Virus record (IMG/VR): IMGVR_UViG_3300044825_002278
Span: 39,910-103,909 of that record
Reading direction: 5' to 3' (one strand)
Source of the DNA: a virus
DNA: 64,000 nt
How positions within the stretch are numbered: position 1 is the stretch's first letter; each line of letters starts with the position of its first letter. The notes under the pieces were generated by a model. The model was not told the origin of the DNA and made no database searches. It saw nothing but the letters and a program-made list of their open reading frames with translations. This document shows positions 1 to 64,000 of the stretch, piece by piece. The position numbers were made by a program, and so were the translations under genes.

Positions 1-15
1 ACAAAGGATAAGCAA

Positions 16-69
16 ATGGAAAATAGTGTTGAACTTCTTGGTTATTATTTTTTAAAAAACAACATTTAA
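16..69 (+). pseudogene. Orphan 5' stub of thyX (MENSVELLGYYFLKNNI*), left upstream of the endonuclease insertion
   Basis: AAGGA RBS at 4-8 and ATG at 16. VELLGYY aligns with VELISYW at the start of the intact ThyX at 837. Confidence 0.7.
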
Positions 70-79
70 AGTCAAAATT

Positions 80-90
80 TGTGTATAATA
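80..90 (+). promoter_or_regulatory. Phage promoter-like motif TGTGTATAATA upstream of GIY-YIG/thyX
   Basis: Contains TATAAT; the same motif recurs in intergenic gaps on both strands. Confidence 0.6.
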
Positions 91-91
91 C

Positions 92-186
92 TATGGATAA
101 ATTCGCGGTTATCCATATGTAAACAAAATAACTTTACCCCCCTTTTGTTTGATGCCGCGAACATCTCCAATTGTGGGGGTTTTTTA
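92..186 (+). promoter_or_regulatory. Structured leader RNA: two hairpins with complementary loops and a terminator-like stem
   Basis: TATGGATAA/TTATCCATA stem (92-117) with loop TTCGCGG; GATG-CCGCGAA-CATC (151-165); ACCCCC/GGGGGT stem followed by a T-run. Confidence 0.55.
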
Positions 187-196
187 TTAAAATATT

Positions 197-844
197 ATGA
201 AATCAGGAATATATCAAATAAAAATAAACAATAGTTTTTATATTGGGTCTTCTAAAAATATTCAAAGAAGATACTGGGAACATTTATGGAAATTAAAAAA
301 TAAAAAACATCCAAATATCCATTTACAAAATTTGTATAATAAACATGGAGAAGAAAAATTTGAATTATTTATATTGGAAAGTTGCACAATAAATTGTTTA
401 ATAGAGAGAGAGCAATACTGGATTAATTTATTAAATCCAAATATAAACAAAGCACCAGTTGCTGGTTCAACATTAGGACTAAAATTAACAAATGAACAAT
501 GCAAAAATAGAAGCAAAAATAATATTGGAAGAAAACATTCTCTTGAATCTATCAAAAAAAGAACAGATAAAATAAAAGGTAGAAAATATACAGAAAAACA
601 CAGAGAAAATATATCTAAAAGCAGATTAGGTAAAAAACAAAATCAACAAACAATTAAAAATAGGGCAGAAAAAAATAAAAAACCTATTGCTTGTTATGAT
701 TTAAATTATATATTAATACGAATATACGATTCCGCTAAAACAGCGGCTTTAGAAAACAATTATCATGCAACAAACATAACAAGATGTTGTAAAAATAAAA
801 TTAAAACTTATAAAAACAAGATTTGGAGGTATTGGGATGGTTGA
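197..844 (+). CDS. GIY-YIG homing endonuclease with NUMOD3-like repeats and a C-terminal NUMOD1/HTH-like DNA-binding domain
   Basis: SGIYQI...FYIGSS...RY..H, EREQYWI, GRKHSLES / GRKYTEKHRENIS repeats, YDSAKTAA...NITRCC; very AT-rich. Confidence 0.9.
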   Translation: MKSGIYQIKINNSFYIGSSKNIQRRYWEHLWKLKNKKHPNIHLQNLYNKHGEEKFELFILESCTINCLIEREQYWINLLNPNINKAPVAGSTLGLKLTNEQCKNRSKNNIGRKHSLESIKKRTDKIKGRKYTEKHRENISKSRLGKKQNQQTIKNRAEKNKKPIACYDLNYILIRIYDSAKTAALENNYHATNITRCCKNKIKTYKNKIWRYWDG

Positions 845-1484
845 ACTTATTTCATATTGGGGCAATGATTTAATGATCGTTAACGCCGCTAGAGTATCTT
901 TTGGAAAATATAAAAATAAATTAGACGAGAAAGATAAAAAATTAATTAAATTTCTTAAAGAACATAAACACGTTAGTGTATTTCGTCATCCGCAATTACA
1001 ATTTAGGATCACATGCCCAATTTTTGTAGAAAGACAATTGTTTAAACATCAAGTAGGGATGTCTGCTAATAGTATATCCGGTAGATATGTTGACTTTAGC
1101 GATTCTTATTTTAGTTTTAAAGATGGGGAGTGGCGGAAACAATCAGCGAATTCTAAACAAGGAAGCTCTGGTCCGGTTTTAAATAATCTTCAACATAAAT
1201 GTACAAAAATACAAAATAGCGTAGTAGATATTTGTAAAAACGCATATAATGAATTATTATCTTTAGGCGTTTCAAAAGAACAAGCAAGAACTATACTTCC
1301 GCTATGTTTAAATACAACTTTTATTTGGACAGGTTCTTTATTATCATTTTTACATCTTTGGGAATTAAGATTAAAAGAAGATGCTCAACAGGAAACCAGA
1401 GAAATCGCTGTTAAAATGCTAGAGTTGGTCAAGGGCATCGAAGGCAATCCGTTTAAACATACGCTTGAAGCGTGGGGATATTGA
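837..1484 (+). CDS. thyX: FAD-dependent thymidylate synthase ThyX
   Basis: IVNAARVSF, HKHVSVFRH, RQLFKHQVGMSANSISGRY (RHRx7S-type motif), EQARTILP, LRLKEDAQQETR. Confidence 0.95.
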   Translation: MVELISYWGNDLMIVNAARVSFGKYKNKLDEKDKKLIKFLKEHKHVSVFRHPQLQFRITCPIFVERQLFKHQVGMSANSISGRYVDFSDSYFSFKDGEWRKQSANSKQGSSGPVLNNLQHKCTKIQNSVVDICKNAYNELLSLGVSKEQARTILPLCLNTTFIWTGSLLSFLHLWELRLKEDAQQETREIAVKMLELVKGIEGNPFKHTLEAWGY

Positions 1485-1882
1485 TGAAACTAAGAACTGG
1501 CGCACAGATAAAGAATTTTAGGCACGAGTCTGTGGATCTGTATAAAATTTCAAGAGGGTGCGATATGTGCGGGTATAACAAGCATCCATCTAGTCTTTGC
1601 TTTGATCATTTGCCAGAATATGAAAAATCTCCAGTTACTAAAAATGGTAATAACAACACTTGGATTGGTGGAGGAATGTATAATTTGTACAAAAAACTCT
1701 ATACCATAGATCAACTCATAGACGAAATTAAAAAATGCAGACTTTTGTGTCATAATTGTCATATGGAAACTACATACCCAAACAATAAACGGTATAAAGA
1801 CCAAACCGAGGAAAGAATATTTACTGTGCAAGAACTTGAAAAAAGATTGCGCGATTTTGAAGAAAACTTATTGGAAATATAG
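1484..1882 (+). CDS. HNH-family endonuclease-like protein
   Basis: CDMCG...LCFDH...KCRLLCHNCH; ATG overlaps the thyX stop (TGATG). Confidence 0.75.
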   Translation: MKLRTGAQIKNFRHESVDLYKISRGCDMCGYNKHPSSLCFDHLPEYEKSPVTKNGNNNTWIGGGMYNLYKKLYTIDQLIDEIKKCRLLCHNCHMETTYPNNKRYKDQTEERIFTVQELEKRLRDFEENLLEI

Positions 1883-1889
1883 ATAGAGG

Positions 1890-2552
1890 TTGACAATGCT
1901 AGTAATAGGTGATGTGCATGGAAAATACAATGATTATTATAATCTTGTAAAAGACGAAAAGTCTTCGTTTCAGCTAGGCGATTTTGGCTTTAATAACGCT
2001 TGGATAAATTTAGATTATTCTAGTTTAGATCCAAAAATGCATCGTGTTGGCCAAGGAAATCACGATCCTCACGATGTGCTAAATAAAGATATTAAGTATT
2101 GGACTGGTCGTTATGGGCCGGTTAAAGTTGATGGTCATAATATATTCTGGGTTGGCGGCGCGCTCAGTATCGATATGGTTTACCGTGTTGGCGAATGGAT
2201 GAGTAATCGTAGTGGACCAAAGACTTGGTGGGCAAACGAACAGCTTTCATACGCAGAAATGGAAGATTGTAAAAAGAAGTGGAAAAACAAAAAACCGCAA
2301 ATTGTATTTACCCACACCGCTCCAGAATCAATTATATTGCACAATTTTAATGGCAATAAAGGAGCAAACATAATGGATGCTTACGGATGGGGTTCTGGCT
2401 ACACTGACACAACAAGTCAATTCCTAGAGCATTTGTGGCGTATTCACAAGCCTGATTTGTGGATATTTGGACATTTCCACCGTTCTTGGACTCAAATTAT
2501 TGATGGAACAGAATTCCGATGTTTAGCAGAACTAGAAACTTTCAACTTATAG
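1890..2552 (+). CDS. Calcineurin-like metallophosphoesterase
   Basis: GDVHG, LGDFG, GNHD, THTAP and FGHFH motifs. Confidence 0.9.
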   Translation: MTMLVIGDVHGKYNDYYNLVKDEKSSFQLGDFGFNNAWINLDYSSLDPKMHRVGQGNHDPHDVLNKDIKYWTGRYGPVKVDGHNIFWVGGALSIDMVYRVGEWMSNRSGPKTWWANEQLSYAEMEDCKKKWKNKKPQIVFTHTAPESIILHNFNGNKGANIMDAYGWGSGYTDTTSQFLEHLWRIHKPDLWIFGHFHRSWTQIIDGTEFRCLAELETFNL

Positions 2553-2560
2553 AGGTAATT

Positions 2561-2875
2561 ATGATAAATCCATACGATATAATAAAAAGCATTTTGTCAG
2601 AAGAGGGTTTTTCAAATGAATTATTTTCGGTAAAAATCAAAGATACAATAAATGTAAAAATAGAACAAAAAGACGATAACTTTCTAGTGTCGTTTTTAGA
2701 TAATAAGCCGACAATAAAAGTAAATAAGTATATCTCGCTGTCGTTGACAGTAAAGTCAATCTTGCTCAAAAATAATGGCGGCGTTTTCCAAATTGATTAT
2801 TTCCCAGATATTCCTTTTAAATATAGTTGGATTTTTGGGGAAGATGACCAAGGAGATTCAAATGAATTACGGTGA
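2561..2875 (+). CDS. Hypothetical protein
   Basis: ORF with AGAGG RBS before ATG 2561; operonic. Confidence 0.7.
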   Translation: MINPYDIIKSILSEEGFSNELFSVKIKDTINVKIEQKDDNFLVSFLDNKPTIKVNKYISLSLTVKSILLKNNGGVFQIDYFPDIPFKYSWIFGEDDQGDSNELR

Positions 2876-3170
2876 AGTAATACAAAAAGAGATTAATGAA
2901 AAATACTCAAATAGTCCCCACAGAAAAAAACTAGCTGAAAAATGCTTGGAAAAGGCAAATGAATGGCTAGAAGCCAATAACCCAATTTCGACCAATCAAG
3001 ACAAAAAGAAAATCAAAAAAGAGTGCGCATCTTATATCAAAAAGAATGTTGATACTACAGAAGAAGAGCGGATTTACGGTTCTGTTTTGTTAATGATAAT
3101 TATGGGCGCAGTTGTGTCGTGGCTAATACAAAGATTATTAGACGAAATTTTTGACAAGGAACAAAAATGA
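2862..3170 (+). CDS. Hypothetical protein with one C-terminal hydrophobic segment
   Basis: AAGGAG RBS; SVLLMIIMGAVVSWLI. Confidence 0.7.
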   Translation: MNYGEVIQKEINEKYSNSPHRKKLAEKCLEKANEWLEANNPISTNQDKKKIKKECASYIKKNVDTTEEERIYGSVLLMIIMGAVVSWLIQRLLDEIFDKEQK

Positions 3171-3478
3171 ACGAATTTGAAAATTATGTTGAAAAGGTTA
3201 AGCAGTGGCATCATGATAGAAATTTGATCGACGGAAGTACCGACAAAGATCAAACCCTGAAACTTTTGCAAGAACTTGGAGAATTGTCTGATAGTGTTTG
3301 CAAGGGAAAAGACATACGCGACGATATAGGCGATATGCTTGTAGTTATGATAAATATTATCGAACGCAATAAACTAACGCTTACCGACTGCATATCTAGG
3401 GCTTGGGACGATATTAAGGACAGAAAAGGTCGAATGGTTGATGGTATTTTTATCAAAGAAGACTGTAATTGGCAATAA
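3167..3478 (+). CDS. MazG-like nucleotide pyrophosphohydrolase
   Basis: QWHHDRNL, KLLQELGEL, DDIGDMLVV, AWDDIKDRKGRMVDGIFIKE. Confidence 0.88.
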   Translation: MNEFENYVEKVKQWHHDRNLIDGSTDKDQTLKLLQELGELSDSVCKGKDIRDDIGDMLVVMINIIERNKLTLTDCISRAWDDIKDRKGRMVDGIFIKEDCNWQ

Positions 3479-3529
3479 AAAATGCGTATACTATTTTGTA
3501 GACGTAAACCAAAACATTAAGATAAATAT

Positions 3530-4489
3530 ATGCCAAGTCCATTTCCAATACCCAATGATAGAATTTTTTACGCATGTCAGGCGGTTTTAAGCAATAATAT
3601 ATACCTAGAGGGTGTACAAAGCGTTGGTGTAAATTGGAATTTAACAACCGAAATGTTGCTAGATGTTGGGAAACATAAACAGCAAAAACACCGTTATGGA
3701 AAACCAACTTATACTGTAACAATTTCTAGAGTCTTGCCCAAAAGCGGAAATTTCTTTTTTAGCTCTTCGAGTCACCCGCTAGAATCCGCCGCTATCGGCA
3801 CTGGTCCAAGCCCAAGAACTTGGGATATAGCTCTTCTTTATTCTGCTGATAGTCAGCAATTTGTCAATGGCACGATTTCAAAAATTACATACAATAATTG
3901 TAGATTAACCGCCATTGGATATTCTATAACTGTTGATGGCCCAATCAAAGAAAATATCACTTTTGAATGTAGCTCTTACAGTAAAGTAAATACTTCAATT
4001 GATTTGACTTCTACACTTCCTCAAACTGGCTTTACATTAAAAAGAGAAGATGTTACGTTTACTACCTTGCCGCAGGAAGTTCTTGACGCTTTCAATATTG
4101 GTAACTCTTTAAATGGCAAAACTATTTATGGACTTCAGTCAATTGAAATAAATGTAGAAATAAATTATCGAGATGTGATGGATGTTGGTACTTGGGATGA
4201 TAATTTCTTGCTTGTTGAAATACCCATGAGTGTAACTAGTTCATTTACCGGAATAGTTAGATCTCATTATGACGAAACTCGTCCAAATATAAGCGATGAA
4301 TATTACAACACAAATAGAACAATCAATATCGCTGCAAATGCTGGAGCAACATCGTTTAGATGGAATTTAGGTTCTGATAATTATTTAACTGGTTTCGATT
4401 TCTCTGGTGGAGATACGGAGGGTGGAAATGTAGAAGCTACTCTGAGTTATCAAAATGATAGTAGTGAATTTTACTTTACAAAATCATAA
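3530..4489 (+). CDS. Tail-tube-like virion protein, paralog of 56999..57997
   Basis: Shares NDRIFYACQAV, GxQSVGxN, VDG..E..T and SGGDTxGGN with the major tail protein; preceded by TGCGTATAC motif. Confidence 0.7.
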   Translation: MPSPFPIPNDRIFYACQAVLSNNIYLEGVQSVGVNWNLTTEMLLDVGKHKQQKHRYGKPTYTVTISRVLPKSGNFFFSSSSHPLESAAIGTGPSPRTWDIALLYSADSQQFVNGTISKITYNNCRLTAIGYSITVDGPIKENITFECSSYSKVNTSIDLTSTLPQTGFTLKREDVTFTTLPQEVLDAFNIGNSLNGKTIYGLQSIEINVEINYRDVMDVGTWDDNFLLVEIPMSVTSSFTGIVRSHYDETRPNISDEYYNTNRTINIAANAGATSFRWNLGSDNYLTGFDFSGGDTEGGNVEATLSYQNDSSEFYFTKS

Positions 4490-4509
4490 TTCCGCAAAGG
4501 AAAAAATAA

Positions 4510-5181
4510 ATGGCGAGAAAAAAGCAAGCATCTCAGAAACAACCGATTAGACCATCTCGCAAAACTTTAAAACCAAAAACAAAAAATCAAGAAACATACA
4601 TTATCGCAATGGCAGAATCAGATATAACATTTTGTTCTGGTCCTGCCGGTTCTGGAAAAACTGCCGTTGCAGTTGGATTGGCTTGTGAATACATACTTGC
4701 CAATAAAGTGGAAAAAATAGTTATTACACGCCCAGTTGTAGAGTCGGGCAGAGGATTAGGCTTTTTGCCCGGAACCCTTACTGAGAAAGTTCAACCATAT
4801 CTAATTCCTATAATTGAAGAAATGAAGTTGTACTTAGGAATGGAAACATATAACTCAATGAGAGCAACAAATACAATCGAAATTTGCCCATTAGAATATA
4901 TGCGAGGAAGAAACTTTCATGATACATTCATGATTTTAGATGAAGCGCAAAATGCAACTTTCGAGCAGATAAAAATGTTCTTAACAAGAATAGGAATGAA
5001 TTCTAAGGCTGTGGTCAATGGCGACTTAGATCAAACCGATCTCAGAGGAGATGCCTATGGCGGATTACACGAATGCATGAAATTGTTAGACGATTTAGAA
5101 GGTGTCGCTATTTGTAAATTAGACTATTCAGATATAGTAAGAAACGGCATTATAGCCAAGGTTTTGAATAGACTAAGGTAA
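4510..5181 (+). CDS. phoH: PhoH-like ATPase
   Basis: GPAGSGKT, ITRPVVESG..LGFLPG, YMRGRNF, LDEAQN, LTRIG, GDLDQTD. Confidence 0.95.
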   Translation: MARKKQASQKQPIRPSRKTLKPKTKNQETYIIAMAESDITFCSGPAGSGKTAVAVGLACEYILANKVEKIVITRPVVESGRGLGFLPGTLTEKVQPYLIPIIEEMKLYLGMETYNSMRATNTIEICPLEYMRGRNFHDTFMILDEAQNATFEQIKMFLTRIGMNSKAVVNGDLDQTDLRGDAYGGLHECMKLLDDLEGVAICKLDYSDIVRNGIIAKVLNRLR

Positions 5182-5207
5182 AAACACGCTTTTCTATGTG
5201 TCTTATG

Positions 5208-5248
5208 GGCTGCTTTGTATTACTATAAATACAGCAGCCTTTATTTTT
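5208..5248 (+). terminator. Probable intrinsic terminator after phoH
   Basis: GGCTGC-TT-TGTATT / AATACA-GCAGCC stem followed by TTTATTTTT. Confidence 0.55.
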
Positions 5249-5261
5249 GATAGGATTAAAA

Positions 5262-5615
5262 ATGCCAACTTATGACTTTGAATGCGAGCCGTGTGCGTAT
5301 ATCACGGAAATTAGACAGTCGATAGACAGTCCTAGTATTTTGGAATGTCCAATTTGTAAACAAGAAACCTTGAAAAAGGTATTTATATCAGTGCCTACAA
5401 TGTTTGTTCGTGGCGAACCAACAACGGTTGGGCAACTTGCAGAAAGAAATACTGTTAAGCTTGGTAAGTACGAACTAGAAGCAAGAAAAGAAAACGATAA
5501 ATTACAGAATACAGTTAGTGAAGAAGTTAAGAAAAAAAGAAAAGAACATCGTGCCATTCAATCAATGACTCCAGAGCAACAAGTCAAATATATAAAGACC
5601 GGGGAAATGCCTTGA
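5262..5615 (+). CDS. FmdB-family zinc-ribbon protein
   Basis: MPTYDFECEPC...CPICKQ..LKKVFIS. Confidence 0.85.
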   Translation: MPTYDFECEPCAYITEIRQSIDSPSILECPICKQETLKKVFISVPTMFVRGEPTTVGQLAERNTVKLGKYELEARKENDKLQNTVSEEVKKKRKEHRAIQSMTPEQQVKYIKTGEMP

Positions 5616-5914
5616 GTTCCTACGAATTAAAATTTACAGAACTTTTAAAACAACACAACGAGTCGTTAAAAAAGGAAATAAAAGACGAGCCAAGAAAATC
5701 CTTACCTCATATTGCCGTACTGACTTTTAAAATAGATGTTAGAGAACTCGACAATGATGGTATAATGGGAGAATTTGTTTTAAGCGGGAATGAGCTTAAA
5801 AAATATGGCATGAGCAATAAAGCCCAAATTTTTGTAAAAGGGCAATCGGAAGCAGATTGTATTAAAAAAGTTAAAAACATATTGGAGAATATAGATGCAA
5901 GAGCCAGAAACTGA
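5612..5914 (+). CDS. Hypothetical protein
   Basis: ORF coupled to neighbours. Confidence 0.65.
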   Translation: MSSYELKFTELLKQHNESLKKEIKDEPRKSLPHIAVLTFKIDVRELDNDGIMGEFVLSGNELKKYGMSNKAQIFVKGQSEADCIKKVKNILENIDARARN

Positions 5915-6257
5915 AGCTTTGTTTAGAGAAATGGGAATACCAGATCCTATACAAACAAAAGTTACCTTTATAGGCAAGGGCGGAAAAGAGTGCGACGAAT
6001 ATTCTTCTCTTGCCAAAAAGGTCGAAGTAAAATATAGTGTAAGCGATTTACAGTATCATTACTTTGTTAGGGTTGGACGAGGAGAATTGATAGACCCGTA
6101 CGAGGCTAATTCAAATTTGAGCAGAAAACATATTTCGGAAATGTTTGTTTATAGAAGAGTCAGCGAAAGAATTTTCAATGCCTTTTCTAAATATCTTGAA
6201 ACTAAAAATAGAATACATTTTACAACAGCAAGAAGACTTTTACTATCGGAGAGATAA
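5895..6257 (+). CDS. Hypothetical protein
   Basis: GGAG RBS; operonic ORF. Confidence 0.7.
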   Translation: MQEPETEALFREMGIPDPIQTKVTFIGKGGKECDEYSSLAKKVEVKYSVSDLQYHYFVRVGRGELIDPYEANSNLSRKHISEMFVYRRVSERIFNAFSKYLETKNRIHFTTARRLLLSER

Positions 6258-6258
6258 A

Positions 6259-6570
6259 ATGAAAAAAGGACCGCTTTCAGGCGAAGAAAAAGAGTATATC
6301 AAAAACAATTACCAAGGACTTCAAGTAGAAGCTATGGCTGAAAAACTCGAAAGATCATTATCGATTGTTCAAAAATTCGTTGAGCAACTTCCTCCGATAT
6401 TACCAGATACTAAAGGAAATGCTCAAGATCTTTATGCGCGCAAACCAGAACGTGGAGTTGTCGCATCTACTCAAGCTGCTTCAATGGCGGCAGATGAGTC
6501 AAGAGCAAACAGAGAGTCCAATCCAATTAGTCCAAGATACAACCAATTTATTCATAAAATAAAGAAATGA
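6259..6570 (+). CDS. Hypothetical protein with N-terminal HTH-like segment
   Basis: GGAG RBS before ATG 6259; LSGEEKEYIKNN...VEAMAEKLERSLSIVQKF. Confidence 0.65.
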   Translation: MKKGPLSGEEKEYIKNNYQGLQVEAMAEKLERSLSIVQKFVEQLPPILPDTKGNAQDLYARKPERGVVASTQAASMAADESRANRESNPISPRYNQFIHKIKK

Positions 6571-7088
6571 GAACAGAAGTTTGTACTAACTTTGATGCGT
6601 ACATGCATCATATATGTCATAATAGCATCAACATGAGTTGGACAGCCGATATGCAAAACGGTGTTACAATTTATGGTGATTATGAGCGTCCAGATTATGA
6701 AGATTGCTGGACTAGATTCAAAAAATATTGTGCTGAAAATAAAGTAGTTCCAGTTAGAATAAAACTTTATATGTTTGGCATGAAAGAATTTGTTTTCTTT
6801 GAAGATCCAAGCGGTCTTGATGGTTTTTCAATATGTCGTGGTTGTTCAAGAGATCAGTCGCTGAGTGGAGAATTTAGAGATTTTCAATTTTTGGCAGTGT
6901 CATTATTGAGGGACGAGTGTGATTATATCAATGTTAGAAAGTTTGCTTGGCCAGAAACAGCTTTTGAAGAAGCTGAAAGTATTAGGATGCTAACACAAAA
7001 CAACATTGAAAACATGATATTTAAACATGACTCAGAAAAAGCAAAACACCCAGAAGTTCAGCAGTATCTCAACAGGACAACCGTGTAG
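6567..7088 (+). CDS. Hypothetical protein
   Basis: 173-aa ORF, ATGA-coupled. Confidence 0.7.
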   Translation: MRTEVCTNFDAYMHHICHNSINMSWTADMQNGVTIYGDYERPDYEDCWTRFKKYCAENKVVPVRIKLYMFGMKEFVFFEDPSGLDGFSICRGCSRDQSLSGEFRDFQFLAVSLLRDECDYINVRKFAWPETAFEEAESIRMLTQNNIENMIFKHDSEKAKHPEVQQYLNRTTV

Positions 7089-7497
7089 CGCGGCTCAATA
7101 TATTGCTGAGTTGGTTTGCATACGAAAATCGGAAAAAGAAAACAAAGGAAGCTTGGCTTATAAATTCTGGAACAAAACAGATAACTACGAAATACAAATT
7201 CGTGTAGCAAATAAGTTGATAAACAAATATGGCGAAAGAGCTGTATTACACTATCTAAATAGCCCTAGCGGATCGAATGTATATTCGCTAGGGTTTTTGC
7301 ATAAAAGCAAGAAATTTGTTTTACCATTAGACTTTGTTAAAAAGGGTGTGGAAAAATCAAAAGAAATAACAGATGCCGAAGATGCAAAGCCCAAAAAAAT
7401 AGTCCAGCAACCAACAAGCGAATATAAACAAAAACAATCGTCACCAAATACTAAGAGTTTATTTTTTAAATTGAGGAAAGCAGATGGTAGCAACTAA
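7027..7497 (+). CDS. Hypothetical protein
   Basis: 156-aa ORF immediately upstream of recA. Confidence 0.7.
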   Translation: MTQKKQNTQKFSSISTGQPCSAAQYIAELVCIRKSEKENKGSLAYKFWNKTDNYEIQIRVANKLINKYGERAVLHYLNSPSGSNVYSLGFLHKSKKFVLPLDFVKKGVEKSKEITDAEDAKPKKIVQQPTSEYKQKQSSPNTKSLFFKLRKADGSN

Positions 7498-8566
7498 AAT
7501 TCCAGATTACTTGAAAAAGTCAACTAAAGACTACGGTCAAATTATTAAAAGCGGGTCGGAGGTTTTGCAGGAAAAAAGTAACTACGAAGTTATTTCTGTG
7601 GGTCCAGCGATTGATATTGCTCTTGGAGGCGGAATAAAAGAAGGTAGTTGGGTAACTTTGACGGGAGATCCAAAAAGCGGAAAAACTACAACCGCAATGC
7701 AAATAGCGGCAAACTGCCAAAAGCTAGGTAGAAATATAATTTATATTGACGCGGAAGGAAGATTCAAGGATATGAATTTTCAAGTAGACGGACTTGATCC
7801 AGAAAAGATGCTTATTATGGCTCCAGAAGATAAGCCGATTCCAGCAGAGAAATTTCTTGAATGGGCATACTTGATGATGAGCCATCCAGAAAATTACGGA
7901 GCTGTTTTGATCATTGACTCCATTTCTTCTTTGATTCCAGAAAAAGAACTCGATGGAGATTTTACTGCCGGTCGCGCTGGTCTTCCAAAGGTTTTATCTG
8001 TTTTTACTAAAAAGATAGGACAGCTTTTACCGCGACAACGTGGACTGGTTATTGCTATAACGCATTACATAGCCAATACATCTGGTTTTGGAAAAGCAAA
8101 AATGGCCGATGGTGGAAATAAAATCCAATATCAGGCTGACACTAGAATGGAAATTGCCGGGGGTGGAGAAAACACTCCAGCGGTTAAGTTCTGGGAAGAT
8201 GACGAAGGTAAACGTGTAGGACAAGTTGTGAATTGGAAAATTATTTGTTCTTCTATGGGACCGCCGGGAGGACAAGTCCAAAGCTATATTAGATACGGTC
8301 ATGGAATAGACCGCACACAAGAAATATTAATGCTTGGTTTGGATCTCGGTCTTATCGACAAATCTGGCGCATGGTTTACATGTTCGTTTATTCAATTTTA
8401 TAAAGATATAGCAAAACAAATATTTGCAAACATAGATACAGACAATGAAGAAGAGTTATTTAAAAAGTTTAAATTTCAAGGACAAAATAAACTTTATGAA
8501 TTTTTGAAATCATATCCAATTCTTGTTGACACGCTTGAAGGCATGATAAAAGGAAACTTAAAATGA
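7484..8566 (+). CDS. recA: RecA/UvsX-like recombinase
   Basis: IDIALGGG, Walker A GDPKSGKTT, YIDAE, IIDSISSL, GGNKIQY, YIRYGHGID, GLIDKSGAWF. Confidence 0.92.
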   Translation: MVATKIPDYLKKSTKDYGQIIKSGSEVLQEKSNYEVISVGPAIDIALGGGIKEGSWVTLTGDPKSGKTTTAMQIAANCQKLGRNIIYIDAEGRFKDMNFQVDGLDPEKMLIMAPEDKPIPAEKFLEWAYLMMSHPENYGAVLIIDSISSLIPEKELDGDFTAGRAGLPKVLSVFTKKIGQLLPRQRGLVIAITHYIANTSGFGKAKMADGGNKIQYQADTRMEIAGGGENTPAVKFWEDDEGKRVGQVVNWKIICSSMGPPGGQVQSYIRYGHGIDRTQEILMLGLDLGLIDKSGAWFTCSFIQFYKDIAKQIFANIDTDNEEELFKKFKFQGQNKLYEFLKSYPILVDTLEGMIKGNLK

Positions 8567-9507
8567 ATTTTTGGTCTTTGAGAAAAGAAGGAAAAATTGG
8601 AGATAATCTTTTTTGTAACTTGTATAAATGTTGCAAGCAGATGAACATCCAAGAATTAAAAAACGGAACTAGAAAAACTACATTTGAAGCAATCCAAAAT
8701 TGTGTTGGATATGACCCAAATTTTTCAACATTAATAACTCACGCAGATGATTGGGGTATTAAAAAACATAGATCTAAAATAACAAAATCAAATTCAATTT
8801 ATAGTTACACTATTGAAGGAGCGCCACATAATGGATGTTATTTGAATCTAGAGATAGATTCTGTTTTGCCAAAAGCAAAAAGATGGTTTATGTCAAATTT
8901 GGGACAAGATATAGCAAAAAATGTATATCCAATACCAATCAATATTTGGCAAAAAGATTGGAATGGATTAGATATAAATCATCTTCGACAAACCGACAAA
9001 AAACATCTTTGTTATGCAAATTTCACAATGACCTCTCCCTATAGAATAACTGTGGCTGAATGGGCTTGGGGAGAAAAATACATTGATTGTTACTTTCCTA
9101 AAAGATATGAACATCAAGATGTTGAACTAAGTATGCCGATATTAAAGCATGAGCGATTATCTATGGACAAGTTTACCGAAACTTTAGCCTCGTATCATTT
9201 CTGTATTGCTCCAACTGGAAATGGTTTAGACTGTTTCAGAACTTGGGAGTGTATTCTATGCAACACAGTGCCGATAGTCCAAGACAATTGGATGAATAAA
9301 GTTTTCTCAAAAATATGGCCGATGATTTTGGTTCATAGATATGAATTTACAAACGTGTATGAAGAAATAAACAAATTTCATGAGCAATACGGTCAAATAA
9401 ACTATGATTATTCTTTGCTATTAGAAGAAAACTTTGAAGCTTTACTAGATAGGATAGAATATGAAAGTAATAGGCTTAGACGGGAACTCGTACAAATGGA
9501 ATCCTAA
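8563..9507 (+). CDS. Exostosin (GT47)-like glycosyltransferase
   Basis: LCYANF..T..YR and YHFCIAPTGNGLDCFRTWECILCNTVPIV, typical of exostosin-family C-termini. Confidence 0.7.
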   Translation: MNFWSLRKEGKIGDNLFCNLYKCCKQMNIQELKNGTRKTTFEAIQNCVGYDPNFSTLITHADDWGIKKHRSKITKSNSIYSYTIEGAPHNGCYLNLEIDSVLPKAKRWFMSNLGQDIAKNVYPIPINIWQKDWNGLDINHLRQTDKKHLCYANFTMTSPYRITVAEWAWGEKYIDCYFPKRYEHQDVELSMPILKHERLSMDKFTETLASYHFCIAPTGNGLDCFRTWECILCNTVPIVQDNWMNKVFSKIWPMILVHRYEFTNVYEEINKFHEQYGQINYDYSLLLEENFEALLDRIEYESNRLRRELVQMES

Positions 9508-9865
9508 ATCGGGTTCTGAATCAGCGAAAAGATCAAAACTTCATGAAAAGGCAAAAGTTATACTTGACATATGCTTTCCTTATGATAGAATCTTACAAGA
9601 AGTTTCGTTACCCGGAACCAAAACGCTTGGAAGAAAAGGAACTCTTAGAGCTGATTTTTTTATACCAAACAGAAATTTGATTGTTGAAATTCATGGCCAA
9701 CAGCATTTTAAATTCAACAAGTTTCATTTTAAAGATAAATTATCTTTTTTTCGCGCTCAAGCAAGAGACAGAGATAAACGAGAATGGTGTCGAGTAAATG
9801 AAATTAACATCATAGAATTTAATTATAACGAGAGTGAAGATGACTGGAGAAGAAAAATTAGCTGA
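9461..9865 (+). CDS. DUF559/Vsr-like endonuclease
   Basis: LRADFFIP, IVEIHGQQH, RDRDKREWC. Confidence 0.75.
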   Translation: MKVIGLDGNSYKWNPKSGSESAKRSKLHEKAKVILDICFPYDRILQEVSLPGTKTLGRKGTLRADFFIPNRNLIVEIHGQQHFKFNKFHFKDKLSFFRAQARDRDKREWCRVNEINIIEFNYNESEDDWRRKIS

Positions 9866-10319
9866 ATTCTTACAGGCTATAGAAGATTGGAAAACTTCTA
9901 AGCACTTAAAAGAAACAAAACCACCAAGAGATGAGTCGCAATTAAATGCCATACTAAATGGTAGCTCTGAATGGTTAAAGATGCTAAATGATAAAGAATG
10001 TACAATGTATGCTTATGAACTTTATGTTTATGCTGAATATATCGAAACAGTCAAAGCTAAAGAAAAAAATGTTTTAGAATGGGCAGATGCCTCTATTTGG
10101 TTTATAATAGGTGGAGTAATCAATCAGTACGGTAGTCAATACTCTAAGTGGCAAGAAAAGTATTATGCTGCTGTTAAAGAAAATCCGCTGGCTTCTGAAA
10201 TACTAAAGATAAAAAATCATGCCGAAGCAAGAGTTAGAACCCTAGAAGGCAAGCATGAAAGGTTGATGAAAATGGCAGAAATACTAAATAATTTAGCTAG
10301 GAGAAAACAGCATGGATAA
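9840..10319 (+). CDS. Helical hypothetical protein (possible UvsY-like recombination mediator)
   Basis: Coiled-coil character and position between recA and dnaB; functional call is weak. Confidence 0.5.
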   Translation: MTGEEKLAEFLQAIEDWKTSKHLKETKPPRDESQLNAILNGSSEWLKMLNDKECTMYAYELYVYAEYIETVKAKEKNVLEWADASIWFIIGGVINQYGSQYSKWQEKYYAAVKENPLASEILKIKNHAEARVRTLEGKHERLMKMAEILNNLARRKQHG

Positions 10320-10719
10320 TGAAATTGTAAATAAATTGTTGGAATCTTTGTCTCCAGAACAACAAGCTGAACTTGTGCAGCAGTTACTGCAAAAACAAGC
10401 AGCTCCTAAAAATGAAACACAAGCCTACAAAAGAAATCCTCCGAGCAGAGATAAAGATGAAAATCTTTTTGTTATGAAGCAAGAGACAAACAAAGTGCGA
10501 AAAACGCCAGTAACAGAAGGTAAACGGTTCAACAAATTTGTGGACAGCGGAGAGCATCGTGATGAAGTAAATCAAACACCGGTAGTAAAACCGACTGAAA
10601 GACGCAGACCTAGTTTTCAATTGGTTGAACAAACCTGTATGCGATGCAGTAAAAAAGTTCAAGTTCACCCTCAACACTCTCGCGAATTTTATGTGTGTGA
10701 TTCATGTCTAAGAAGATAG
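10312..10719 (+). CDS. Hypothetical protein with C-terminal zinc ribbon
   Basis: CMRC...CDSC. Confidence 0.7.
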   Translation: MDNEIVNKLLESLSPEQQAELVQQLLQKQAAPKNETQAYKRNPPSRDKDENLFVMKQETNKVRKTPVTEGKRFNKFVDSGEHRDEVNQTPVVKPTERRRPSFQLVEQTCMRCSKKVQVHPQHSREFYVCDSCLRR

Positions 10720-12176
10720 AAAATAAGTTAGAAGATTTAGCTTCAGAACGCGCGGTTTTGGCTGCGCTGTGCCAGTATGGTCTAGACGCATATTTAGATG
10801 TAGACTTTATTGATTCTAGGTCTTTTACAGACCCAATCAATCAGTTAATATTTGACTGTATTTATAAATCAATATCTGAAAATACTCAGGTAGAGCTTTC
10901 GTCTATTCTTTCTGCCGCAAACAACTTGGGTGTAGCAGAACAGATAAATAACAAAGACGAAATAGCTTTTATTAGATCATTATTTAACTTTCCAATACAC
11001 AAATCAAATGTTGGTGTTTACGCCGCAAAAATAGCAAAACTTAAGCTCGCTAGAGATTTGTTGCAAACACTTCGTGCCTGCGAGAAAGAACTTGGAAATG
11101 TTACAGGCGAAGAAGATATCATTGATATTATATCAAAGATAGAAGAGCCTCTACTTGATGCAACTGGCGATATATACCAATCATCAAGCAAAAAAACTCA
11201 AACGCTTGGAGAAGGTCTAGATGAGTATTTGGAATATGTTTCCAACAATGTTTCTGATTTTGTTGGTATACCAAGTGGATTTCCTGCTTATGATGCTGCT
11301 ATAGGCGGAGGATTGCGTAGGAAGTGCGTTGATCTTGTTGCAGCTAGACCAAAGGTTGGTAAATCAATGTTTGGCGATGCTGTAGCTTTGCATGTAGCGA
11401 GCAAATTAAATATTCCGGTTTTGATGCTTGATACTGAAATGTCAAAAGAAGATCACTACAATAGAATTTTAGCCAACTTGTCTGGTGTTGAAATTAATAA
11501 GATTTCCACTGGCAAGTTTAGCGAGAATGAAATTGAAAAAGAAAAGGTTTTTACTGCCGCTAAAAAGCTAAAAGAAATTCCATATCACTATATTAGTATT
11601 GCTGGAGAATCTTTTGAAAATATTTTGAGTCAGACTAGAAAATGGGTTTATCAACATGTAGGCTTTGACGAGAATGGTAAAACCAAAGACTGTCTCATAG
11701 TATATGACTATCTTAAACTAATGGGATCGGAAGGTATTAGCGCGGCTATGCAAGAATACCAAGTTCTTGGTTTTCAAATAACTAAACTTCACAATTTTGT
11801 TGTTAAATATGATGTTCCGTGTTTAGCTTTTGTGCAGTTAAATAGAGATGGTATTACTAAAGAAAGCACCGATGCAGTTTCTGGTTCGGATCGTTTGATT
11901 TGGCTTTGTACAAGTTTTTCAATATTCAAACTAAAATCAGACGAAGAAAAGGCCACTGACGGAACAAACAATGGAGATAGAAAATTAGTGCCGGTTGTTT
12001 CTCGTCATGGAGAAGGTTTGGATGATGGCGACTATATTAGCATGAAAATGCATGGCCGTTACGGAAGAATTGAGCAGGGTTTAACAAGAAATGAAATTCA
12101 TGAAAACAACAAAGTTAGACAAGAAGGTTTTGAAACCGACAACATTGACGAAGGAGAAGATTTCGTCGTTATGTGA
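10704..12176 (+). CDS. dnaB: Replicative DNA helicase DnaB-like
   Basis: SERAVLAAL, GIPSGF, AARPKVGKS, DTEM, VYDYLKLM, VQLNR, SGSD. Confidence 0.93.
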   Translation: MSKKIENKLEDLASERAVLAALCQYGLDAYLDVDFIDSRSFTDPINQLIFDCIYKSISENTQVELSSILSAANNLGVAEQINNKDEIAFIRSLFNFPIHKSNVGVYAAKIAKLKLARDLLQTLRACEKELGNVTGEEDIIDIISKIEEPLLDATGDIYQSSSKKTQTLGEGLDEYLEYVSNNVSDFVGIPSGFPAYDAAIGGGLRRKCVDLVAARPKVGKSMFGDAVALHVASKLNIPVLMLDTEMSKEDHYNRILANLSGVEINKISTGKFSENEIEKEKVFTAAKKLKEIPYHYISIAGESFENILSQTRKWVYQHVGFDENGKTKDCLIVYDYLKLMGSEGISAAMQEYQVLGFQITKLHNFVVKYDVPCLAFVQLNRDGITKESTDAVSGSDRLIWLCTSFSIFKLKSDEEKATDGTNNGDRKLVPVVSRHGEGLDDGDYISMKMHGRYGRIEQGLTRNEIHENNKVRQEGFETDNIDEGEDFVVM

Positions 12177-13173
12177 TGAAGTTTTTCTTAAAATTCATTC
12201 GTTGCTAGAGCGATTAGAAATTGACTATGTTGAATATCCAAATAGACTAGCGTTTCCTTGTCCGGTTCACGGTGGAGATAACCCAGAGGCTTGTTGTATT
12301 TTTACCGATGGGCTTACCAATCAAGGTAATTGGGCCTGTTGGACGCATTCTTGCCACGATGAATACGTCAACAATCTTTTCGGGTTTGTTCGTGGGTGTT
12401 TATCTTATAAAAGCGGTAAACCGGTATCAATGCACGAAACCTCAAAATTTCTTTGCGAGTTTATAGCAAAAGATTTAGATGATCTAGAAGTTAAACAAAC
12501 CAGAGAAAGTAAAACTTTAGATATCTTTAATAGGAAGATTAGCAGAGTAAATACCAATGTTTCTAGAGAAGAGATAAGAAGCAGAATAAAAATACCATCT
12601 GAATATTATATTCGTAGAGGCTATTCTGCTGATATTTTAAATCTATTTGATGTTGGAGAATGTCTTGCTGACAATCAACCCATGAGCGGCAGGGTTGTAG
12701 TCCCAATATATGACGAGAGCTATAATTATGTTGGTTGTGTAGGAAGGGCAATAAAAGAACATATTAATCCAAAATGGTTGCACAGTAAGAACTTTACAAA
12801 AAATGTTTTATATGGAATGAATTTAGCAAAAGACAATATACTGTCCAAAAGAACTGTCGCGATTGTAGAGGGTCAGGGTGATGTTTGGCGAGCTTTCGAG
12901 GCTGGTTTGAATATAACAGTTGGTATATTTGGATGTAGTCTAAATGATGATCAATTGATATTATTAGAGCAAAGCGGAGCGTTAAATGCTATAATACTTA
13001 CAGACCAAGATGAAGCTGGAAACAAAGCCGCAGAACAAATTATGAATAAATGCGGCAGAAGATTTAATTATATCAGACCCAAATGGTCAACTAAAGACAT
13101 TGGAGATTTAACAGTCGAACAAATCAAAACAGAAATATTTCCCCAGTTGAAAGGACTTGTTGATGAAAACTAG
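12130..13173 (+). CDS. dnaG: DNA primase (CHC2 zinc finger plus TOPRIM)
   Basis: CPVHGGDN...WACWTHSC, GRVVVPI, GRA, VEGQGDV, TDQDEAG; TTG start with GAAGG RBS (frame open from 12091). Confidence 0.9.
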   Translation: MKPTTLTKEKISSLCDEVFLKIHSLLERLEIDYVEYPNRLAFPCPVHGGDNPEACCIFTDGLTNQGNWACWTHSCHDEYVNNLFGFVRGCLSYKSGKPVSMHETSKFLCEFIAKDLDDLEVKQTRESKTLDIFNRKISRVNTNVSREEIRSRIKIPSEYYIRRGYSADILNLFDVGECLADNQPMSGRVVVPIYDESYNYVGCVGRAIKEHINPKWLHSKNFTKNVLYGMNLAKDNILSKRTVAIVEGQGDVWRAFEAGLNITVGIFGCSLNDDQLILLEQSGALNAIILTDQDEAGNKAAEQIMNKCGRRFNYIRPKWSTKDIGDLTVEQIKTEIFPQLKGLVDEN

Positions 13174-14080
13174 AATTTTAGCTTTTGCTGGCTGCAAACA
13201 AGCTGGTAAATCTACTTGCTCAAACTTTTTGCATGGATATCAACTTCGCGCACAGGAAGTTATTCAAGATTTCGCCATTACTGAGCATGGAAAGCTTGTA
13301 GTAAAAACAGAAATTAGCGAAGATGGTAAAACTGAAATTGGCGAGACGTTTCTAGACACATCAAGAAAAGATCCTGATTTCGTAGAGTGGGCAATGTATA
13401 ATATGTGGCCATTTGTAAAAAAGTATTCGTTTGCGGATACTTTAAAAGAAATTGGCATGACTCTTTTTGGTTTGACTTATGAGCAAGTTTATGGTTCTGA
13501 AGCATATAAAAACCAACTCGTAGAACATCTACGGTGGGAAAATATGCCGGGTGTTATCACCCATAAAATGGTATCTTCTTTTATGGTTGGTATAAATCCA
13601 CCAATTAAAACTGCAAATGACTATATTGAATATGATAAAGATTTTACTGATGTATTTAAATTTATTATACATAAACCCGGACCAATGACTGTGCGCGAAT
13701 TTCTACAGTATTTTGGAACCGAAGTATGTCGTAAAATATATGAACCAATATGGGTAAATAGAACCATCAAAGATATACAGCAAGAAGAACCTTTACTTGC
13801 GGTTATTGATGATTGTAGATTTGAAAATGAAATCAGGGCAGTTCAAGAAGCTGGCGGAAAAGTAATTGGACTAACTAGAAACGCCTCAAAAGATAAACAT
13901 GACAGCGAACGAGTAATTGAAGATCATTCTGATATGATGGATGCAATTATTGATAATCAGAACATGGAAATTTTTGATGTTTGTAAATCAATCATAACAC
14001 AGCTAGATGAATGGGGATGGCTTGGAGCGCAAACGGTCACAAATAATGTAAAAGGACTTCACACCATAAAGGGTAAATAA
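13163..14080 (+). CDS. Deoxynucleoside monophosphate kinase (T4 gp1-like)
   Basis: AGCKQAGKST, SFADTLKE, REFLQYFGTEVCR, IDDCRFENE, HDSE. Confidence 0.85.
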   Translation: MKTRILAFAGCKQAGKSTCSNFLHGYQLRAQEVIQDFAITEHGKLVVKTEISEDGKTEIGETFLDTSRKDPDFVEWAMYNMWPFVKKYSFADTLKEIGMTLFGLTYEQVYGSEAYKNQLVEHLRWENMPGVITHKMVSSFMVGINPPIKTANDYIEYDKDFTDVFKFIIHKPGPMTVREFLQYFGTEVCRKIYEPIWVNRTIKDIQQEEPLLAVIDDCRFENEIRAVQEAGGKVIGLTRNASKDKHDSERVIEDHSDMMDAIIDNQNMEIFDVCKSIITQLDEWGWLGAQTVTNNVKGLHTIKGK

Positions 14081-14103
14081 TGATAGTTACATATACTAAA
14101 TAA
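14080..14103 (+). pseudogene. Orphan 5' stub (MIVTYTK*) of the exonuclease gene at 15004
   Basis: TAATG-coupled to the kinase stop; MIVTY parallels MLCTY at 15004. Confidence 0.6.
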
Positions 14104-14131
14104 TCAAAATAAATCCACTTATTGTTTATTT

Positions 14132-14179
14132 TGTGTATTATACTGTGTAACAATTACATTTTTTGCGAGATACAGTATG
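14132..14179 (+). promoter_or_regulatory. Promoter-like motif TGTGTATTATA plus a hairpin sequestering the endonuclease start codon
   Basis: ATACTGTGT (14140-14148) pairs with ATACAGTAT (14170-14178), with one G-U pair, covering the ATG at 14177. Confidence 0.6.
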
Positions 14180-15001
14180 AAACCAAGTAAAAAACAATTA
14201 CAAGATCAATTAAATCAGGGAAAAACACTGAAGCAAATAGCAGAATATTTCGGCAAGAAATCTGCGTCATCTATTAAAAACTGGTTATCTAATTATAATC
14301 TTATTTCTAATAAGGTTTGTAAGCCTTGGACAGAGGAAGAAGATAGGTTTTTGGTAGAAAATTACCCAAAGTATGGATATGAATATTGTGGAAAAAAACT
14401 TGGTAGATCAAAAGATTCGATATATCAAAGATGTCAAAAAATTGATATTTGTAAAAATAGTAAATGGCAATCTTTAGATAGGGATTGGCTTATAAAATGT
14501 TATGAGGAAGACAATTTGAGCATTAAAAATATAGCAAGTCAAATAGATGGTATAGAATTCTGGGATGTCTACGCGGCTCTAATACATTATGGAATAAAAA
14601 TAAACAAATCTGGCAAATACTATGGAAAAGATCATCATAATTGGTCTGGATATCAAGAAATTTCAAATACTCATTGGTTGTCAATAAAACAATCTGCAAA
14701 AAAGGGAAGGTCTAGAGAGATAGATTTTGATATAACTATAGAGGAAGCATGGGAATTATTTATAGGGCAAAATCGTCAATGCGCTTTATCTGGAGTAGAA
14801 ATTAAATTTTCTCCAACCGGAAGTAATAGGTATCAAAAAACTACAGCATCGTTAGATAGAATAGATTCTTCAAAAGGATATTTTTTAAATAATTGCCAAT
14901 GGGTTCATAAAAATATCAACATGATGAAACAATCTTTATCCGATAAAGAGTTCATAGATTGGTGTTCTAAAGTTTGTAATTACAATCAAGGTAAAAAATA
15001 A
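14177..15001 (+). CDS. Free-standing HNH/His-Me-type homing endonuclease with N-terminal HTH/Myb-like repeats
   Basis: TLKQIAEYFG, PWTEEEDRFL, CALSG...ASLDRIDSSKGY..NCQWVHKNINMMK. Confidence 0.85.
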   Translation: MKPSKKQLQDQLNQGKTLKQIAEYFGKKSASSIKNWLSNYNLISNKVCKPWTEEEDRFLVENYPKYGYEYCGKKLGRSKDSIYQRCQKIDICKNSKWQSLDRDWLIKCYEEDNLSIKNIASQIDGIEFWDVYAALIHYGIKINKSGKYYGKDHHNWSGYQEISNTHWLSIKQSAKKGRSREIDFDITIEEAWELFIGQNRQCALSGVEIKFSPTGSNRYQKTTASLDRIDSSKGYFLNNCQWVHKNINMMKQSLSDKEFIDWCSKVCNYNQGKK

Positions 15002-15003
15002 TT

Positions 15004-16023
15004 ATGTTATGCACCTACGTTCGCTCATCAAGCTATAATAACTATGACTATTGCGAGATGCAGTACTTCATTACTTATGTACTTGGACATACGTCAAGTT
15101 CTAATAAAAAAGCCCAACTAGGAACAATTGTCCATAAAGTAATGGAGTGTTTAGCGTCTTGCAAAAAACAACTTCAAGATAATCCAAATGAAAAAAGTTT
15201 GTTTGTAAATGATGATGCCTTGGGTAAAATAAATTTTACTCCAAAAACTCTATTTACAAAAGGTTTTGTATTTAAGCTTTTAGATCAAAGTTATGAATAT
15301 TATACATCGAATTGCACCCATAATTACATACCGGCAGATAAAAAGTTTTGTCGTGAATTAACTGATAGCGCTTTGAATTATAATGACGGACAATTTGACC
15401 CTAGAAATAGAAAAATCATAGATGCCGAACCGCGTTTTGATATACCAATAAACAAAGACTGGGCTAAATTTAAATATATGATTGGCGGTCAAGAAGTTGA
15501 GGGTCAATTAGCAATAAAGGGAACAATCGATCTTGTTACCGAAATTGAAGATGGCATTATAGAAGTTATAGATTGGAAAACTGGACAAAGAAAAAATTGG
15601 GCTACCGGAGAAGAAAAAACTTACGAAAAACTAATTGACGATCCTCAGCTTTTATTGTATAATTACGCTATCTCTCAACTTTATCCAAACTACGAACAAG
15701 CGATAATGTCGATATTCTTTATACGAGATGGCGGTCCATTTAGCTTGTGTTTCGATAAATCAGACCAAGAAAGATTCTTGGAAATGTTAGAAAAAAGATT
15801 TACAGAAATAAAAAATAATACAAAACCAAAACCATGTTCAGCAAATAGAACAAATTTCAAATGTACCAAGCTATGCGACTTTTACAAAAAGACTTGGCCG
15901 GGAACAAATGTTTCAATGTGTGAACATGTTGAAGAACATTTAAAAACTTTTGGTCATGATGCAACAGTGGAGAAATGTACAAAAGATGGACACAATATCG
16001 GATATTACCAAGCGCCGGGATAA
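15004..16023 (+). CDS. PD-(D/E)XK nuclease (RecB/AddB/Cas4-like exonuclease)
   Basis: SSSYNNYDYC, LGTIVHKVME, KGTIDLV, VIDWKTG, QLLLY, C-terminal Cys cluster. Confidence 0.88.
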   Translation: MLCTYVRSSSYNNYDYCEMQYFITYVLGHTSSSNKKAQLGTIVHKVMECLASCKKQLQDNPNEKSLFVNDDALGKINFTPKTLFTKGFVFKLLDQSYEYYTSNCTHNYIPADKKFCRELTDSALNYNDGQFDPRNRKIIDAEPRFDIPINKDWAKFKYMIGGQEVEGQLAIKGTIDLVTEIEDGIIEVIDWKTGQRKNWATGEEKTYEKLIDDPQLLLYNYAISQLYPNYEQAIMSIFFIRDGGPFSLCFDKSDQERFLEMLEKRFTEIKNNTKPKPCSANRTNFKCTKLCDFYKKTWPGTNVSMCEHVEEHLKTFGHDATVEKCTKDGHNIGYYQAPG

Positions 16024-16768
16024 GATAGTTTTATTAATCGAATTTTTTAAATCAGAATTTGAGGAAAGAAATAAAGAGTTCTTAGAAGCTCTAAGAAGAA
16101 ATATAGACTGCGAGCATATTCACAAGATTGTTTTATTTTATGAAAATAGTCTTGATGAATATCCAGATATTCCATATAGCCCAAAAGTAGAAATAGCATA
16201 TACCAAAAAGAGAATGACTTTTGGTGATTATTTTACTTACTGCAACAATAAGCTTAATAGTAACATTTACATTGTGGCGAACAGTGACATATATTTTGAT
16301 GATTCAATAAAGCATGTTTGTTCGATGGGCGAAAATGACTTTTTATGCATCACTAGGTGGAATAATGGTATTTTACAAGGACATGCCGCTTATTCTCAGG
16401 ACGTATGGGTTTTTAGAAAAAAAATACCAGATAACATGATGCGTTATTGCGATTTTCAGCTTGGTAAACAACAATGTGACAACAGAGTTGCTTTTCTAGC
16501 GATGAGAAGCGGGTTTAACATAATTAATCCATGCTATTTAGTTAAATGTCATCATTTACACAAAGATCCAAATAAAATAACTTACAAGAAAGATGATTTT
16601 CATAAAGACCTTGCGAGATTGTCGTCTATAGAGCCAACCGATAGAATTGAATATGAACCAAACAATGTTTGTGGTTTTATTGGTAACTTTTTTGGAAATA
16701 AATATATTGAATTTTTTAGGAATGAATTGAATGAGTTGGAATCCAATAAATTGCAAAACACACTTTAG
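15986..16768 (+). CDS. Glycosyltransferase-like protein (GT-A fold)
   Basis: ERNKEF, IVANSDIYFD, SQDVWVF, LGKQQCDNR, HLH; start codon uncertain (frame open from 15950). Confidence 0.6.
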   Translation: MDTISDITKRRDKIVLLIEFFKSEFEERNKEFLEALRRNIDCEHIHKIVLFYENSLDEYPDIPYSPKVEIAYTKKRMTFGDYFTYCNNKLNSNIYIVANSDIYFDDSIKHVCSMGENDFLCITRWNNGILQGHAAYSQDVWVFRKKIPDNMMRYCDFQLGKQQCDNRVAFLAMRSGFNIINPCYLVKCHHLHKDPNKITYKKDDFHKDLARLSSIEPTDRIEYEPNNVCGFIGNFFGNKYIEFFRNELNELESNKLQNTL

Positions 16769-18305
16769 TTTACAGCATGGGTTTTGTAAACCAGATAAAT
16801 TAGCCAAGAAATGCTCTGACTATGGTTATCAAGCCTGTGGAATAGCAGATTTTGGAACGCTTTCTGGAGCTGTAGATTTCCATCAAAGTTGTACAAAACA
16901 TGGAATCAAACCGATTATTGGTTGTGAATTCGATGGTTATATTCTTTATGCAAAAAACAAAGACGGTTGGTTTGATTTGGTTAAATATGTTTCAAATCAA
17001 AATCTTGAAGTGTTGAAAGAAATAGCAAAGAATGGAAACGTGCTTTGCGTTACTCCATCTGTAAATGGATTTGCTAATTTGTTTAAAAGTAATCATATAC
17101 AGATGGACTACTCAGACGAAGCTATTTATTATGTTGAAAAAGATGACGCTGATTGTCACCGTATTATGCTATGCGGAAAGTTAAAAACTACACTGAAAAA
17201 AGTGAAGAATATTGAAAACAATGAATATCAACAGTTCTTTGACGGTAACGATAGATGGTATCTTCCATCGCAGGAAGAGTCAAACAAAACCAGTAGTATT
17301 GATAAGCTGGTAAATGTCTGTGAAGCTTATGAACTTGCTGGCCCTCCAATGTTGCCAAACTTTGAATGTCCAATTGGTTATGATGAAGATCAATACCTAA
17401 CCGAGCTGTGTCGAGTTGGGTGGAAAAAGAAACTTGTTCCGTGTAATAAAGTATCTACAGAAGAACAAAAAAACATTTATGCAGAAAGAGTCAAACACGA
17501 ACTCAAAGTTATATTCAAGGCAAAACTTTCTGGTTATTTCTTGATCGTTCAAGACATTATCAAATGGGTCAAATCAAAAGGCTGGCTTGCTGGTCCCGGA
17601 CGAGGCAGCGCTGCTGGGTGTCTGATTTCTTATCTGCTTGACATTACCGAAGTTGATCCAATAGAATATGATTTAATTTTCGAGCGTTTTTATAATGAAG
17701 GAAGAAACACAGAAGGCAATGTTGCAATTCCAGATATAGATATGGATGTGCCAGCGGAACATCGCGACGAAGTTATAGATTATATCAAACAAAAATATGG
17801 CGAATCCAATGTGTCTCAAATGATTACATTTGGGCGTTTACAGGGAAGAGCCGCAGTAAAAGAGGTTTTGAGAATCAATGAAGCTGTGTCATTTGCAGAA
17901 ATGAATGCTATAACAGATAGTATTCCAGATGAAGCTAAAATTTCTGATCAGTTAGAGCTTATGGAAGATAAGTCAATTATCAAATGGGCTTTGGAAAATG
18001 AACCAGATAATTTAAGAAATTGGTGTTTTTATAACGATAATAATGAACTTGATGGGCCACTAGCCAATTTGTTTCAACAAGCAATTAAAATAGAAGGAAC
18101 AAACAAATCCCAAGGAAAACATCCCGCTGGAGTTATTATATCAAAACATAAGCTCAACGAGGTTTGTCCGATGACAAACGATAAATCTGGAGATCCTGTT
18201 GTTGCTTTTGAAATGAATGCTCTTGAATATCAAGGTCATATAAAATTTGACGTTTTAGGAATTGATTTACTGTCTAAGATAATGGAGATTTGCGATGAAG
18301 AATGA
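16731..18305 (+). CDS. dnaE: DNA polymerase III alpha, N-terminal part (degenerate PHP plus palm/thumb)
   Basis: IKPIIGCE, YFLIVQD, GPGRGSAAG, LIFERF, PDIDMD, GKHPAGVII, IKFDVLG. Confidence 0.92.
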   Translation: MSWNPINCKTHFSLQHGFCKPDKLAKKCSDYGYQACGIADFGTLSGAVDFHQSCTKHGIKPIIGCEFDGYILYAKNKDGWFDLVKYVSNQNLEVLKEIAKNGNVLCVTPSVNGFANLFKSNHIQMDYSDEAIYYVEKDDADCHRIMLCGKLKTTLKKVKNIENNEYQQFFDGNDRWYLPSQEESNKTSSIDKLVNVCEAYELAGPPMLPNFECPIGYDEDQYLTELCRVGWKKKLVPCNKVSTEEQKNIYAERVKHELKVIFKAKLSGYFLIVQDIIKWVKSKGWLAGPGRGSAAGCLISYLLDITEVDPIEYDLIFERFYNEGRNTEGNVAIPDIDMDVPAEHRDEVIDYIKQKYGESNVSQMITFGRLQGRAAVKEVLRINEAVSFAEMNAITDSIPDEAKISDQLELMEDKSIIKWALENEPDNLRNWCFYNDNNELDGPLANLFQQAIKIEGTNKSQGKHPAGVIISKHKLNEVCPMTNDKSGDPVVAFEMNALEYQGHIKFDVLGIDLLSKIMEICDEE

Positions 18306-18522
18306 AGACGTTTACAAGGCTGTTATATTTGACGGCGCTTTTGTTGAGGCTAACGGTGTTTCTTTGTGTAATTTAGAAGACGCAATACGTGGTAACTCGT
18401 TTATACCAAGAGCAAAATACCAAGTATGGTCCGATAGACATAAGTATCATCAGTTGTTTTTTAACATCGATGATGCTGTAGCGACATTTTTGGAACTCAA
18501 ATCAAAGAAAAATTGGAATTAG
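18295..18522 (+). CDS. Hypothetical protein
   Basis: GGAG RBS; overlaps the dnaE-N stop. Confidence 0.65.
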   Translation: MKNEDVYKAVIFDGAFVEANGVSLCNLEDAIRGNSFIPRAKYQVWSDRHKYHQLFFNIDDAVATFLELKSKKNWN

Positions 18523-18523
18523 T

Positions 18524-18964
18524 ATGGAAGCACAAATATCAAACGGAGAACTAGTTGATAAAATAACTATTCTTGATATCAAGTCACGACGAATAAAAGA
18601 TACTGTAAAAGTAGACAATGTAATCCAAGAAATGGATTCATTGATGCTTAAATCAGCAGCGTGGTGGAAGTATTGGGAATCTGAAATTTTTCTTTTATTC
18701 AAGCAATTGCTTGATGTTAATGAAAGGTTGTGGGACATTGAAGATAAAATACGTCAACTAGATAAAGAAGTATTTCCATTAGAACAATACGGAGATGCTT
18801 CATCGATACCATTTTTACCATATTATTTTCTTCCTGCTAAAGTTTGCGAGTATATGGAATGCGCAAGAATGGTTTATACATTAAATGACGAACGATCTAA
18901 AATTAAACGTGAGATAAACGAGATCACAAGATCAAATATAATAGAAGAAAAATCTCACTCTTAA
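18524..18964 (+). CDS. DUF6165-like protein (often glycosyltransferase-associated)
   Basis: ISNGELVDKITILDIK, VNERLWDIEDKIR, ARMVYTLNDERSKIKREIN, IIEEKS. Confidence 0.75.
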   Translation: MEAQISNGELVDKITILDIKSRRIKDTVKVDNVIQEMDSLMLKSAAWWKYWESEIFLLFKQLLDVNERLWDIEDKIRQLDKEVFPLEQYGDASSIPFLPYYFLPAKVCEYMECARMVYTLNDERSKIKREINEITRSNIIEEKSHS

Positions 18965-18976
18965 CAAGGTAAAAAC

Positions 18977-19663
18977 ATGAATAATAGAGATATTATAGTA
19001 TTCGATTTTGAAACCACTGGTCGTAATCCATTAAAGTGTCAACCAACACAGATTGCCGCTGTGGCTATTCATGCAAGAAAACTTACAATACAACCCGGAG
19101 GAATATTTGAAAGCAACATACGATGCATTGTAGACGATGAAAAAGCTATAGCTGCTGGTTTTGATCCTGTTGAAGATGGCGCTCTGGAAGTAACTAGAAA
19201 AACAAGAGATCAAATATCCAAAGGGCCGTCGCCAAAAGTAGTCTGGCAAAAGTTTGCTCAGTTTTGCGATAAGTTCAATTTCAATAAAACTCCATTTTCA
19301 GCGCCAATTGCGGCAGGGTACAATATCAATAGTTATGATATGCCGATTGTACAACGCATGTGCGAAATGTATGGACCAACAGATGAAAAAACTGGTCGCC
19401 AAAAACTATTTAATCCTATCTTTTCAATGGATCTTATGCAGCATATTTATTGTTGGTTTGAAAATAATTCCGATGTTAAGGGCTATAGTATGGATTATAT
19501 GCGCGATTATTTTGGAATGTCAAAAGAAAAATCTCATGACGCATTGCAAGATGTGAAAGATACGGCTAATATACTAATAAGGTTTCTTGTTATGCAAAGA
19601 AACTTGTCCAAGAAGATTAAATTTGAAAAAGCTTTTGCGAACGGCGAATTGTATATAAAGTAG
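18977..19663 (+). CDS. DEDDh 3'-5' exonuclease (DnaQ/epsilon-like)
   Basis: VFDFETTG, AGYNINSYD, HDALQD. Confidence 0.9.
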   Translation: MNNRDIIVFDFETTGRNPLKCQPTQIAAVAIHARKLTIQPGGIFESNIRCIVDDEKAIAAGFDPVEDGALEVTRKTRDQISKGPSPKVVWQKFAQFCDKFNFNKTPFSAPIAAGYNINSYDMPIVQRMCEMYGPTDEKTGRQKLFNPIFSMDLMQHIYCWFENNSDVKGYSMDYMRDYFGMSKEKSHDALQDVKDTANILIRFLVMQRNLSKKIKFEKAFANGELYIK

Positions 19664-19671
19664 GAATTTGA

Positions 19672-21231
19672 ATGTTCGATATCAATAATTTTGACGACCC
19701 CGAAGTTTGGGATTTAATTTGCGAAGGTGATACCAAGGGTATATTCCAGTTGGAATCTAATCTTGGTAAACATTGGGCTAAAGAAACTAAACCTAGAAAC
19801 ATCAAAGAACTAGCCGCTTTGATTAGCCTTATTCGTCCGGGTACGCTTTTAGCTAGAGATGCCAATGGCAAAAGCATGACTCAAGTTTATGCAGATAGAA
19901 AAGGTGGCAAACCAAATTCGCCAGTTGAATACCTCCATGAATCTCTTGAGCCAATATTGAAAGAAACTTACGGTGTGTTGGTATATCAAGAACAATCCAT
20001 GATGATTGCCCAAAAATTAGCTGGTTTCGATCTTAAAGAAGCCGATGCGTTGCGTAAGGCTATTGGCAAAAAGAAAGCAGACCTTATGGAGAAAGTCAAA
20101 AGGGCATTCTTAGAGGGAACTGAAAAACAAGGTATTGTATCAAAAGAAATTGCAGAAGAACTTTTTTCGTGGATTGAAAAATCTAACCGTTATGCATTCA
20201 ACAAATCGCACGCGATTTCTTATGCAATCAATGCTTATTGGTCTGCTTATTGCAAAACATATAGAAGAAAGAAGTTTTACGAGAAGTATCTGAATAGGGC
20301 CGATAGAAAGCCAGCTCCAGACATTGAGAAAAAACAACTGATTATGGATGCAAGACGTTTTGGTATTGAAGTTTTGCCACCAAGGTTACAACATTTACAT
20401 AAAGATTTTACAAGACACCCAGAAAAAGACATAGTTTACTACGGGCTTGCTCATATAAAACATGTGGCCGAAAAAGAGTCTGAAAAACTTTCCAGTCTTA
20501 CAAATGTAGAAAATTACAATTGGATGGATTGTTTGATAAACATTATTTACGAACTTGGAATCAATAAAAGCGCGACCGTGGCGTTTATATCGGTTGGGGC
20601 ATTCAATGGTCCAAACAATCGTATAAGCAGGCAAAAGATGCTTTATGAGTTTGATAGCTGGCGACAATTGACTCAAAAAGAACAAGATGCCATAGCAATA
20701 TCGTACAATTCTGATGCTAATAAACCAAAAGATTTATATGAAGCGATGCAAAAATTAACTTCCACAGTAAAAATAAATGCTAGAAGGCTTCAATCAATAG
20801 AAGATATCAAACAGTCTTTAAAAAATCCGTTTTATGATATCGAAGATAAATTCGAGACGATAGCAATCGATGAAGAAAAATATATGAGTTGTTCTTTGAC
20901 TTGCAGCAAGGTTGATGGATTAGAGATAAATACTACGATAAATATGTGTCAAGAAGTATCTAGCAAGTCTATAATAGGTAAAGTGAGTCTTGCTATTGAA
21001 ATTGTGCGCATTAAAATTGTAAAGACTAAAAAGGGTAAAACTCCCGGCCAAGAAATGGCCTTTCTTACTGTAGAAGATGGAAGCGGCTCATTGGATTCAA
21101 TAACCGTATTCCCAGAAGCTTATGACAAATATAAAGACTTGCTTGTAGAAAATAATACTGTTCTTTTGATTGGCGAAATATCTAAAAAAGACAAAGGATC
21201 TGTAATCGTCAATCAAGTATCACAAATTTGA
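19672..21231 (+). CDS. dnaE: DNA polymerase III alpha, C-terminal part (fingers, HhH, OB)
   Basis: GDTKGIFQLES, LIRPG, ETYGVLVYQEQ, LRKAIGKK, YAFNKSHA, MAFLTVED..G...TVFPEAY. Confidence 0.92.
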   Translation: MFDINNFDDPEVWDLICEGDTKGIFQLESNLGKHWAKETKPRNIKELAALISLIRPGTLLARDANGKSMTQVYADRKGGKPNSPVEYLHESLEPILKETYGVLVYQEQSMMIAQKLAGFDLKEADALRKAIGKKKADLMEKVKRAFLEGTEKQGIVSKEIAEELFSWIEKSNRYAFNKSHAISYAINAYWSAYCKTYRRKKFYEKYLNRADRKPAPDIEKKQLIMDARRFGIEVLPPRLQHLHKDFTRHPEKDIVYYGLAHIKHVAEKESEKLSSLTNVENYNWMDCLINIIYELGINKSATVAFISVGAFNGPNNRISRQKMLYEFDSWRQLTQKEQDAIAISYNSDANKPKDLYEAMQKLTSTVKINARRLQSIEDIKQSLKNPFYDIEDKFETIAIDEEKYMSCSLTCSKVDGLEINTTINMCQEVSSKSIIGKVSLAIEIVRIKIVKTKKGKTPGQEMAFLTVEDGSGSLDSITVFPEAYDKYKDLLVENNTVLLIGEISKKDKGSVIVNQVSQI

Positions 21232-21241
21232 AAGGTAAAAT

Positions 21242-21574
21242 GTGAATAAATGTCATTTTTTAGGAAAGCTAACCTGCGATCCTAAAGTTAAAAAAGAAAA
21301 TAATGTTCCGGTAATAAATTTTGAATTAGAAATAGAAGAGTTTAGAAAAGACAACAATAAAGAAAAGGTAAGGTCTTTAACTTATTTGAATTTCGAGGCA
21401 TGGGATACGGCAGCAGAGGCAATTGAAAAGTATGCCAAAAAAGGAAGTTTGATGGCCATCGAATCTGTAGCGAGAAATTATTTTTATGAAGACCCGCATG
21501 ATCCAGAAGCAGATGAAATAACTGAAACTTATTTTAGGGTAACTAATTTTAAAATACTCGGAATAGGAATATGA
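21242..21574 (+). CDS. ssb: Single-stranded DNA-binding protein
   Basis: NKCHFLGKLTCDP, NFEAWDTAAE..KYAKKGSLMAIE. Confidence 0.82.
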   Translation: MNKCHFLGKLTCDPKVKKENNVPVINFELEIEEFRKDNNKEKVRSLTYLNFEAWDTAAEAIEKYAKKGSLMAIESVARNYFYEDPHDPEADEITETYFRVTNFKILGIGI

Positions 21575-23205
21575 GAAAAAAAAGAATACTTTGGGTAAAC
21601 GATGCCTCATGGAAAGGCACTGGTTATGCTGTTTATTCTAATGAAGTACTATCTAGACTTAATAAAGTTGAAGATTTTGAAGTGGCTGAAATAGCTTGTT
21701 ATGCAGACAAAAACGATCCGCATATCAAAGATGTTCCTTGGAAGGTTTACGCCAATAGACCATTAGAAACTGATCCAAATTTTGAAAACTATGTCAAAAA
21801 TCCAAGTTTAATTTTTGGCGAGAATGTTTTTAATGAAGTTCTTTTGGATTTTATGCCGGATATAGTTATGGATATACGCGATTGGTGGATGTTTGAATAC
21901 CAGCAGCGTTCGCCATTCAGGGAATTTTTTCACTGGTCAATAATGCCAGCGGTAGATGCATCGCCTCAAAATCCGCAATGGATTAATACTTATGCTTCAG
22001 CCGACAGTGTTTTTGGTTATTGTGAATTTAGTAAAGAAACCCTTGAAAATCAATCTGATAAAATAAATTTCATCGACATAGCGTCTCCTGCGGCCAATGC
22101 AAATGATTTTGTTCCAGTAAAAGATAAAGCGACCCACAAAGACAATATGGGATTAGACGCAAATTCAATTATTGTTGGAACTGTGATGCGAAATCAACGA
22201 CGAAAGCTTTACCCAGATTTATTTAAAGCTTTTAGAATGTTTCTGGATGAAACTAAAAACCCAAACGTATTTCTATTCTGCCATAAATATTATCCAGATA
22301 TTGGGTGGGAAACTCCAGCATTGCTTGATATGTTTGGGTTGAGTAATAGAGTTTTGTTTTCTTACAAATGCCAAGAATGTAAACATATTAGCGTTGACTT
22401 CTTTAAAGATTCAGTCACTCATTGCGAAAAATGCAAAAAGTTTTCAAAACGCTTGGTGGGTGTTGATAATACAATGAGCAATGAGGAACTAAGCAAAATA
22501 TACAATTTATTTGATGTTTATGTTCAATATGCCAATAGCGAAGGATTTGGTATGCCTCAGCTTGAGGCAGCTTATTGTGGCATTCCGGTTATGACCATTT
22601 ATTATTCAGCAATGAAATCTGTTGCAGACAACATAGGAGCTATTCCTATTTATCCAATAGAATATTCTATGGAATGTGAAACTGGATGCTACAGAGCGAT
22701 ACCAAACAATCAACAATTTGTAGAAAAATTGAAAGAAGTTTTAAGCACCGATTTTCGTTCTGCTGGTTTAAAAACAGCGGAGCTTGCCAGAAAGCATTAT
22801 AGTTGGGACAAAACTGCAAATGCTTGGATTGATCATTTTAGAACGATACCGCTGAAAGATCATTCTGAAACTTGGCGGTCGCCGCCTAAGATATTTGAGC
22901 CAGCAACTACTATACCAAGCGAAATAATAGACCTTAAAGATCAAATAAATTACATATTTAGATACGTTCTACACAAACCAGAATGGATTGGCGGTTACTT
23001 CTGGTCTAAAGTTTTAAAAGATATTACTTTTGGATACCGCGTAAGAAACTCAGAAGATGACTATTACTTTAATGAGTCGCATATGCCAGCAGTTGATAAA
23101 TACCAAAAGTTTAATTTTGTTATGGCAGTGAACGAACTAACAAATCTTAGAAATCAATGGAATCAATGGGAAAGGCTCAGAAGTGAACATGTTGCAAGAT
23201 TTTAG
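21571..23205 (+). CDS. GT4-family (GT-B) glycosyltransferase with an inserted CxxC...CxxC zinc ribbon
   Basis: TGY, VMRNQRRK, YANSEGFGMPQLEAAYCG; CQEC...CEKC. Confidence 0.88.
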   Translation: MRKKRILWVNDASWKGTGYAVYSNEVLSRLNKVEDFEVAEIACYADKNDPHIKDVPWKVYANRPLETDPNFENYVKNPSLIFGENVFNEVLLDFMPDIVMDIRDWWMFEYQQRSPFREFFHWSIMPAVDASPQNPQWINTYASADSVFGYCEFSKETLENQSDKINFIDIASPAANANDFVPVKDKATHKDNMGLDANSIIVGTVMRNQRRKLYPDLFKAFRMFLDETKNPNVFLFCHKYYPDIGWETPALLDMFGLSNRVLFSYKCQECKHISVDFFKDSVTHCEKCKKFSKRLVGVDNTMSNEELSKIYNLFDVYVQYANSEGFGMPQLEAAYCGIPVMTIYYSAMKSVADNIGAIPIYPIEYSMECETGCYRAIPNNQQFVEKLKEVLSTDFRSAGLKTAELARKHYSWDKTANAWIDHFRTIPLKDHSETWRSPPKIFEPATTIPSEIIDLKDQINYIFRYVLHKPEWIGGYFWSKVLKDITFGYRVRNSEDDYYFNESHMPAVDKYQKFNFVMAVNELTNLRNQWNQWERLRSEHVARF

Positions 23206-23785
23206 TTGGATTATCGATAAAATAAATACTGCAAAGATAGATATAGATAGCAGTGATGTTTTGGTAGACGCTGCATTTGCAAGAGATTCTTTATTCAAAG
23301 AAGTACTTGATTCTTTTGATGGACAATCGGTTAAAGTATTTCAAATAGGAGCAATAGAATCTTTAGAAGATAGATTTCGAGTTGGCTCTGGTTGGAGCGA
23401 TATGTTTTGGGGTCTTTATACTAAAAAATATGGCGGCGCAGTTGTTATCGCGGAAATGGATTTAAATCACATAGCAAATTCAAATTTTCTTGCACAACAA
23501 TTGGGCTATGAATGTAATTTCATTTTTGGAGATGCTAATAATTTTATTTCCAAAGGATATGACATTTATTATTTAGATGGAGCCGATATATCATATGCAG
23601 TAGACGCATACGAACAAACTCTAAGTCAATTCAAAAAAATAGAAAATGAAAATTGTGTTGTGCTTGTGGATGATTTACCAAGCAAAGGAAAGCTTTTATT
23701 GGACTACCTAAAAGAAAAGAATATACCATATACAACCCATAACTTTGGTTCTGGAATGGCTAAAATTGATATGAGGTCGAAATGA
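23183..23785 (+). CDS. Class I SAM-dependent methyltransferase-like protein
   Basis: VFQIG, YDIYYLDGAD, VLVDD, KGK. Confidence 0.6.
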   Translation: MNMLQDFSWIIDKINTAKIDIDSSDVLVDAAFARDSLFKEVLDSFDGQSVKVFQIGAIESLEDRFRVGSGWSDMFWGLYTKKYGGAVVIAEMDLNHIANSNFLAQQLGYECNFIFGDANNFISKGYDIYYLDGADISYAVDAYEQTLSQFKKIENENCVVLVDDLPSKGKLLLDYLKEKNIPYTTHNFGSGMAKIDMRSK

Positions 23786-24864
23786 AAATATTGTACATAG
23801 GTCATTATCGTGATGGAACTGGATGGGGAAATGCTGCGGTAAACAATATTTTAGCATTAGATTCTGTTGGCGTAGAAGTTGTTCCGAGAGCAATTACATA
23901 TGAAAGTCAAGATAGACCGTATCCAGATCGTATAAAAGAATTAGAAGACAATTCAGAAATTGGCTGTGATATTGTTATTCAACACACGCTACCAAATAAT
24001 TATTGGTATAATTCTAGCTACAAAAATATTGGATGCCTCACAGCAGAGTCGTCAAATTTTAAATCAACTGGATGGCAAAACTACTGTAATTTAATGGACG
24101 AGCTGTGGGTTTCTAGCAAAGTAACAAAAGAAATATGTAAAAGAAGCGGAGTTAAAAAACCAGTCAGTGTAGTTCCTTATTCTTTAGATTTGTCTAAATA
24201 TGAGAATCCATACGGCGAACAAGTAGAGGAATTAAAAAATAATTTTACCTTTGGTTTTGTCGGAGAATGCATCGAACGTAAAAACATCAAAGCTTTAGTA
24301 CAAGCTTTTCATATGGAATTTGACCCAAGAGAACCAGTAAATCTATTTGTAAAAACATCAAAAAAGGATTTAGCTGGAATACAGGGTTATTTTGGCCACA
24401 TCAGGAGAGGTTTGAAAAACAGAAAAAATTACTCTGAAGAAATAATCATAACAGGAATGATGCCAGAAACTGATTACATTTCTGTTTTATCACAAGTTGA
24501 TTGTTTTATTATGCCAAGCAGAGGAGAGGCAGGATGCATTCCGTCGTTAGAAGCTATGGCTTTGGGTATACCAGTTATTTGGACTGATGGTATCGGCATA
24601 GACCATGCCATTGGAATGTCGGTTAAATCCTACGACGTTCCTTGTTTTGGCGCAATAGAAACATTAAATGATTTAGATACAAGCGAAGCTACATGGAAAG
24701 AAATTGATGTTCTAGAGCTATCTAAAGCAATGAGAAAAATGTATGAAAATATGACTATAAAAAGCAATCGAGAAAATATGTCCGAACAATGCAAAAGTCA
24801 AGCAATGAAATACTCTCAGAAAGAAATAGGAAAAAAAATGCTGGAGGTTTTAAATGACCGCTAG
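23782..24864 (+). CDS. GT4-family glycosyltransferase
   Basis: GTGWG, ERKNIKAL, MPSRGEAGCIPSLEAMALG. Confidence 0.88.
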   Translation: MKILYIGHYRDGTGWGNAAVNNILALDSVGVEVVPRAITYESQDRPYPDRIKELEDNSEIGCDIVIQHTLPNNYWYNSSYKNIGCLTAESSNFKSTGWQNYCNLMDELWVSSKVTKEICKRSGVKKPVSVVPYSLDLSKYENPYGEQVEELKNNFTFGFVGECIERKNIKALVQAFHMEFDPREPVNLFVKTSKKDLAGIQGYFGHIRRGLKNRKNYSEEIIITGMMPETDYISVLSQVDCFIMPSRGEAGCIPSLEAMALGIPVIWTDGIGIDHAIGMSVKSYDVPCFGAIETLNDLDTSEATWKEIDVLELSKAMRKMYENMTIKSNRENMSEQCKSQAMKYSQKEIGKKMLEVLNDR

Positions 24865-25882
24865 AGCAAATTTAAGATCAGTACGCTCATTCATGAGCAA
24901 AAATAAACAAAAAGAAAAACTAAACATACTAACATTTCCAACGCATGAAAGGTATGAAGAAAACTTGTGCCGTACCGGGCATAATTTTTATGCATTTAAT
25001 TATGGTAAAACTTGGAATTCAATGTATGCTCCCATTCCAGACAATTATCATGTAATAAATAACCTTCCCAATTGGTTAGACATTGATCTTGTTCTAAGCC
25101 ATACCTCGTGCGAACGTCTGCAAGTAGCTCATGATTTACTTTCAGAAACTCTTGGCACTATAAATCAAATATCTGTGCCTATAATTAGGCATTGCCATAT
25201 ATTGCCAACCGTGGGAATACAGGATCAACAGGAAAATTATAAAAGTATCGATGTATTCAGAAATTCTTTCATATCTAACTATAACATGAACGCTTGGGGA
25301 TATAATGACAAAGAGGCATTTGTTATCAATCATGGTATAGATACTGATTTTTGGACACCAGACTCGTCTGTAAAACGAGATAATGTTTTACTATCAGTTG
25401 TAAACGGTTGGCCAGATCGCGATTGGTGCTGCGGATTTAATTTATGGAAAAATACAGTTAAACTTGGAGCCGAAAACCAACTGCCGGTTCGTGTTTTTGG
25501 CGATAGTCCCGGTTTTTCTGTTGCGGCAAAAGATAAATATCATCTACGTCAAATATATCAAAATTCTAGTGTATTTTACAATACATCGCTGCATTCGCCT
25601 GTGCCGACAGTTCTAATGGAGGCAATGGCCTGCGGCTGCGCTGTTGTTTCAACTAATAATTGTATGATACCAGAAATTATTGAGCATGGTTACAATGGCC
25701 TTTTATCAAACGACCCAGAAGAATTAACCTCTTACTGTGAGCTGTTATTAAAAAAACCAGAATTTGCAAGACGTTTAGGTAATAATGCTAGATTGACTAT
25801 ATTAGAAAAATACAATATGGAAAATTTCGTTAATAATTGGAACACATTACTTTACAATACAGTTGGAGATTTTAGATGTTAG
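24854..25882 (+). CDS. GT4-family glycosyltransferase
   Basis: INHGIDTDFW, PTVLMEAMACG, EIIEHGYNGLL. Confidence 0.88.
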   Translation: MTARANLRSVRSFMSKNKQKEKLNILTFPTHERYEENLCRTGHNFYAFNYGKTWNSMYAPIPDNYHVINNLPNWLDIDLVLSHTSCERLQVAHDLLSETLGTINQISVPIIRHCHILPTVGIQDQQENYKSIDVFRNSFISNYNMNAWGYNDKEAFVINHGIDTDFWTPDSSVKRDNVLLSVVNGWPDRDWCCGFNLWKNTVKLGAENQLPVRVFGDSPGFSVAAKDKYHLRQIYQNSSVFYNTSLHSPVPTVLMEAMACGCAVVSTNNCMIPEIIEHGYNGLLSNDPEELTSYCELLLKKPEFARRLGNNARLTILEKYNMENFVNNWNTLLYNTVGDFRC

Positions 25883-26310
25883 TATATCTTACAGGAAGAG
25901 ACTCAGTTCCAGAGGCGTGTTCAAAGCACACAATTTGCAGAGATGTATCGACATTGGCAAGAAATGTGCTTCAAAATGAAGCAACAGAAATTATTTGTCA
26001 AGACTTTTTATCCTGCTTCAATTGGGAAGATTTGCCAAAAGTTATCGAATTGATCTTAACAAAAATGAGAAAAGGTTGCAAATTAACAATATTAGAAAAA
26101 GATCTACGATTAATTTCAAGGCAAATTTATAAAGAAATATCTTCGGTAGAATCTTTAAACAAAAAAATATTTGAATCTGGGCAGATAATGAAGTCTTTGT
26201 TTTCTCTTGAAGATATAATAAGTCATATCAATGTAAGCGAATACAAAATAACTTCTAAAGGTTTTGTCGATGGGGCAAGTTTTAGCTTAACACTGGAGAG
26301 AATTAAATGA
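25876..26310 (+). CDS. Hypothetical protein (possible degenerate methyltransferase fold)
   Basis: ATEIICQDFL...KMRKGCKLTI resembles a methyltransferase C-terminal half. Confidence 0.5.
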   Translation: MLVYLTGRDSVPEACSKHTICRDVSTLARNVLQNEATEIICQDFLSCFNWEDLPKVIELILTKMRKGCKLTILEKDLRLISRQIYKEISSVESLNKKIFESGQIMKSLFSLEDIISHINVSEYKITSKGFVDGASFSLTLERIK

Positions 26311-27104
26311 AAATAGTAAGTCATTGCAAAAATTGCGTATTTGCAAAATACAACAATGATCACAAGCAAATATCTTGTTCTCTAAATAGGCATGATAAAC
26401 TTGGTGTAGAAAAGATAGTCGAAAATAATTTTGAGTTACAAAGATATTGTAATACGTTTCGACCAAAAGAATGGATGCAGCAATTATCATTTGAAGAATC
26501 ATTAAATCCAGAAGATACAGTTTTGCAAGAAGTGCATCCAAGAATTGGTTTTTTTGTTAAACTAAATACAGAAGAATCAAATGCAATTGACGCTCTTGAA
26601 CTAACCATAAATTCTATATCTAAATTAGATGGTAGAAAAGCCGCGTATGTTGTCGTTATAAATGATAAAGTAGAATACAACGAGGAAATATGGGGTCTTT
26701 TTATTAAGTATTTTGGAGAAGTATCAGAAACTACAAAGTACCACATAGTGCAATTAAATGAAAAGCCATCAAAAATGATTGAAATAATTGATGAAGCTTT
26801 TCCAAGAGCCGAAAATGGTTGGGTCATGTGTACATCAAGCGGTCTTAGAGTTAGGCCAGAGACATTAGAAAAGTTACACGATTTGATCAATAAACAAATG
26901 AAACAACTAACTATGATTGAGCCTCATGATAACTTTAATGGCTTAATGTTTCCTGCTTATTTATTCAAATTTTTGAATGGCAATAAAACAAAAACATTTC
27001 AAGATGAAGTTGTTGATAGCAACGAATTTATCCAAAAGGTTAGAAACGCGGAAGAGCGCGGCAAAACAAAAACGATTATGACATGGAAGGAATTTTACGC
27101 ATGA
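26307..27104 (+). CDS. Hypothetical protein with N-terminal Cys cluster (possible degenerate GT-A)
   Basis: HCKNCVF...CS...YCN; lies within the glycan cluster. Confidence 0.55.
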   Translation: MKIVSHCKNCVFAKYNNDHKQISCSLNRHDKLGVEKIVENNFELQRYCNTFRPKEWMQQLSFEESLNPEDTVLQEVHPRIGFFVKLNTEESNAIDALELTINSISKLDGRKAAYVVVINDKVEYNEEIWGLFIKYFGEVSETTKYHIVQLNEKPSKMIEIIDEAFPRAENGWVMCTSSGLRVRPETLEKLHDLINKQMKQLTMIEPHDNFNGLMFPAYLFKFLNGNKTKTFQDEVVDSNEFIQKVRNAEERGKTKTIMTWKEFYA

Positions 27105-27877
27105 ACTATGACCCAAGTAGAAAAACGCTGTGCGATATAAAAGAACTTCCTAAAGTCGCTATTGTTTGTGCTAATTATAACTATGGCAAATATATTATCG
27201 CTGCCATAGATAGCGTTATGAATCAAACATACAAAGGACCACTTCGTTTGTATATTGTAGACGATGGATCTACAGATAATTCTTGGGAATTGATATCTGA
27301 ATATCTAGCGAATTTTAAACAAGAAGGCAAAATATGGGCAATTAGAATAGAAAACTCTGGGGCTAGTGCTGCAAGAAATTTAGCTATTGTTGCACACGCT
27401 ATGGAGTGGGCTGATATTATAGGAATACTGGATGCTGATGACGCTTATATGCCGCAAAAAGTTGAAAAACTAGTGAATAAGCTTGTAGAACATGATGAAA
27501 TTGGGGTTGCTTATGCTGATTATCTAAATGTATTTCCAGATTATTCAAAACGCGAGTTTAAACCGTCATATGACAAAATTGGACTTATGAAAAGATGCAT
27601 GGTTCATAGCAACGCATTGATAAAATCAAAATATCTAAAACAGGTTCAGTTTGAGAATGGAGATATTTTTGATAGAAATCTTCATGGGCCAGCAAGCAAA
27701 GGATTTATTGGCTGCACAGAAGACTATGATTTATGGCTGCGACTTTCTAACGTATGTATTATTAGTCATGTTCCAGAATGTTTAGCAATCTCCAATCAAC
27801 ATGGCAATAACCAATCGATGAAAATGACGGCAGAAATTTTTAATGAAAATACAAAAATAATGATGGATAGAAAATGA
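27101..27877 (+). CDS. GT2-family glycosyltransferase
   Basis: NYNYGKYI, VDDGSTD, GASAARN, LDADD, EDYDLWLR. Confidence 0.92.
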   Translation: MNYDPSRKTLCDIKELPKVAIVCANYNYGKYIIAAIDSVMNQTYKGPLRLYIVDDGSTDNSWELISEYLANFKQEGKIWAIRIENSGASAARNLAIVAHAMEWADIIGILDADDAYMPQKVEKLVNKLVEHDEIGVAYADYLNVFPDYSKREFKPSYDKIGLMKRCMVHSNALIKSKYLKQVQFENGDIFDRNLHGPASKGFIGCTEDYDLWLRLSNVCIISHVPECLAISNQHGNNQSMKMTAEIFNENTKIMMDRK

Positions 27878-28584
27878 CTAGGTTTATAACCAATATTAGA
27901 AAAAAGACTGTTCAAAATGAACAATCAGATGGAATATCCGTGGCAATACTTTCGGCTGGGTGCGGAAGTAAAATAAAATCATACGAACCAAGAAGCCTTC
28001 TCAAAATCAAAAGCGAAGAATTTTTGATAGATTGTCAACTTGATATAATTGGTAATTTTTTTGTAAAGCCTGAAATTATTACAGTTGTTGGGTGTCATGC
28101 AAACAAAGTAATCAAGAAAATTAAAGGTAAATGTCGAATTGTTGAAAATCAAATATATGAGGATACAAACGCTTCTGAAAGTATGAGACTTGCTTTCAAC
28201 AACTCAACAATGTCAAGTTTTATGTTTATACATGGCGATATTTTATTTGATGCCAATTGTTTAAATGTAGAATACGCCAATTCATTTATAATAGTGGACT
28301 CGAAAAAAATGATCGGAGAAAATGAAATTGGAGTTACTATAGTTGATAACAAGGCATCTATAATGTCTTATGGCTTACCAACAAAATGGGCGCAGATAGC
28401 ATTCTTTACAGGAAGAGAACTAAAAATACTTGGTAGCATTTTTCAGAAATTTGAAGAAAAAGACAGAAAGAAGCTTTCATTTGAAATAATAAACGAAGTT
28501 ATAGCAAACGGTGGAATATTTCACTGTTATGAACCAAACAAAATGAAAATCAAAGAAATAGATACAATAAAGGATATCGAATGA
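27874..28584 (+). CDS. Nucleotidyltransferase (NTP_transferase, LicC-like)
   Basis: ILSAGCGSKIKSYEPRSLLKI, VVGC, VENQIYEDTN..ES, HGDILF. Confidence 0.8.
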   Translation: MTRFITNIRKKTVQNEQSDGISVAILSAGCGSKIKSYEPRSLLKIKSEEFLIDCQLDIIGNFFVKPEIITVVGCHANKVIKKIKGKCRIVENQIYEDTNASESMRLAFNNSTMSSFMFIHGDILFDANCLNVEYANSFIIVDSKKMIGENEIGVTIVDNKASIMSYGLPTKWAQIAFFTGRELKILGSIFQKFEEKDRKKLSFEIINEVIANGGIFHCYEPNKMKIKEIDTIKDIE

Positions 28585-29621
28585 AAGTATTGATAGCAAG
28601 TGATGGTCTACATGCTCACTATTACGAAAGAATGACATGGGCAAGTGCGTTTTTAGCTTGTGGAATAAATGTCGCAATATGGGACATAAAGCAACATTCA
28701 GCGTTTGATGTTTTTGACACATTTGAGCCAGATTTGTTTCTTGGTCAATCTTACAATTTAGATGAAGCAACAATAAAATGTATTTATGAAAGACCGCATT
28801 TGAAAGTTGGACTTCGTGCTGGAGATTGGGGAGATCAAACAAAAGAAATTGATTTGCGTAAGTTCAATATTTTGACATGCAGTCCAAAAGAAAGAGAAGT
28901 CTTAAAAAGACTCAAAGACGAAACTGGCCAACCTGAATTTGTATATATTCATTACACGCCGCAGGCTATAGCTCAAACACACAATCACTTTGAAACAATA
29001 GGCATCAAACCAATTTCGGTTATGATGTCTGCCGATACCACAGCTTATAGCGGAGCTAAATTCGATCCATCTCTTGAGTGCGACATAGGATTTGTTGGCG
29101 GGTTTTGGCCGTATAAAGGGCAAATAATAAAACCGTATTTATTCCCTTTATTTGAGCCGTTTGGAAAATATCATATAAAAATCTTTGGCAATCAGCCTTG
29201 GCCAGCAAATCAGTACTGCGGCCTGATAAATGACGAACAAGTAAAAGATCTATTTGTTTCTGCTAAAATATGCCCCAATTTAAGCGAGCCACATGCCCAT
29301 GAATTTGGGTTTGATGTTAATGAAAGAATATTCAAGATTTTGTATGCTGGAGGATTTTGTATTAGCGATAATGTAGAAGGATACAAAACTACATTCGGAG
29401 ACTCGGTTGTTTACGCTGAGTCGCCGCAGGATTTTAAAAATAAGATCGATTACTATCTAAACAATGAACAAGAGCGGCAACAAATTTCCAAACGTGGCCA
29501 CAACTTTGTAAAAGAAAATCATACCGGTTTTCATAGGATATCGCAAATATTAAAAGAATTTGGTCACGAAGACTTAGCAAATAAACTATTGATTCAATAC
29601 CGAGAATACATCAATGCATAG
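28581..29621 (+). CDS. Glycosyltransferase (CgeB/Glyco_trans_1_2-like)
   Basis: DIGFVGG, SAKICPN, NERIFKI..AGGFCISD, YYLNNEQERQQI, NHT..HR. Confidence 0.82.
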   Translation: MKVLIASDGLHAHYYERMTWASAFLACGINVAIWDIKQHSAFDVFDTFEPDLFLGQSYNLDEATIKCIYERPHLKVGLRAGDWGDQTKEIDLRKFNILTCSPKEREVLKRLKDETGQPEFVYIHYTPQAIAQTHNHFETIGIKPISVMMSADTTAYSGAKFDPSLECDIGFVGGFWPYKGQIIKPYLFPLFEPFGKYHIKIFGNQPWPANQYCGLINDEQVKDLFVSAKICPNLSEPHAHEFGFDVNERIFKILYAGGFCISDNVEGYKTTFGDSVVYAESPQDFKNKIDYYLNNEQERQQISKRGHNFVKENHTGFHRISQILKEFGHEDLANKLLIQYREYINA

Positions 29622-30576
29622 AAAGATTTTAGTTACTGGAGCCAACGGTTTTCTTGGCAAAGCCGTTATGGATAAAATAGATAGCAAGTATATAAAGATT
29701 GGACTCAAAGGAAAATCTCACTGCGATTTAACCAATCAAAAATACGTTGATTATACTCTACAAGAGTATGAACCAGACTACGTTATACATTTAGCAGCGG
29801 CGTGCGGAGGAATTGGAATCAATCAAAAACTTCCGGGCCAATTTTTGTATGACAACTTGGCAATGGGCATGAACTTAATTGAAAGCTGTCGCAAATATGG
29901 CAGACTAAAAAAGTTTGTAATGGTTGGAACGGTTTGTTCATATCCAAAGTATACTCCAGTTCCATTTAAGGAAGACGATTTATGGAATGGATATCCAGAA
30001 GAAACCAATGCTCCGTACGGTATAGCAAAAAAGACATTGATAGAAATGTTGATTGCATACAACAAGCAATACGGTTTTAATTCTACAAATTTGATACCAG
30101 TGAATATGTATGGACCAAACGATAACTTTAATCCTGCCAGCAGTCATGTTATACCGGCACTTATACTCAAAATAGATCGTGCAATTCAAAACAATGATCC
30201 AAGTGTAGTTTTATGGGGAAGCGGATATGCGAGTCGAGAATTTTTGTATGTTGAAGACTGCGCCGAGGCAATAGTTTCTTGTTTGGATATTGATACTGGC
30301 CCGTATCCTATCAACATAGGCACATGCAGTGAAATTACAATTAGAGATTTAGCTGAAAAAATTGCAAAAACAATGGGATATAATGGAACTATATTGTATA
30401 ACACAGACTACCCAGACGGTCAACCCAGAAGGTGTTTAGATGTAACAAAAGCCGCAGATACATTAAACTTTAAAGCAAAAACAAAATTTGATGATGGACT
30501 TAAGCAAACCATTGAATGGTATTACAAAAATAAAGATATGGAGAAGTTCGTTGATTACTTTAATTATATTCAGTAA
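29614..30576 (+). CDS. fcl: GDP-L-fucose synthase (GDP-4-keto-6-deoxymannose epimerase/reductase)
   Basis: TGANGFLG, HLAAACGGIG, GTVCSYPK, YGIAKK, PVNMYGPNDNF, SHVIPALI, REFLYVED, DGQPRRCLD. Confidence 0.93.
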   Translation: MHRKILVTGANGFLGKAVMDKIDSKYIKIGLKGKSHCDLTNQKYVDYTLQEYEPDYVIHLAAACGGIGINQKLPGQFLYDNLAMGMNLIESCRKYGRLKKFVMVGTVCSYPKYTPVPFKEDDLWNGYPEETNAPYGIAKKTLIEMLIAYNKQYGFNSTNLIPVNMYGPNDNFNPASSHVIPALILKIDRAIQNNDPSVVLWGSGYASREFLYVEDCAEAIVSCLDIDTGPYPINIGTCSEITIRDLAEKIAKTMGYNGTILYNTDYPDGQPRRCLDVTKAADTLNFKAKTKFDDGLKQTIEWYYKNKDMEKFVDYFNYIQ

Positions 30577-31435
30577 AAATAGACCGCTACAATTAGATCT
30601 ATGCTTGTCGAGCATAGCTCAAAATTTCAATGCAAATTATACGCCTATAGTTTTATATAGCTGCGATGAAGAGTATGAAAATGCATACAAAACTCTGAAA
30701 CAAGAACATGAAGATGTAATGTTTTGGAAACAAGGAAAGTCTTTATTTGAAGACGTTTTTGTTGCTGTAAATTCATACGATAATTCATACTGTTGTTTTT
30801 TAACCGATGATTGTGTTATGTATCAACAATCTCCGAATCTAAGCGATCAAAATTTAAACAACATATTTGCTATGGAAAATATTTGTTGTTTTTCTTTAAG
30901 ACTTGGATCAAACATAATCAAGCGTGGTTTTAAAGATGAATTAGAATTTAAATGGTTTAATGATAGACTTCAATACGCCGATGGTTTAAATGTATGGAAA
31001 AATAGCCTCGGCTTTATATGTTGGGATAGAAGTCAGCATTTCTATGGCGGCTATTGGAATTATCCCATTTCTGTGGATGGGCATATTTTTAGAACACAAG
31101 ATTTATCTTCTTGGATGGAAGAGCTTGTTTATCTTGAGGCTATAAAAAAATGGAATCAAACACCCAATGAAATTGAACGTGCTTTGCAAAGATTTGCAAA
31201 CGAAGCGCCTTGTTTAGTTGGATGTTTTGAATCGAGTTGCATTGTCAATAGCCCAAACAATAGAGTTCAAAATACTATCAAAAATTACGATGGTGTATTT
31301 CATCCGGCCACGCCAGAGTTATTGCTTAAATACTTTGAGCAGGGAAAAAGAATAAAACTTGAAAAATTAGAAATTCAAGAAATCGAATGCCCTCATACCG
31401 AAATCGATATACTCAAAGGATTACAAAATGATTAG
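30551..31435 (+). CDS. Glycosyltransferase-like protein (GT-A fold)
   Basis: IIFSKNRPLQL, FLTDD, YPISVDGHIF, PNEIE; TTG start after GGAG. Confidence 0.7.
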   Translation: MITLIIFSKNRPLQLDLCLSSIAQNFNANYTPIVLYSCDEEYENAYKTLKQEHEDVMFWKQGKSLFEDVFVAVNSYDNSYCCFLTDDCVMYQQSPNLSDQNLNNIFAMENICCFSLRLGSNIIKRGFKDELEFKWFNDRLQYADGLNVWKNSLGFICWDRSQHFYGGYWNYPISVDGHIFRTQDLSSWMEELVYLEAIKKWNQTPNEIERALQRFANEAPCLVGCFESSCIVNSPNNRVQNTIKNYDGVFHPATPELLLKYFEQGKRIKLEKLEIQEIECPHTEIDILKGLQND

Positions 31436-32186
31436 TGTTGTAACTGGCACTTTAAATAGATATGACTATCTATACGATCTTTTAAAAAACACTGTTTGGG
31501 CCGACGATAGAATCGAGCTAGTTTTAGTCGATGGCGGAAGCACCGATGGAACAATAGAGCTGGTCAGATCAATAGCGTCTATAGAGCCAAGAATTAAATT
31601 CATAGAAGTAGGACAAAGAAGTTCTTACCCGCATTATATGAATCTAGGAATTAAAAATGCGTCACATGAATTAGTCTGTCAATGGAACGATGATGTTATT
31701 TTGTGCAATAAATGGCAAGAAGTAATCAACGAAATAGATGACCACGATGTTTACATTTTTAATTGGAAAACCGGAACAAAGCACGATACATACGATGAAA
31801 ACTGGCTAAAATGCGACGGAATACGCGATAACGGATGGATTGTTATCAACAATGCTCAGTATAAGTATCCTCAATCTATAGGCGAGCAATACAATGAAAT
31901 CTGCGTAAACTATGGAATCTACAAAAAGGATGTATTTAGAAAATTTGGTTTGTACAATCCTAAATACAAATATTATTGCGCTGATGGAGAAATGGCTATG
32001 CGTGCAAAATATTATGGCGCAAAGTTTAAAACTTGCTTCAACATCAAAGTTTGTGTGCTTCCGGCAGAAAAAAGAGCCATTATGATTAATGAAGACGTAC
32101 AAAGATACAATTTAGATTGCTTTCATTTTAATTACAATACACCAAGTTATTTTGAGGGTGAATTTTTGGAGAAACGCTATGAGTAA
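31428..32186 (+). CDS. GT2-family glycosyltransferase
   Basis: ISVVTGTLNR, VDGGSTDGT, MNLGI, WNDD, YCADGE. Confidence 0.88.
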   Translation: MISVVTGTLNRYDYLYDLLKNTVWADDRIELVLVDGGSTDGTIELVRSIASIEPRIKFIEVGQRSSYPHYMNLGIKNASHELVCQWNDDVILCNKWQEVINEIDDHDVYIFNWKTGTKHDTYDENWLKCDGIRDNGWIVINNAQYKYPQSIGEQYNEICVNYGIYKKDVFRKFGLYNPKYKYYCADGEMAMRAKYYGAKFKTCFNIKVCVLPAEKRAIMINEDVQRYNLDCFHFNYNTPSYFEGEFLEKRYE

Positions 32187-32739
32187 AACCGCGTTACTTT
32201 TGTTTGCGCGAATAGAATCCAATGGCAACATAAGCCCAGAAATAAATGAAACTATTGAAAGTTTCAAGCAATTAAATACAACTCTAGATATTCATCTTGT
32301 AGCTTTTGGAGTAGCGTCTAAAAATATAGTAGTTAATGATGATGTTAATTTTTCTTTTTATGAAAATTTGGATATTAACTTTTTTCAAAGTGTTATTTGT
32401 TCAAAACTAGAATTATTTCTTGCCGCTGGACACAATAAAACAATAATAAGCAGTTGTTCGTATCAAATAAATAACAAAAATTTTCTTGACAAAAATTTAG
32501 TAATTGTGACTTATGATGGAAACGAGTTTAACGAAAATAAAAACATCAATCATAGATTCATCTATGGGAGAACCGCATTATTAAAAAGAATATGGGAAAA
32601 CAAACCGTTTGATGCAGCAAAAGATCTTGATAAAAATTTGTTTTTAAATGTATTTAATGTAATAGGCTTAAAAAACATGAACGAAAATAAAGTTCCGATG
32701 AATGGATTTATTAAACGAATTGGCTGGCACGCTCAATGA
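32179..32739 (+). CDS. Hypothetical protein
   Basis: GGAG RBS; operonic ORF in the glycan cluster. Confidence 0.6.
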   Translation: MSKTALLLFARIESNGNISPEINETIESFKQLNTTLDIHLVAFGVASKNIVVNDDVNFSFYENLDINFFQSVICSKLELFLAAGHNKTIISSCSYQINNKNFLDKNLVIVTYDGNEFNENKNINHRFIYGRTALLKRIWENKPFDAAKDLDKNLFLNVFNVIGLKNMNENKVPMNGFIKRIGWHAQ

Positions 32740-33470
32740 AATTAATATCTTTTAGCCTTTATGGCAACGATCCAAAATATACTCATGGATTAATAGAGAA
32801 TCTAAAAATCAAAGAACAAGAAGGATTATATGGTGGCTGGAATGTAATCGTATATCATGACGATTCAGTTCCAAGCGGAGTTTTGGATGTATTGCAGCAT
32901 TATAAAGTAATTTTAAGAAATGTAGACGGTTGTGGGATACTTCCAGCAAGCTGGAGATTTTTAGCATACGATGAGCCAGAAGTAGAAAGGTTTATTTGTC
33001 GCGATGCTGATTCTAGAATTAATAAACGTGAAGAATTGGCCGTAAAACAATGGGAAAATGGGAATAAGATTTTACATATAATGCGAGATCATCCGCATCA
33101 TGGTTCCCAAATACTTGGTGGAATGTGGGGCATAAGAAAATATTATCAAGATGGAACGCGGGTATTTAATACATCTTTCAAAGATCTGATACTTTTACAT
33201 CAGGGCGGCAAGAATTACACAATGGCAAAAAGTGAATGGTTTTGGAGTGATATGAATTTTTTAAGAGATACTGTTTATAACGCTTTAGCAAAACCAGAAA
33301 CTTCATTGATACATGCTGCGCAAGATTACATGCATAGAGTCCCTTGGAAGAACGAAGATTGGGCAATCGATTTCCCTACGCCAATTGGTCCAGAAAAATA
33401 CTTTATTGGAGAAATATTCTTTTTTCAAAACGGAATACAAAAACGAGACTATCAATATACGGAAAGATAA
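32736..33470 (+). CDS. Putative glycosyltransferase-like protein (ISFSLYG...RDADSR family)
   Basis: ISFSLYGNDPKY, WRFL, CRDADSR, HIMRDHPHH, LGGMWG. Confidence 0.65.
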   Translation: MKLISFSLYGNDPKYTHGLIENLKIKEQEGLYGGWNVIVYHDDSVPSGVLDVLQHYKVILRNVDGCGILPASWRFLAYDEPEVERFICRDADSRINKREELAVKQWENGNKILHIMRDHPHHGSQILGGMWGIRKYYQDGTRVFNTSFKDLILLHQGGKNYTMAKSEWFWSDMNFLRDTVYNALAKPETSLIHAAQDYMHRVPWKNEDWAIDFPTPIGPEKYFIGEIFFFQNGIQKRDYQYTER

Positions 33471-33928
33471 TGATCAATATATCGGTATTAATAAATGATT
33501 TATCGGCATCGCAAAATGCTTTTTACATGATAAAAGAATTCAATAAATGTATAGAAAACACAGACATATCGGCTAGTGTTTTTTGTAATAGACATTCTGT
33601 TCCGGTTACTCAGCCATTGTTTGCTTGTCGTCTTGCAAATTTTCTAGTTTCTTATAATGGAATAGTTATAGCAACAACTCTCGAAGAAGCAGAAACTATA
33701 TTGAAGCTACCAAACAAATCCAAAAGATATCTTTATTTATGGGATTTAGATTGGCTAGAAAACCCTGTATTTTTTTCTGCCGCAATGAATATCTTGAGAA
33801 ACGATAAACTTGAAATTTTAGCCCGTAGTGAGTCTCATGCTAAAGTAATAGAACATTTCTGCAATAAAAAAGTTAAAGGCATAATTGACAATTGGAATAT
33901 AAATCAGGTATTAGAATTATGTACATGA
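33470..33928 (+). CDS. Hypothetical protein (GT-B N-terminal-like)
   Basis: TAATG-coupled; VIATT, YLYLWD. Confidence 0.6.
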   Translation: MINISVLINDLSASQNAFYMIKEFNKCIENTDISASVFCNRHSVPVTQPLFACRLANFLVSYNGIVIATTLEEAETILKLPNKSKRYLYLWDLDWLENPVFFSAAMNILRNDKLEILARSESHAKVIEHFCNKKVKGIIDNWNINQVLELCT

Positions 33929-34533
33929 TTCATCATCATCTTGGGCTTGGCGACCATATTATTTGCAACGGCTTAGTCCGTTTCTTAAGTAAAGAAAAAG
34001 GCATTACATTGGCTGTAAAACATAACAATTTAGCAAATGTAGCTAGAATGTTCAAAGATTTAAGTATCGAATATTACTTGATCGATAAAGATGAGCATAC
34101 TGGAAATTTAGGTTGGTGTTTTGGTGGAGATAAAACCATTAACTTTGATGAAGCTTTTTACAAACAAGCTGGAGTTGATTTTCAAGAACGCTGGAACTCT
34201 TTTTACATTGACAGAGACTACGATAAAGAAAAGACTTTAATAGAATATCTGAATCTTCCAGAAAGATTTTGTTTGATTCACGATACAGCCAGCGCCGGAA
34301 AAGTTAATATTGTTGTAAATACGGATCTTCCAATTGTACGAGTTCGTAAAACAGAAATAGAAAAGTCTATGTTTGATTGGATGGGCATTATTGAGTTGGC
34401 ATCAGAAATTCATTGTATAAATTCTTCATTCATTCATTTGGTTGATTCAATGCGTCCAAATGCTAAATTATATTTTCATGACGATAGGTCACACTTACAG
34501 TTTTCAAAAAAATTAAATTGGAACTTAGTATAA
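33919..34533 (+). CDS. GT-B-like glycosyltransferase (GT9/fucosyltransferase-like)
   Basis: HHLGLGDHIICNG, FDEAFY, ASEIHCINSSF. Confidence 0.65.
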   Translation: MYMIHHHLGLGDHIICNGLVRFLSKEKGITLAVKHNNLANVARMFKDLSIEYYLIDKDEHTGNLGWCFGGDKTINFDEAFYKQAGVDFQERWNSFYIDRDYDKEKTLIEYLNLPERFCLIHDTASAGKVNIVVNTDLPIVRVRKTEIEKSMFDWMGIIELASEIHCINSSFIHLVDSMRPNAKLYFHDDRSHLQFSKKLNWNLV

Positions 34534-35141
34534 TGTCTGGTCAAATTCAAAATAACAGCAATTTCGGTAAGGTTCTAAAAACAATCGCTCAAAGAGCAGA
34601 TGTTAAAAATATAGTTGAAATAGGCACTTGGAATGGTCTTGGTTCGACTTTATGTATATTAGAATCAATACAAAACAAAGAAACAACTTTCATAAGCATC
34701 GAACTTATCAAAGAAATGTATAATCACGCCAAAAATAATTTAAGACAATATTCTAAAGTTATTCTTTTAAATGGAGCTATTATAACAGCAGAAGATTTGA
34801 ATTGGTTTAATGTAGAAGAAGCTAAATGTAATTTTACTTCAATCGAACGCGAGCATTTTGACCTGCATTACATGAAAGAAGTAGAGGCAATAAAAACAGC
34901 AAATAATGTATTGGATCAAATTCCAGAAACAATCGATTTTCTCATCTTGGATGGTGGCGAATATAGCACATATCCAGAGTGGCAAAAACTCAAATCAAGA
35001 ACAAAAATTGTTGCCATTGATGATACAACAGTGCTGAAGTCTAAAAAAATTAGAAGTGAGTTGCTATCAGACAATGAATGGCAGCTTGTTACAGAAGATC
35101 AATCAGATCGAAATGGATATTCAGTTTTTGAAAGAAAATAA
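34533..35141 (+). CDS. SAM-dependent methyltransferase
   Basis: IVEIGTWNGLGST, FISIE, LILDGGE, IDDT. Confidence 0.78.
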   Translation: MSGQIQNNSNFGKVLKTIAQRADVKNIVEIGTWNGLGSTLCILESIQNKETTFISIELIKEMYNHAKNNLRQYSKVILLNGAIITAEDLNWFNVEEAKCNFTSIEREHFDLHYMKEVEAIKTANNVLDQIPETIDFLILDGGEYSTYPEWQKLKSRTKIVAIDDTTVLKSKKIRSELLSDNEWQLVTEDQSDRNGYSVFERK

Positions 35142-35143
35142 CT

Positions 35144-35749
35144 ATGAGTCAATTTCCTGTATTTGTTGGAAAAAATAGTTTGCAAGTAATAGATCAAAAA
35201 AGTGGATTATTGTTTCCTTGGTATGTTCCAGATTCTTTAGAATTTTTCAAAGATAGGGACATATCGCAATGGGAAGTATTTGAATGGGGCGGAGGATCGT
35301 CAACTATTTGGTATGCATATAACGCTAAACATGTTGACGTATTAGAAGCAAATAAAGATTGGGCAGAAAAAATAAGCACTTACATACTGAACATTATGAA
35401 TCAAAATAATTACTCGGTGAAATATATAGATGTTAAATCAGAAGAAGCCGAAAATGGATCTCAAAATAAACCAACGCCAAATATGCAAGAATATCTTTCA
35501 TACATCAAGACACTCGGCAAAACTTACGACTGCATCATTATCGATGGATCGTACCGGGACGAAGCTATAGTTCCGTCTTTGGAATGCATAAAAGATGGGG
35601 GGTATATAATATTCGATAATTACGAACAAGACACATCTGGATATCTTATATTAAAAAATAAAAATTTGCTAAATAAGCATCCCAATAAGCTATACCAGTA
35701 TGGCGAGTGGAAAACAAAAATATGGAGAATAGAAAATGAATATAGATGA
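35144..35749 (+). CDS. SAM-dependent methyltransferase
   Basis: FEWGGGSSTIWY, YDCIIIDG..R, GGYIIFDN. Confidence 0.8.
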   Translation: MSQFPVFVGKNSLQVIDQKSGLLFPWYVPDSLEFFKDRDISQWEVFEWGGGSSTIWYAYNAKHVDVLEANKDWAEKISTYILNIMNQNNYSVKYIDVKSEEAENGSQNKPTPNMQEYLSYIKTLGKTYDCIIIDGSYRDEAIVPSLECIKDGGYIIFDNYEQDTSGYLILKNKNLLNKHPNKLYQYGEWKTKIWRIENEYR

Positions 35750-36506
35750 AAAATACGCAATAGAAAAATACAAAGAAGGTTTTAGTTGTCAAGAAATAGC
35801 CGAACAATTAAATACATACGCTAAAAAAGTAGAACGGGCATTGAAAAAAAATGGCGTTGAGATCAGAAGCAAATCTAAAGCAATGCAATTAGCAATTAAA
35901 AATGGGCGATCTGAACATCCGACAAAAGGCAAAAAACGAAACGAGGATTCAAAACTTGCGATTAGCAAAGGTGTCGAACAGGCATGGAAAGATATGACAC
36001 CAGAAACAAAAGAAGAACTTTCCAGCAGCGCAAAAGATAGATGGAAAAATATGGACCCTGTTAAAAAACGCGAAATGCAAGAAAAGGCTGGCCGCGCTTT
36101 AAGAGAGGCTTGTCTTAGCGGCTCGAAAGCTGAAAAATTTCTTAAGTCAAAACTACAAGAAATGGGTTATGAAGTCGTAATGCATAAAAAGGGTTTGATA
36201 GAGGGAAATTTTGAAATAGATTTGCTTTTGCCGGAACTCAACACGATAATAGAAGTAGACGGTCCACAACACTTTCTTCCGGTATTTGGAGAAGATAAGT
36301 TGTCAGAAATTGTAAAGATGGACACCATTAAAAATGGTTTATTGATTGGTAAAGGGTTTTGTGTTATTAGAATCAAATATCTTTGCAAGAACATGAACCT
36401 AAGCGTCGAAAGAAAATTGTGGGATGCTGTATCAAAAGAAATAGAGAAGATTGAAATTAGTTTTCCGCCTAAAACAAAACGATTTATTGAATTGGAGATT
36501 AAGTAA
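35736..36506 (+). CDS. HTH/NUMOD3-like plus DUF559/Vsr-like endonuclease (probable homing endonuclease)
   Basis: SCQEIAEQL, HPTKGKKRNEDSKLAIS, SKAEK, EIDLLLP..IIEVDGPQH, D..KN. Confidence 0.78.
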   Translation: MNIDEKYAIEKYKEGFSCQEIAEQLNTYAKKVERALKKNGVEIRSKSKAMQLAIKNGRSEHPTKGKKRNEDSKLAISKGVEQAWKDMTPETKEELSSSAKDRWKNMDPVKKREMQEKAGRALREACLSGSKAEKFLKSKLQEMGYEVVMHKKGLIEGNFEIDLLLPELNTIIEVDGPQHFLPVFGEDKLSEIVKMDTIKNGLLIGKGFCVIRIKYLCKNMNLSVERKLWDAVSKEIEKIEISFPPKTKRFIELEIK

Positions 36507-37261
36507 TGTCACAGGATTTGTTTGATGTTGAAAGCATCAAAGAGGATATGAACAACGAAGAAATGCAACAACGCGATTTAATGCCAGCTTATGGTTCTGA
36601 AAAATGGCATGATTACGTCATGAGTAAGTTTTATCCAAATGAACTTTATGATGGCAATCCTGTGTGCGCTGGTTTGCGTAGAGTTGCTGAAGAATTGCTT
36701 GGTACTATCATTGTTAGCAGACCATCGCATGTTTGGCCAGCAATGGACACAGATGGTCCCGGACGAGCAACTGTAGTATTTGAAGTAGTTATCGATTGGA
36801 TGGATTCTGGTCAACTAAGAACATTCTCTGACGTTGCAGACGTATGGCATGGAAACACCGACGATTTATTTTGCGCACATCCGGTTGCAACAGCATCCAC
36901 GCGCGCAGAAGGTCGAGCCTTGAGAAAGGCATTAAAAGTAAAATGTTTGGCAGCAGAAGAACTAGCCAAAAAGGATATTGTTTCTATTGTAAGGCAGTCG
37001 GTCCAAAACCAAGGGTCTACCGATGGAACATGGAAGGAGGATGAAAGTATTAGTACTCCGCAAGTTAACTTTATTGATGCTAAGTGTAAACAACTTAATA
37101 TCAATGTAATGAAGTTTATCAATATAGGAGAATCTAAATACGAATCAATCGACAAAGTTAGTAAAAAGACAGCATCAAAAATGCTAGGAGTCTTAAACGA
37201 GTACCAGACTGGTGTAAAGCCAATTCCGGCTGAAATCACTGGATATACCAATTGGAGGTAA
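36506..37261 (+). CDS. Rad52/Sak-like single-strand annealing protein
   Basis: AGLRRVA, RATVVFEV, ATASTRAEGRALRKAL; C-terminal STPQVNFI...ASKML module. Confidence 0.6.
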   Translation: MSQDLFDVESIKEDMNNEEMQQRDLMPAYGSEKWHDYVMSKFYPNELYDGNPVCAGLRRVAEELLGTIIVSRPSHVWPAMDTDGPGRATVVFEVVIDWMDSGQLRTFSDVADVWHGNTDDLFCAHPVATASTRAEGRALRKALKVKCLAAEELAKKDIVSIVRQSVQNQGSTDGTWKEDESISTPQVNFIDAKCKQLNINVMKFINIGESKYESIDKVSKKTASKMLGVLNEYQTGVKPIPAEITGYTNWR

Positions 37262-37264
37262 TGA

Positions 37265-37594
37265 ATGAAAGTAACTTATCAACTAGGCAAACTAACAGCT
37301 TCTTTTGAGTGCGATACTCAAAAAGATTTGTTTACTCAACTGTCTTCTTTTCAAGAAGTGTTTGGACAGTCTAAGTGCGGAAAGTGCGGAGCAGAAGATT
37401 TAGTTTTTATCGTTAGAGAAAACGGTGGGAATGAATATCATGAAATGAGATGCACTTCTTGCAATGCTAGATTGTCGTTCGGAGTAAACAAAAAGGGCGG
37501 AGGTTTGTTTCCGAAGCGCAAAGACGCTGAAGGAAACTGGTTGCCAGATGGCGGCTGGGTAAAGTGGAATCAGAAAACGCAAGCAGTAGAGTAA
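37265..37594 (+). CDS. Zinc-ribbon hypothetical protein
   Basis: GGAGG RBS; CGKC...CTSC. Confidence 0.75.
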   Translation: MKVTYQLGKLTASFECDTQKDLFTQLSSFQEVFGQSKCGKCGAEDLVFIVRENGGNEYHEMRCTSCNARLSFGVNKKGGGLFPKRKDAEGNWLPDGGWVKWNQKTQAVE

Positions 37595-37624
37595 CATAAC
37601 GCACGCTGCTTATTTTTGCAAAAC

Positions 37625-37650
37625 AAGGGGTATCATAGTATACCCCTTTT
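37625..37650 (+). terminator. Intrinsic terminator
   Basis: AAGGGGTAT...ATACCCCTT stem followed by Ts. Confidence 0.6.
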
Positions 37651-37677
37651 ACTTAAATATAAATAAAGGAAAACTCA

Positions 37678-37971
37678 ATGGACAATAAACCAGAACCTAA
37701 AAACGCTAAATCATTAAAACAAGATATATCTAATCTTACAAACGAAGACAAGTACATTATAGTCTTATCTAAACTGAACGGAGATAATATTGACACATGG
37801 GTGGCTGCAAACAGCTTTAGACTAAACGATTACCCGATTGTAAGAAATACTTTATCTCAAATGATCTATGAGATGCACGAAGAAGAAATCAAAAAGGCCA
37901 CAAGCACAACGCAAGAACAACAACTTAAGACTCAAGAAAAAGAAATCAAAAATCTTTTAAATATGCAATAA
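37678..37971 (+). CDS. Hypothetical protein
   Basis: AAGGA RBS; last gene of the + arm. Confidence 0.7.
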   Translation: MDNKPEPKNAKSLKQDISNLTNEDKYIIVLSKLNGDNIDTWVAANSFRLNDYPIVRNTLSQMIYEMHEEEIKKATSTTQEQQLKTQEKEIKNLLNMQ

Positions 37972-37974
37972 AAA

Positions 37975-38024
37975 ATGGATGGAGTCAATATCCAACATAC
38001 CGCTGGACTATTGCTTCCATCCAT
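37975..38024. terminator. Long hairpin between convergent arms (possible bidirectional terminator)
   Basis: ATGGATGGA...TCCATCCAT with inner CAATA/TATTG and TCCA/TGGA pairing. Confidence 0.6.
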
Positions 38025-38044
38025 ACTTATTTTGGTTATTTCTA

Positions 38045-39019
38045 TTAATAGTATTCTAGCGACACATAAAGACCATATGCTTCTTTTGCGCCAGTAGAAA
38101 GCGGCGTTGCCGATAAAGCAACCGACCAAGTATGATGAGTGTCAACGCCAGTTCCTCCAAAAGTTTTTATTCTATTTCCTACTGTTGAACCATCACCAAA
38201 ACTAAAACCAAACACAGTTGATTGGTTTGTAGTATCAGTCAGATACTGTGTCCACTTAGGCCAAACCATACCAGTGCCACTTATTGTGTGACTATTGTGA
38301 AGATATTTTTGCCCAGAGCCGGGACTATCGAGCAATGGAACAACTATACCAGTTCCACCAACAGTATCATAGCTACCAGCAACAGCAGCAGCGGCAAGTC
38401 GCGAATCTCCGTTAACACGACTATCAGAGCTAGTCCCATTACGAAAAACCGCGCCCACACTGTTTGTATAATAATTTTTACCACCGGTAATAAATGCCGC
38501 TGGCCAAGGTTCGCCCCACCACCAAAGATCGCCACTTCCCTGTGCAGCAGAATTTAAGCCATTGTCTGCGCCTTGATTATTGAATGTACTACCGTTAAAA
38601 TTAACAATCTCAGCGACTTTAGTATTTACGCCACTAGCTGGATAATTAACATTGGCGCGATCATAAATTCTAAGTTGACAATTTTGCACTCTAACTGCCG
38701 AAGTATGACCAAATTCAATACCGAGAGTTCCGTACATGCTTCTTACGCCGCTCAATCCAGTATTTACCGGAGAACCGGGAACAGCGTCCAAAACACACCG
38801 ACCGCTAGGAAAAGAGTTAGCGACATATTTAATATTAGATGTAGCGTCGGCAATTACTGTAGCATCACCATTTGCGACATAAGTTGTATCTTGATATGAC
38901 CCAATTTGGACCGATGAACCTTGAGTTACACCAAAGAAAGCCAAACCAGAACCAGACAATGTTCTAACGCTTGGCGTTCCGTTGTTGTTTCCCAATATTT
39001 GAAATTGTATTTCTGCCAT
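38045..39019 (-). CDS. Putative virion structural protein
   Basis: G/S/T/N-rich beta-type composition; AGGAG RBS and TGTGTATAATA motif upstream. Confidence 0.65.
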   Translation of the reverse strand: MAEIQFQILGNNNGTPSVRTLSGSGLAFFGVTQGSSVQIGSYQDTTYVANGDATVIADATSNIKYVANSFPSGRCVLDAVPGSPVNTGLSGVRSMYGTLGIEFGHTSAVRVQNCQLRIYDRANVNYPASGVNTKVAEIVNFNGSTFNNQGADNGLNSAAQGSGDLWWWGEPWPAAFITGGKNYYTNSVGAVFRNGTSSDSRVNGDSRLAAAAVAGSYDTVGGTGIVVPLLDSPGSGQKYLHNSHTISGTGMVWPKWTQYLTDTTNQSTVFGFSFGDGSTVGNRIKTFGGTGVDTHHTWSVALSATPLSTGAKEAYGLYVSLEYY

Positions 39020-39048
39020 TTTATTTACTCCTGTTTTAGGTTATAGTT

Positions 39049-39059
39049 TATTATACACA
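39049..39059 (-). promoter_or_regulatory. Promoter-like motif TGTGTATAATA
   Basis: Exact copy of the motif at 80-90, 30 nt upstream of the 39019 start. Confidence 0.6.
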
Positions 39060-39083
39060 TAATAATCGAATATGAATTAAATT

Positions 39084-39977
39084 TTAAGTATCTCCAGTGG
39101 CACATGGAGCTGGTGGGCATTCACCGGCACATTTTTCTGGACAACCAACCCATACTGGAATCCATTCGTAGTTAATTCTAGCTGCCACAACCCAAATTAA
39201 ATCTTTAACATATTCTTGATAAAGACTTGGATCTCTATTGGTTATCGTGCATTTTTCTTGGCGTTTTTTGGGCCATTTAATCGCATTGGTTGGTGGCGAT
39301 TGAGTACCGGTATCTCTAAAAACCTTAATATTAAAATATGTTGGGCTACATGGAGTAGATGGGGCAACAATAGCTTGCTCGGCAACACCGCATATCATAT
39401 GGTGTCCCATACTCCAAACTTTTCTGTCGCGATCCCATTGAAACGCAACCGGTCCACTTTTCCAAATTCCACGATTACTAGCATATTGCGGGTCCATAGT
39501 AAAAACATCATTACCTTTATAAGGAACTGGCCTATCGCCCAAGTCAGAACCCCATCCACTTAAAACCATTGGTCCTCTATGCTGACTTACTGAAACCTGT
39601 GTAATGCTTGGTCTATTTATTTTTCTAATATTCATATCGCTTCCGCTGTCGCCGGTTCCATTATTCATTACAATTTGATAATCGCATTCAGTTATAAAAG
39701 TTGTTGGGTTTCCATCTAGCCATGTTGAAAAATACGGATCTAACTCAGATCTAGTTGCTCCAAGATGTCCACTATTATACTTTCCGTTGGATCTTGAATC
39801 ACCAACAGGTATTTCAAAACTAGAAACTACACCGCTACGATTTTGTCCACCCCTAACAATTAAAATTGGAGAATAAAGCTGCTCATGTCCTGTAACAGCA
39901 TAATTTGATGGAAATTGTCCTGCGGCAGCAGCAATGTCCGATAAAATCCCATACGATCCACTAATGTCTAACGGCAT
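39084..39977 (-). CDS. Putative tail-tip protein
   Basis: Follows the large tail protein; GP..F.WD..RKVW motif; Cys-rich C-terminus. Confidence 0.55.
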   Translation of the reverse strand: MPLDISGSYGILSDIAAAAGQFPSNYAVTGHEQLYSPILIVRGGQNRSGVVSSFEIPVGDSRSNGKYNSGHLGATRSELDPYFSTWLDGNPTTFITECDYQIVMNNGTGDSGSDMNIRKINRPSITQVSVSQHRGPMVLSGWGSDLGDRPVPYKGNDVFTMDPQYASNRGIWKSGPVAFQWDRDRKVWSMGHHMICGVAEQAIVAPSTPCSPTYFNIKVFRDTGTQSPPTNAIKWPKKRQEKCTITNRDPSLYQEYVKDLIWVVAARINYEWIPVWVGCPEKCAGECPPAPCATGDT

Positions 39978-39988
39978 ATATTTGTCCT

Positions 39989-42727
39989 TTATTGAGTTCC
40001 ACTATTTATATTTGATTGATTAACTCCTGAAACCACTTTGATAAAAGAAGCATTACCAGACGGATCAGTATGCGCAGATTTTGCTTTATCAAGCATATTA
40101 AAATCGCTTTTTTCAAATTTCAATTTTGGAAATGGTGGTTTTTCTATTTCGCTTCTTAGTTTTTGCGCGCGCGCCCATGAATTTTTATTTATTTTAGCTA
40201 TTCGGTCAAGGTTATATTTTGCCAGTTTTCCAAACTCGGGTGTCCAAGTATTAAATTTGTATGTTGTTTTTACTCCGCCAGTTGCATCAGCCGATATATC
40301 CATTCCGCTCACATAAGGTCCATCGCCAGCAAATCTTTCTCCGATATTAAAAGCTGGAGCGCCAGCAAGCTCGATAGAGCCAGTTTCACTTTCATGCATT
40401 TCAGAAGTAGAAACTTGAGCGTATATACTTCCTGCTATAAGTAAATCTAAATAGCTACCATAAGTTTCTGGAACAAGCTGTGTTATTTCTGATGCCTCTG
40501 CTCGTCCGTCTGGACTATAATTTCCACGAACTAAAACACCTCCAATATTTGTATCGTTTCTCAAAGTAATCCAAGGACCATAATTAAATCTTTGACTTTC
40601 TTGAGGAATGCCAATATAAGTTGGATCTAAAACATCTGGAGGAATTGCTATTTGCAAACTTTGTTTTCCAGATCCTATATATCTTATTGGAGGTATATTA
40701 ATTCCAAGAAGCATTTTAACAACATGTGTTAAACCAAAATCTGGAGTTGTAACTGCGTCGAATTCCCTTGGCTGACAACCAGTTTTAAACATTACTCCAA
40801 ATGTACCTACATTCGCACCAAAACCGTATGTATACCAAAAAGACTCGCCATCGGGTTGTCCTTTTTTAGTAACAACACTCCCAGAAGCTTTATTTACGCC
40901 AAGACCATAATCTGAACCAAGGGCCGATAAATCGGGAGTACCGCCATTTCTTCCAATTACCATTGGATAGCCAACACAGGCTTGCATTTTACCACTGCCA
41001 TCAAAAAAAGAAGCATCAACAGCAGGAGCATATTTTCCATACTGGATAAAAGCTGAACTTGCTACCGACCAAGACCTCATGTAATACGTGTCTTCATAGT
41101 CTTCTTGCGGCGAATAAATATTGTAATAGGTATTGGCACTTTCGCTTGGGAGAAAAACAAAATATTCTTGTTTGTAGGAATTGCTTGCCACCGCAGAAAC
41201 AGCAGCAAAAATTTTATCACAAATTGCGTTTTTTTGTTCGCTCCAAGCCTGATTTGCGCGTTGAAGATTTGTGCATATCATATCATAACTATTACCAATA
41301 CCAGCTACCAATAAATTTAAAATGCCAACAGTTGCTTCTTGAGTAGCAGTAAATGGAGCATCAATAAGGCGGGTAATTCCATTTGGCTCTTTCTTTGCAA
41401 TAACTTCCATAGTCTTCCAAAACTGCCAAGATTCTTTTCCTTGAAGAGCCATTCTTATTTCAAATGGTGTACATCTATATATTCCATAACCAGCAACAAA
41501 TATTCCTATGCCTGCTGGACTCAAAGGAGATCCGTACACCAAGCCAGATTGACCAATAACATTTGGACTGTTTTTGACTACGCTACTGGATTGACCCCAA
41601 ACAGCATATGCAGCAGAAGAAATGTCCAATGGGCCATATTCTAAATATCTTGTTCGTCTTCCGCCCCAAATGATTTTTTGAGTTACAGTATCCGCAAACT
41701 CTTTTCCAAGATTGTAAGACATTAAAATTTTGTTATCACGATTTCTTACTTCTTCGATATACTTTTTTATTCTGTTGGGTTCTGGTGGAAATGACTTATC
41801 AACAATTTGTAGATATATGGTTGGCTTGAGACTATTAGGAATTTGCTGACCTCCATTAGGAAGATCGTCAATACCACTTTCAGGCTGTATGCTATAATAA
41901 TAATCGAACTGATGAAATTCTCCAAGCTCTTGTATTAGTCCATTCACATTTTTAACCGGACCCTGAACACGCAGCGCCATCAAGTCTTTATCTGTCAAAC
42001 CAATATTTCTATAAAACTGCTCTAAATTAGATATGTCTAAAGCATAAGTTGAAGCAGACGCTGAAAAGTTTGGCCCATTACCAACACCAGAAAATCTCAT
42101 TGGACCGCCCCAAGGATTATTGCCAACTGGTTCGTGTCGCATTAAAATTTCCATAGCAGATAAAATACTCAAAACTGGCATACCAGAAGAGTTAAATCCA
42201 GATGCTCCAAAATTTCCTCCAGACGGAATATAATTTAAGCCATAAACAGGATTTTCATAAAAAGCAAAAAGGTTGTAAACATTGTAGTAATTTCCATAGA
42301 ATGCATGAAAAGTACTAATATTTGTACTTGACTCAAGTTGATTGTATTGATTAGCAAATAAGTCAGTCGCGCCGTTCCAATTTTCTATAACTAATTGAAC
42401 ACCATCCATTAACTTAGATGGAGATTCTAACACAATATCGTATGTTCGACCGCTGGGACTTTCTTTGTAAGTCCATCTTTGAAAGATTCCACCAAAATAG
42501 AAACCGTTATATTTAAAATAACAAGCAGTGCCAGTGTTTGGTGAATTAACACTTCCGCCATAAAAAGGATTTCCTTCTTTGTCTTTTTCTAAAACAACAC
42601 CATTGGTTTCATCTTCAACCAATGTCATTTGAAGACTTCCGCCTTGGCCATTTAAACCAATCCCCACAGAAATATTTGAGATGTAAACCCCAAACATTTT
42701 AGGCGTGTCGTTTGCGTTTATTATCAT
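39989..42727 (-). CDS. Large tail-tip/baseplate-hub-like protein
   Basis: 912 aa downstream of the TMP; N-terminal hub-like strands; C-terminal GSIELAGAP...VSGMDIS...TTYKF. Confidence 0.6.
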   Translation of the reverse strand: MIINANDTPKMFGVYISNISVGIGLNGQGGSLQMTLVEDETNGVVLEKDKEGNPFYGGSVNSPNTGTACYFKYNGFYFGGIFQRWTYKESPSGRTYDIVLESPSKLMDGVQLVIENWNGATDLFANQYNQLESSTNISTFHAFYGNYYNVYNLFAFYENPVYGLNYIPSGGNFGASGFNSSGMPVLSILSAMEILMRHEPVGNNPWGGPMRFSGVGNGPNFSASASTYALDISNLEQFYRNIGLTDKDLMALRVQGPVKNVNGLIQELGEFHQFDYYYSIQPESGIDDLPNGGQQIPNSLKPTIYLQIVDKSFPPEPNRIKKYIEEVRNRDNKILMSYNLGKEFADTVTQKIIWGGRRTRYLEYGPLDISSAAYAVWGQSSSVVKNSPNVIGQSGLVYGSPLSPAGIGIFVAGYGIYRCTPFEIRMALQGKESWQFWKTMEVIAKKEPNGITRLIDAPFTATQEATVGILNLLVAGIGNSYDMICTNLQRANQAWSEQKNAICDKIFAAVSAVASNSYKQEYFVFLPSESANTYYNIYSPQEDYEDTYYMRSWSVASSAFIQYGKYAPAVDASFFDGSGKMQACVGYPMVIGRNGGTPDLSALGSDYGLGVNKASGSVVTKKGQPDGESFWYTYGFGANVGTFGVMFKTGCQPREFDAVTTPDFGLTHVVKMLLGINIPPIRYIGSGKQSLQIAIPPDVLDPTYIGIPQESQRFNYGPWITLRNDTNIGGVLVRGNYSPDGRAEASEITQLVPETYGSYLDLLIAGSIYAQVSTSEMHESETGSIELAGAPAFNIGERFAGDGPYVSGMDISADATGGVKTTYKFNTWTPEFGKLAKYNLDRIAKINKNSWARAQKLRSEIEKPPFPKLKFEKSDFNMLDKAKSAHTDPSGNASFIKVVSGVNQSNINSGTQ

Positions 42728-42739
42728 TTCCTAATTTCC

Positions 42740-44152
42740 TTAATTGCTTGGTTGATTGTCTGTCCAAACATAATCTAGACCCAATGTGTATTGTCCAGTT
42801 ATTGGATTCCATGTCTCGGTCATATTTTCTCTATACTTTGGACTTATATTTGGCAGATAAGAATCAATATAAGCCAAGGCTAAACTTGTTGGTCTGCTGA
42901 CTCTTGAATTTTGATTCATTGTTACATCGAGAGAAATGCTCCGTTTGCGCTCGCCAGTGGTTTGCATGTTTTGAATAATTGGGCCACTTGTTTTAGCGAT
43001 TATTGGTAATATTGCAACGATTTGATTGCCGCCATCCTCGTTATTGTAAGTAATATTTAAACTTACACTCGAAGCGCCAGCAAAAGGAACAACCCTATCA
43101 TTGAAACTTTGTGTTACAGTTATTATTCCATCTGTTCGATTATCGCTTCTTGAAGTTGATATTGGATTAACATTGAATGTCTTTGAACCGCCAGCAGTAA
43201 TATAAAATTGACTAGCCCATGTGGATATGTTTGGCTTAATGTAAGTTTCATAAAACGCCACTGCGTTGGTATACTTGTCAGAAGTTCCACCGTTTAAATT
43301 AAGCGAAGATAATCCATTGATAGTAATATTTGCTTGGACTGTTTGAGCCTCAGAAGTTTGATCGCCGTCAAAAGTAAATTCTACCGATGAAGTTGCAGGA
43401 TACAAACTGGTCTGCCAAGTAGTAGTAGCGCTGTAAGTACCTTCAAGAATATCCTGTGTTATTTGAATTGTTCGATTATAAGTAGAGTAGCCAACCGGAA
43501 TTTGTAGCGATACTGGCTCTGGTACTTTAGAAAGGTCTTGTGGAACAGTTGTAATAGGATTTGTTGATATTCTGTCCTGCACCCATTGTTTGGCTGCAAT
43601 GTAGCCAGACTTTTGCGTATCTCGGTTTGATCTTCCTGTGGCAGAAAGAGTTTGTGTGATAGTAAAAATAGTCTGCGGTAATCCAGTAACAATATCCGAA
43701 TATGTTCCTTCGTCTATGCTTGTTTCCCAGCTTTCAGATATTTCTGTTAAATGTGTTTTACTAAGAGTACTTCCAGTAAAACTATAAGCTTCAAAATTCA
43801 AAGTATAATCTTGATTTTGAATACCGCGACTAACTTCATCTTGCTGGGCTGCTTCGGTACTGATTATGATACAGTCAGTGAAAACCAAAGAAGTTGGCCC
43901 GTCGATTGTTAAAGTTCCAACTTCACCAACAACAGCCGCAATAGTTTTAACCAAATTACGCTGATTGTTTTCGCGTTGATTTAGATCGCCTGTAATAATC
44001 AAAGTGCCTGTTACTGTAATGTTATACTTTATGCCCAAATCAACCATGTCTTTTCTGATTGGTTCAGACGTAATGCTATATGCTGGCGCTGGATTGCTGC
44101 CTCCGCCAATTTGTATGTTTGATCCGCCAGTATAAGCAAATGTTATCGACAT
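42740..44152 (-). CDS. Minor tail protein (distal-tail-like)
   Basis: T/S-rich beta protein downstream of the TMP with repeated E(S/T)W motifs. Confidence 0.6.
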   Translation of the reverse strand: MSITFAYTGGSNIQIGGGSNPAPAYSITSEPIRKDMVDLGIKYNITVTGTLIITGDLNQRENNQRNLVKTIAAVVGEVGTLTIDGPTSLVFTDCIIISTEAAQQDEVSRGIQNQDYTLNFEAYSFTGSTLSKTHLTEISESWETSIDEGTYSDIVTGLPQTIFTITQTLSATGRSNRDTQKSGYIAAKQWVQDRISTNPITTVPQDLSKVPEPVSLQIPVGYSTYNRTIQITQDILEGTYSATTTWQTSLYPATSSVEFTFDGDQTSEAQTVQANITINGLSSLNLNGGTSDKYTNAVAFYETYIKPNISTWASQFYITAGGSKTFNVNPISTSRSDNRTDGIITVTQSFNDRVVPFAGASSVSLNITYNNEDGGNQIVAILPIIAKTSGPIIQNMQTTGERKRSISLDVTMNQNSRVSRPTSLALAYIDSYLPNISPKYRENMTETWNPITGQYTLGLDYVWTDNQPSN

Positions 44153-44880
44153 TATTGATATCCTATCTCAAAAAGTGTTGTGGTTTTAACAATAGGAGTT
44201 TTGATAAATAGTGTGGCTGAATTTGTAGTAAGCGACCGTCCAGAAGCAAACATCGTCATTGATTGGTTTGGGTTTGTTTGCTTGATGAATAGCGGAATAT
44301 CTTTACCTTTATTGAAATCAGTTTCAATATACAGTGTTGTATTTGTATTGTGTGATTGGTCGCCACGAATAGCCAATGATATACCTTTATTGGACGCTGC
44401 ATAGCCACTAATATTGATTACACCAATCAAAGATATAGCGCCTATATCAAGTGGACTTGTGCTACCACCTTGAGGAATTTCTGGAGGCGCTGGTCTAGTT
44501 ATAAACAAAGTTGTAAAGTTTTTTTCTTCTATGTAAGCTGGTCCGCGCATTGTCAATGTAGCATTGGTTCCAATTACAGTATTTGGAATACCTCTAACTC
44601 GCATTGACAAAGGTTTGGCTATTGGTGTTCCGCCATAGTTTGGTTGACCATTCATATAAATTGGCATTTTGCCACTGGCAACGCCATCAGATAAGGGCAA
44701 GCCTATAAAAAGCGGTATTTCTGCTGACTTTGGACCGGTAATAAAAAGATTGGCACTTTTAGTAACTTCATAAACTGGCCCAATAAATAAACTAATATCG
44801 CCCGAAGCGTCAGGACCGCCGCGTATGGTCAAAGTTGTAGTGTTTACAGTTTCTAGTCCAAATACCATTTTAGCTACCAC
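44152..44880 (-). CDS. Virion protein with ~13 short xxLFI beta-strand repeats
   Basis: ISLFIG, ANLFIT, IPLFIG, TTLFIT, TTLYIE, IPLFIK, ATLFIK, TTLFEI. Confidence 0.6.
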   Translation of the reverse strand: MVAKMVFGLETVNTTTLTIRGGPDASGDISLFIGPVYEVTKSANLFITGPKSAEIPLFIGLPLSDGVASGKMPIYMNGQPNYGGTPIAKPLSMRVRGIPNTVIGTNATLTMRGPAYIEEKNFTTLFITRPAPPEIPQGGSTSPLDIGAISLIGVINISGYAASNKGISLAIRGDQSHNTNTTLYIETDFNKGKDIPLFIKQTNPNQSMTMFASGRSLTTNSATLFIKTPIVKTTTLFEIGYQ

Positions 44881-47800
44881 CAGCCTTAAAATTTATATTG
44901 TCTAATCTTGCATCTAGTTCTCGTGTTATTATTTCTTTCAGTTTTGGAGTTATAGCTTCGGCTATTTGATTTTTTAACACATCGCCATTTTGAATATTGA
45001 AAGCCAAAGTCATGTCTCCACTAAATTGATGAACAACATTCATTCCAGCAGAAAGAGCAGAAACTAAACTTCCAACAATTCCGCCAAAACTACTAAATGC
45101 CGTTATAATGTTATCAAGTCCACTTTTGAAATCGCCACTAAATGAATCAAAAATACTTTGAATACCGTTAAAATTAAATGAAAACCCGCCGCCGGATTTG
45201 GGAATTCCACCATCTCCTAAATAATTCACTCCGCCAACCAAACCGCCGCGACGAAATCCCGGAACTTGTCCCTTGTTCAGAGACTTCATATAACCAACAC
45301 CGAATTTGTTTACAGCTTCGGGACTCATAACAAATTCGCCCGGAGTCAACATGGCCGGTATTGTGTCGGCTGGATTTCCACCTTCGTTAAAATATTTTGC
45401 GCGACCACCGCTTTGCATGTAAACCAAACCACCGCCAGAAAAATAAAACCCACTTGCCCGAAGTCTTTCAACAGCATCTCTTTCTTTTGTGGAAAGTCCC
45501 ATTCCAGCATCTCTTGCGTTTATTTGATCTTTTGTAGAAACATCGGCTCCAAACCCAACGGCGGTATTTGTTTTAGTTTTCCCCGGAGGGATTTTAACTG
45601 TTGCCACATAACTTTGTACAGAAGCAATAACATCTTCCCAAGTATCAATTGGACCTTTAGTTCCTAAAGCAGCTTCAGTTAAAAGTCCCCAGCCGGAATA
45701 TTGTATTTTTTTATATGCTTTTAAAGTTGTTATGTCGGCAAGTGACTTTTTAACCCAGTTCTCTATTGTTTCAACTGTAGCCTCTGGATTTAACATAGAT
45801 CCAGAAGCATTAATTTCGGAAAAAATTGCTCCAGCTCCAGAATTCATCCCATTCATGAAATCTGCAACAGCTTTTGTTTCTGCGGCAAGAAATCTATTCG
45901 ACTGAAACTTCCCAGATCTAATCAAAAAAATCAAATCTTTTATGTCTTTATCACTAGAATTCAGATCTTTAGCAAATTTAGTGAGTTGTCCGCTTTGTGC
46001 TAAAGCGGCGATTCCTCGCTGCATCATTGATGTATATGAAGCGCCACTTATTAGATTAATTCCGCTCAATGGTCCAGCGCCAGTAGTAGTAGCGGTAGCA
46101 GCACCGATTGGAGTTACTGGACCGCCAGCAGCGCGATAAATTGGACCGCCCATTGCTTTGTTTACAGTGGATGTGTTTCCATTGTTTATTGCAGCAAGGT
46201 TAGAAACGCCAATTTTGTCCACGGCTGATTTACGAATAACAAATTCGCCGGGAGTTAACATCGCTGGAACAGTATCTGTGCCGCGAGGTTTGAATATAGT
46301 TCCTCCGGCAGCTTTGTAAATCGCACCTTGATTTCCTATCACTCCATTTTCAGTTCTTAATATAGGACCACGATATGATGATGAAACTTTGGATTGCTTA
46401 CTTGAAGCGGCTTTTTTTGCATCTTCGTCATTAAGACGATCCCAAGGAAGTTTTCTCAATTCGCCCATTGCAGTTACTAATCTAACTGCATCTTGATCAG
46501 CAGAAATTACAGCGCCCTCAAATGGAGAACTTAATATCCCCTGAGTATCGGTCCATTTTTCAAAAGGATAATTTAATTTTTCAACAACTCTTACGCGTGA
46601 ATTTGACAAAAGATCAGTCCAAGGAACATCAAATTCTCTAGACTGTGCCGGTTGATTTGGAACATCTAATCTTTTTACTTTTGTAATTTTCACTCCAGAT
46701 GTTGATGCAGAAAGAATATCAGCTTTTATCTTTCTTCCATCCGAACTATAAAGTACATCGCGAGTATCTTCTGCCTCTTTGGCCAACTCCTGCATTCTAT
46801 TTTCTTTTTCAATTGCCTTTTTTTGTTTTCTGCTTTCTTCAGCCTGTTCAGCCTGTTGCGCCATACGTTCATTACGAGATTTTTCGGCTGCGATTTGATT
46901 ATGAACCTGTCTAGCAGCTTGATCGCGGCGCTCTTTTTCTCTAGCTTTTTCTCTGCTTGTTTTCATTTCTGGATCATTATCATATCGCTCGCCAAGGTCT
47001 GCGTCAGGAGCTATAGATAAAAGGTAATTTCTTATAAGATCTTCTGTAACATATAATCCACTACTAGAAAATTTGTAAGCTCCAGCGTCTTTAAATTTTT
47101 GATTTTGTCTTATATTATTATCTAATTTTATTTCATCATTTAAAACACCATACTTTGCAAGCTGATCTTTGTTTTTTTTAACAGCAAGATTTGCTAATCT
47201 ACGTTTTTCTTTTTCGGAATTGAATCGAGATAAAACTTTTGGTTTAAAATCATTTGAAATATTTTTACTAGCTAAAAGTACGCCAGCAAATACCTCTTCA
47301 AAATCTGGATTAGATTTCTGTATTCCAAACATTTTAGTTGTTAATGGTTGTAAAATATCAACAAACCCAGAATCAATTAATTTCTTATACCTTCCAGCCT
47401 CTCCAATCATTCTTTTTCCGCTAGTTTGAGGTGGATTAGGAAGTCTATCAATCATACTAAAGAAATCATTAGGATCTGATAATTCCGAATAACTCATCAA
47501 AGAGTTTCTTAGCTGCTCTTTTAATGCGCCATCTCCAAATATTTTTGAAAGAATTTTACTTCTTGTGACATCTGGAAAACTTTCAGTATTATCAATAATA
47601 CCGGAACCTGTAAACATATTTCCATAATAGTCTGCTATAGTTTGCAAATAAGATTGATTTTGAAGCTCTGGACTTTCAATAGCATTGTTCAAATATTGCA
47701 TTTTGATAAATAAATCCCTTAATCCCGGAAATTGTCTTTCTGCATCACTCCACTCGCTATAAGGCTTTAAATCTGGATATTTTTGAATTAATTCATCTTC

Positions 47801-50800
47801 TTTTTTATTACTTCCGTTAGCACGATATATAACACTTCCGCCTTTGCTTCTATTAATTGCTTTCAATAACGGCATATTTTTAGCAGCCGAACGTGCATTG
47901 ACAACATATTCGCCCGGAGTGAGCATTGCCGGTACAGTGTCGGTTCCTTTGGACTGAATAGAACCGCCATCGGCACGATAAACAACACCACCCTTTGAAA
48001 AACCAAGAGAACCAGCCTGCGTATTGAGATTACTAGCCGGAACTTTGGCGGCAATCGCCTGAAGTTTTGTTTGTGTCCTGAGTTCTTGTAAAATTAATTC
48101 TTCGGTTGTGGTTTGTGTAGCAAGTTCTTTAGCAATGTCTGGCGGAAAACCTAGACGAACGGCATCTCGGAAAACAAGCTCATTGGCAATTTGACCGCCA
48201 GTTAATCCAGTCCCAGCAATCATAACATCTTTTAATTTATCGAGCAAACCAAAAGTTTGCGAGCGTTGTTCTTCGCTCAAATTCTGCGTTGTCCCAGTTT
48301 GTATGGCAGACAAAACTCCCATTGCGCCAGATGTGATTGCAGATCTTGCATCATCTCCGCCAGCAACAAACTCTTTTAAAACAGAGAATGCTTGCTCGCG
48401 AACTTGACGTTCTTTATCTAAAGCTTCTGTAAGCCGATCTATTTCAGCGCCTGAACTCGCAATTTCTTCAAGAGCAGCCGAAGCATCTTTTGTAACATTG
48501 GCAAGTTGCGCTTGTTCAGCTTGAAGTTTAGACAATTGGCCATCTAGGTCTTTTACAGTATTTCCCAATTGTTTCAAACGCGCTATTTCGTTTATAATTT
48601 CAATTGTACGAGCTTGTGCCGCTTTCTTTTCGCGAGCAAGTTGTGCTGGATCTGTAGCATTTAAAAATCTCCCGCCGCGACTAGCTTGCCCAGCGTTGAG
48701 TGTTCTTTGACGAGATTCGAGTTCGTTTCTGGCTCTTACAGCGGCAACACTTTGTCCAGTGGCACGCGCCAAAGCTTCAGAACCAGATGAAACGGCGCTA
48801 TTGTATTTGCTAATTGCCGACAATTGTTCTTCGCGCAACATTTGTTCGGCTTGAATTTGTTGTTGCCGAAGATTGATTTCTTCCTGCTGAACCGATTGAA
48901 TTTCATTGATGATACTTGCTGAATCTTTGGCACGTTCTGCCAAAGGCGCAAGAATTTTATCCAAAACTTCTGGAGTAATTGGTGTTTTTTGATCGCGCAA
49001 AGTAACGGCAATTTGCTGGAAAATAGCTTTTCCTAATTCTCCACCGCCCAAAGCTTCTGGAGTTAAACCTATATCTTTTAAAATCTTTTCAGCGTCAATA
49101 GACTCTTCTAATTCAAATGTTTTACCAATTAGCGACTTGTTTGCTTGTTCAAAAAGTTTGGCTACATTGGTTAGTTCATCGGCTGCTTTTTGAGCTTCTG
49201 GACTTCCAGAAACTTGGGCAACACCTTGAACTTGACGAGAAAATTTTGCGGCATCGGTGATTTTGCTTGGTTCTTCGATATTTCTAATTGGTTTAATTGC
49301 AGTCGATAAATCAACAATACCGCCAGAAAGAGTATCAGTAAAATCTTTTAATGCTTCGGAGCGCGCCTTGATTGTATCCTTTTCATCGGCCAAAGAATCT
49401 AAAAATACAGCAGTTCTTCGCGCTGCTTCGGCCATAGCAATTTGAGCAGCTACTGCCCGTTGATTTGCTTCCGCCTCGGCCATTTTTGCCTTTATAGTTG
49501 CGTCTCTTCCTGCATAAGCAGCGTTAATTTTTATCTGACTTTCTTTATTGACTGCATCTACAGCATTTTTATCCTGCGAGTTAACTTGACTTAATTTGAA
49601 ATCCCGTTCTCTTTCAAGTGATTGAACATAAGCTTCTATTGCTTGATTGTAAGCAGCAACGGTTTTTTGAGCAGCGTTGGTGGTTCCACTAAGATCTAAA
49701 TTAGCGGCAGCATCATTTAAATTCTTACCAGTTTCTTGAATTTGTCTTGCCGTTTCGTCTGCCGAAGCTTTGAGAGTTGCAACGCTTGCTTTAACGCTTG
49801 CTTGTATATCGGCTATATCGCCTTCGCCCAAATCTGGGTTGTTCTTTTTTGCCGCTGCTGCTATTTCTTCTGGACTCATAGCAGATGCCGCTTCTGTAGT
49901 TACTCCCAATCTTCCAGCGCTAGTTTTTAATTGGTTTGAAGCTAATGTTCCGGCTCTTAAAGCATCGTTTCCAGCAGAAGAAGTAGCAATAGCCTCCATT
50001 CTTCGTTCAAGTTTATCTTGATTGCTAAGTCCCGGAGTAGACTCTATTGCGTTTAAAGTACTGCTTAATTTGTATGAAGATGCGCTTAATTGAAGATACG
50101 ATTCGTATACTTTTCCAATTGCTTCAACTTCGCGTCTTCTTGCTTCTGCCGCCTCCATAACCGCCGACTCTGAATCCAACAAAGCCGTTCCAAGTCCAGC
50201 AGCAGCTCCAATGGCTCCACCGATAGCTGCGCCAAAAGGACCGCCAAGTAAAAATCCAACTCCAGCGCCAGCGGCAGTAAAAGAAGCAACAGTTTTCAAT
50301 GAACTTGCAGACATTTGCTCGGCGCTTCTTTGTCGCATTTCAAGTTCTTGTTCAAGTCCAGCTTGTAGTTCTCCGGGTTTAAAATTAGATACCCCAGTTT
50401 CTGCTGCACTTTTGAGTCTAGCGTCTCTATCTTTGCTGATTGCTTCTGCGCTTTCTTTGTTTTGAGAAGACAAAAATTTTAGCGCAGACACGGCAGCAAC
50501 GGCTGCAATAACCACAAGCCCAAGCGCATTTGCAGCGGCAGCGCCTTTTTGGGCTGCGGTATTTTGTGTAATAGAAGTGGTGTTTGCTTGAACCGCGAGA
50601 CTATTTGCGCCAAAAGATGTTAAAGTTTGTGCAAGCGTTCCAACAATACCAACCAAACCTACGGTAAAGCCAGCGGTTTCTGCTATTGCTTTGTTTGTTG
50701 TGTCGCCAAATAATCCAAGTTGACTTGTTACTGCTGCTACCGAAGCCCCAAGAAATGCAAAATTTTGCATACTACCAGCAATTTCACCGCCTCTTTGAGC

Positions 50801-53800
50801 AAAACCAGCCCGAGAATCTTTGTCGCCAAGACCAACCCCAGTATACTTTGGCGCACCTAAGAATTCTTTTCTTTGCTCTTGTCTTTTTTTAGCCAAAGAT
50901 TGATTCAAAGCCTGCTGTTCAGTGGTTGTATTTCTTATAACCTGATTTAAAGCATCTTGAGAAGTCCATCCCGCTTTAACAAACATTCTATATCTAGCAA
51001 AAGAATCTTTAAGTTGTTGACCTTCCAAGCCCATAGCTTTGAACATTCCAGATGCATATACAGCATCTTTTTGAACTTGATTAAAATTTCCGGTTTGAAC
51101 TGTAACGCTACCAGCGGCTCTTGCTTCAGATGTTCCTGCTGTTTTTCTGGCATCAGATGCTTGTTGTTGTTCTAATCTTCTAGCAAGTTGTTCATTTGCA
51201 TCTTCGGTTCGACCAATCGCTTTATTGGCTGACTGCATCGATTTAGAAACAAGTTCTGTGTCATCGCTTACTTTATCAACATTTCTGGTAAATCCCTTCA
51301 AAGCCGCTTTAACAGCTTCAACATCTGTTAAACCACTCAATTGTCCGGTCAACTGCTCAAAAGCCGATGTGTTCTTAATTGCCGCTTGTTTAAGCATTGC
51401 AAATTCTTTGATGGATAATTGAGAAACTGCTCCAGTTCCTCCTCTAAGCTGATCAAGCTGTTGAGCTACGCCACCTTGGGCAAACTTTTGTACACCAACT
51501 ACACCACCACGGGCATAACCAGTAACACCGTGTTTGTTCATACGGTTGAGATTTGTATATCCAATACTTTGTGCAGCCGACTTGCTAACAACAAATTCTC
51601 CGGGAGTAAGCATTGCTGGAACAGTATCTGAACCAGATATACCTCCGCCAGAAGCGCGTTTAACAACTCTTTGCGCCCTTGAGCCTTTTGTGTTAAAGGC
51701 ATCCAGTGCCGGTTGTTTGCTACCGCCTTGAGTAAATATCATATTGGCAAGCGGAATACCAAATAACTGATTTAAATATTCCCCAACGCCATCGACACGG
51801 CGAGACTTGGTTATAATTTTTAAATTATTTGGATTGATTTGACCATTTTGAATAGCCGATTGCAACGTCTTTCCAAATTGTGTTAATGGAGAAGATTTAA
51901 TATCTTGTAGTCTGCCTGCACCAACAAAATACTTTTTCAATACTTCTTCTTTTGCTTTTTCTGTTTTAGCTTGAGCGTAGGCTTTATCACCAATTGTTCT
52001 AATTAATGTGCGGTCTACATCAAGAGCGCCGCCACCAGCTTTGATAATATCTTCGATATTTTTTGGATTTGGAAGAATCGCACCCTTGGCATTTTCTAAT
52101 ATATCATCAACCAATGGGTAATTACTTGGTTTTACACCAGTACCAGAACTGCCTTTATTAAATTTTTGTATTAAGCCGCCAAAATGTTTTTTATTTACAG
52201 TAGATTTGTCATTAACTGTTGGTCTATTTTGAAAATAAGATTCATATAAATCTGATGCTAATTGACTTTGTGTCTTTTTCTCAAATTCATTGGGAGCAAT
52301 GTTCGACCCGCCTGAAACTTTAGCGTCAACATAATTTATAGCTTGCAAAGCCCGAAACAGTTTTCCAGTTTTAACACCATTAGTAAAATCAAATGGCCTA
52401 TTCGATTCTTTAGCTTCAGCCGAGAGTGGCTGACCATTAAAAGCATCAACAACATCTTCAAATAAATTACCCTTTTGCGCTTGTGGTAATTGATATTGCG
52501 GCGAAAATTGAACCTCGTTTCCTTGTAGTCTTACTTCAGCCACTGCGCCAAATTTTTGTACTACAGAATTTATTAATTTTTTAGATTCTTCATTTACAAT
52601 ATTGTCAAATGCAAGTTTTTCTTGACTCCCAATACCTTCCGCTAATGTGGAATATGTTTTTTGTGTAAACCCAAGCTGTTTTTGAGCCACATCCTTTATA
52701 TCTTGAATAGACATTTTGCCACGAGATATTAATGTATCTCTAGCTCCGGCTTTTATATTTGTAGGAATTCCATAGATATCAACAATAGATTTTGAAGCTA
52801 ATGCACCAAAACCAGTTTTTTTATTTATTACGTCATTAAGAGATATTGTAACTTGCCCAGATTTTGGCTGTAGTGACTCATTTATTATATCTGGAACCGC
52901 AATTCCAACTGACGATTCCTTTGCTATACCACCAGCAGCATACCCATTAGCATTCATTTGCGCCAGTGTTCCAGCGCCCAATTTATTCACACTGCTTTTG
53001 CGAATCACAAACTCGCCCGGAGTTAGCATTGCCGGAACAGTGTCACGATTGCCACTTCCGGGAACCAAGCCACCACTCGCAAACTTGCTTGCACGAATAC
53101 CGCTTGGCGCACCAGCAAACCCTCGCAATATACCAATACCACTCGCCAATCCCTGACCAGCTTTTAACGCAAACAAAGTAGTAAGCAGCGGAAGCACCGG
53201 CTCTAAAGCTTTGCCAATATTGATGAATGCATCGGCAAGTTTTAACGCTCCGGTTATAATACTTCTAAACGAATCGCTACCAACTAAATTTGCAATAAAT
53301 TCATTGAATTTTTCTTTGGTTTTATTTATTTGAACTGCTAAAGCTTGTTGCGATGTTTGAGCATCAGCAGCAACCGAACCGCTTGCGCTTTGAGCAATAT
53401 TTAAAGCTTGCTGCGCAATAGTAAATTGATTGATAAGAGGAATAACTTTACCAATTTGACGATAACCGCCAAGTTCTTCGACTATTGCAGCAAATCTAAA
53501 ATCACGAGGGTCTAAAGACGACAACCCTTCGGACAATCTTTTAACAGCCTCAAAAGCTCCAACAAATTGTCCTTGTGAATTTCTAAGTTCGATACCTAAT
53601 TCTTTCAAAGCGTCCACGGTATCGCCGCGTTGTATACGTGTAAAAATAGTTCGCAAGCCAGTACCAATCGTTTCGGCACTTTCGCGTGTAGTGGCACGAA
53701 CACTTGTAAACAAAGAAATAAGCTCGTTTACGCTTCCGCCAGCATTTGAAAACACGCCGCCAACTTTGCGAATAACATCCACAAGGTCGGCAGATTCAAC

Positions 53801-54484
53801 TGCAAAAGCCTTAGAAACAGCATTGATAGAATCAAGGCTTTGTTCTAAAAATTTAACGTCTCCACCAGCTCTTGCAGCTTCGCCACGAAACTGATTGATA
53901 AGCGCAATCGCACCTTCGGTAGTAGACTGAAGATCGTCAAACGAAGCCGAAAGAGTTGTTTTAGCAAGAATATCAAGCGACTTTCTTGTTTTATCGGCAC
54001 TCAAACCGGCTTGCAACAATATGCGAGCAGTGCCAGCAAGTTCGGCAGAAGAAACACCCAACGAAGTTGATAGCTTACGGATTTCGTTTGACATAGCGCC
54101 AACTTCGCGCATTGTTTGACCAGTTGTTTGAGATATTTTTACCATCTCGTATTCAAAGTCAATCGCAGCACTAGTTGATTTCTTAAAAGCATTTACAAGC
54201 GAAAGCAAACTTCCAGTAGCAACTGTAATAACACTAAATCTACGAGCCGATTCGGCCAAACTACGATTAAAATCGCCCATAGAACCAGCGGCAGTTTTAG
54301 CATTTGCATTAAACGTAGCCATTTGCTGGTTAGCCTGAGCCAAAGATTTGGTGTTGGCTTGTACATTTAATTGTACATTGCCCAAAGGAGCAAGTTGTTT
54401 TTTAAGCTGAGAAACAACCTGATTTATATTGGATGAATTTGCTTGTAATTGTAACTGTGCAGTTAAGTTAAATCGCTGTGCCAT
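44870..54484 (-). CDS. Tail tape measure protein, 3204 aa, modular with internal cargo domains
   Basis: N-terminal TP901-type TMP core (AAIDFEYEM..ISQTTG, LLQAGL, ESAETIGTGLRTIFTRI), Ala/Gln-rich helices, Gly-rich hydrophobic segments, five PAMLTPGE repeats; follows tail tube and chaperones. Confidence 0.92.
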   Translation of the reverse strand: MAQRFNLTAQLQLQANSSNINQVVSQLKKQLAPLGNVQLNVQANTKSLAQANQQMATFNANAKTAAGSMGDFNRSLAESARRFSVITVATGSLLSLVNAFKKSTSAAIDFEYEMVKISQTTGQTMREVGAMSNEIRKLSTSLGVSSAELAGTARILLQAGLSADKTRKSLDILAKTTLSASFDDLQSTTEGAIALINQFRGEAARAGGDVKFLEQSLDSINAVSKAFAVESADLVDVIRKVGGVFSNAGGSVNELISLFTSVRATTRESAETIGTGLRTIFTRIQRGDTVDALKELGIELRNSQGQFVGAFEAVKRLSEGLSSLDPRDFRFAAIVEELGGYRQIGKVIPLINQFTIAQQALNIAQSASGSVAADAQTSQQALAVQINKTKEKFNEFIANLVGSDSFRSIITGALKLADAFINIGKALEPVLPLLTTLFALKAGQGLASGIGILRGFAGAPSGIRASKFASGGLVPGSGNRDTVPAMLTPGEFVIRKSSVNKLGAGTLAQMNANGYAAGGIAKESSVGIAVPDIINESLQPKSGQVTISLNDVINKKTGFGALASKSIVDIYGIPTNIKAGARDTLISRGKMSIQDIKDVAQKQLGFTQKTYSTLAEGIGSQEKLAFDNIVNEESKKLINSVVQKFGAVAEVRLQGNEVQFSPQYQLPQAQKGNLFEDVVDAFNGQPLSAEAKESNRPFDFTNGVKTGKLFRALQAINYVDAKVSGGSNIAPNEFEKKTQSQLASDLYESYFQNRPTVNDKSTVNKKHFGGLIQKFNKGSSGTGVKPSNYPLVDDILENAKGAILPNPKNIEDIIKAGGGALDVDRTLIRTIGDKAYAQAKTEKAKEEVLKKYFVGAGRLQDIKSSPLTQFGKTLQSAIQNGQINPNNLKIITKSRRVDGVGEYLNQLFGIPLANMIFTQGGSKQPALDAFNTKGSRAQRVVKRASGGGISGSDTVPAMLTPGEFVVSKSAAQSIGYTNLNRMNKHGVTGYARGGVVGVQKFAQGGVAQQLDQLRGGTGAVSQLSIKEFAMLKQAAIKNTSAFEQLTGQLSGLTDVEAVKAALKGFTRNVDKVSDDTELVSKSMQSANKAIGRTEDANEQLARRLEQQQASDARKTAGTSEARAAGSVTVQTGNFNQVQKDAVYASGMFKAMGLEGQQLKDSFARYRMFVKAGWTSQDALNQVIRNTTTEQQALNQSLAKKRQEQRKEFLGAPKYTGVGLGDKDSRAGFAQRGGEIAGSMQNFAFLGASVAAVTSQLGLFGDTTNKAIAETAGFTVGLVGIVGTLAQTLTSFGANSLAVQANTTSITQNTAAQKGAAAANALGLVVIAAVAAVSALKFLSSQNKESAEAISKDRDARLKSAAETGVSNFKPGELQAGLEQELEMRQRSAEQMSASSLKTVASFTAAGAGVGFLLGGPFGAAIGGAIGAAAGLGTALLDSESAVMEAAEARRREVEAIGKVYESYLQLSASSYKLSSTLNAIESTPGLSNQDKLERRMEAIATSSAGNDALRAGTLASNQLKTSAGRLGVTTEAASAMSPEEIAAAAKKNNPDLGEGDIADIQASVKASVATLKASADETARQIQETGKNLNDAAANLDLSGTTNAAQKTVAAYNQAIEAYVQSLERERDFKLSQVNSQDKNAVDAVNKESQIKINAAYAGRDATIKAKMAEAEANQRAVAAQIAMAEAARRTAVFLDSLADEKDTIKARSEALKDFTDTLSGGIVDLSTAIKPIRNIEEPSKITDAAKFSRQVQGVAQVSGSPEAQKAADELTNVAKLFEQANKSLIGKTFELEESIDAEKILKDIGLTPEALGGGELGKAIFQQIAVTLRDQKTPITPEVLDKILAPLAERAKDSASIINEIQSVQQEEINLRQQQIQAEQMLREEQLSAISKYNSAVSSGSEALARATGQSVAAVRARNELESRQRTLNAGQASRGGRFLNATDPAQLAREKKAAQARTIEIINEIARLKQLGNTVKDLDGQLSKLQAEQAQLANVTKDASAALEEIASSGAEIDRLTEALDKERQVREQAFSVLKEFVAGGDDARSAITSGAMGVLSAIQTGTTQNLSEEQRSQTFGLLDKLKDVMIAGTGLTGGQIANELVFRDAVRLGFPPDIAKELATQTTTEELILQELRTQTKLQAIAAKVPASNLNTQAGSLGFSKGGVVYRADGGSIQSKGTDTVPAMLTPGEYVVNARSAAKNMPLLKAINRSKGGSVIYRANGSNKKEDELIQKYPDLKPYSEWSDAERQFPGLRDLFIKMQYLNNAIESPELQNQSYLQTIADYYGNMFTGSGIIDNTESFPDVTRSKILSKIFGDGALKEQLRNSLMSYSELSDPNDFFSMIDRLPNPPQTSGKRMIGEAGRYKKLIDSGFVDILQPLTTKMFGIQKSNPDFEEVFAGVLLASKNISNDFKPKVLSRFNSEKEKRRLANLAVKKNKDQLAKYGVLNDEIKLDNNIRQNQKFKDAGAYKFSSSGLYVTEDLIRNYLLSIAPDADLGERYDNDPEMKTSREKAREKERRDQAARQVHNQIAAEKSRNERMAQQAEQAEESRKQKKAIEKENRMQELAKEAEDTRDVLYSSDGRKIKADILSASTSGVKITKVKRLDVPNQPAQSREFDVPWTDLLSNSRVRVVEKLNYPFEKWTDTQGILSSPFEGAVISADQDAVRLVTAMGELRKLPWDRLNDEDAKKAASSKQSKVSSSYRGPILRTENGVIGNQGAIYKAAGGTIFKPRGTDTVPAMLTPGEFVIRKSAVDKIGVSNLAAINNGNTSTVNKAMGGPIYRAAGGPVTPIGAATATTTGAGPLSGINLISGASYTSMMQRGIAALAQSGQLTKFAKDLNSSDKDIKDLIFLIRSGKFQSNRFLAAETKAVADFMNGMNSGAGAIFSEINASGSMLNPEATVETIENWVKKSLADITTLKAYKKIQYSGWGLLTEAALGTKGPIDTWEDVIASVQSYVATVKIPPGKTKTNTAVGFGADVSTKDQINARDAGMGLSTKERDAVERLRASGFYFSGGGLVYMQSGGRAKYFNEGGNPADTIPAMLTPGEFVMSPEAVNKFGVGYMKSLNKGQVPGFRRGGLVGGVNYLGDGGIPKSGGGFSFNFNGIQSIFDSFSGDFKSGLDNIITAFSSFGGIVGSLVSALSAGMNVVHQFSGDMTLAFNIQNGDVLKNQIAEAITPKLKEIITRELDARLDNINFKAGGS
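45329..53044 (-). repeat. Five dispersed DT(V/I)PAMLTPGE(F/Y)V coding repeats (~53006, 51590, 47903, 46238, 45329)
   Basis: Read directly from the translation; codons differ between copies. Confidence 0.9.
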
Positions 54485-54511
54485 CGTTTTACCTTCTTAG
54501 TATTAAAATAT

Positions 54512-54529
54512 GTGGGGCCGAAGCCCCAC
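54512..54529 (-). terminator. GC-rich UUCG hairpin upstream of the TMP gene
   Basis: Minus strand GTGGGGC-TTCG-GCCCCAC followed by ATATTTT. Confidence 0.55.
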
Positions 54530-54555
54530 TACTTTCCACACTTTAAAATACACAA

Positions 54556-55539
54556 TTATTCGCTCGCAGCGTCGTTTTCAGCCAAAACCTTTTTCTTAGT
54601 TTTCTTGGTTTTTTCTTCGCCAACACTACCTTCTGCCACAAGATTTTCTTCTTTTTCAAAATCTTCCTTTTTGGCAGTAACAATAGGGTTGCCATTGTCA
54701 TCCAAAAACGGCTTGCGAACAGCTTTGTCCTTTGTAACCCAGCTTTCCTCGCCATCTTCGTCAACAATTTTGATCACTTCTTGACCGTCCTTGTTTACAT
54801 AATAACGATCATTTGGATCTTTGTTGAGTTCGCCTTCGGGCGTGCGATATGCGACAAAACGTCCATCATCATCGATGAGTCTGCCTTCAATATCAACAGT
54901 ATGACCCTTTTCGTTGATGAGCGACAATTCTTCGTTTACAAATTCAAACTCACGCAAAAACTTATTCTCGGTAAGTTTATTGTCATAATCTGGATCAAGC
55001 CCATAAATAATGCTTGCAAGCTCAGAAGAAGCCTTTACAACCCAAGGCTGATCGCCACTAGCGTCAAAGTCCTTTTGGGTTTGAAAGTATGGCTGATTTG
55101 TGTTTGGATTGACCATGCAAAGTCTAACCAGTTCGGTAAATCGCGCATTGTCGGCTTGGCCCTCAACCGTGTTTTGATCGAGAATATTTCTTTCTGCAAT
55201 AAATTCACGAAATTGAAAACGAAGTCGTCGCAAATCCAAAGCAATTTGTTTTGCTTCCGATAGTTTGATGCCACCGCTCTTCAGGACTTGTTCTTTTTCC
55301 TGAATTTCGTTTATATATCTGTCGTTCTTTTCTTGCTTTTCTTTGTTCCAAATTCCCTGTTCGGTCATGTAGTCAGAAAGTTTTTGTCGCAGCAAAGCTC
55401 CAGAGTCAAGCGCTTTTCTAAAAGCCTTGTTGTATTCGATTTGTGAATCACGATACTCTTGAGGTCCGGGAGTTTTCAGCTTGATACGAACATTGTTTCC
55501 GTCTTTGTCTATTGACTCGATAATTTTTTCTTTATCCAT
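54556..55539 (-). CDS. Probable tail assembly chaperone
   Basis: Directly upstream of the TMP; AAGGAG RBS before ATG 55539; charged and helical. Confidence 0.6.
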   Translation of the reverse strand: MDKEKIIESIDKDGNNVRIKLKTPGPQEYRDSQIEYNKAFRKALDSGALLRQKLSDYMTEQGIWNKEKQEKNDRYINEIQEKEQVLKSGGIKLSEAKQIALDLRRLRFQFREFIAERNILDQNTVEGQADNARFTELVRLCMVNPNTNQPYFQTQKDFDASGDQPWVVKASSELASIIYGLDPDYDNKLTENKFLREFEFVNEELSLINEKGHTVDIEGRLIDDDGRFVAYRTPEGELNKDPNDRYYVNKDGQEVIKIVDEDGEESWVTKDKAVRKPFLDDNGNPIVTAKKEDFEKEENLVAEGSVGEEKTKKTKKKVLAENDAASE

Positions 55540-55921
55540 CTTGGTTATCTCCTTGGTTGGAATCATTACTTACTGGTAAATTAATCTGATATCTTTTCTT
55601 CTGAACTTCATACCCCGAAAATTCTGCTTCTAAATTTCTAATCTGCGTGTTGCCACGATCCAGAATTGTAGCGCGAATTTCATCGTATATGTCCTTCATT
55701 TGTTTTTGTTCTGTTGTTAGCTCTTCTTCGTTTTCAAAACACCAAAGAAAGCCAAACCTCTTTTCGATTGTATCCAAAGCGCCAATCATAGTTGTTTGTA
55801 TTTTCTTTTTACAAGATTTAAACAACGAATCCTTGGATACTTCCCTCCTCCTTTCTTCACGAATGTTTTTTAAGTTTATTGACTTCTTGAGAAAATTGTT
55901 GTAATCTTTATCATCCGACAT
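55532..55921 (-). CDS. Hypothetical protein (tail assembly region)
   Basis: Operonic ORF. Confidence 0.65.
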   Translation of the reverse strand: MSDDKDYNNFLKKSINLKNIREERRREVSKDSLFKSCKKKIQTTMIGALDTIEKRFGFLWCFENEEELTTEQKQMKDIYDEIRATILDRGNTQIRNLEAEFSGYEVQKKRYQINLPVSNDSNQGDNQDG

Positions 55922-55922
55922 A

Positions 55923-56975
55923 TTATCTTCCTTTTGACTTTATTGCGCTTCTGGCAGTATTAACTGCATTTAACATTCTTTCTTGCTTAACATCTGGCAA
56001 TTCTTTATGATTCAACAAACCAGAAGTGCTTTTAATTTCTTCTTGGCGTTGCTTGATAATCGTCCTAACTGCATCATTATTTAGAGAGTAAACATCCTGT
56101 GCTTCTTCTTGCGAGTTTGCCATAACAAATATTTCTTGAGAGTTTTTAATTTTTGGATTGCTAATCAAATCCTCGGTTTGTTGCTTTATCTTGTCTTTTT
56201 CATGTTTTCTGCGTTGTTCAATAAACCATCCATCAAGACAATCATCGTCGTCAATAACTTCTTCTTTGGGTGATTCTGGATTTTCATAAACGCTATCATA
56301 CATTTGAGAATATGAAATCAAAGCAAGTTGATTTTGATCAAGATAAACAGACGATTTACCAAAAACATCGCCGCGTTTTTTCGAGCTATTCCACATTTGT
56401 CGCCAAGGCGAAGTTCTAGCTATTTTACGAAATGTTGTTGGATCTATTGCAGAGGCTGAATATTCCTCAAGAATGGTTTGGATATTAACATCTAAAAAAT
56501 CGTAATTTTTACCATCGATTGTTTTTGTGGTTTGTTGTAAGATCCAAGCTCTGCGAGTGAAATTAGCGACTCCAGAGCATGTAATATGATCAAATTGTTT
56601 TTTCTTATGTGCGGTTATGGCTCGATCCATTTCGGTCATCCTTATCAGTCTTTTTATACCCGACAATTCCTTCTTTTTAAAAAATGCCTTGTAAGCATTT
56701 ACCTTTAATTCTTCTAACTTTTTATCCATTGCTTCGACTTCTTTGTCATCAAACGGAGTCCACATATCATAATCTATCAATAGACTCAAAACTTCTTGTT
56801 CGGTATAACAACCAGAAAAATAAGCTCTTTTATATGCCTGATCGTATATTTCAAAAGATTCTTCGAGTATCTCGGCAGATGGCTCGTGTATAAACAAAAC
56901 AAGGTCGCCCAGCCGAATGCGTAGGCGACCCTGAATTATTCTATTTAAAATCTTTTCGTAGTAAATTTCATCCAA
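55923..56975 (-). CDS. Probable tail assembly chaperone
   Basis: Follows the tail tube; YDSVYENPESP..EVIDDDDCLDGWF. Confidence 0.55.
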   Translation of the reverse strand: MDEIYYEKILNRIIQGRLRIRLGDLVLFIHEPSAEILEESFEIYDQAYKRAYFSGCYTEQEVLSLLIDYDMWTPFDDKEVEAMDKKLEELKVNAYKAFFKKKELSGIKRLIRMTEMDRAITAHKKKQFDHITCSGVANFTRRAWILQQTTKTIDGKNYDFLDVNIQTILEEYSASAIDPTTFRKIARTSPWRQMWNSSKKRGDVFGKSSVYLDQNQLALISYSQMYDSVYENPESPKEEVIDDDDCLDGWFIEQRRKHEKDKIKQQTEDLISNPKIKNSQEIFVMANSQEEAQDVYSLNNDAVRTIIKQRQEEIKSTSGLLNHKELPDVKQERMLNAVNTARSAIKSKGR

Positions 56976-56998
56976 ATCCTAGTCCTTAATCTAATTTA

Positions 56999-57997
56999 CT
57001 AAGCTCCGCCATCCAGCACTGTCAAGTTATTGTAGTTGCTGAACGAGTAAGTAACTGTAGCATTTCCGCCACCAGTGTCGCCACCGGAGTAAGAAATAGC
57101 AGTCAGTTTATTTTTGTTTCCTAAATTAATAACAGTACCGGCAGTATCGCGAAGAACTATAGAATCGCCAGCTCCCAAGTTCTTGTTGCTTCCAGAAACG
57201 CTCTTGAGATCACCCGAAGTCGCAATAACTTCAAATTCACAAGTAACTTCGATTGGGAAAGAAGTAAATTTGGCATAAGGTCCAAGACGACCAAGTTCAA
57301 GAATATTTTCCTGACCAAAATCAGCACTGACGCTGATACTTTGAATATGCGTACTATTGGCAAGATCGCCGCGTTGCGAATTAACGATTTCTGGAATAGT
57401 AGATCCAGCAACATTAAAGTTGACACGACGAACAACACCCGAAGCAGGAGTGTCTGTATTGAAACCAGTTGCCAAAGGACTGCCGCCAGCAACCCAACGA
57501 GCATAAGCCGTTGCTGGACCGCCGGTATCAGCATTCCAAAACTTATCGTTGCCAACAAGCGTAACCGATTCAGTGGCATTTCCATCAACCGAATAGTTGT
57601 ACGAAACATTGCTGACATACATACCGGAATTCCAGCAAACATTTCTTACTGCGCCGGTAGCATTTGCTGTGCCGTCGTCATAAATAGCAACATAAACATC
57701 GCAACGGGCTTTTGCAGCGCCAACCAAGTCGGTCTTGCACTTTCCATTGCTTGTTAGATTGAAAATGAGCTTTTCGCCGTCGATAACCTTTTCAAGGCTA
57801 ACTTCGGTGTCGCTAACATCTTCGATATTTTCATAAAGTTCAAGCTGACCGATTTCAAAAACCTGATCAAGTGTGAACGTAGAATTCATACCAACGCTTT
57901 GCAAACCACGCACAATATGCGTTGAGGCAGGATCTACACCGGTCGGTGTAATTGCCACTGCTTGGCAAGCGTAAAAAATTCTGTCATTTCTTGGCAT
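56999..57997 (-). CDS. Major tail (tube) protein
   Basis: Position between terminator and chaperones/TMP; GLQSVG, DQVFEIGQ, ENILELG; AGGAG RBS and promoter motif upstream. Confidence 0.75.
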   Translation of the reverse strand: MPRNDRIFYACQAVAITPTGVDPASTHIVRGLQSVGMNSTFTLDQVFEIGQLELYENIEDVSDTEVSLEKVIDGEKLIFNLTSNGKCKTDLVGAAKARCDVYVAIYDDGTANATGAVRNVCWNSGMYVSNVSYNYSVDGNATESVTLVGNDKFWNADTGGPATAYARWVAGGSPLATGFNTDTPASGVVRRVNFNVAGSTIPEIVNSQRGDLANSTHIQSISVSADFGQENILELGRLGPYAKFTSFPIEVTCEFEVIATSGDLKSVSGSNKNLGAGDSIVLRDTAGTVINLGNKNKLTAISYSGGDTGGGNATVTYSFSNYNNLTVLDGGA

Positions 57998-58039
57998 TTA
58001 AAATTCTCCTATAGAATTTAGTCCTCTGGTAAGGCACTA

Positions 58040-58050
58040 TTGTATACACA
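58040..58050 (-). promoter_or_regulatory. Promoter-like motif TGTGTATACAA
   Basis: In the gap upstream of the tail tube gene; identical 11-mer at 60974-60984. Confidence 0.55.
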
Positions 58051-58058
58051 AAAATCGA

Positions 58059-59045
58059 TTAAACTGGGCCAACTTCCGTTGAACAACGCGCAACACCCAT
58101 ATAAAGATCAACAGAAAGTTGAGTTATATTTTCACCACGAGTATTGTAAACCCAACATTTTCTGTATGGATAATTGTCCACTAAATGAGGGTAAAGACCA
58201 CTAGCCTGAGCATGGCCTCGCAATTCTCGTTCTTTTCCATTTTCAAATGTGAATGGAGAAACACCGCTTTGAGCCACTTTTGTACTGTCAAAAAGGGTTA
58301 AAGTTCGATCATTTTGGGCAACAATAGTATCAATCAAATTGACAGCTTCCCAATGGTTTTCAGTCATAACATAAAATAGAATGTCGCTGTTGACCCATTG
58401 ACCACCGCCCAACTGGTAGGGTTTTGTTTGTCGGGCAGGAACAACCTCAACAGCTATCGCTGGCAGTTGAACGCGCGTTTCGCCCAAACGAACCCAACCA
58501 CCAGAACCCTGAACTTGAAAATTAGCTTCGTTTCTAAAAGAATTTTGCTGTAATTGCCGAAACCAAGAAACACCTTCGGCTGGTATAGTTTGCACTCGTT
58601 TGTGGCTATATTCTAGCTGAACATTGCTGGTTGTTGCCTGAGCCGAATCAAAAACAACGCGACCCAATTGATAGTCTATATAAAACGGTTTTGTAACATT
58701 GCCAGTGGCATAAAATGTGCCGTTAACATAAACACCAGAAATATTTATTGGTTGCTGATTAACGCCATCGATATTGCCGCTGCCTTCCCAAACCCAATTT
58801 TGACGATAACCCTCCCAAACTCGACCAGCAGTATAATTCGGCGCATCAACCAATCTTAGTTTATGACGGTCGCCACCATAAATACCGCTTTGAGGAATCG
58901 ATATTGTGTAAAACCCGCCTTTATCAAGCAAGCCCCAATCATAAAAATTAACAAAATTATCCAACAAAACTTCCGACAAAGTTGCATCTGTGGCTTTTTC
59001 CAAACCTCCAGCAAGATTTAATTTTGTATGCGATCCTCCGGGCAT
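58059..59045 (-). CDS. Tail terminator/completion-like protein
   Basis: Upstream of the tail tube; IDY..GRVVFD, QLPAIAVE, PYQLGG. Confidence 0.6.
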   Translation of the reverse strand: MPGGSHTKLNLAGGLEKATDATLSEVLLDNFVNFYDWGLLDKGGFYTISIPQSGIYGGDRHKLRLVDAPNYTAGRVWEGYRQNWVWEGSGNIDGVNQQPINISGVYVNGTFYATGNVTKPFYIDYQLGRVVFDSAQATTSNVQLEYSHKRVQTIPAEGVSWFRQLQQNSFRNEANFQVQGSGGWVRLGETRVQLPAIAVEVVPARQTKPYQLGGGQWVNSDILFYVMTENHWEAVNLIDTIVAQNDRTLTLFDSTKVAQSGVSPFTFENGKERELRGHAQASGLYPHLVDNYPYRKCWVYNTRGENITQLSVDLYMGVARCSTEVGPV

Positions 59046-59647
59046 TATAATGTTCCTGTAATTATGCTTTGTATTTGTGGATAAACTCTATCAATAGCTC
59101 GTGTTATAAAGTTATCGTTTAAAGTTCCAGAAAAGGCACTATTTACTTTATATGGGGCCATTTTACTTGACATTCTAGCATCGCCAGTCCGAGAAGTTTT
59201 AAATGATCCAAACTCTACGCCAAATCCAGTAATTATAATCGAGTCGCCCAATGTTAAAAGCCACGAAAGCCACGGTAAACTTCCGCCCTCTATTGCTTGC
59301 TGCGCAAAAGATCTTCCCAAGATGTTAGAATAATCAGACGGTTGCATCAGTATCTCGATACCGCCTCCACGGTTTTTTTGCGCATAAAGTGGACGAAACT
59401 CGATAGTCGCTAAAATCGCTTCGATGAGTTGATTGGTTGGATCAGTTTCAAGACCAAACTCGGCTCGCAAAGCACCATTTTGCAACGAAGCTATTTCTGG
59501 ACTTGAAGCCAACGCCAACCGTACAACCGGAATAATTCTTTGTTTTAAAGTTGGTAATAAATTTTTGATGGCAAGATTAATTTCTTTGGCCAGCGCGCCG
59601 TTGATTGCGGCAACAACTTGAGCATCGGTTTCTCGAAACTTAATCAT
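59045..59647 (-). CDS. Neck/tail-completion protein
   Basis: Position in the neck block; LPWLSWLL, NFITRAID. Confidence 0.55.
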   Translation of the reverse strand: MIKFRETDAQVVAAINGALAKEINLAIKNLLPTLKQRIIPVVRLALASSPEIASLQNGALRAEFGLETDPTNQLIEAILATIEFRPLYAQKNRGGGIEILMQPSDYSNILGRSFAQQAIEGGSLPWLSWLLTLGDSIIITGFGVEFGSFKTSRTGDARMSSKMAPYKVNSAFSGTLNDNFITRAIDRVYPQIQSIITGTL

Positions 59648-60159
59648 TGCGAAGCCCTTGTCCAAAAAGTAACAATATATTTAGTATTGTTTTGCTTGAA
59701 GCCTTGAGGAAACGACATGCCCATTTTTTCAAACTTAGCATTCGGATCATACTTTTCTATACCATCATATTTTGGTATCATATACTTGCACTTTTCTATT
59801 TTGTCCAAGTCGGCCATATATGCTATAGTTTGAATTGCGCCATCGGGAATATTGATTGCTGCTCCGGTGTTTACCCAAGATTTACGATCCCAATAAATTC
59901 TCAGAGTAATTTCATCGGTATCTTCTACTGCTTTATAACCTTGGCCATTACAATAAGGACACGGCATACCGCGCTCGAACGGGTATGGTCCTCCAGTTTT
60001 ATAAATACTAATAGAACGTCCAGTATTGCCCATTGTATTCATAAGGCAATTCGGACAGTCTTCTTTCTTTTCTGGATAAACCAACGTAGCACTTCGCGTA
60101 AAAAGCAAAATCGCTTCGTTGTAAACATCGAAAACGCTACTTGGTATATTGATAGCCAT
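59644..60159 (-). CDS. Head-tail joining/closure-like protein with a CxxC...CxxC zinc module
   Basis: CPNC...CPYCNGQG; position after the adaptor. Confidence 0.6.
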   Translation of the reverse strand: MAINIPSSVFDVYNEAILLFTRSATLVYPEKKEDCPNCLMNTMGNTGRSISIYKTGGPYPFERGMPCPYCNGQGYKAVEDTDEITLRIYWDRKSWVNTGAAINIPDGAIQTIAYMADLDKIEKCKYMIPKYDGIEKYDPNAKFEKMGMSFPQGFKQNNTKYIVTFWTRASQ

Positions 60160-60169
60160 TTAAGTTTCC

Positions 60170-60406
60170 TTAACCAGCGCCGTCGCCAGCATAGTAACGA
60201 GGATCGTCATATCGTGTATCAAGCGATGCATCAATTGCAGCTATAGATTGATCAACTTTAGAAGGATCAATGCCTTGCGGGTTTAAAGTATGTTTACTAT
60301 CTAAAAAAGAAGCCGAGTCTAATCCGCGCGCTCCAGCAACGCCAACAACAGCGCATCCACCATTTGGTTGCGCATTGCCGGTAATAATTTTTTGAGATAC
60401 AGCCAT
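60170..60406 (-). CDS. Small hypothetical protein
   Basis: GGAG RBS; fills the gap in the operon. Confidence 0.7.
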   Translation of the reverse strand: MAVSQKIITGNAQPNGGCAVVGVAGARGLDSASFLDSKHTLNPQGIDPSKVDQSIAAIDASLDTRYDDPRYYAGDGAG

Positions 60407-60429
60407 TTATTTTTCTCCGTATATTGAAT

Positions 60430-60939
60430 TTAAAAATATCCGCCGCCATCGTAACGGTTTTGACTAACATTCCAACTTCCGGGACTGTAAGGACCAAGTA
60501 TCGCAGTGCCAACCGGAGTTCCGTCGCCATTGCCCGATTCGTAACGATAACTATTTAGTAAATCTTCATACTTTGCACACAAGTCTTTGTAAAGGTTTGT
60601 TAAACTTCCACTAACACCACGAAGGTCGATAGCCGAAGGACCATCTTTTATAGAAATAGCGTTGGCCGATTCGGTTTTAACTTCGCTGCCAACTAAAATA
60701 CAAGCACTTTTATAAACAGTTAAAACGGTAAAATTTGTATCATTTAAATCTACTGGATCTGGAGTGATCGAAACACCACCAACATTTGCAGTATAAGTAT
60801 TTGGAAAAGTAGCATCATTTTGAACATTGTATGCACCAACCACCAAGACCTGTTTTAGTCGTGCATCGGTATATTTAGTAGAGTCAAGATCGCCAATAAT
60901 AGATCTTAACATCAAAACCATATCTGTTTGCCACGGCAT
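60430..60939 (-). CDS. Head-tail adaptor-like protein
   Basis: MLRSIIGD....YTDARL, ISIKDG...ID; AAGGTG RBS before ATG 60939. Confidence 0.65.
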   Translation of the reverse strand: MPWQTDMVLMLRSIIGDLDSTKYTDARLKQVLVVGAYNVQNDATFPNTYTANVGGVSITPDPVDLNDTNFTVLTVYKSACILVGSEVKTESANAISIKDGPSAIDLRGVSGSLTNLYKDLCAKYEDLLNSYRYESGNGDGTPVGTAILGPYSPGSWNVSQNRYDGGGYF

Positions 60940-61007
60940 GTTTGTCACCTTTAGATAGAAAGTCTGTGTGTTGTTGTATACACAATTTACGTGACGATTT
61001 TTAAAAT

Positions 61008-61787
61008 TTATTGAACTCCAACAACAAAAGTTGCTGTAGAATCTGGAGTCAAAGTTTTCACCAAATGAGTGGTAACACCATCGGTACGCTTTATTGTCCA
61101 AGTTGTACCAGAAATACTATATTCAAGAGCCGCCAGAACCAATGTACACAAAGAATGTTCTGGAGCCATACTTTCAACACTAAACATATCGCGGGTAAGA
61201 ATACCATCGCCAATTTTATAAGCAGCGCTCGTTGCCACGGCGCTAGAATTTATAGCATCAACAGCAAAAGCCGAACTGGTTATTGCGCCCACGGTAAAAC
61301 CAAGCACAGTAACTCCATTTACAGCCATATCGTTGAGATATTTACCGGCAGTACCAGCGCCATTGTGGGAAGCAAGAACTTCATCCCAAACAGCATCGGC
61401 TATTTCGGCAACTGCCGAAGCAGACAATTCAAGATTGCCAATTGCATCGGTTGCGATTGCAGCCGCAGTAATAGCACCATCGGTAAACGATAAAGGGGCA
61501 ATTGCTTTGTTTAGCAACACCCCCGATGATTGTCCAAATTGAAATGTAGTATTTGTATCTTCAGCGTAACCCCACCAAATAGCCACAGCAGTAGATCCAA
61601 CAGTGGCAACGAGTTGATAAGTTCCAGCGGTTAGGTTTGCAAAGGTTGCTATATAATAACCTTTACGATTTGTTTGTTCAACACACGAAGAAGCAGTGTA
61701 TGCGACGGTATCAGAACCAATCGCATACAGCTTCGCCGTTAGTGTCATTCCGCTTGGTGCTTCAAACTCGATTTGTTGAGTTGGCAT
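61008..61787 (-). CDS. Putative virion protein with Ala-rich DAI.../IADAVWDE repeats
   Basis: AITAAAIATDAI...EIADAVWDE and AITSSAFAVDAI...KIGDGIL. Confidence 0.6.
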   Translation of the reverse strand: MPTQQIEFEAPSGMTLTAKLYAIGSDTVAYTASSCVEQTNRKGYYIATFANLTAGTYQLVATVGSTAVAIWWGYAEDTNTTFQFGQSSGVLLNKAIAPLSFTDGAITAAAIATDAIGNLELSASAVAEIADAVWDEVLASHNGAGTAGKYLNDMAVNGVTVLGFTVGAITSSAFAVDAINSSAVATSAAYKIGDGILTRDMFSVESMAPEHSLCTLVLAALEYSISGTTWTIKRTDGVTTHLVKTLTPDSTATFVVGVQ

Positions 61788-62164
61788 TATTGAGGCTCGG
61801 GTTCAGGTTCTGGCTCGGGTTCTGGCTCGGGTTCGGGCGCAGGAGGATTGTTTTGTGCAGCAATCCACTGTCGCAGCGGATCTATTGAGAGAAGAATCGC
61901 ACCCATTGCCTGAGCAACTTCTGGAACTTCAGCCGTTGCTTGCATAAGTTTATCGGTACTTATTACTTGAACCTGCGGTAAAGTTTCAAAAGTTTGACTC
62001 GACATTGGCAAATACTCAATATGCACCAAACCTCCGCCAGATTGATCTGTTGGGGCCAAAGTACGAATAACGATTTGCGATATCCACAAAGCGTCAAATT
62101 CTTTTTGAGTAGTGGCAGGAACCACAACCGGATTATCCAAAGGAACAATTATTGACTCGGGCAT
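61787..62164 (-). CDS. Hypothetical protein with a C-terminal (PE)n tract
   Basis: PPAPEPEPEPEPEPEPQ. Confidence 0.7.
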   Translation of the reverse strand: MPESIIVPLDNPVVVPATTQKEFDALWISQIVIRTLAPTDQSGGGLVHIEYLPMSSQTFETLPQVQVISTDKLMQATAEVPEVAQAMGAILLSIDPLRQWIAAQNNPPAPEPEPEPEPEPEPEPQ

Positions 62165-62167
62165 TTA

Positions 62168-62299
62168 TTAACCCTCCGACTTTGCGATAGCCTGTTGCAG
62201 AACTTCAACGGCTTGACGAATAGTTTCGTGATCCTTGCGAGTTCCAGCAACATTTTGGGCAACTTGATCGAGTACTTGAAGAGCTTGTTCTGGTGTCAT
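62168..62299 (-). CDS. Small helical hypothetical protein (43 aa)
   Basis: GGAAGG RBS before ATG 62299; TGCGTATAACA motif upstream. Confidence 0.65.
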   Translation of the reverse strand: MTPEQALQVLDQVAQNVAGTRKDHETIRQAVEVLQQAIAKSEG

Positions 62300-62383
62300 A
62301 TTTACCTTCCTTAAAAAACATTGAAAAAACACTACTATTGTTATACGCACAAACCAGTGAAAAAACACACGGTTTGCGATTTT

Positions 62384-63157
62384 TTATCTTGGAAATGGAA
62401 TGATACCACATCCAATCATATCTTTAACTACAGTTAGAGTACCGGAAACATCTTTTACGGCAAGATGAACAGCAGAACGATAAGAGGAGTCTCCCACAAA
62501 TCCTACAGATCTACTTCCAGTTCCTGCTGTAGTTTCTGTTACAACCATTGCCACTAAACTTCCAAAGTCTCTACCATGACGATAGGTGCTGTTTCCGCCC
62601 GGATATAATGTATTGAAATTAATTGGGTCATCTAAAAAAGTAGAAAAATTTTCATTCTCACAAATTATTCCTGCTGCTCTCATAGAATCGCCAGTCCCAG
62701 AACTACCGTCAGTGACCGAGGCTTCATTAATAGAAGCGGGTTCTCCATCAAATAAAACCAAACTAGAGTGTACTGCGGAGTTTTGACTGGAGTTAAAAGT
62801 AACGGCTACCGCCCACATTTTTAGTGCGTTATTGGTGCGGTTTACTACAACAGTCTGAGTTCCTGTGGGCAAACCAGAGCCTAAAAACCAAGCTTTGCAA
62901 TCTGTTTCAAACCCACTTTGAGTATTGATAACTTCAGCCCTTCCTCCGCTAACCGGATTAACAGTAACACCACCATAAGTCACCGAAGTTGCGTTATCTC
63001 CATCTAAAATATACGGATTAACAGTCGGCTCTGCCAACGTAAAAGTAAAAATTAACACCCCTTCCGGCGAAGCTCCCGCGCCGTGACTCCAGCTAAAACT
63101 AGCTTCACTTGCAGAAGTATTGGCATACCCACTAGAAGCATCAAAACTAATTGCCAT
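62384..63157 (-). CDS. Putative virion decoration or fibre-associated beta-sandwich protein
   Basis: MAISFDA, FSWSH, SVTYGG, LPTGTQTVVV; G/S/T-rich. Confidence 0.6.
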   Translation of the reverse strand: MAISFDASSGYANTSASEASFSWSHGAGASPEGVLIFTFTLAEPTVNPYILDGDNATSVTYGGVTVNPVSGGRAEVINTQSGFETDCKAWFLGSGLPTGTQTVVVNRTNNALKMWAVAVTFNSSQNSAVHSSLVLFDGEPASINEASVTDGSSGTGDSMRAAGIICENENFSTFLDDPINFNTLYPGGNSTYRHGRDFGSLVAMVVTETTAGTGSRSVGFVGDSSYRSAVHLAVKDVSGTLTVVKDMIGCGIIPFPR

Positions 63158-63159
63158 GA

Positions 63160-64000
63160 TTAACTTTCAATTGTATAATAATCAACTTGAACCACTACAC
63201 TGCCGCCAGTTGGGACTGAGCATACAATATAAAGTTCTTCACCATCTCCGCCAATCCCAACAATACCACCAGAATGGCCTTTACTGACACCTGAACCCGG
63301 AGCAATACCCGGATGACTAAGTATTACTTTAGTCACAGCATCCGCAGCAGAAGCGCCTTGAGTTGGCACACCAGTTGTTCCAAAGCCCAAACGAACAGAA
63401 GTATTCACAGTATTTGCAGCAGAGGCTGTAACGGTTACTCCAGTAATTACATATCGCGTACCAGCAGAAATCAATGGTAAAACATTGTCTCCACCAGAAG
63501 TTTGCGCAGCAGTAGTAATATACTCTGCCGATTGAAGGTTTGGATGACCGCCAATAGTCCATAAAATACCGTGACGATTGGCGTATAATTGTGTTCGATC
63601 AGCTTCTGCGACTTGGGTTGGATTAGTTCCATGAGCTATTGCTCTTGCGCCAAGTTTGATTGGGTTGCCAGTATCAGCAGCATCGTGGGCAACATTGCCA
63701 GCAACCGGCATTACTTTGGACACATCAAAATCAACTCTTAATCTACCGTCTTGGGCAAGTGTCAAATGATAAACCGTGTCTCCAAGAAATGACGGAGGAC
63801 TAGCTTCGTACTTAGCGCCTGTAAGCAAAGCCCCTTTTGGGCTTGCCCAAGTTCTAGTTACGTCACCGCTGGCTACATCGGCTGGAGTTACAGCATAATA
63901 TGAACCGCAAAGTATTGGATTATTTCCAGAAATAGCCGCATCGTGAGCTTGAATGCCGCCAACAGCTATAGTGCCAGCAGTTCCCCCATTAACAGTATTT
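63160..64000 (-). CDS. Putative fibre/virion protein, 5'-truncated at the window edge
   Basis: Frame stays open upstream of 63828 to the edge; two AHDAA..G(N)NP repeat units. Confidence 0.65.
   Translation of the reverse strand, partial: NTVNGGTAGTIAVGGIQAHDAAISGNNPILCGSYYAVTPADVASGDVTRTWASPKGALLTGAKYEASPPSFLGDTVYHLTLAQDGRLRVDFDVSKVMPVAGNVAHDAADTGNPIKLGARAIAHGTNPTQVAEADRTQLYANRHGILWTIGGHPNLQSAEYITTAAQTSGGDNVLPLISAGTRYVITGVTVTASAANTVNTSVRLGFGTTGVPTQGASAADAVTKVILSHPGIAPGSGVSKGHSGGIVGIGGDGEELYIVCSVPTGGSVVVQVDYYTIES

Follow-up and report, generated by a model that had tools for sequence, protein, structure and literature searches.

Probable displacement of a resident thyX by a mobile endonuclease-thyX unit in an uncultured virus

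How did a complete thyX gene come to lie behind what looks like the stranded start of another, with a homing endonuclease gene between the two? This question is raised by the beginning of a 64-kb window (bases 39910-103909 of the 103.9-kb record of an uncultured water phage), the whole stretch of DNA analysed here. On the plus strand, a ribosome-binding site (AAGGA, 4-8) leads a short reading frame, referred to below as the stub, whose ATG is at 16 and whose stop is at 67-69 (4-69 overall). It is followed by a promoter-like motif, TTGTGTATAATACT (79-92), and by a free-standing GIY-YIG homing endonuclease gene of 215 aa (197-844; PF01541, E = 4e-9; PHROG 314 'homing endonuclease', E = 9e-32). 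A complete thyX of 215 aa (837-1484; PF02511, E = 1e-43), starting MVELISYWGND, comes next on the same strand. Its ATG lies 8 nt inside the endonuclease frame, overlapping the endonuclease stop, and is served by a GGAGG ribosome-binding site within the last endonuclease codons (825-829, 7 nt upstream of the ATG). The original prediction had described all of these elements correctly; it explained them by an endonuclease inserted in the first codons of this same thyX, with a short recoded copy that restored the gene and destroyed the cut site. Directly 3' of thyX lies a second endonuclease gene, of the HNH type (136 aa, 1472-1882, plus strand; PHROG 3106 and 2255, both E = 1.1e-13). It had no counterpart among the 248 thyX loci searched (L002-L089, L094-L173 and L176-L255) and, judged by these comparisons, is outside the cassette that the window shares with other loci.

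To identify the stub and the working gene, we compared both with two thyX families. Type A was defined as 120 homologues at 67-100% identity from a search with the window ThyX, and type B as 120 proteins from a search with the thyX of syntenic relatives. Type-A proteins start MVEL... or M-x(1-6)-VEL[LI]S[HY][FWY]G.D, and type-B proteins start M..(.)VEL[LI]G[YH]YGSDEIIACSAWTSTSR. A first single-protein scan of viral contigs had yielded relatives at 45-49% identity only, and GenBank phages gave nothing above 45% for ThyX or above 35% for the endonuclease, leaving no cultured relative for comparison. The stub encodes MENSVELLGYY (codons 16-48), then six unrelated codons (FLKNNI) and the stop. It scored 27.9 bits on a profile of type-B N-termini compared with 13.5 on the type-A profile, and VELLGYY was present in 49 of 120 type-B starts and in none of 119 type-A starts. 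On these scores and counts, the stub derives from the start of a resident type-B thyX, and the gene now at work belongs to type A. One type-B protein, P0170, begins with exactly the stub's 11 residues, and the window ThyX is only 35% identical to P0170 overall. The profile match and this identity bear out the earlier proposal that the stub is left over from the start of the resident thyX. The continuous MENSVELLGYY-GSD... gene that had been expected in endonuclease-free relatives exists in P0170, with close variants in L092 and L093. The remnant of the resident gene thus identified in the window consists of the ribosome-binding site and 11 codons (16-48). With so short a remnant, a chance resemblance or an unrelated small reading frame has to be considered, but we regard this as extremely improbable: VELLGYY of the stub was the sole match of at least 15 bits to the thyX N-terminus profile in all six frames of the 64-kb window, the stub is identical to a real ThyX start and sits where relatives begin thyX, and thyX-like stubs recur in at least six other loci.

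The resident gene could be seen intact in close relatives of the virus. In locus L001, whose positions are converted to window positions by subtracting 1500, the order upstream is nrdB, a trypsin-like protease gene, a tRNA-shaped element and then the stub. ARAGORN calls no tRNA at this element, and an exact-match scan with its 3' half gave no match. Using the upstream protease we located syntenic relatives (L090-L093, of which L090 and L091 are duplicates of L092) with 95% aa identity to the window in NrdB, 77-79% in the protease and 73-75% in the downstream phosphoesterase; their flanks are 84% identical at the nucleotide level. All have an intact type-B thyX at the locus, whose product is only 33-34% identical to the window ThyX, and all lack the endonuclease. 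In L092 and its duplicates thyX follows the same tRNA-shaped element, at the place matching the stub, and starts M[QK]NKVELM.P.GYYGSDEII. Against the syntenic relatives, nucleotide similarity breaks off at L001 position 1394; beyond this point it returns only over the final ~100 nt of thyX and within the phosphoesterase gene.

These comparisons leave little likelihood to the recoding of a single thyX. The stub and the gene do have VEL..Y and 9 identical bases in common, but only the stub is type B: the body of the gene is type A throughout, and at this site the syntenic relatives have type B. The duplicated peptide with its partly different encoding, which had been read as a rebuilt and recoded N-terminus, instead reflects two gene families with 35% identity, and what the element carries is almost a whole gene rather than a replacement 5' end. 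Furthermore, type-A genes without any endonuclease already start MVEL..., a result that the original prediction itself had set against its reading. The other part of that reading fared better: the DNA that came in with the endonuclease leaves the locus with a complete and apparently functional thyX.

The recoding model does hold elsewhere in the same window, in a second cassette at 14081-16023. Here a stub, MIVTYTK followed by a stop (14081-14104), precedes the motif TTGTGTATTATACT (14131-14144), which is the same as that at 79-92, and a putative endonuclease reading frame (14177-15001). The interrupted gene restarts two bases past this frame with MLCTYVRSSSY. A complete 148-kb relative, G001, has no insertion and contains a continuous MIVTYIRSSSY... 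gene that is 87% identical. Fourteen nucleotides of the stub are identical to G001, and in the restarted gene the first 60 nt are only 63% identical to G001 and the rest roughly 73-90%, with the protein nearly unchanged. By this comparison, the second cassette is a short recoded 5' replacement of the kind first proposed for thyX.

We then considered whether the stub could be joined to the downstream gene by an intron or by translational bypass. Phage thy genes are classic intron hosts (PMC2988022), and the proposal is a natural one; we nevertheless consider it very unlikely. No credible score for a group I intron or any other Rfam family was obtained in 1-3000, even at E values up to 10, in agreement with the earlier view that neither intron nor intein is present. 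The two flanks belong to different thyX families, and a join would put a type-B start onto a complete type-A gene that is equipped with a GGAGG and an ATG of its own. The endonuclease has a separate reading frame with its own ATG, outside any intron or intein, and this frame overlaps the thyX ATG. In two other loci, L134 and L057, the gaps between stub and thyX are only 6 and 4 nt, respectively, with stops between. The enzyme itself has the expected architecture: the PF01541 match spans residues 3-82, with catalytic positions at GIY (4-6), YIG (15-17) and RR (24-25) plus the stretches EREQYW and NLLNPN, and related copies contain NUMOD3 motifs.

The extent of the incoming DNA was revealed by a locus from an independent metagenome, L094, in which the same endonuclease (95% aa identity) and thyX (92% aa identity) are found between unrelated flanks. 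The endonuclease is likewise 95% identical in L096, and both loci have genome contexts other than that of the window. Nucleotide identity between the window and L094 was 26% over 1-50 and 74% over 51-100. Between positions of about 100 and 1400 it lay at 86-100%, for the most part 92-96%, and it collapsed past the thyX stop. The promoter-like motif at 79-92 is conserved in L094 and marks the left start of the common cassette; positions 49-78, between it and the stub, are a junction filler that is missing in L094 (alignment of window 1-210 with L094 1-195). The incoming block in the window accordingly extends from position ~79 almost to the thyX stop. It begins with a leader (92-190, plus strand) that is 92-94% conserved in L094 and is predicted to form two hairpins (-28.6 kcal/mol, z = -2.15), the second of which is G+C-rich, followed by a T-run and terminator-like (stem at 163-180). 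The motif TTGTGTATWATACT occurs just twice in 64 kb, at 79-92 and 14131-14144, both times upstream of a putative endonuclease frame; 0.1 copies were expected, and two copies were reached in 0 of 100 shuffles.

The stub does not belong to this block. In L094 the stub is also type B, MPAGPNTVELIGY followed by a stop, and differs from that of the window. We rejected the possibility that the stub was inherited with the cassette, as the two stubs match at 15 of 21 nt and their N-terminal leaders differ, while the adjacent cassettes are 92-96% identical. L096 has a third, decayed stub, MKNIVKLL. Compared with the window in 50-nt windows, L096 is 92-100% identical over the endonuclease region and 92% and 88% in the next two windows of thyX; the remaining thyX is 74-90% identical. 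Such a fall-off along thyX has the shape that a co-conversion tract would be expected to leave.

Related endonucleases (35-57% aa identity) were found directly upstream of type-A thyX in many loci, and an overlap of 4-20 nt between the endonuclease stop and the thyX ATG was present in each of the 24 endonuclease-plus loci with junctions examined. Clear type-B stubs precede a related endonuclease and type-A thyX in L015 (MNNNNVELLGHYGND...), L087 and L103, and decayed ones, read by eye and thus weaker evidence, in L026, L030, L034 and L096. An automated screen for stubs by local alignment gave three false positives at a 99% threshold (L010-L012) and missed the decayed stubs. For type-A thyX, a member of the endonuclease family was adjacent in 27 of 152 loci; for type-B thyX, none was nearby in any of 80 (Fisher p = 5.8e-6). 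On a quick ThyX-A tree of 108 rows the presence of the endonuclease is sporadic: 12 changes are required to account for the 23 endonuclease-plus rows, and well-supported branches make at least 6 of these unavoidable. In L095 and L097 type-A thyX is preceded by homologous genes (E = 8e-17), and in L095 the endonuclease lies exactly between this upstream gene and thyX with no stub. From their gene order, these two loci appear to show a stub-free 'home' arrangement of the endonuclease and type-A thyX.

We asked whether gene replacement and endonuclease insertion might instead be two unrelated events, with type A replacing type B by illegitimate recombination or horizontal transfer, leaving the stub, and the endonuclease inserting later or hitch-hiking. 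In L134 and L057 a type-B stub (25 and 9 codons, respectively) stands directly before type-A thyX with no endonuclease, and the endonuclease of L095 sits cleanly upstream of type-A thyX without a stub; both arrangements speak for two events. However, the leader, endonuclease and thyX of the window and L094 form one block at 92-96% nucleotide identity whose left edge is just past the stub, and stubs precede three endonuclease lineages. Furthermore, only degenerate fragments of the endonuclease remain before other type-A genes (L130-132, L117, L119 and L102), showing that loss is common, and later loss can therefore explain L057 and L134, although these two loci would also fit a replacement that never needed the endonuclease. 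The stub-only loci and the remnants together would fit the usual cycle of gain, decay and loss. On balance we consider two separate events unlikely, and prefer the arrival of endonuclease and thyX as a single unit.

If the pair arrived as a unit, its junctions should indicate where the resident gene was broken. In the window, the resident type-B gene breaks off after its codon 11, which places the left junction there. Of nine stubs that could be read, six (window, L094, L103, L087, L057 and L026) end within one codon of ...G-Y-Y and are followed by different sequences; those of L015, L134 and L030 are longer, reaching about codons 13-22 when the count begins at the Val of VELL. The junctions between stub and cassette differ among the window, L094 and L096. 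The stub may have served as the left homology arm, or may be a mere scar.

The probable right recombination junction lies in a 3' block common to type-A and type-B thyX (1395-1484, plus strand). In 30-nt windows over the last 90 nt, the window thyX was 73, 76 and 80% identical to L093 (type B) and 83, 76 and 80% identical to L094 (type A), whereas upstream of these 90 nt the values were 30-50% and 83-96%, respectively. The last 21 nt match L093 at 20 positions and L094 at 17, and window 1383-1487 was the sole nucleotide match to L092/L093 within thyX. These values suggest a right crossover in the last ~30-90 nt of thyX, the windows being short and the difference statistically not resolved. The encoded C-terminal block, ..REIA..ML.LVK.IEGNPFK.TLEAWGY, is about 80% identical between types A and B, compared with 35% overall, and its sharing could reflect functional constraint instead of recombination. 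We tested whether the block was peculiar to the chimera in the window and rejected this, as the window block was about equally close to type A (25.4 of 37 residues) and type B (24.3 of 37). At most the last ~30-90 nt of the window thyX are possibly derived from the resident; its body is type A throughout.

Taken together, these data indicate that a two-gene mobile unit, comprising leader, GIY-YIG endonuclease and type-A thyX, probably entered the thyX locus and displaced the resident type-B thyX by intronless homing. The history of replacement is supported by direct comparison of alleles, and homing is the mechanism that we infer for it. On co-infection, the endonuclease would cut an endonuclease-free thyX near its 5' end, a position chosen because six of the nine stubs end within one codon of ...GYY. 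The break would be resected and repaired off the donor. Types A and B have no usable nucleotide similarity outside the last ~90 nt, and therefore the right-hand crossover would fall there and the entire type-A gene would be copied in. The left end would be joined just past GYY, by microhomology or non-homologous joining, stranding the stub. Because the type-B sequence at the cut is missing from type A, the carrier would probably be immune and keep a thyX. On this reconstruction the window endonuclease would cut site-specifically, at a presumed target and position, and type A would be immune to it.

Synthetic cleave-and-rescue drives, engineered in diploid insects, link a nuclease that destroys a needed gene to a rescue copy that is immune to cleavage. 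The thyX unit has a like link between nuclease and rescue; here it would be natural, with the immunity of the rescue copy presumed. We tentatively suggest, at somewhat less than even likelihood, that the unit is a natural drive of this kind. A GIY-YIG family that cuts type B would be permanently linked to a cut-proof, non-homologous type-A thyX that assumes its function, and the pair would invade phages whatever lies upstream, via the conserved ends of the gene; the stub would mark the cut and may be the left homology arm. In solved ThyX enzymes the RHR(X7)S motif begins with RHR; at this position KHQ is found in 119 of 120 type-A proteins and KHR in 119 of 120 type-B proteins, and with this difference the two types may or may not be equal in function.

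Several known systems share parts of this behaviour. The free-standing endonucleases of T4 (SegF at gene 56, SegG at gene 32; SegH, Hef and MobE) perform intronless homing with localized marker exclusion (PMC2988022). As with the Seg enzymes, a free-standing GIY-YIG gene lies beside, not within, a conserved gene of nucleotide metabolism, its distribution is sporadic, flanking DNA undergoes co-conversion, and the recipient loses its neighbouring allele to that of the donor. The T4 alleles, however, are close homologues exchanged by homology on both sides with no remnant (PMC2988022), whereas in the window the incoming gene is 35% identical, nearly the whole gene was swapped and the left junction strands an 11-codon stub. 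A likeness in outcome is found in the mORFs of fungal mitochondria, which make gene hybrids in Allomyces macrogynus (atp6) and Glomus (atp6, atp9, cox2 and nad3; PMC3630166). There too the endonuclease travels with a divergent foreign copy of part of the host gene that takes over, and the native part stays adjacent as an untranslated remnant. With mORFs it is the 3' end that is exchanged, often with in-frame fusion to the host gene (PMC3630166); in the phage window, by contrast, the replaced part extends from the 5' end over nearly all of the gene and the endonuclease is a separate upstream frame, so that the orientation is mirrored, with a 5' rather than a 3' remnant.

One-sided illegitimate repair, with homology on one side only and the other junction at microhomology, has been proposed as a route of endonuclease elements to new sites (PMC2988022). 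It is known from a laboratory construct with an intron, whereas here the products recur as alleles in nature. In the genes split by an endonuclease, with MobE in Aeh1 nrdA and MobA at T4 gene 39/60 (PMC2988022), an endonuclease gene likewise lies inside a conserved gene with no intron involved, but the split genes work as two polypeptides; here the gene downstream is complete and the stub is discarded. By analogy with these systems, the thyX case would combine intronless homing and marker exclusion with one-sided illegitimate repair, and its outcome would mirror the mORF hybrids. A full-text literature search directed at phages found only general T4 literature and no phage paper with this layout.

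The findings suggest that a homing endonuclease can carry a whole metabolic gene between distantly related phages, overwriting a non-homologous counterpart, and would extend marker exclusion from the exchange of alleles to the replacement of gene families. They may account for short orphan reading frames that mimic gene starts in phage genomes and can mislead annotation, and such stubs may be usable for mapping endonuclease cut sites from sequence alone. For the I-TevI-like nuclease family, the window endonuclease and the 5' end of type-B thyX would constitute a testable enzyme-target pair. Finally, the presence of two independent cassettes in one phage would allow partial and whole-gene replacement to be compared.

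The arrangement of stub, endonuclease and restarted gene occurs a second time in the window, at 14081-16023. This cassette opens with the stub MIVTYTK (followed by a stop codon), after which come the motif TTGTGTATTATACT, a putative endonuclease ORF (14177-15001) and the restarted gene, which begins MLCTYVRSSSY. In the complete 148-kb relative G001, without the endonuclease, the gene is unbroken, starts MIVTYIRSSSY and shares 87% amino-acid identity with the restarted gene. At the nucleotide level the two are 63% identical in the first 60 nt, where the differences are for the most part synonymous, and roughly 73-90% identical over the remainder.

We found that TTGTGTATWATACT occurs twice in the whole window (79-92 and 14131-14144; 0.1 expected), each copy lying 5′ of an endonuclease gene, the one at 14177-15001 being putative. 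The motif is possibly a phage promoter that these endonuclease cassettes bring with them. The leader of the GIY-YIG gene (92-190) contains two hairpins with complementary loops (TTCGCGG/CCGCGAA), and both are retained in L094, another genome sharing the cassette. Expression of T4 endonuclease genes is known to be limited by hairpins, and by analogy those in the leader could limit expression of the endonuclease here.

A second endonuclease gene, of the HNH type (1472-1882; PHROG 3106/2255, E 1.1e-13), lies directly 3′ of thyX, which therefore has a homing-type nuclease on either side. At this position the syntenic relative L093 has an unrelated ORF of 104 aa. At the site of the RHR motif in solved ThyX enzymes, 119 of 120 type-A proteins have KHQ (codons 70-72 of the window thyX, 1044-1052) and 119 of 120 type-B proteins have KHR. 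Upstream, 17-138 bases before the window start (1366-1487 of locus L001), is a tRNA-shaped element with a T-arm, a 7-bp acceptor and an oversized middle; ARAGORN does not call it as a tRNA, and it is conserved in the syntenic relative L092 (about 5630-5715).

Degenerate endonuclease fragments precede type-A thyX in L130-L132 (about 3194-3496), in L117 and L119 (inside the 260 nt before the ATG) and in L102 (just 5′ of the ATG); in all of them, only the part overlapping the thyX ribosome site and start has survived. Two further loci carry a type-B thyX stub directly 5′ of type-A thyX with no endonuclease between, of 25 codons in L134 (3411-3500) and 9 codons in L057 (776-815), and these stub-only arrangements are probably products of endonuclease loss.

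Follow-up and report, generated by a model that had tools for sequence, protein, structure and literature searches.

Homing endonuclease genes have to be expressed strongly enough to spread, without harm to the operon that they have invaded. How is transcription controlled where such a gene lies directly before a thymidylate synthase gene, and does the RNA in front of the nuclease take part in that control? The question was raised by positions 92 to 186 of a stretch of viral DNA of 64,000 nucleotides (hereafter the window), corresponding to positions 39910 to 103909 of the 103.9-kb IMG/VR virus record IMGVR_UViG_3300044825_002278, which has a G+C content of 37% and a coding share of 86%. An earlier note on this DNA had described two hairpins with complementary loops in these 95 bases and had proposed either a kissing-loop RNA or an attenuator, terminating RNA that reads in from upstream and sparing RNA from a nearby promoter. 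The modelling described below suggests that the stretch is a real folded RNA leader, probably regulatory and attenuator-like.

The leader was found to be part of a mobile cassette at 78-1486, made up of a promoter, the leader, an I-TevI-like GIY-YIG nuclease gene, and thyX. By sequence comparison, this cassette has replaced the native thyX start of an uncultivated phage of about 150 kb. The features of the cassette and of the junction in front of it are as follows.

16-69, + strand: 17-codon stub of the original thyX 5' end, matching the thyX starts of the relatives L131 and L132.
78-92, + strand: promoter-like box of the cassette, with the -10 hexamer at 84-89 and no convincing -35.
197-844, + strand: GIY-YIG homing endonuclease, I-TevI-like (Pfam PF01541, E = 4e-9).
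837-1484, + strand: thyX of a foreign lineage (Pfam PF02511, E = 1e-43; profile positions 1-187 of 191).

Upstream of the stub, which is preceded by a native ribosome site, are nrdB, a trypsin-like protease gene, and a tRNA-like RNA. The relatives that share this backbone (L129-L132) carry the protease gene, with or without the tRNA-like gene, and then thyX directly. The tRNA-like element lies just before the start of the window (locus L001, 1309-1427); it is a tRNA-shaped RNA with a long arm replacing the anticodon arm and with a compensatory change in the acceptor stem relative to L131, and it was called neither by ARAGORN nor by Rfam.

The extent of the cassette was apparent from the boundaries of blastn homology. 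With the related cassette L135, homology covers 78-1486, promoter through thyX, while the stub in front differs. It starts at 174 for L134 and at about 190 for the cassettes with 57 to 58% identical nucleases (L133 and L136), and homology with the backbone relatives returns only at about 1383. The leader therefore forms the 5' end of the mobile nuclease-thyX cassette, in which most of thyX was co-converted. The nuclease is 38% identical to T4 I-TevI over residues 1-129 and has 17 close homologues; no Shine-Dalgarno sequence was found for it. A thyX stub precedes the nuclease in every family member. In L133, L136, and L137, the stop of the stub overlaps or abuts the nuclease start, an arrangement of translational coupling, and in P0009 the two are fused in frame into one protein. 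The thyX and nuclease genes move together in L133-L136. The loci upstream of related thyX genes in L121 and L123 contained no nuclease. In the window, the thyX start overlaps the nuclease stop, and thyX has a strong ribosome site within the nuclease gene. A separate promoter for thyX was not seen, and relatives have no terminator before thyX; some read-through of the leader must therefore occur. Beyond the cassette, an ORF at 1472-1882 overlaps the thyX end, is absent from L131 and L132 (homology gap 1487-1863), has no Pfam match, and may be a further inserted nuclease-like gene. That the nuclease resides in a group I intron, as it does in T4 td, was considered and rejected: there was no Rfam intron match, only 125 nt precede the nuclease gene and 0 follow it, and the downstream thyX is complete by Pfam.

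The earlier note had placed a promoter near 80-90, and in silico this was borne out, the -10 box at 84-89 belonging to a recurrent promoter class of the phage. Of the 7 copies of the surrounding 9-mer in the record, 5 are intergenic and precede a gene on the same strand by 39 to 116 nt, and the early promoters of a complete relative (G003) use the identical -10. The hairpin arm of the leader begins at 89/93, just past the -10 box. A near-identical 14-nt box, with one mismatch, is found at 14131-14144, ahead of a second inserted ORF (14177-15001) of 274 amino acids with only weak Myb-like Pfam matches. There, an 11-bp pairing (14138-14148/14170-14180) covers the start codon and takes in the promoter box; such pairing of promoter region and start codon would prevent the translation of read-through RNA only. 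Further sites of the box, 39 to 50 nt upstream of genes, were noted at record positions 5810(-), 35783(+), and 78967(-). At 5810, a 7-bp hairpin begins directly after the -10 box and likewise extends across the likely start site.

Within the leader, every base pairing listed earlier could be found in the letters of the 95-base stretch. The elements relevant to its folding are the following.

89-121, + strand: hairpin 1, with core arms 93-100/109-116 (8 bp) and loop 101-108, formed only in RNA started upstream of about 95.
136-185, + strand: strong intrinsic terminator (fold A), a three-segment hairpin at 136-180 with a GC-rich base, then U6.
102-128, + strand: 5' strand of an alternative long-range helix (102-109, 111-113, and 121-128), 19 bp with 143-161, -14.7 kcal/mol.
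143-161, + strand: 3' strand of the alternative helix; in fold A, these bases make up the upper part of the terminator hairpin.
163-185, + strand: weak alternative hairpin (fold B), with arms 163-169/174-180, before the U-run of the fold A terminator.

The claimed loop match is exact: 102-108 is the reverse complement of 155-161 throughout its seven positions, and the duplex formed by the two 7-nt loops has an energy of -10.5 kcal/mol. The claimed complementarity of 121-128 to 143-150 is also present in the sequence. It had, however, been understated, since 143-161 pairs without a break to 102-109, 111-113, and 121-128, giving 19 bp in all. The second hairpin was described correctly as lying inside a C-run/G-run stem followed by a T-run, except that the T-run is at 180-185 and position 186 is an A; the partners of the C-run (136-142) are 173 and 175-180, and the six T follow at 180-185. 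Its loop at 155-161 was likewise right, but its own stem has only 4 bp (151-154/162-165), making it the apical mini-hairpin (151-165) of the fold A terminator. A two-codon start-stop occurs at 117-122 and is lost in L135, so that there is no leader peptide of note. ARAGORN found no tRNA or tmRNA in the leader, and the comparison with Rfam that the earlier note had suggested gave no match, either at gathering score or at E<=1.

Folds were calculated with ViennaRNA by minimum free energy, constrained folding, and partition functions, pseudoknots not being scored in the energies. The minimum-free-energy fold of 88-196 consisted of hairpin 1 and one extended terminator hairpin at -27.8 kcal/mol (z = -2.98), a stability reached by 1 of 200 shuffles. 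This fold A is composed of hairpin 1 (-9.6 kcal/mol), the terminator hairpin at 136-180 (-15.7 kcal/mol), and U6. Fold B is composed of the 19-bp helix and the weak hairpin at 163-180 (-6.4 kcal/mol), which stands before the U-run of fold A; it takes away the upper two-thirds of the strong terminator hairpin. The two folds are mutually exclusive, and the AUG at 197-199 is unpaired in both. Which of them prevailed depended on where the modelled transcript began.

Start at 78 or at any point upstream of it: 98% of the ensemble in fold A.
Start at 95: a mixture, about one-third fold A and two-thirds fold B.
Start at 96 or 97 (7 to 8 nt after the -10): fold B, 99%.

Hairpin 1 likewise weakened, from -9.6 kcal/mol in its full length to -5.5 in RNA begun at 95 and -1.3 in RNA begun at 96. 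The idea of a two-state attenuator was thus upheld in silico as far as two exclusive folds are concerned, but fold B is not a clean antiterminator, the hairpin of -6.4 kcal/mol being left in place. Similarly, the expectation that RNA from the cassette promoter would lose hairpin 1 and switch to a fold using both loops held for starts at 96 and 97, whereas a start at 95 gave mixed folds. In read-through RNA ending before the G-run is made (60-161), fold B was again the best fold, so that the dependence on transcript origin would require hairpin 1 to work as a kinetic trap. Within fold B, a pseudoknot between the C-run and the G-run is still conceivable. In these computations, the 7-nt loop match would fit a kissing contact and a strand-exchange switch alike.

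As a terminator, fold A has a base of five G-C pairs and one A-U pair with U6 directly after it, i.e., a GC-rich stem plus a U-run, and it ranked 4th of 50 hairpin-plus-T-run sites in the whole 104-kb record. It is not of the compact type with a short loop of 3 to 8 nt, since it is a 45-nt three-segment hairpin with internal loops, and a 4-nt loop is present only in the weak hairpin of fold B. The pairing was compared with chance at several levels. GC-rich 7-mer inverted repeats with a spacer of 20 to 80 nt were observed 12 times in the 104-kb record, compared to 11.8 in block shuffles; the loop match by itself is therefore not beyond chance. When the stems of fold A stayed intact and only the letters that it leaves unpaired were shuffled, 10 of 2000 shuffles produced a competitor no less stable than the actual one, and the terminator stem was displaced to P<0.01 in the 5'-shortened transcript in 0.8% of shuffles; the resulting p-values for the extended pairing and the switch (about 0.005 to 0.01) are post hoc and refer to local shuffles. 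Genome-wide, 4% of GC-matched 65-nt windows folded as well as 97-161. The extended pairing and the fold switch therefore appear to exceed chance, in a suggestive, post hoc sense.

L135 was the only independent homologue found with a leader, which differs at 7 of 122 positions. The core of hairpin 1 and mini-hairpin 2 are unchanged, and both loops are identical in the two sequences, the window and L135. Five of the substitutions fall in the terminator hairpin, and yet the energy of fold A is the same, -15.7 kcal/mol, since the loss of a C-G pair (141/175) is made up for by a G-C pair gained at 148/167. The gain comes from the change at 148, which also disrupts the pairing of 121-128 with 143-150. 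Fold B is weaker by 2.8 kcal/mol in L135 and still dominates for starts at 96 or 97, and its weak hairpin has -4.4 kcal/mol, compared to -6.4 in the window. The L135 leader fold had z = -2.5. Random-substitution simulations for L135 were not significant (p = 0.12, 0.17, and 0.06). In L134, whose nuclease is 95% identical by tblastn, the promoter, hairpin 1, and the strong terminator are missing; there is only a short hairpin with a U-run, placed within a longer stub ORF, and the leader is shared only at 174-199. No leader at all was found in L133, L136, and L137. The leader is accordingly dispensable for the nuclease.

Searches for further copies were negative. No second copy of the leader was found in the record or in five related records, and in the complete relative G003 no leader-like copy follows the promoter box. 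Exact 18- to 20-mers of hairpin 1 matched only unrelated coding DNA, an 18-mer of hairpin 2 had no match in IMG/VR, and hairpin 1 stems with any loop gave 21 matches there, all unrelated and none a leader copy. A query of the collection with the two 7-mers and a gap was too unspecific and returned chance matches. The leaders of other nucleases (from a crAss-like phage, Flavobacterium phage FpV21, and L002) showed no similar fold, and a full-text literature search produced no paper joining kissing loops with homing-endonuclease leaders. That the leader is a member of a widespread, uncatalogued class of kissing-loop leaders of phage homing endonucleases, realized here as a terminator switch that depends on promoter origin, disregards host transcription, and permits the nuclease and thyX only from the cassette's own promoter, is possible but rather unlikely.

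The reading that we favor, tentatively and at a strength just short of probable, is that of a cis-acting leader of the homing-endonuclease cassette, in which folds A and B, chosen by the transcript start, would gate transcription into the nuclease. RNA coming from the upstream nrdB-protease-tRNA-like unit would contain the complete hairpin 1 and adopt fold A, in which the 5' hairpin is followed by the strong intrinsic terminator, 11 nt ahead of the start codon of the nuclease, and would stop there. RNA from the cassette promoter would be missing the 5' arm of the hairpin; in fold B, the upper half of the terminator hairpin would then be taken up in pairing with the loop of hairpin 1, its 3' arm, and an A-rich block, and transcription would continue into the nuclease and thyX. 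This strand exchange would nucleate at the complementary loops (the kissing site). We infer the start site at 96-97, actual termination, and the difference in read-through; the specific switch is a prediction from thermodynamic modeling of two sequences, all of it in silico. Support comes from the predicted ensembles (fold A at 98% with the full hairpin 1, fold B at 99% for 96/97, with -15.7 versus -6.4 kcal/mol before the U-run), from the homology with L135, which sets in precisely at the promoter while the stub ahead of it differs, from the retention of hairpin 1, both loops, and the fold A energy in L135, and from the cassette at 14131-14179, which uses the same promoter box within a pairing over the start codon. 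The mixture of folds from a start at 95, the hairpin that fold B retains before the U-run, the 2.8 kcal/mol by which fold B is weaker in L135, and the single change that breaks the A/U helix there count against it.

An alternative is a constitutive leaky terminator or insulator with a 5' hairpin, the loop complementarity and the second fold being coincidence. In that case, the terminator would simply reduce the transcription reaching a nuclease that may be harmful; hairpin 1 would stabilize the RNA or be idle. The chance frequency of GC-rich 7-mer inverted repeats genome-wide is in line with this, as are the plain 5' terminators of T4 mobE and segF, the retention of only a small hairpin and U-run in L134, and the fact that L135 keeps fold A and weakens fold B. 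However, a 19-bp competitor and a near-complete switch were rare in shuffles that kept fold A, and both loops and the whole of hairpin 1 are unchanged in L135 despite the 7 differences in 122 positions. We consider this explanation possible but rather unlikely. The layout from promoter to terminator is also like that of bacterial small RNAs, and the distance of 90 nt between the two, with no ORF between, would suit a stand-alone small RNA of about 85 to 90 nt, built of a structured 5' part and, beyond an A/U-rich linker, a terminator hairpin ending in a U-tail. Such an RNA would act in trans or as a decoy, the nuclease mRNA arising only by occasional read-through. No target was identified, however, no other copy was found in the genome or its relatives, there was no Rfam match, and most cassettes of the family lack the stretch, so that a small RNA seems improbable.

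The remaining explanations place the function in the DNA or dispense with it. A perfect palindrome of 8 bp, located +4 to +27 relative to the promoter, abuts the -10 box and might be an operator for a repressor or, given its I-TevI-like character, for the nuclease itself. Against this, I-TevI-type proteins bind as monomers to a copy of the homing site, and an operator would not account for the 19-bp match to 143-161. Precedent exists in that I-TevI represses its own late promoter, a documented autorepression (PMC2988022). An operator resembling the homing site was rejected, because the best match to the native thyX starts, 8 of 9 bases, was no better than chance (judged by eye, from a rough hand estimate). 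Overall, an operator appears highly improbable. About the same holds, with an even slighter probability, for non-functional recombination debris, in which a decayed second thyX 5' end would have received a chance insertion. Junctions do vary among family members, L134 sharing only 174-199, and 118-142 aligns weakly to native thyX starts; but 15 of 300 shuffles reached the best score, and a decayed second thyX stub was rejected since this alignment is not significant. In addition, debris is at odds with fold z values of about -3 in the window and -2.5 in L135 and with a terminator among the strongest of the genome.

If the origin-dependent switch that we favor is compared with known systems, a first likeness is to the T-even phages, in which the promoters of nuclease genes sit inside inhibitory RNA structures; I-TevI, I-TevII, I-TevIII, segB, and Aeh1 mobE have leader hairpins with an embedded late or middle promoter (PMC2988022). 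As in those leaders, the promoter of the window's cassette lies at or inside the 5' arm, so that read-through RNA and promoter-started RNA would fold differently; transcripts beginning at the start site placed above would lack part of the inhibitory structure. The aim would also be alike, namely, to restrain a selfish nuclease in a host operon, and as in T4 the nuclease is an I-TevI relative beside a thymidylate synthase gene. In T4, however, control is exerted on translation, by a structure that conceals the ribosome site, whereas the structure that changes in the window is a transcription terminator; sequestration of a ribosome site or start codon was not found here, there being no Shine-Dalgarno sequence and the start codon being unpaired. 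Terminators at the entry of free-standing nuclease genes, thought to limit nuclease transcripts, are shared with T4 mobE and segF, where 5' terminators stop about 30% of transcripts (PMC2988022). Unlike that of the window, the mobE and segF terminators are located within the coding region, and no alternative fold is known for them. The downstream essential gene in T4 has its own promoter, whereas thyX in the window appears to depend on read-through.

A second likeness is to RNA switches. Riboswitches of the guanidine-IV/mepA type are kissing-loop transcriptional riboswitches, and with these and with classical attenuators the leader shares 7-nt complementary loops beside an intrinsic terminator and mutually exclusive folds. 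It differs from them in that its hairpin 2 is part of the terminator and not a competitor of it, and neither an Rfam match nor a ligand pocket was identified that would assign it to a curated family or point to a sensing step. The leader of about 110 nt is probably a variant of the phage T4 type of nuclease control, acting here on termination and not on the ribosome site. If this is true, a terminator decided by the origin of the transcript would constitute a second, transcriptional solution beside the masking of ribosome sites in T4, and it would explain how thyX, a metabolic gene, can be carried by a cassette from one phage to another whose upstream context differs.

Follow-up and report, generated by a model that had tools for sequence, protein, structure and literature searches.

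The decoration of a proteinaceous particle inside the cytoplasm without export is known from the Bacillus spore crust (cgeB, sps), where CgeB-like and SpsA-like glycosyltransferases (GTs) act. In mycobacteriophages, phage-encoded soluble GTs are presumed to O-glycosylate the phage's own structural proteins in the cytoplasm, with no lipid carrier (Freeman et al, 2023, so far as it is cited in PMC12619734 and PMC12801897). The giant viruses, with the N-glycans of chlorovirus Vp54 and the fibril clusters of Megavirinae, have Gmd/Fcl-type enzymes, many GT-A and GT-B transferases, methyltransferases, and gene sets that vary between clades (PMC9614988). The T4-like cyanophages S-SCSM2R, S-SCSM1, and P-SSM2, aquatic phages, carry GT2, GT4, GT10, GT11, and GT25 enzymes together with sugar epimerases (PMC12801897), and the 5hmC hypermodification clusters contain phage GTs resembling those of LPS and teichoic acid synthesis near replication genes (Pyle et al, bioRxiv 10.1101/2023.12.21.572611). 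A glycan-gene island in an uncultured freshwater phage shares features with each of these systems.

The genome of this phage is about 150 kb and its contig (G000) is 67% complete. The window, which is the whole stretch of 64,000 nucleotides analysed here, contains the island at 21571–35749 (Table 1). It consists of 18 co-directional ORFs on the plus strand and takes up ~10% of the genome. When the likeliest starts were used (27101, 30551, 32179, 33470, 33925, and 34533), all 18 genes were joined by overlaps of 1–26 nt or by gaps not exceeding 2 nt. The first ATG of the island (21571) was found to overlap the stop codon of ssb, the last replication gene. The tight coupling of 18 genes directly after ssb, as described in an earlier sequence-only reading, was thus borne out. 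At the distal border, the 256-aa protein showed weak matches to DUF559 and NUMOD3 and contains the motif EIDGPQHF.

Table 1. Genes of the glycan island and of its two borders.
Feature	Coordinates	Strand	Match or occurrence
ssb, last replication gene	21242..21574	+	phrog_44, E 8e-14
544-aa GT4 (GT-B), CxxC...CxxC insert, ~120-aa helical C-terminal extension	21571..23205	+	PF00534 36.5 bits, phrog_2170
198-aa accessory protein, methyltransferase-like by eye only	23189..23785	+	5/44 loci
GT4 glycosyltransferase, 360 aa, core	23782..24864	+	PF00534 E 2.9e-14; 40/41 loci
GT4 glycosyltransferase, 342 aa, core	24854..25882	+	PF00534 E 3.8e-18; 37/38 loci
144-aa conserved core protein	25876..26310	+	31/36 loci
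265-aa GT-A-fold protein, four-Cys N-terminal hairpin domain, core	26307..27104	+	32/32 loci
GT2 glycosyltransferase, core; alternative start 27083	27101..27877	+	PF00535 E 4e-23; 31/32 loci
LicC/GlmU/IspD-like nucleotidyltransferase, core, universal	27874..28584	+	LicC 1JYK E 1e-11; 32/32 loci
CgeB-like GT-B (Glyco_trans_1_2), core	28581..29621	+	PF13524 E 8.5e-23; 31/32 loci
GDP-L-fucose synthase (Fcl/GMER)-like SDR, core	29614..30576	+	NF047922 289 bits
GT-A-like protein, ~294 aa, last core gene	30551..31435	+	invariant DD in FFTDDDI; 5/5 long relatives
GT2 glycosyltransferase	31428..32186	+	PF00535 E 2e-13; among long relatives only G001, G002
186-aa protein, strain-variable	32179..32739	+	among long relatives only G001, 60% identical
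244-aa protein	32736..33470	+	among long relatives only G001, G002; no family match
152-aa conserved protein, virus-only family	33470..33928	+	orthologues G001–G005, L062
202-aa protein	33925..34533	+	G001 (79%), weakly G002; no family match
Probable SAM-dependent O-methyltransferase, weak support	34533..35141	+	Methyltransf_24 E 2e-4; O-MTase 3NTV E 0.003
201-aa protein, marginal methyltransferase-like	35144..35749	+	Methyltransf_24 E 0.014; only G001
Three conserved non-glycan genes (256, 251, 109 aa), distal island border	35736..37594	+	orthologues G001–G005

The three GT4, two GT2, and one CgeB-like GT that had been read from the letters were all recovered as Pfam matches, and the further GT-like proteins held for two of GT-A type. 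The 26307 product was modelled with a GT-A fold (AF2 pLDDT 93), on which Foldseek gave TarS, TarP, heparosan synthase, and SpsA (E 7e-6, TM 0.41–0.48), and C7, C10, C24, and C48 are invariant in its family. The 30551 product, with its invariant aspartates, weakly matched TIGR04440, and its gene has a strain-variable patch (~30874–31022) that was replaced in three independent runs. The methyltransferases had been put at three or four, a number that did not hold; one of them (34533–35141) stood with a statistically weak Methyltransf_24 match below the gathering score, and that of 35144 is marginal. The 23189 product gave no Pfam, PHROG, or PDB match, and the 25876 product had no significant match of any kind, PDB profiles included.

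The first island gene encodes the 544-aa GT4 enzyme (GT544), which scored above the PF00534 gathering score of 26.4. Residues E324 and E332 of its EX7E motif are invariant among 23 orthologues, and C267, C270, C285, and C288 are invariant as well. Its AF2 model (pLDDT 87) reached a TMt of up to 0.77 with GT4 structures, which have the two-Rossmann GT-B fold. The closest PDB structure was that of the chlorovirus GT4 B736L/A546L (3OY2, E 3e-20, 16% identity), five orders of magnitude ahead. The family has 2337 homologues, the best 120 of which are all metagenomic, and wherever a match lay in a genome bin a phage polymerase was found directly upstream (16/16). The pol-(ssb)-GT544 adjacency was kept down to 32% polymerase identity. 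GT544 with its zinc-ribbon-like insert is a candidate for the initiating, acceptor-specific transferase.

The supply of sugar nucleotides was also examined. The GDP-L-fucose synthase proposed earlier was supported: enzymes of this type took the first 18 places among the PDB matches of the 29614 product (E 4e-64 to 3e-36), with the next families at E 1e-24, and the catalytic residues could be aligned. The alignment with 7LL6 showed GTVCSYP/GSSCIYP (Thr for Ser, Cys kept), YGIAK/YAIAK, and a conserved SSHV; following E. coli GMER, we take the Ser/Thr-Tyr-Lys triad and the Cys/His acid/base pair of 3,5-epimerisation to be catalytic. As the NF047922 score fell below the equivalog cut-off of 500 bits, the protein is regarded as a divergent member and named Fcl-like. 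No gmd had been seen in the window, and the profile search found none on the 67%-complete contig. G001 and G003, which are complete relatives, have it at full length (371–377 bits), and the part that G000 lacks matches the gmd-bearing region G001:860–42,400; the absence of gmd is thus attributed to the incomplete contig. At the head of the late virion operon of G001, Gmd (377 bits) follows a sigma-like gene and a 265-aa gene and precedes the ClpP-like protease and the head genes. The LicC-like assignment of the 27874 product also stood, its profile matching LicC best among PDB entries, followed by GlmU (1e-7) and IspD (1e-5). Its consensus AILSAGxGSRIKS has the LSAGxGSR motif with the G-x-G-x-R signature. 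The enzyme is predicted to activate a sugar-1-P or a phospho-alcohol; a LicD or Tag-type phosphotransferase partner was searched for and not found.

The genes from 21571 to 31435 were syntenic in nearly all related viral contigs of sufficient extent, and the island is laid out as a core of 10–11 genes followed by a distal exchangeable cassette. When only the loci reaching far enough for each gene were counted, GT544 was universal as first island gene (45/45), and the GT-A protein (32/32), the nucleotidyltransferase (32/32), and the CgeB-like GT (31/32) followed, indicating a lineage-wide feature and no recent acquisition. In G002–G005 the distal part holds FkbM methyltransferases, GT47, GT10 fucosyltransferases, DegT, formyltransferase, GT25, and GT32 instead, and this swapping between relatives implies an exposed and selected glycan. 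Furthermore, the stretch 32174–32534 was replaced in run X10. The 33470 family is kept even in the minimal island; in the Atlas it matched viral clusters at 0.97–0.98, whereas the named lead Gtf3_N reached only 0.88.

The window had been read as lacking a flippase and an initiating transferase, and this was extended to five genomes. Bac_transf (initiating phosphoglycosyl transferase) and Polysacc_synt/Wzx were absent from G000–G004, two of which are complete, with positive controls. The hydropathy scan found no hydrophobic segment in any of the 18 island proteins and, the tape measure excepted, no ORF of G000 or of the complete G001 with three or more of them. The absence of export machinery points to a cytoplasmic acceptor, and the absences in complete relatives strengthen this premise. 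Of the two acceptors that the sequence-only reading had named on this premise, the virion gives the best reading and DNA is disfavoured.

We propose, at slightly less than even chances, that a phage protein, probably one on the virion, is glycosylated in the cytoplasm independently of a lipid carrier. To judge from the enzyme families, GDP-L-fucose would be made from host GDP-mannose by the island Fcl and by Gmd, which complete relatives encode in the late operon, and a second building block would be activated by the LicC-like nucleotidyltransferase. At least eight soluble GT-B and GT-A transferases and at least one O-methyltransferase would then build the glycan directly on the phage protein, with GT544 as the putative first enzyme. 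The product, with a putative sugar composition and order of steps, may be a branched, fucose-containing, and probably methylated heteroglycan; the core would make its inner part and the exchangeable distal set an outer part that varies, much like serotype loci. The likeliest acceptor would be an exposed virion component, for example the giant Ser/Thr-rich fibre-like proteins encoded beside the major head gene.

The conservation of virus-encoded GTs and sugar-nucleotide enzymes together with virion genes (the core in nearly all relatives, Gmd in the G001 late operon) supports virion glycosylation, for which there is a phage-encoded precedent in mycobacteriophages, as cited in PMC12619734. The match to B736L also counts in favour, as the viruses encoding this enzyme glycosylate their capsids themselves (PMC9614988); its own acceptor, however, is not established, and 3OY2 is also a top HHpred match of the T4 and RB69 DNA glycosyltransferases (PMC6024577), both of which count against. 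So do the lack of protein-acceptor-specific families among the island enzymes and the transcription of the island with the replication operon and not with virion genes. The two giant proteins after the major head gene (2461 and 2022 aa) contain 23–24% S+T, with Thr at 14.7%, and the other structural proteins 14–24% S+T against 10.8% elsewhere. The earlier remark on S/T-rich structural proteins is correct as to the enrichment, but this is not specific to glycosylation, phage fibres being commonly rich in S/T.

Lipid-linked pathways, too, normally make use of soluble GT4 and GT2 enzymes, those of surface-polysaccharide loci being typically soluble or peripheral, and a host could supply initiation and export. 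In a remodelling of the host envelope, the phage GTs would work at the inner membrane face and extend a host-initiated lipid-linked intermediate, to be exported by the host flippase, polymerase, and ligase; the altered polysaccharide might keep out superinfecting phages or give the infected cell other surface properties. We consider this unlikely, although it deserves serious attention. The upstream genes on the same contig for a PAP2 phosphatase, a UDP-glucose/GDP-mannose dehydrogenase, a further GT4, and a DUF1559 prepilin-like protein would fit it, but the PAP2 product showed no hydrophobic segment in the hydropathy scan. The exchange of the variable cassette resembles that of O-antigen loci, and the GT sets of cyanomyoviruses (13 GTs in S-SCSM2R) were interpreted, without tests, as host-surface modification (PMC12801897). 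Against this, no initiating transferase, flippase, polymerase, or polytopic membrane protein was found in two complete relatives; the phage looks strictly lytic, with no integrase among the genes scanned; and the island is both universal in the lineage and a large share of the genome.

It is improbable that the island makes another cytoplasmic product. This might be a methylated oligosaccharide, free or anchored in some other way, or a non-virion protein that is glycosylated and serves, for example, as a decoy or to regulate host processes. All the island enzymes are soluble, and the structure search placed GT544 also near GT4 enzymes whose acceptors are small or soluble (sucrose-phosphate synthase, MshA, GlgM, and 7QSG, a methylmannose-polysaccharide mannosyltransferase), as such a product would have it. 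A swappable outer cassette is hard to reconcile with an internal metabolite, and a free or non-virion product has no known precedent in phages.

The chance is slim that GT544 and the later GTs put a sugar chain on a modified phage base against host nucleases. The position of the island, which begins behind the polymerase at the stop codon of ssb, speaks for it, as do a dNMP kinase in the same operon, the GT-B enzymes related to 3OY2 that glycosylate DNA in T4 and RB69 (PMC6024577), and the phage GTs known to add mono- to trisaccharides to 5hmC (bioRxiv 10.1101/2023.12.21.572611). However, the search for base hydroxymethylases in the rest of the genome, which had been suggested as a check and was carried over to relatives, found none. 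ThyA-type hydroxymethylase, C5-methyltransferase, and DpdA/TGT were absent from G000–G004 (two complete) with positive controls, the absence of PF00303 and PF00145 covering G000–G003; PF12851 (TET-type) gave no match, and its control no signal either. The contig encodes thyX. In addition, six-base palindromes were strongly avoided in G000 and G001 (mean z -3.0 against 0.05 ± 1.3 for other words), with observed/expected counts of 0/18.8 for TTCGAA, 0/14.3 for TCCGGA, and 0/12.8 for CTGCAG. Such avoidance is a signature of exposure to type II restriction and, as an indirect test, disfavours hypermodified DNA; phages with such DNA, T4 among them, are not known to have this signature. At least eight GTs with Fcl and a methyltransferase go far beyond any known DNA glycan, and GT544 is acidic (net charge -9), which argues against a DNA acceptor. 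Because GT544 stands directly behind the polymerase and ssb even in distant relatives, a glycan started by it on the DNA of the phage or on a protein of the replisome or nucleoid, with no hydroxymethyl base needed, and extended by the island to a methylated, fucosylated chain is conceivable; we hold this to be very doubtful, and glycosylation of nucleic acid or the replisome in this way would form a new class.

Host DNA misjoined to the phage contig, raised earlier as a possible misassembly, has a negligible chance and is refuted by GC content and skew that are uniform across the island junctions, by synteny in dozens of independent viral contigs, by Logan contigs from four other studies spanning pol-ssb-GT544 (19500–24390) and 23750–37839, and by the finding of the island stretch in 17 non-source runs of ~9 studies, with nothing found in its favour.

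The island also differs from each of the known systems. Its likeness to the Bacillus spore crust, a cellular system, is one of family and fold only (PF13524; SpsA among the Foldseek matches). The 5hmC clusters are defined by a C5-methyltransferase together with a TET-type dioxygenase, or else by a hydroxymethylase, and put on between one and three sugars, whereas the GT count of the island is far higher. The cyanophage sets, described as "cell-wall synthesis and modification," belong to another phage lineage, myoviruses of >200 kb, in which the genes lie dispersed or in loose groups and a few have products linked to export (PgaA). The giant viruses have eukaryotic hosts and unrelated virions, and GT544 differs from its distant relative B736L, at 16% identity, by the extra Cys4 insert and the C-terminal extension. 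The mycobacteriophage systems, in the accounts cited above, have few GT genes, with glycans measured on capsid and tail-tube C-termini; the island comprises 18 genes with its own GDP-fucose route, arranged as a core and a cassette within a replication operon.

The region spanning 21571-35749 is filled by 18 plus-strand genes, the first ATG of which overlaps the stop codon of ssb, and the junctions between them, as judged from the likeliest start codons, overlap by 1-26 nt or leave a gap of at most 2 nt. Gene coordinates and profile and structure matches confirmed what had been recognised in this block by the sequence-only reading, namely the coupling behind ssb, three GT4, two GT2 and a CgeB-like glycosyltransferase, a LicC-like nucleotidyltransferase and a fucose synthase. 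All 18 best PDB matches of the Fcl-like protein were GDP-L-fucose synthases, with which its Thr/Ser-x-Cys, YxxxK and His residues aligned; its score of 289 bits lies below the NCBIfam equivalog cut-off of 500. The protein encoded at 26307 carries an invariant four-Cys N-terminal hairpin. The “three or four methyltransferases” of the earlier reading shrank to a single candidate with coherent although weak support (34533-35141); the match of the 201-aa protein was marginal, and the 198-aa and 144-aa proteins showed no significant match. A further idea, that three proteins resembling methyltransferases and the 144-aa protein are paralogous methyltransferases, was dropped, as hhalign comparisons between them were not significant. 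The PDB profile searches returned nothing significant for the 265-aa, 144-aa, GT-A-like, 152-aa, 251-aa, 198-aa and 201-aa proteins, and Pfam searches up to E 1 gave only noise for five unassigned island genes and for those of the minimal island described below. ManC-type NTP_transferase was not found. LicD and Glyphos_transf gave no match either, so that a teichoic-acid-like phospho-alditol reading is left without a supporting transferase.

Features of the glycan island and its surroundings (window positions; single numbers are gene starts). Orthologues are counted among those of the 66 related viral loci, obtained by a polymerase search, that reach far enough downstream, unless stated otherwise.
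Position	Strand	Feature	Supporting matches	Orthologues
16731-18305		DnaE-like DNA polymerase piece		
18524-18964		146-aa ORF between polymerase pieces		
18977-19663		Exonuclease-subunit-like piece		
19672-21231		DnaE-like DNA polymerase piece		
21571	+	GT4 (GT544, 544 aa)	also phrog_2170	45/45
23189	+	198-aa protein		
23782	+	GT4 (second)		40/41
24854	+	GT4 (third)		37/38
25876	+	144-aa protein		
26307	+	GT-A fold, 265 aa	AF2 pLDDT 93; Foldseek: TarS, TarP, heparosan synthase, SpsA	32/32
27101	+	GT2		31/32
27874	+	LicC-like nucleotidyltransferase	best profile match LicC 1JYK, E 1e-11, then GlmU and IspD; GxGxR signature	32/32
28581	+	CgeB-like Glyco_trans_1_2	E 8.5e-23	31/32
29614	+	Fcl-like	PDB matches and catalytic residues	5/5 long relatives examined
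30551	+	GT-A-like	DD motif invariant	5/5 long relatives examined
31428	+	GT2		
32179	+	186-aa protein		
33470	+	152-aa protein		
34533-35141	+	Methyltransferase candidate	weak	
35144	+	201-aa protein	marginal	
35736-36506		256-aa protein	weak NUMOD3 and DUF559	
37265-37594		109-aa protein		
63160-63999		C-terminal end of the 2022-aa giant protein		

The genes at 21571-31435 form the core of the island, and the single exception is one relative, L062, the minimal island of which holds GT544, the nucleotidyltransferase, a GT-A-like gene, the gene for the 152-aa protein and two unassigned genes. The genes at 31428-33470 and 33925-35749 are confined to the closest relatives, and their place is taken in four long related genomes (G002-G005) by 6-11 kb of different glycan genes, which encode FkbM methyltransferases, a formyltransferase, GT47, GT25, GT32 and RXYLT1-like proteins, GT10 fucosyltransferases, a DegT aminotransferase, Polysacc_synt_2 and PIG-L. 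Diverged sequence of equal length was also found in Logan contigs (assemblies from public sequencing runs) of three independent runs in the patches 30874-31022 of the GT-A-like gene and 32174-32534 of the 186-aa gene, and the patch 32613-32707 was likewise swapped, while the flanks were 95-99% alike. These three patches are mosaic hot-spots, and such strain-variable segments may be specificity loops. Serotype-type loci are arranged in this way, as a core joined to exchangeable distal genes, and the arrangement implies an exposed glycan under diversifying selection. Just downstream, the 109-aa protein is unusually constrained (98% identical to its orthologue in the complete relative G001 vs 66-89% for adjoining genes). 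The 256-aa protein, with a weak Vsr-like endonuclease fold match (DUF559) and an “EIDGPQHF” motif, is encoded in synteny across all long relatives and is thus unlike a mobile homing endonuclease in behaviour.

The source contig (IMG/VR, record class linear), of which the window covers bases 39910-103909, is 103,909 bp long and 67% complete by CheckV. Upstream of the island, the plus strand carries a replication operon with DnaB-like helicase, primase, dNMP kinase, HNH endonuclease, exonuclease, polymerase pieces and ssb, the DnaE-like polymerase being split within 16731-21231. Virion genes, among them that for a 3,204-aa tape measure, follow downstream on the minus strand. Promoter and terminator scans gave no excess over shuffled expectation and therefore expression timing cannot be read from them; among the public runs carrying the stretch, no RNA run was listed. 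There is no close cultured phage: the island had no megablast match among those in GenBank, the polymerase is <30% identical to that of any GenBank phage, and the sole match of GT544 among cultured phages was Synechococcus phage S-CBS4 (24%). Near-identical DNA is present in freshwater, lake and aquaculture metagenomes of ~9 other studies. The GT544 family comprises 2337 homologues, spread for this lineage over marine and freshwater metagenomes in the thousands; the best 120 of the 2337 are at least 55% identical, all metagenomic and on contigs of up to 155 kb. Host assignment through genome bins was attempted and rejected, since the 16 GT544 bins represent 13 unrelated taxa and the phage polymerase lies directly upstream of GT544 in each, which marks them as mis-binned phage contigs. 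The GTDB bins concerned (L090-L105) hold contigs of this lineage of up to 158 kb inside MAGs labelled Flavobacteriales, SAR202, Verrucomicrobiales, Promethearchaeota, Thermoplasmatales and others, and public MAGs are likely contaminated in this way. The early region upstream of the window (13420-31082 of the contig; L001/L002) encodes a HODM-like protein, UvdE, a UDP-glucose/GDP-mannose dehydrogenase, an IMPDH/GMP-reductase-like protein, a Methyltransf_11 enzyme, a DUF1559 and N-methyl prepilin-like protein, PAP2 and one further GT4. Prepilin-like proteins of this kind typify Planctomycetota and the PVC group, and some genes of this region may feed the glycan pathway or point to the host.

The sequence-only reading had found no GDP-mannose dehydratase gene (gmd), which is true of the incomplete source contig and does not extend to the lineage. 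G001 (148,313 bp, with terminal repeats) is colinear with the source contig, in which the equivalent of its positions 860-42,400 is missing, and a full-length Gmd is encoded both there and in the second complete relative, G003. The lineage therefore possesses the route from GDP-mannose to GDP-fucose, and the GDP-mannose that enters it has to be supplied by the host or by the LicC-like enzyme. The late operon of G001 runs from a sigma-70-like gene through a 265-aa gene, Gmd, ERCC4, a ClpP-like protease and head genes to the major head protein and two giant proteins. Its opening gene (G001:23195-25690, minus strand, with the next two; L079:3195-5690) encodes a 181-aa sigma-70 region-2 protein, which may be a late sigma factor co-controlling virion genes and fucose supply. 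The giant proteins (2461 and 2022 aa), directly after the major head gene (G001:748-14212, minus strand; L078), have a Ser+Thr content of 23-24% and contain repeats of beta type, Gly and Ala being abundant as well as Thr and Ser. Repeats such as VTQPVSGTVTANLAAGTNNIGDVDVLT occur in the 2022-aa protein, and a tail-fibre-like stretch in the 2461-aa one.

The acceptor that we tentatively favour, at somewhat below an even chance, is a phage protein, probably of the virion. The island enzymes are soluble, with no hydrophobic segment in any island protein, Gmd sits in the late operon, the fibres are Ser/Thr-rich, CgeB-like and SpsA-like families are present, and GT544 has its best structural match in the chlorovirus GT4 B736L (PDB 3OY2). 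Against this reading, B736L has no known acceptor of its own, 3OY2 is similar as well to the DNA glycosyltransferases that T4 and RB69 encode, and the island is co-transcribed with replication genes. Remodelling of a host-envelope glycan through host machinery, which could stand in for the export functions, is rather unlikely; PAP2, the sugar-nucleotide dehydrogenase and the additional GT4 upstream would fit it, and cyanophage glycosyltransferase sets have been interpreted likewise, without tests. Against it, searches for an initiating transferase and a flippase came up empty, as the first inspection had indicated, and no polytopic membrane protein was found in the source contig or in the complete G001. 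Some other cytoplasmic product appears improbable.

Attachment of the sugar to phage DNA is highly improbable. The check for base hydroxymethylases elsewhere gave an answer in part: searches of up to five related genomes (two complete), in which the controls were detected, gave no ThyA-type hydroxymethylase, C5-methyltransferase or DpdA, and the TET/JBP search had no match, with the control of the same search silent. The phage encodes ThyX. Furthermore, six-base palindromes are strongly depleted over the whole source contig (mean z -3.0, compared with 0.05 +/- 1.3 for non-palindromic words). Seven of them (TTCGAA, TCCGGA, GCTAGC, GCATGC, CTGCAG, CAGCTG and GGCGCC) have zero copies in 104 kb where 10-19 each are expected; the pattern in G001 is alike. 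Depletion of this kind marks DNA subject to type II restriction, from which protective hypermodification would bring relief, and the avoidance suggests heavy restriction pressure of this type. Palindromic 4-mers are also very strongly avoided in both genomes. The sugar chains known from DNA are one to three units long. A host-derived misassembly, raised earlier as a refuting possibility, can be dismissed for practical purposes, given uniform GC content and skew over the island junctions, orthologous islands in related viral loci (GT544 in all 45) and Logan contigs of four other studies spanning pol-ssb-GT544 and 23750-37839.

Should the virion be the site of the glycan, this would be a widespread lineage of aquatic phages that covers its particles with a complex self-made glycan, the genes for which are arranged like a serotype locus with fixed core and exchangeable outer cassette. 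Phage virion glycosylation would then reach a scale otherwise known only from giant viruses, and the question would be whether adsorption, particle stability, grazing or host defences select for the diversity of particle glycans. Concrete candidates for new acceptor-recognition chemistry are GT544 and two virus-only proteins, of 152 and 144 aa. The rival readings would instead imply a lytic phage investing ~10% of its genome in host-surface remodelling, or a new DNA modification.

To our knowledge, phage virion glycosylation has so far been measured solely in a few mycobacteriophages, with few genes. Giant-virus autonomous glycosylation clusters have enzyme sets similar to the island and show clade-specific variation, and cyanomyovirus cell-wall gene sets are also among the closest known systems. 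The island is set apart from all three by four features jointly: it lacks any export or base-modification partner, occupies ~10% of the genome, opens directly behind ssb with a universal GT4 bearing a Cys4 insert, and combines a fixed core with an exchangeable cassette.

Follow-up and report, generated by a model that had tools for sequence, protein, structure and literature searches.

We propose that the protein encoded at positions 44870-54484 (minus strand) of the window, a 64,000-nucleotide stretch of viral DNA (IMGVR_UViG_3300044825_002278), belongs to a family of giant tape measure proteins (TMPs) in which a constant backbone holds exchangeable, joint-fenced slots whose modules are delivered at infection. 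This is the best explanation of the data and, in our judgement, probably the right one. The gene is a single uninterrupted open reading frame and its product (P0001) has 3,204 aa. In the proposed arrangement, the backbone would consist of a TP901-type N-core, a central block that inserts into membranes and forms coiled coils, and a C-terminus which presumably docks in the tail tip. It would be interrupted by slots with folded modules that are not part of the ruler, each slot being fenced by a cassette or by a shorter GGxIQKFAxGG joint. The cassette may be a TMP end module, present once in lambda gpH and twice in Douge, that was multiplied in the family of P0001. Since a TMP exits the tail before the DNA does, the modules may be carried into the host envelope or the cell at infection. 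The joints could be maturation cleavage sites, as is the case beside the lambda cassette and, in T5 pb2, ahead of the enzymatic end.

The assignment as a TMP comes from the N-terminal core, where family HMMs scored above their curated cutoffs. Amino acids 133-339 match Pfam PhageMin_Tail (PF10145) with 92.8 bits (cutoff 33.2), amino acids 96-426 match NCBIfam TIGR01760 tape_meas_TP901 with 110.5 bits (cutoff 28.8), and TMP PHROGs were also matched. By these profiles P0001 is a TP901-type tape measure protein, and it appears to be that of an uncultured siphovirus of roughly 150 kb. Gene order and gene sizes around the TMP gene are syntenic with L006, and none of its ten neighbours matches any PHROG or Pfam family. 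No HAD, receiver, nuclease or peptidase model of Pfam was found in P0001 at E<=1, and the protein does not match the ADP-ribosyltransferase exoenzyme family PF03496.

The backbone corresponds to three segments, which, like all features given below, lie on the minus strand. Segment A (aa 1-459; 53108-54484) is the conserved N-terminal TMP core; it is 89% identical in amino acids to P0002, the nearest relative, and is present in 88-89 of 94 relatives, with a family median of 451 aa. The N-core is also 29-31% identical to SPbeta YomI (annotated transglycosylase/TMP). Segment C (aa 1006-2160; 48005-51469) is the central backbone with hydrophobic and glycine-zipper stretches and long helical sequence, and its identity to P0002 is 49%. 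The membrane/helical block of the initial annotation is borne out here by four hydrophobic stretches at aa 1242-1437 (50174-50761) and by a C19orf12-like glycine-zipper match, which is weak and below the Pfam cutoff (E 3e-4). The conserved C-terminal end, segment F (aa 3090-3204; 44873-45217), is 75% identical to P0002, has a family median of 114 aa, contains one hydrophobic stretch (aa 3126-3151) and finishes with the residues FKAGGS. Its position suggests that it may be an analogue of the TMP ends that are docked in the tip in lambda (aa 818-849), T5 and Douge.

The five near-identical cassettes described in the initial annotation were all recovered. The exact 13-aa core DT[VI]PAMLTPGE[FY]V occurs at aa 481, 953, 2182, 2737 and 3040 (53006-53044, 51590-51628, 47903-47941, 46238-46276 and 45329-45367), each time within a module of about 55-70 aa that runs xxGG, core, helix, N, xxGG. 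The five copies are dispersed, and a cassette profile searched against the 104-kb record returned these places and nothing else; Pfam has no model for the cassette. Cassette 1 (aa 460-521; 52922-53107) reads FASGG ... DTVPAMLTPGEFV ... YAAGG and cassette 2 (aa 936-1005; 51470-51679) reads RASGG ... DTVPAMLTPGEFV ... YARGG..FAQGG. They are followed by cassette 3 (aa 2161-2218; 47831-48004) with FSKGG, YRADGG ... DTVPAMLTPGEYV ... SKGG, cassette 4 (aa 2717-2782; 46139-46336) with YKAAGG ... DTVPAMLTPGEFV ... AMGG, and the terminal cassette 5 (aa 3022-3089; 45218-45421) with FNEGG ... DTIPAMLTPGEFV ... FRRGG, all five having both core and profile matches. Cassette 4 is an extra one, absent from P0002 and P0003, and cassette 5 is orthologous to the last cassette of the relatives. 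One joint has no cassette, namely the border motif HFGGLIQKFNKGSSG (aa 767-781; 52142-52186; family consensus GGxIQKFAxGG). It sits in the sole disordered stretch of the structure model (aa 759-784, pLDDT <50), a GG linker that separates the two folded domains B1 and B2, and homology blocks often begin at it.

The xxGG motifs that had been listed are likewise all present and clustered at the cassette borders. The pattern [FYW]xxGG occurs 13 times in P0001 compared with 1.5 +/- 1.2 times in 2,000 shuffles (maximum 7), which is about 9-fold enrichment, and 10 of the 13 fall in the interval from -45 to +75 aa around a cassette core; these intervals together make up 19% of the protein. Identity among the cores is 94% in protein, 82% in DNA and 57% for third codon positions, and no two cassettes share an exact DNA run of more than 16 nt. 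Judged from the sequences, the five cassettes are not recent duplicates and are under purifying selection. When the inter-cassette segments were compared with one another, similarity was undetectable outside the cassettes.

Four inserted segments lie between the joints, of which B2 (aa 785-935; 51680-52132) is the most informative. This alpha/beta domain has invariant PLVDD, DVDRT (DxDxT), KS and FTQGGSK motifs, and its model (pLDDT >90) has a compact fold with an acidic pocket, the residues DD/DxDxT/S/K being invariant in 45 sequences. The stretch ALDVDRT comes straight after the model strand E220-222, and D223, D225 and T227 are invariant in the 45 sequences; HAD motif I, DxDx(T/V) at a beta-strand end, is thus present. 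The invariant IITKS and FTQGGSK stand in the order expected for HAD motifs II and III. For HAD motif IV, no acidic motif was found downstream in B2, and the invariant PLVDD precedes motif I instead. The residue order DD, D, S, K also agrees with the quintet of CheY-like receivers, with no Pfam Response_reg match. Foldseek ranked the HAD phosphatases AphA and phosphoserine phosphatase best (E 5e-3, prob 0.97-0.99, TM 0.38 by target), while in VIA the top 25 rows were filled by CheY-like receivers, with Z 6.9-7.6 over alignments of about 100 residues (rmsd about 3.2 A), and Z 6.4-6.9 was obtained for class C acid phosphatases. These fold matches are middling (Foldseek E 5e-3, VIA Z <8) and could reflect a common Rossmann-like arrangement only. 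We read the model as a HAD/CheY-like domain with a predicted phosphoryl-transfer pocket under extreme purifying selection. B2 together with cassette 2 (aa 778-1000) is 99% identical in amino acids and 92% in nucleotides to L006. Since about 82 of 94 relatives have B2 in conserved form, it is core equipment, not swappable cargo.

Segment B1 (aa 522-777; 52154-52921) has a variable N-part and a domain at aa 662-757 with the conserved motif G.FE ... FDF ... (D/E)AK. This motif, which is E...D...(D/E)xK-like, is kept in 9 and in 45 aligned relatives, among which the domain has two divergent subtypes. In the B1 model (pLDDT 60-94) FDF and VDAK are placed on short strands; the domain was modelled together with B2 and no fold match covers the B1 part. 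When compared with the PD-(D/E)xK nuclease pattern E ... D ... (D/E)xK, the motif is a motif-level candidate. Segment D (aa 2219-2716; 46337-47830) is a lineage-specific orphan insert, for which the sole match among 1.84 billion representatives is a 142-aa fragment with 97% identity. Its residues 2320-2640 have no match in the 94 relatives, and the whole segment has no usable match in Atlas. A long charged helical stretch can be read directly from its sequence. By eye the segment resembles SHD1 (PF03983), for which the HMM found nothing anywhere in the 104-kb record at E<=10, nor did Pfam match it in P0001 at E<=1. Segment E (aa 2783-3021; 45422-46138) is a variable insert with weak relatives (26-38% identity) in several family members, where they occupy different slots, and its Atlas scores are only 0.75-0.76. 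The several enzyme-like blocks of the initial annotation are therefore retained only in part: B2 has a confident alpha/beta fold with an acidic pocket and B1 a conserved motif, but D and E have no recognisable enzyme family in the representatives, Atlas or Pfam.

The family to which P0001 belongs is large and so far without a name. It comprises at least 95 giant TMPs from metagenomes with lengths of 1,775-4,241 aa, the same plan, and 2-5 cassettes each. The backbone parts (N-core, central block and C-terminus) are constant in length, and the total length follows the extra slot (r=0.86). For example, the central block has a family length of about 1,148 aa (IQR 1,060-1,184) and is uncorrelated with total size (r=0.06), while the length of the inserts varies between 0 and 1,549 aa, and does so even between close relatives whose tail genes are syntenic. 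Most slot contents are singletons.

Alignment of the related TMPs bears out the expectation that contents differ at the cassettes. P0001, P0002 and P0003 have common flanks and unrelated segments in the slot behind the central block. When P0001 is compared with P0002, homology stops directly after cassette 1 (YxAGG-I), the divergence class changes directly after cassette 2, and homology stops again after cassette 3, as it does with P0003, to return about 25 aa ahead of the last cassette. Over the 95 family members, the share of internal homology-block ends that are no more than 25 aa from a cassette is 44.5%, compared with 13.4% expected, a statistic in which the pairs are non-independent and conserved cassettes can draw BLAST block ends to themselves. 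The third-position identity differs between blocks (0.65, 0.78, 0.44 and 0.61), and this unequal divergence indicates mosaic exchange. These comparisons support the view that the joints are real domain boundaries where relatives gain, lose or replace modules. On the other hand, the cassettes themselves keep their places: the nearest neighbour of a first cassette is a first cassette in 87 of 92 cases, that of a second cassette a second in 91 of 95, and that of a last cassette a last in 71 of 73. Cassette identity is 42% within one protein compared with 55% at the same position between proteins. On this sequence evidence the cassettes are old position-specific paralogues and not interchangeable copies.

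Some relatives carry an ADP-ribosyltransferase (ART) domain. The Pfam family ADPrib_exo_Tox (PF03496, cutoff 23.4) matches P0046 at aa 966-1182 with 30.2 bits and P0054 with 26.7 bits, and gives no match in P0059 at E<=0.01. The domain is placed between YGGIIQKFAQGG, a GG motif, and a cassette, and STS and EEE motifs are visible in it. In P0046 the ART insert comes with an additional cassette that resembles the first-position cassette. Enzyme carriage in the giant-TMP family, as had been suggested, is thus supported by the HAD/CheY-like fold of B2 and by the Pfam ART domain of relatives. As for the claim of swappable effectors, slot exchange and enzyme carriage are supported, but nothing in the family is more conserved than B2 with cassette 2.

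The cassette is also found in well-studied phages. Its profile A1 matched, in the PDB, lambda gpH aa 732-786 (HFATGG ... HRGEFVF ... GYATGG, E 7.5e-4) and two stretches of Douge gp16 (aa 962-1027 and 1412-1462, E 5.5e-11), and 150 cultured-phage records contain it once or twice, with two places per record in Gordonia phages. From these alignments the cassette is homologous to the junction module of lambda gpH 732-786 and to the Douge copies. In lambda the homologue follows the Gly-rich cleavage region and precedes the tip-docked end (aa 818-849), with Tape_meas_lam_C (gpH 627-701) just upstream, and the last cassette of P0001, before segment F, takes the same place. The lambda homologue is downstream of the cleavage region, and even there it is only a candidate for a role in cleavage. 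The two proteins differ in that gpH, matured to gpH* and gpHC, is 853 aa long with one cassette and has neither folded inserts nor a known enzyme, whereas P0001 has five cassettes, about 1,500 aa of inserts and an N-core of the TP901 type (PF10145) instead of TMP_2. Mycobacterium phage Douge gp16 (PDB 8ZDO) and many Gordonia phages have two cassettes in one TMP, but these actinobacteriophage TMPs are of about 1,700 aa or shorter and swappable enzyme slots are not reported for them. In the Douge gp16 paper, aa 1658-1699 alone are resolved and the repeats are not discussed.

The most speculative step of the proposal is that the joints are cleaved at maturation and the modules released as separate products; the analogies make this conceivable, and we would sooner bet against it. 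Only the TMPs of lambda and T5 are known to be cleaved (PMC12617516). In the assembly of T5, pb2 is cleaved between its hydrophobic stretch and the enzymatic C-terminal end, and pb2C is proposed to enter the periplasm by release at infection (bioRxiv 10.1101/2022.09.20.507954). We take T5 as the working model for every fenced module of P0001. This is a single cut with a single cargo (pb2* and pb2C), whereas P0001 would have several fenced modules. The cassette HMM did not detect T5 pb2. If pb2C is the last 92 aa, the cut reads FVPR|AEGG...PG...GE..VV, which resembles the FVPRGTDTVPAMLTPGEFV of the family by eye only. A bolder version, which we put forward tentatively and think doubtful, is that the xxGG-bordered cassette serves lambda gpH, T5-like and actinophage TMPs alike as a portable signal for maturation, and that the TMP of this family is a polyprotein which, once the tail is assembled, is cut into as many as six products, among them several enzymes (HAD/CheY-like here and ADP-ribosyltransferases in relatives) shot into the host ahead of the DNA. 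If true, a cut mapped in the giant TMPs would also locate and explain the gpH to gpH* cleavage, unmapped for 50 years.

The main competitor of the preferred reading is a TMP that stays uncleaved, with its modules tethered in one chain and acting locally in the envelope, and we give it a real though minor chance. The cassettes would then be structural or assembly elements (such as hinges, sites that touch the tube lumen or the tail assembly chaperone, or nuclei from which the ejected chain refolds), and the modules would be part of a trans-envelope conduit, like the peptidoglycan-hydrolase motifs in other TMPs. The age and position specificity of the cassettes fit position-specific structural partners, embedded uncleaved enzymatic motifs are established in TMPs (TM4 and SPbeta YomI), known cleavage is limited to two phages, and the 104-kb record contains no GG-specific protease of the JAB, C48 or NlpC/P60 families. 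However, the homologous cassette of lambda adjoins a real cleavage region, and the cytoplasm-acting ADP-ribosyltransferase of relatives would be hard to use if channel-bound.

It is much less likely that the cassettes are DNA-level recombination hot spots, serving homologous exchange and unequal crossing-over, with only a linker role in the protein. This would account for the exchange boundaries at the cassettes, for the occurrence of segment type E in different slots of different relatives, and for the extra first-position-like cassette that accompanies the ART insert of P0046. Against it, the high protein identity of the cores, their low third-position identity and the 16-nt longest run point to selection on the peptide and to intragenic homology too short for efficient recombination; the cassettes are not homogenised within the genome, being more alike at the same position between proteins than within one protein, and the peptide is conserved from lambda to actinophages. 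The recombination joints of the initial annotation survive as exchange boundaries that coincide with cassettes, but the stretches of homologous DNA among the copies are not long enough to drive recombination alone. Least probable of all, and hardly credible in our view, is that the inserts are extra ruler, the whole 3,204 aa setting an exceptionally long tail and the enzyme-like look being over-read. Tail length in lambda is indeed set by TMP length (Katsura 1987, cited in PMC12617516), and the charged helical stretch of D and the lack of a detectable enzyme family in D and E would suit a ruler. The compact B2 with its invariant acidic pocket, the ART domain of relatives, and the constant backbone with inserts so variable among close relatives all speak against it.

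The preferred reading of joint-fenced, delivered modules may be compared with polyvalent proteins, which are very large, mosaic, multi-domain virion-associated proteins with varied effector enzymes including ARTs, for which entry into the host along with the DNA, and in some cases processing, is predicted (Iyer et al. 2017, PMC5512222). They are head-packaged or conjugation-transferred, often with an embedded MPTase peptidase, and tape measure proteins have 0 occurrences in that paper. In P0001, by contrast, it is the tail ruler that serves as carrier, and a dedicated joint fences the modules. Where polyvalent proteins have several effector domains, P0001 offers a single enzyme-like fold, B2, and in B1 a candidate at the motif level, with ART in relatives, and Pfam gives no peptidase family (e.g. 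MPTase) that could do the processing from within. The cell-wall hydrolase motifs inside other TMPs, such as those of TM4 and SPbeta YomI, are a precedent for enzymes acting during entry, and for the mycobacteriophage TM4 TMP an embedded, uncleaved enzymatic motif is reported (Piuri and Hatfull 2006). Those TMPs carry peptidoglycan hydrolases, whereas the recognisable modules are HAD/CheY-like in P0001 and ART in its relatives, none of them a known wall hydrolase; and, unlike in TM4 and YomI, the modules of P0001 are each fenced by repeated joints.

The tape measure protein (TMP) P0001 is encoded by a single ORF of 3,204 aa on the minus strand (window positions 44870-54484), and amino acid numbers without a label refer to this protein. 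Its N-terminus is a TP901-type TMP core, with scores of 92.8 bits for PF10145 and 110.5 bits for TIGR01760. The 13-residue core DT(V/I)PAMLTPGE(F/Y)V was found in five copies, at aa 481, 953, 2182, 2737 and 3040, which agrees with the five cassettes placed by the initial annotation. These cassettes, xxGG-bordered repeats of about 55-70 aa, occupy aa 460-521, 936-1005, 2161-2218, 2717-2782 and 3022-3089, and a whole-cassette profile run over the 104-kb viral record matched these five places and nothing besides. The xxGG-type motifs described at the cassette borders were also confirmed: P0001 has 13 occurrences of [FYW]xxGG, 10 of which adjoin cassette cores, versus 1.5 +/- 1.2 in shuffles. The junction at aa 767-781, HFGGLIQKFNKGSSG, is a shorter GG motif and not a full cassette; it recurs across the family as GGxIQKFAxGG. 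When P0001 was compared with itself, repetition was limited to the cassettes and the intervening segments were mutually unrelated. Within the protein, no similarity was found between segment E (aa 2783-3021) and either B1 (aa 522-777) or B2 (aa 785-935) as paralogues, and the cross-slot matches at 26-28% identity include the cassettes themselves. Among the five copies, core identity is 94% for protein, 82% for DNA and 57% for third codon positions, and the longest identical base run between any two cassette copies is at most 16; by these measures the copies are old. No cassette fold was obtained from an AF2 model of aa 460-1005 built with 9 sequences (mean pLDDT 39.7), and the prediction of cassette 2 as a homotrimer (score 0.01, fold uncertain) bears neither for nor against self-association.

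With aa 520-935 as query, 95 TMPs of the family were retrieved, on contigs up to 235 kb. Their lengths range from 1,775 to 4,241 aa, with two cassettes in 20 of them, three in 35, four in 35 and five in the other 5. The plan common to the family is N-core, cassette, B segment, cassette, central block and cassette, followed by optional extra segments, each with its own cassette, and by a short C-terminus. The backbone parts have median lengths of 451, 1,148 and 114 aa with narrow interquartile ranges, so their lengths are kept across the family; the total TMP length tracks the extra slot (r=0.86), with no such correlation for the central block (r=0.06). Most extra-slot segments are singletons. 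The nearest neighbour of a cassette is usually the cassette at the same position in another protein (first with first, 87/92; second with second, 91/95; last with last, 71/73), and identity inside one protein is 42%, compared to 55% for cassettes of equal position in different proteins. This grouping by position, not by genome, argues that the cassettes are ancient paralogues and not homogenised repeats. Seven shorter proteins were also found as candidate splits at joints (cassettes or shorter GG motifs), but short contigs and possible frameshifts prevent their interpretation. One of the seven, P0097 (1,561 aa, from a 13.5-kb ENA contig), has its start precisely at the beginning of B2 (MAKAPLIDDI...), just past the GG motif, and could be either a natural TMP split at the joint or an artefact of assembly or frameshifting.

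The closest comparison is with P0002, the TMP of the nearest relative L006, which has 2,919 aa and four cassettes. Over aa 1-515 the two proteins are about 90% identical, and homology ends right after YxAGG-I; a very divergent subtype stands in place of B1. At aa 778-1000, which covers B2 and cassette 2 (window 51470-52150 versus L006:12335-13003), identity rises to 99% in protein and 92% in DNA, compared to 49-90% in the other TMP blocks. The near-identity points either to very strong purifying selection or to a relatively recent exchange confined to this block. Past cassette 2 the identity falls to about 49%, and past cassette 3 the segments are unrelated until homology returns about 25 aa before the last cassette. 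The third-position identity also differs by block (0.65, 0.78, 0.44 and 0.61), as expected for a mosaic. The same is found when a third relative, P0003, is included: P0001, P0002 and P0003 have common flanks with unrelated segments in the same slot. In an all-against-all comparison, 44.5% of internal homology-block ends lie within 25 aa of a cassette versus 13.4% expected, in a count where pairs are non-independent and conserved cassettes may themselves attract block ends; sharp peaks are located at the 3' edge of the cassettes and at the start of B2. The initial annotation had proposed that cargo varies at the repeats, and the alignment of related TMPs bears this out. The TMP is a fixed backbone with cassette-fenced slots, and the slot contents are exchanged at the fences among relatives.

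At least one of the slot modules is enzyme-like. The ADP-ribosyltransferase (ART) exoenzyme domain PF03496 is recorded in five relatives, and on rescan P0046 (30.2 bits) and P0054 (26.7 bits) both exceeded the cutoff of 23.4. STS and EEE motifs are visible in the domain. It is flanked by YGGIIQKFAQGG on one side and by a tandem cassette pair on the other, and in P0046 the insertion lies between a GGIIQKFAQGG motif and an extra cassette. A phmmer search of P0046 against PDB sequences gave no match, and hence no solved toxin to which the ART catalytic residues could be aligned. As to its location, the domain lies inside the TMP at aa 966-1182 of P0046, and also inside those of P0054, P0051 and P0064.

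In P0001 itself, B2 (window 51680-52132) was examined in a model of aa 600-935 derived from 45 sequences (mean pLDDT 80). It forms an alpha/beta domain with pLDDT above 90; for the GG linker (aa 759-784) the value drops under 50. Foldseek ranks HAD phosphatases highest (AphA and phosphoserine phosphatase; E 5e-3, prob 0.97-0.99). The top VIA hits comprise CheY-like receivers, at Z 7.0-7.6, together with class C acid phosphatases, at Z 6.4-6.9. All of these fold scores are middling. PLVDD, DVDRT (DxDxT), KS and FTQGGSK are invariant in the 45 sequences, and no HMM membership was found for B2. We read this as a predicted aspartyl-phosphate pocket of the HAD/CheY type. The suggestion that the inserts are swappable stands for the slot contents exchanged among relatives, but B2 recurs in about 82 of the 94 relatives and is therefore conserved equipment, not swappable cargo. 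For B1, the motif G.FE...FDF...(D/E)AK, kept by all aligned relatives, raises the idea of a candidate nuclease. Four hydrophobic, glycine-zipper-like stretches lie at aa 1242-1437 in the central segment C (aa 1006-2160). Together with the enzyme-like B2, they agree with part of the earlier description of one membrane or helical block and several enzyme-like blocks; D (aa 2219-2716) and E, on the other hand, match no family. When D (498 aa) was searched against 1.84 billion representatives, the sole match was a near-identical 142-aa fragment, and the ESM Atlas gave nothing usable for D and E. The weak relatives of E are sited in other slots of other family members. Two short beta-rich units in D (window 46400-46780, aa ~2570-2695) looked SHD1-like by eye (W-T-D..G ... 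L.W/P...L..ED), but the Pfam SHD1 model gives no candidate in the 104-kb record.

Outside the family, Pfam has no model for the cassette. A tblastn search with it matched 150 cultured-phage records, mostly TMPs, with two places in many Gordonia phages. A profile built from nine cassettes hits the mycobacteriophage Douge TMP in two places (aa 962-1027 and 1412-1462, E 5.5e-11) and lambda gpH at aa 732-786 (E 7.5e-4), where the Tape_meas_lam_C domain (aa 627-701) lies just upstream. The FATGG motif and GEFV core of gpH fall within aa 733-757. Once the lambda tail is assembled, gpH is cleaved at an unmapped site in a glycine-rich region near its C-terminus, giving gpH* and a gpHC of ~14 kDa; the gpHC stretch holding the cassette (about aa 690-817) is missing from the resolved structure (PMC12617516). 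Placing the cut at aa 720-737, just ahead of the cassette, gives computed masses of 78.5-80.1 and 13.8-12.2 kDa, which are compatible with the reported fragment sizes without discriminating between sites. In T5 pb2 the cut separates the hydrophobic stretch from the enzymatic end, and a periplasmic role is proposed for pb2C (bioRxiv 10.1101/2022.09.20.507954). Should pb2C comprise the last 92 residues, the T5 cut (L024, aa 1116-1150) falls between FVPR and AEGGMMYPG...GEHGTEVV. The cut itself resembles FVPRGTDTVPAML of the family, and the whole stretch FVPRGTDTVPAMLTPGEFV, only by eye; pb2 is not picked up by the cassette HMM.

Going by what is established for TMPs, the modules would exit the tail ahead of the DNA. 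The fences may be maturation cleavage sites, as lambda and T5 suggest, a speculative reading that we consider somewhat improbable. The main rival is an uncleaved, tethered TMP with an assembly or structural role for the cassettes. A search for a GG-specific protease gave no Prok-JAB, Peptidase_C48 or NlpC/P60 candidates in the 104-kb record (~67% of the genome). For the reading as cleavage sites, the joint peptide is the same as that beside the unmapped gpH cleavage region of lambda and is therefore a testable candidate determinant, which bears on an old question in lambda and T5 tail maturation. The C-termini were also considered. P0001 ends in FKAGGS (window 44873-44890) and P0002 in FKAGG (L006:18740-18757), with xxGG as at the cassette borders; a GG C-terminus as a mark of cleavage after GG was dropped, since the remaining relatives end otherwise.

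TMPs are usually regarded as rulers and channel formers, now and then with a wall hydrolase. Precedents exist for cleaved TMPs (lambda, T5), for TMPs with embedded hydrolases and for polyvalent injected proteins. The multiplied gpH-type joint fencing swappable modules is new relative to these kinds, because a survey of polyvalent proteins never mentions tape measure proteins (Iyer et al. 2017, PMC5512222) and the cassette motif strings are in no paper of the open-access literature searched. Here the ruler is used as a modular carrier, in which a fixed backbone with fenced slots holds different folded modules per lineage: relatives carry a toxin-type ADP-ribosyltransferase, and P0001 a strongly conserved, predicted phosphoryl-transfer-like domain. 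If true, the tail lumen would join the head as a compartment for delivering pre-made proteins, and tail-borne effectors could be spotted in metagenomes through the fences.

The window belongs to an IMG/VR record of 103.9 kb with an estimated completeness of 67%. No close relative among cultured phages was found by megablast, and tblastn gave only distant matches, to the N-core and the cassette. The TMP gene lies within a minus-strand structural block syntenic with L006, a 148-kb IMG/VR relative. Ten neighbour genes matched no family in PHROGs and Pfam, and so no gpK-like or chaperone assignment is made. Immediately upstream of the TMP (window 54556-55921, minus strand), two ORFs of 129 aa and 336 aa overlap by 35 nt and occupy the position of the G/GT tail assembly chaperones, with no family match; AAATTTA and AAAAAAT heptamers are found near the pair, and no frameshift site is established. 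At window ~37600-38050, where the plus-strand block (replication and glycan genes) and the minus-strand structural block meet, the GC skew changes sign and the GC content climbs from ~0.33 to ~0.40.
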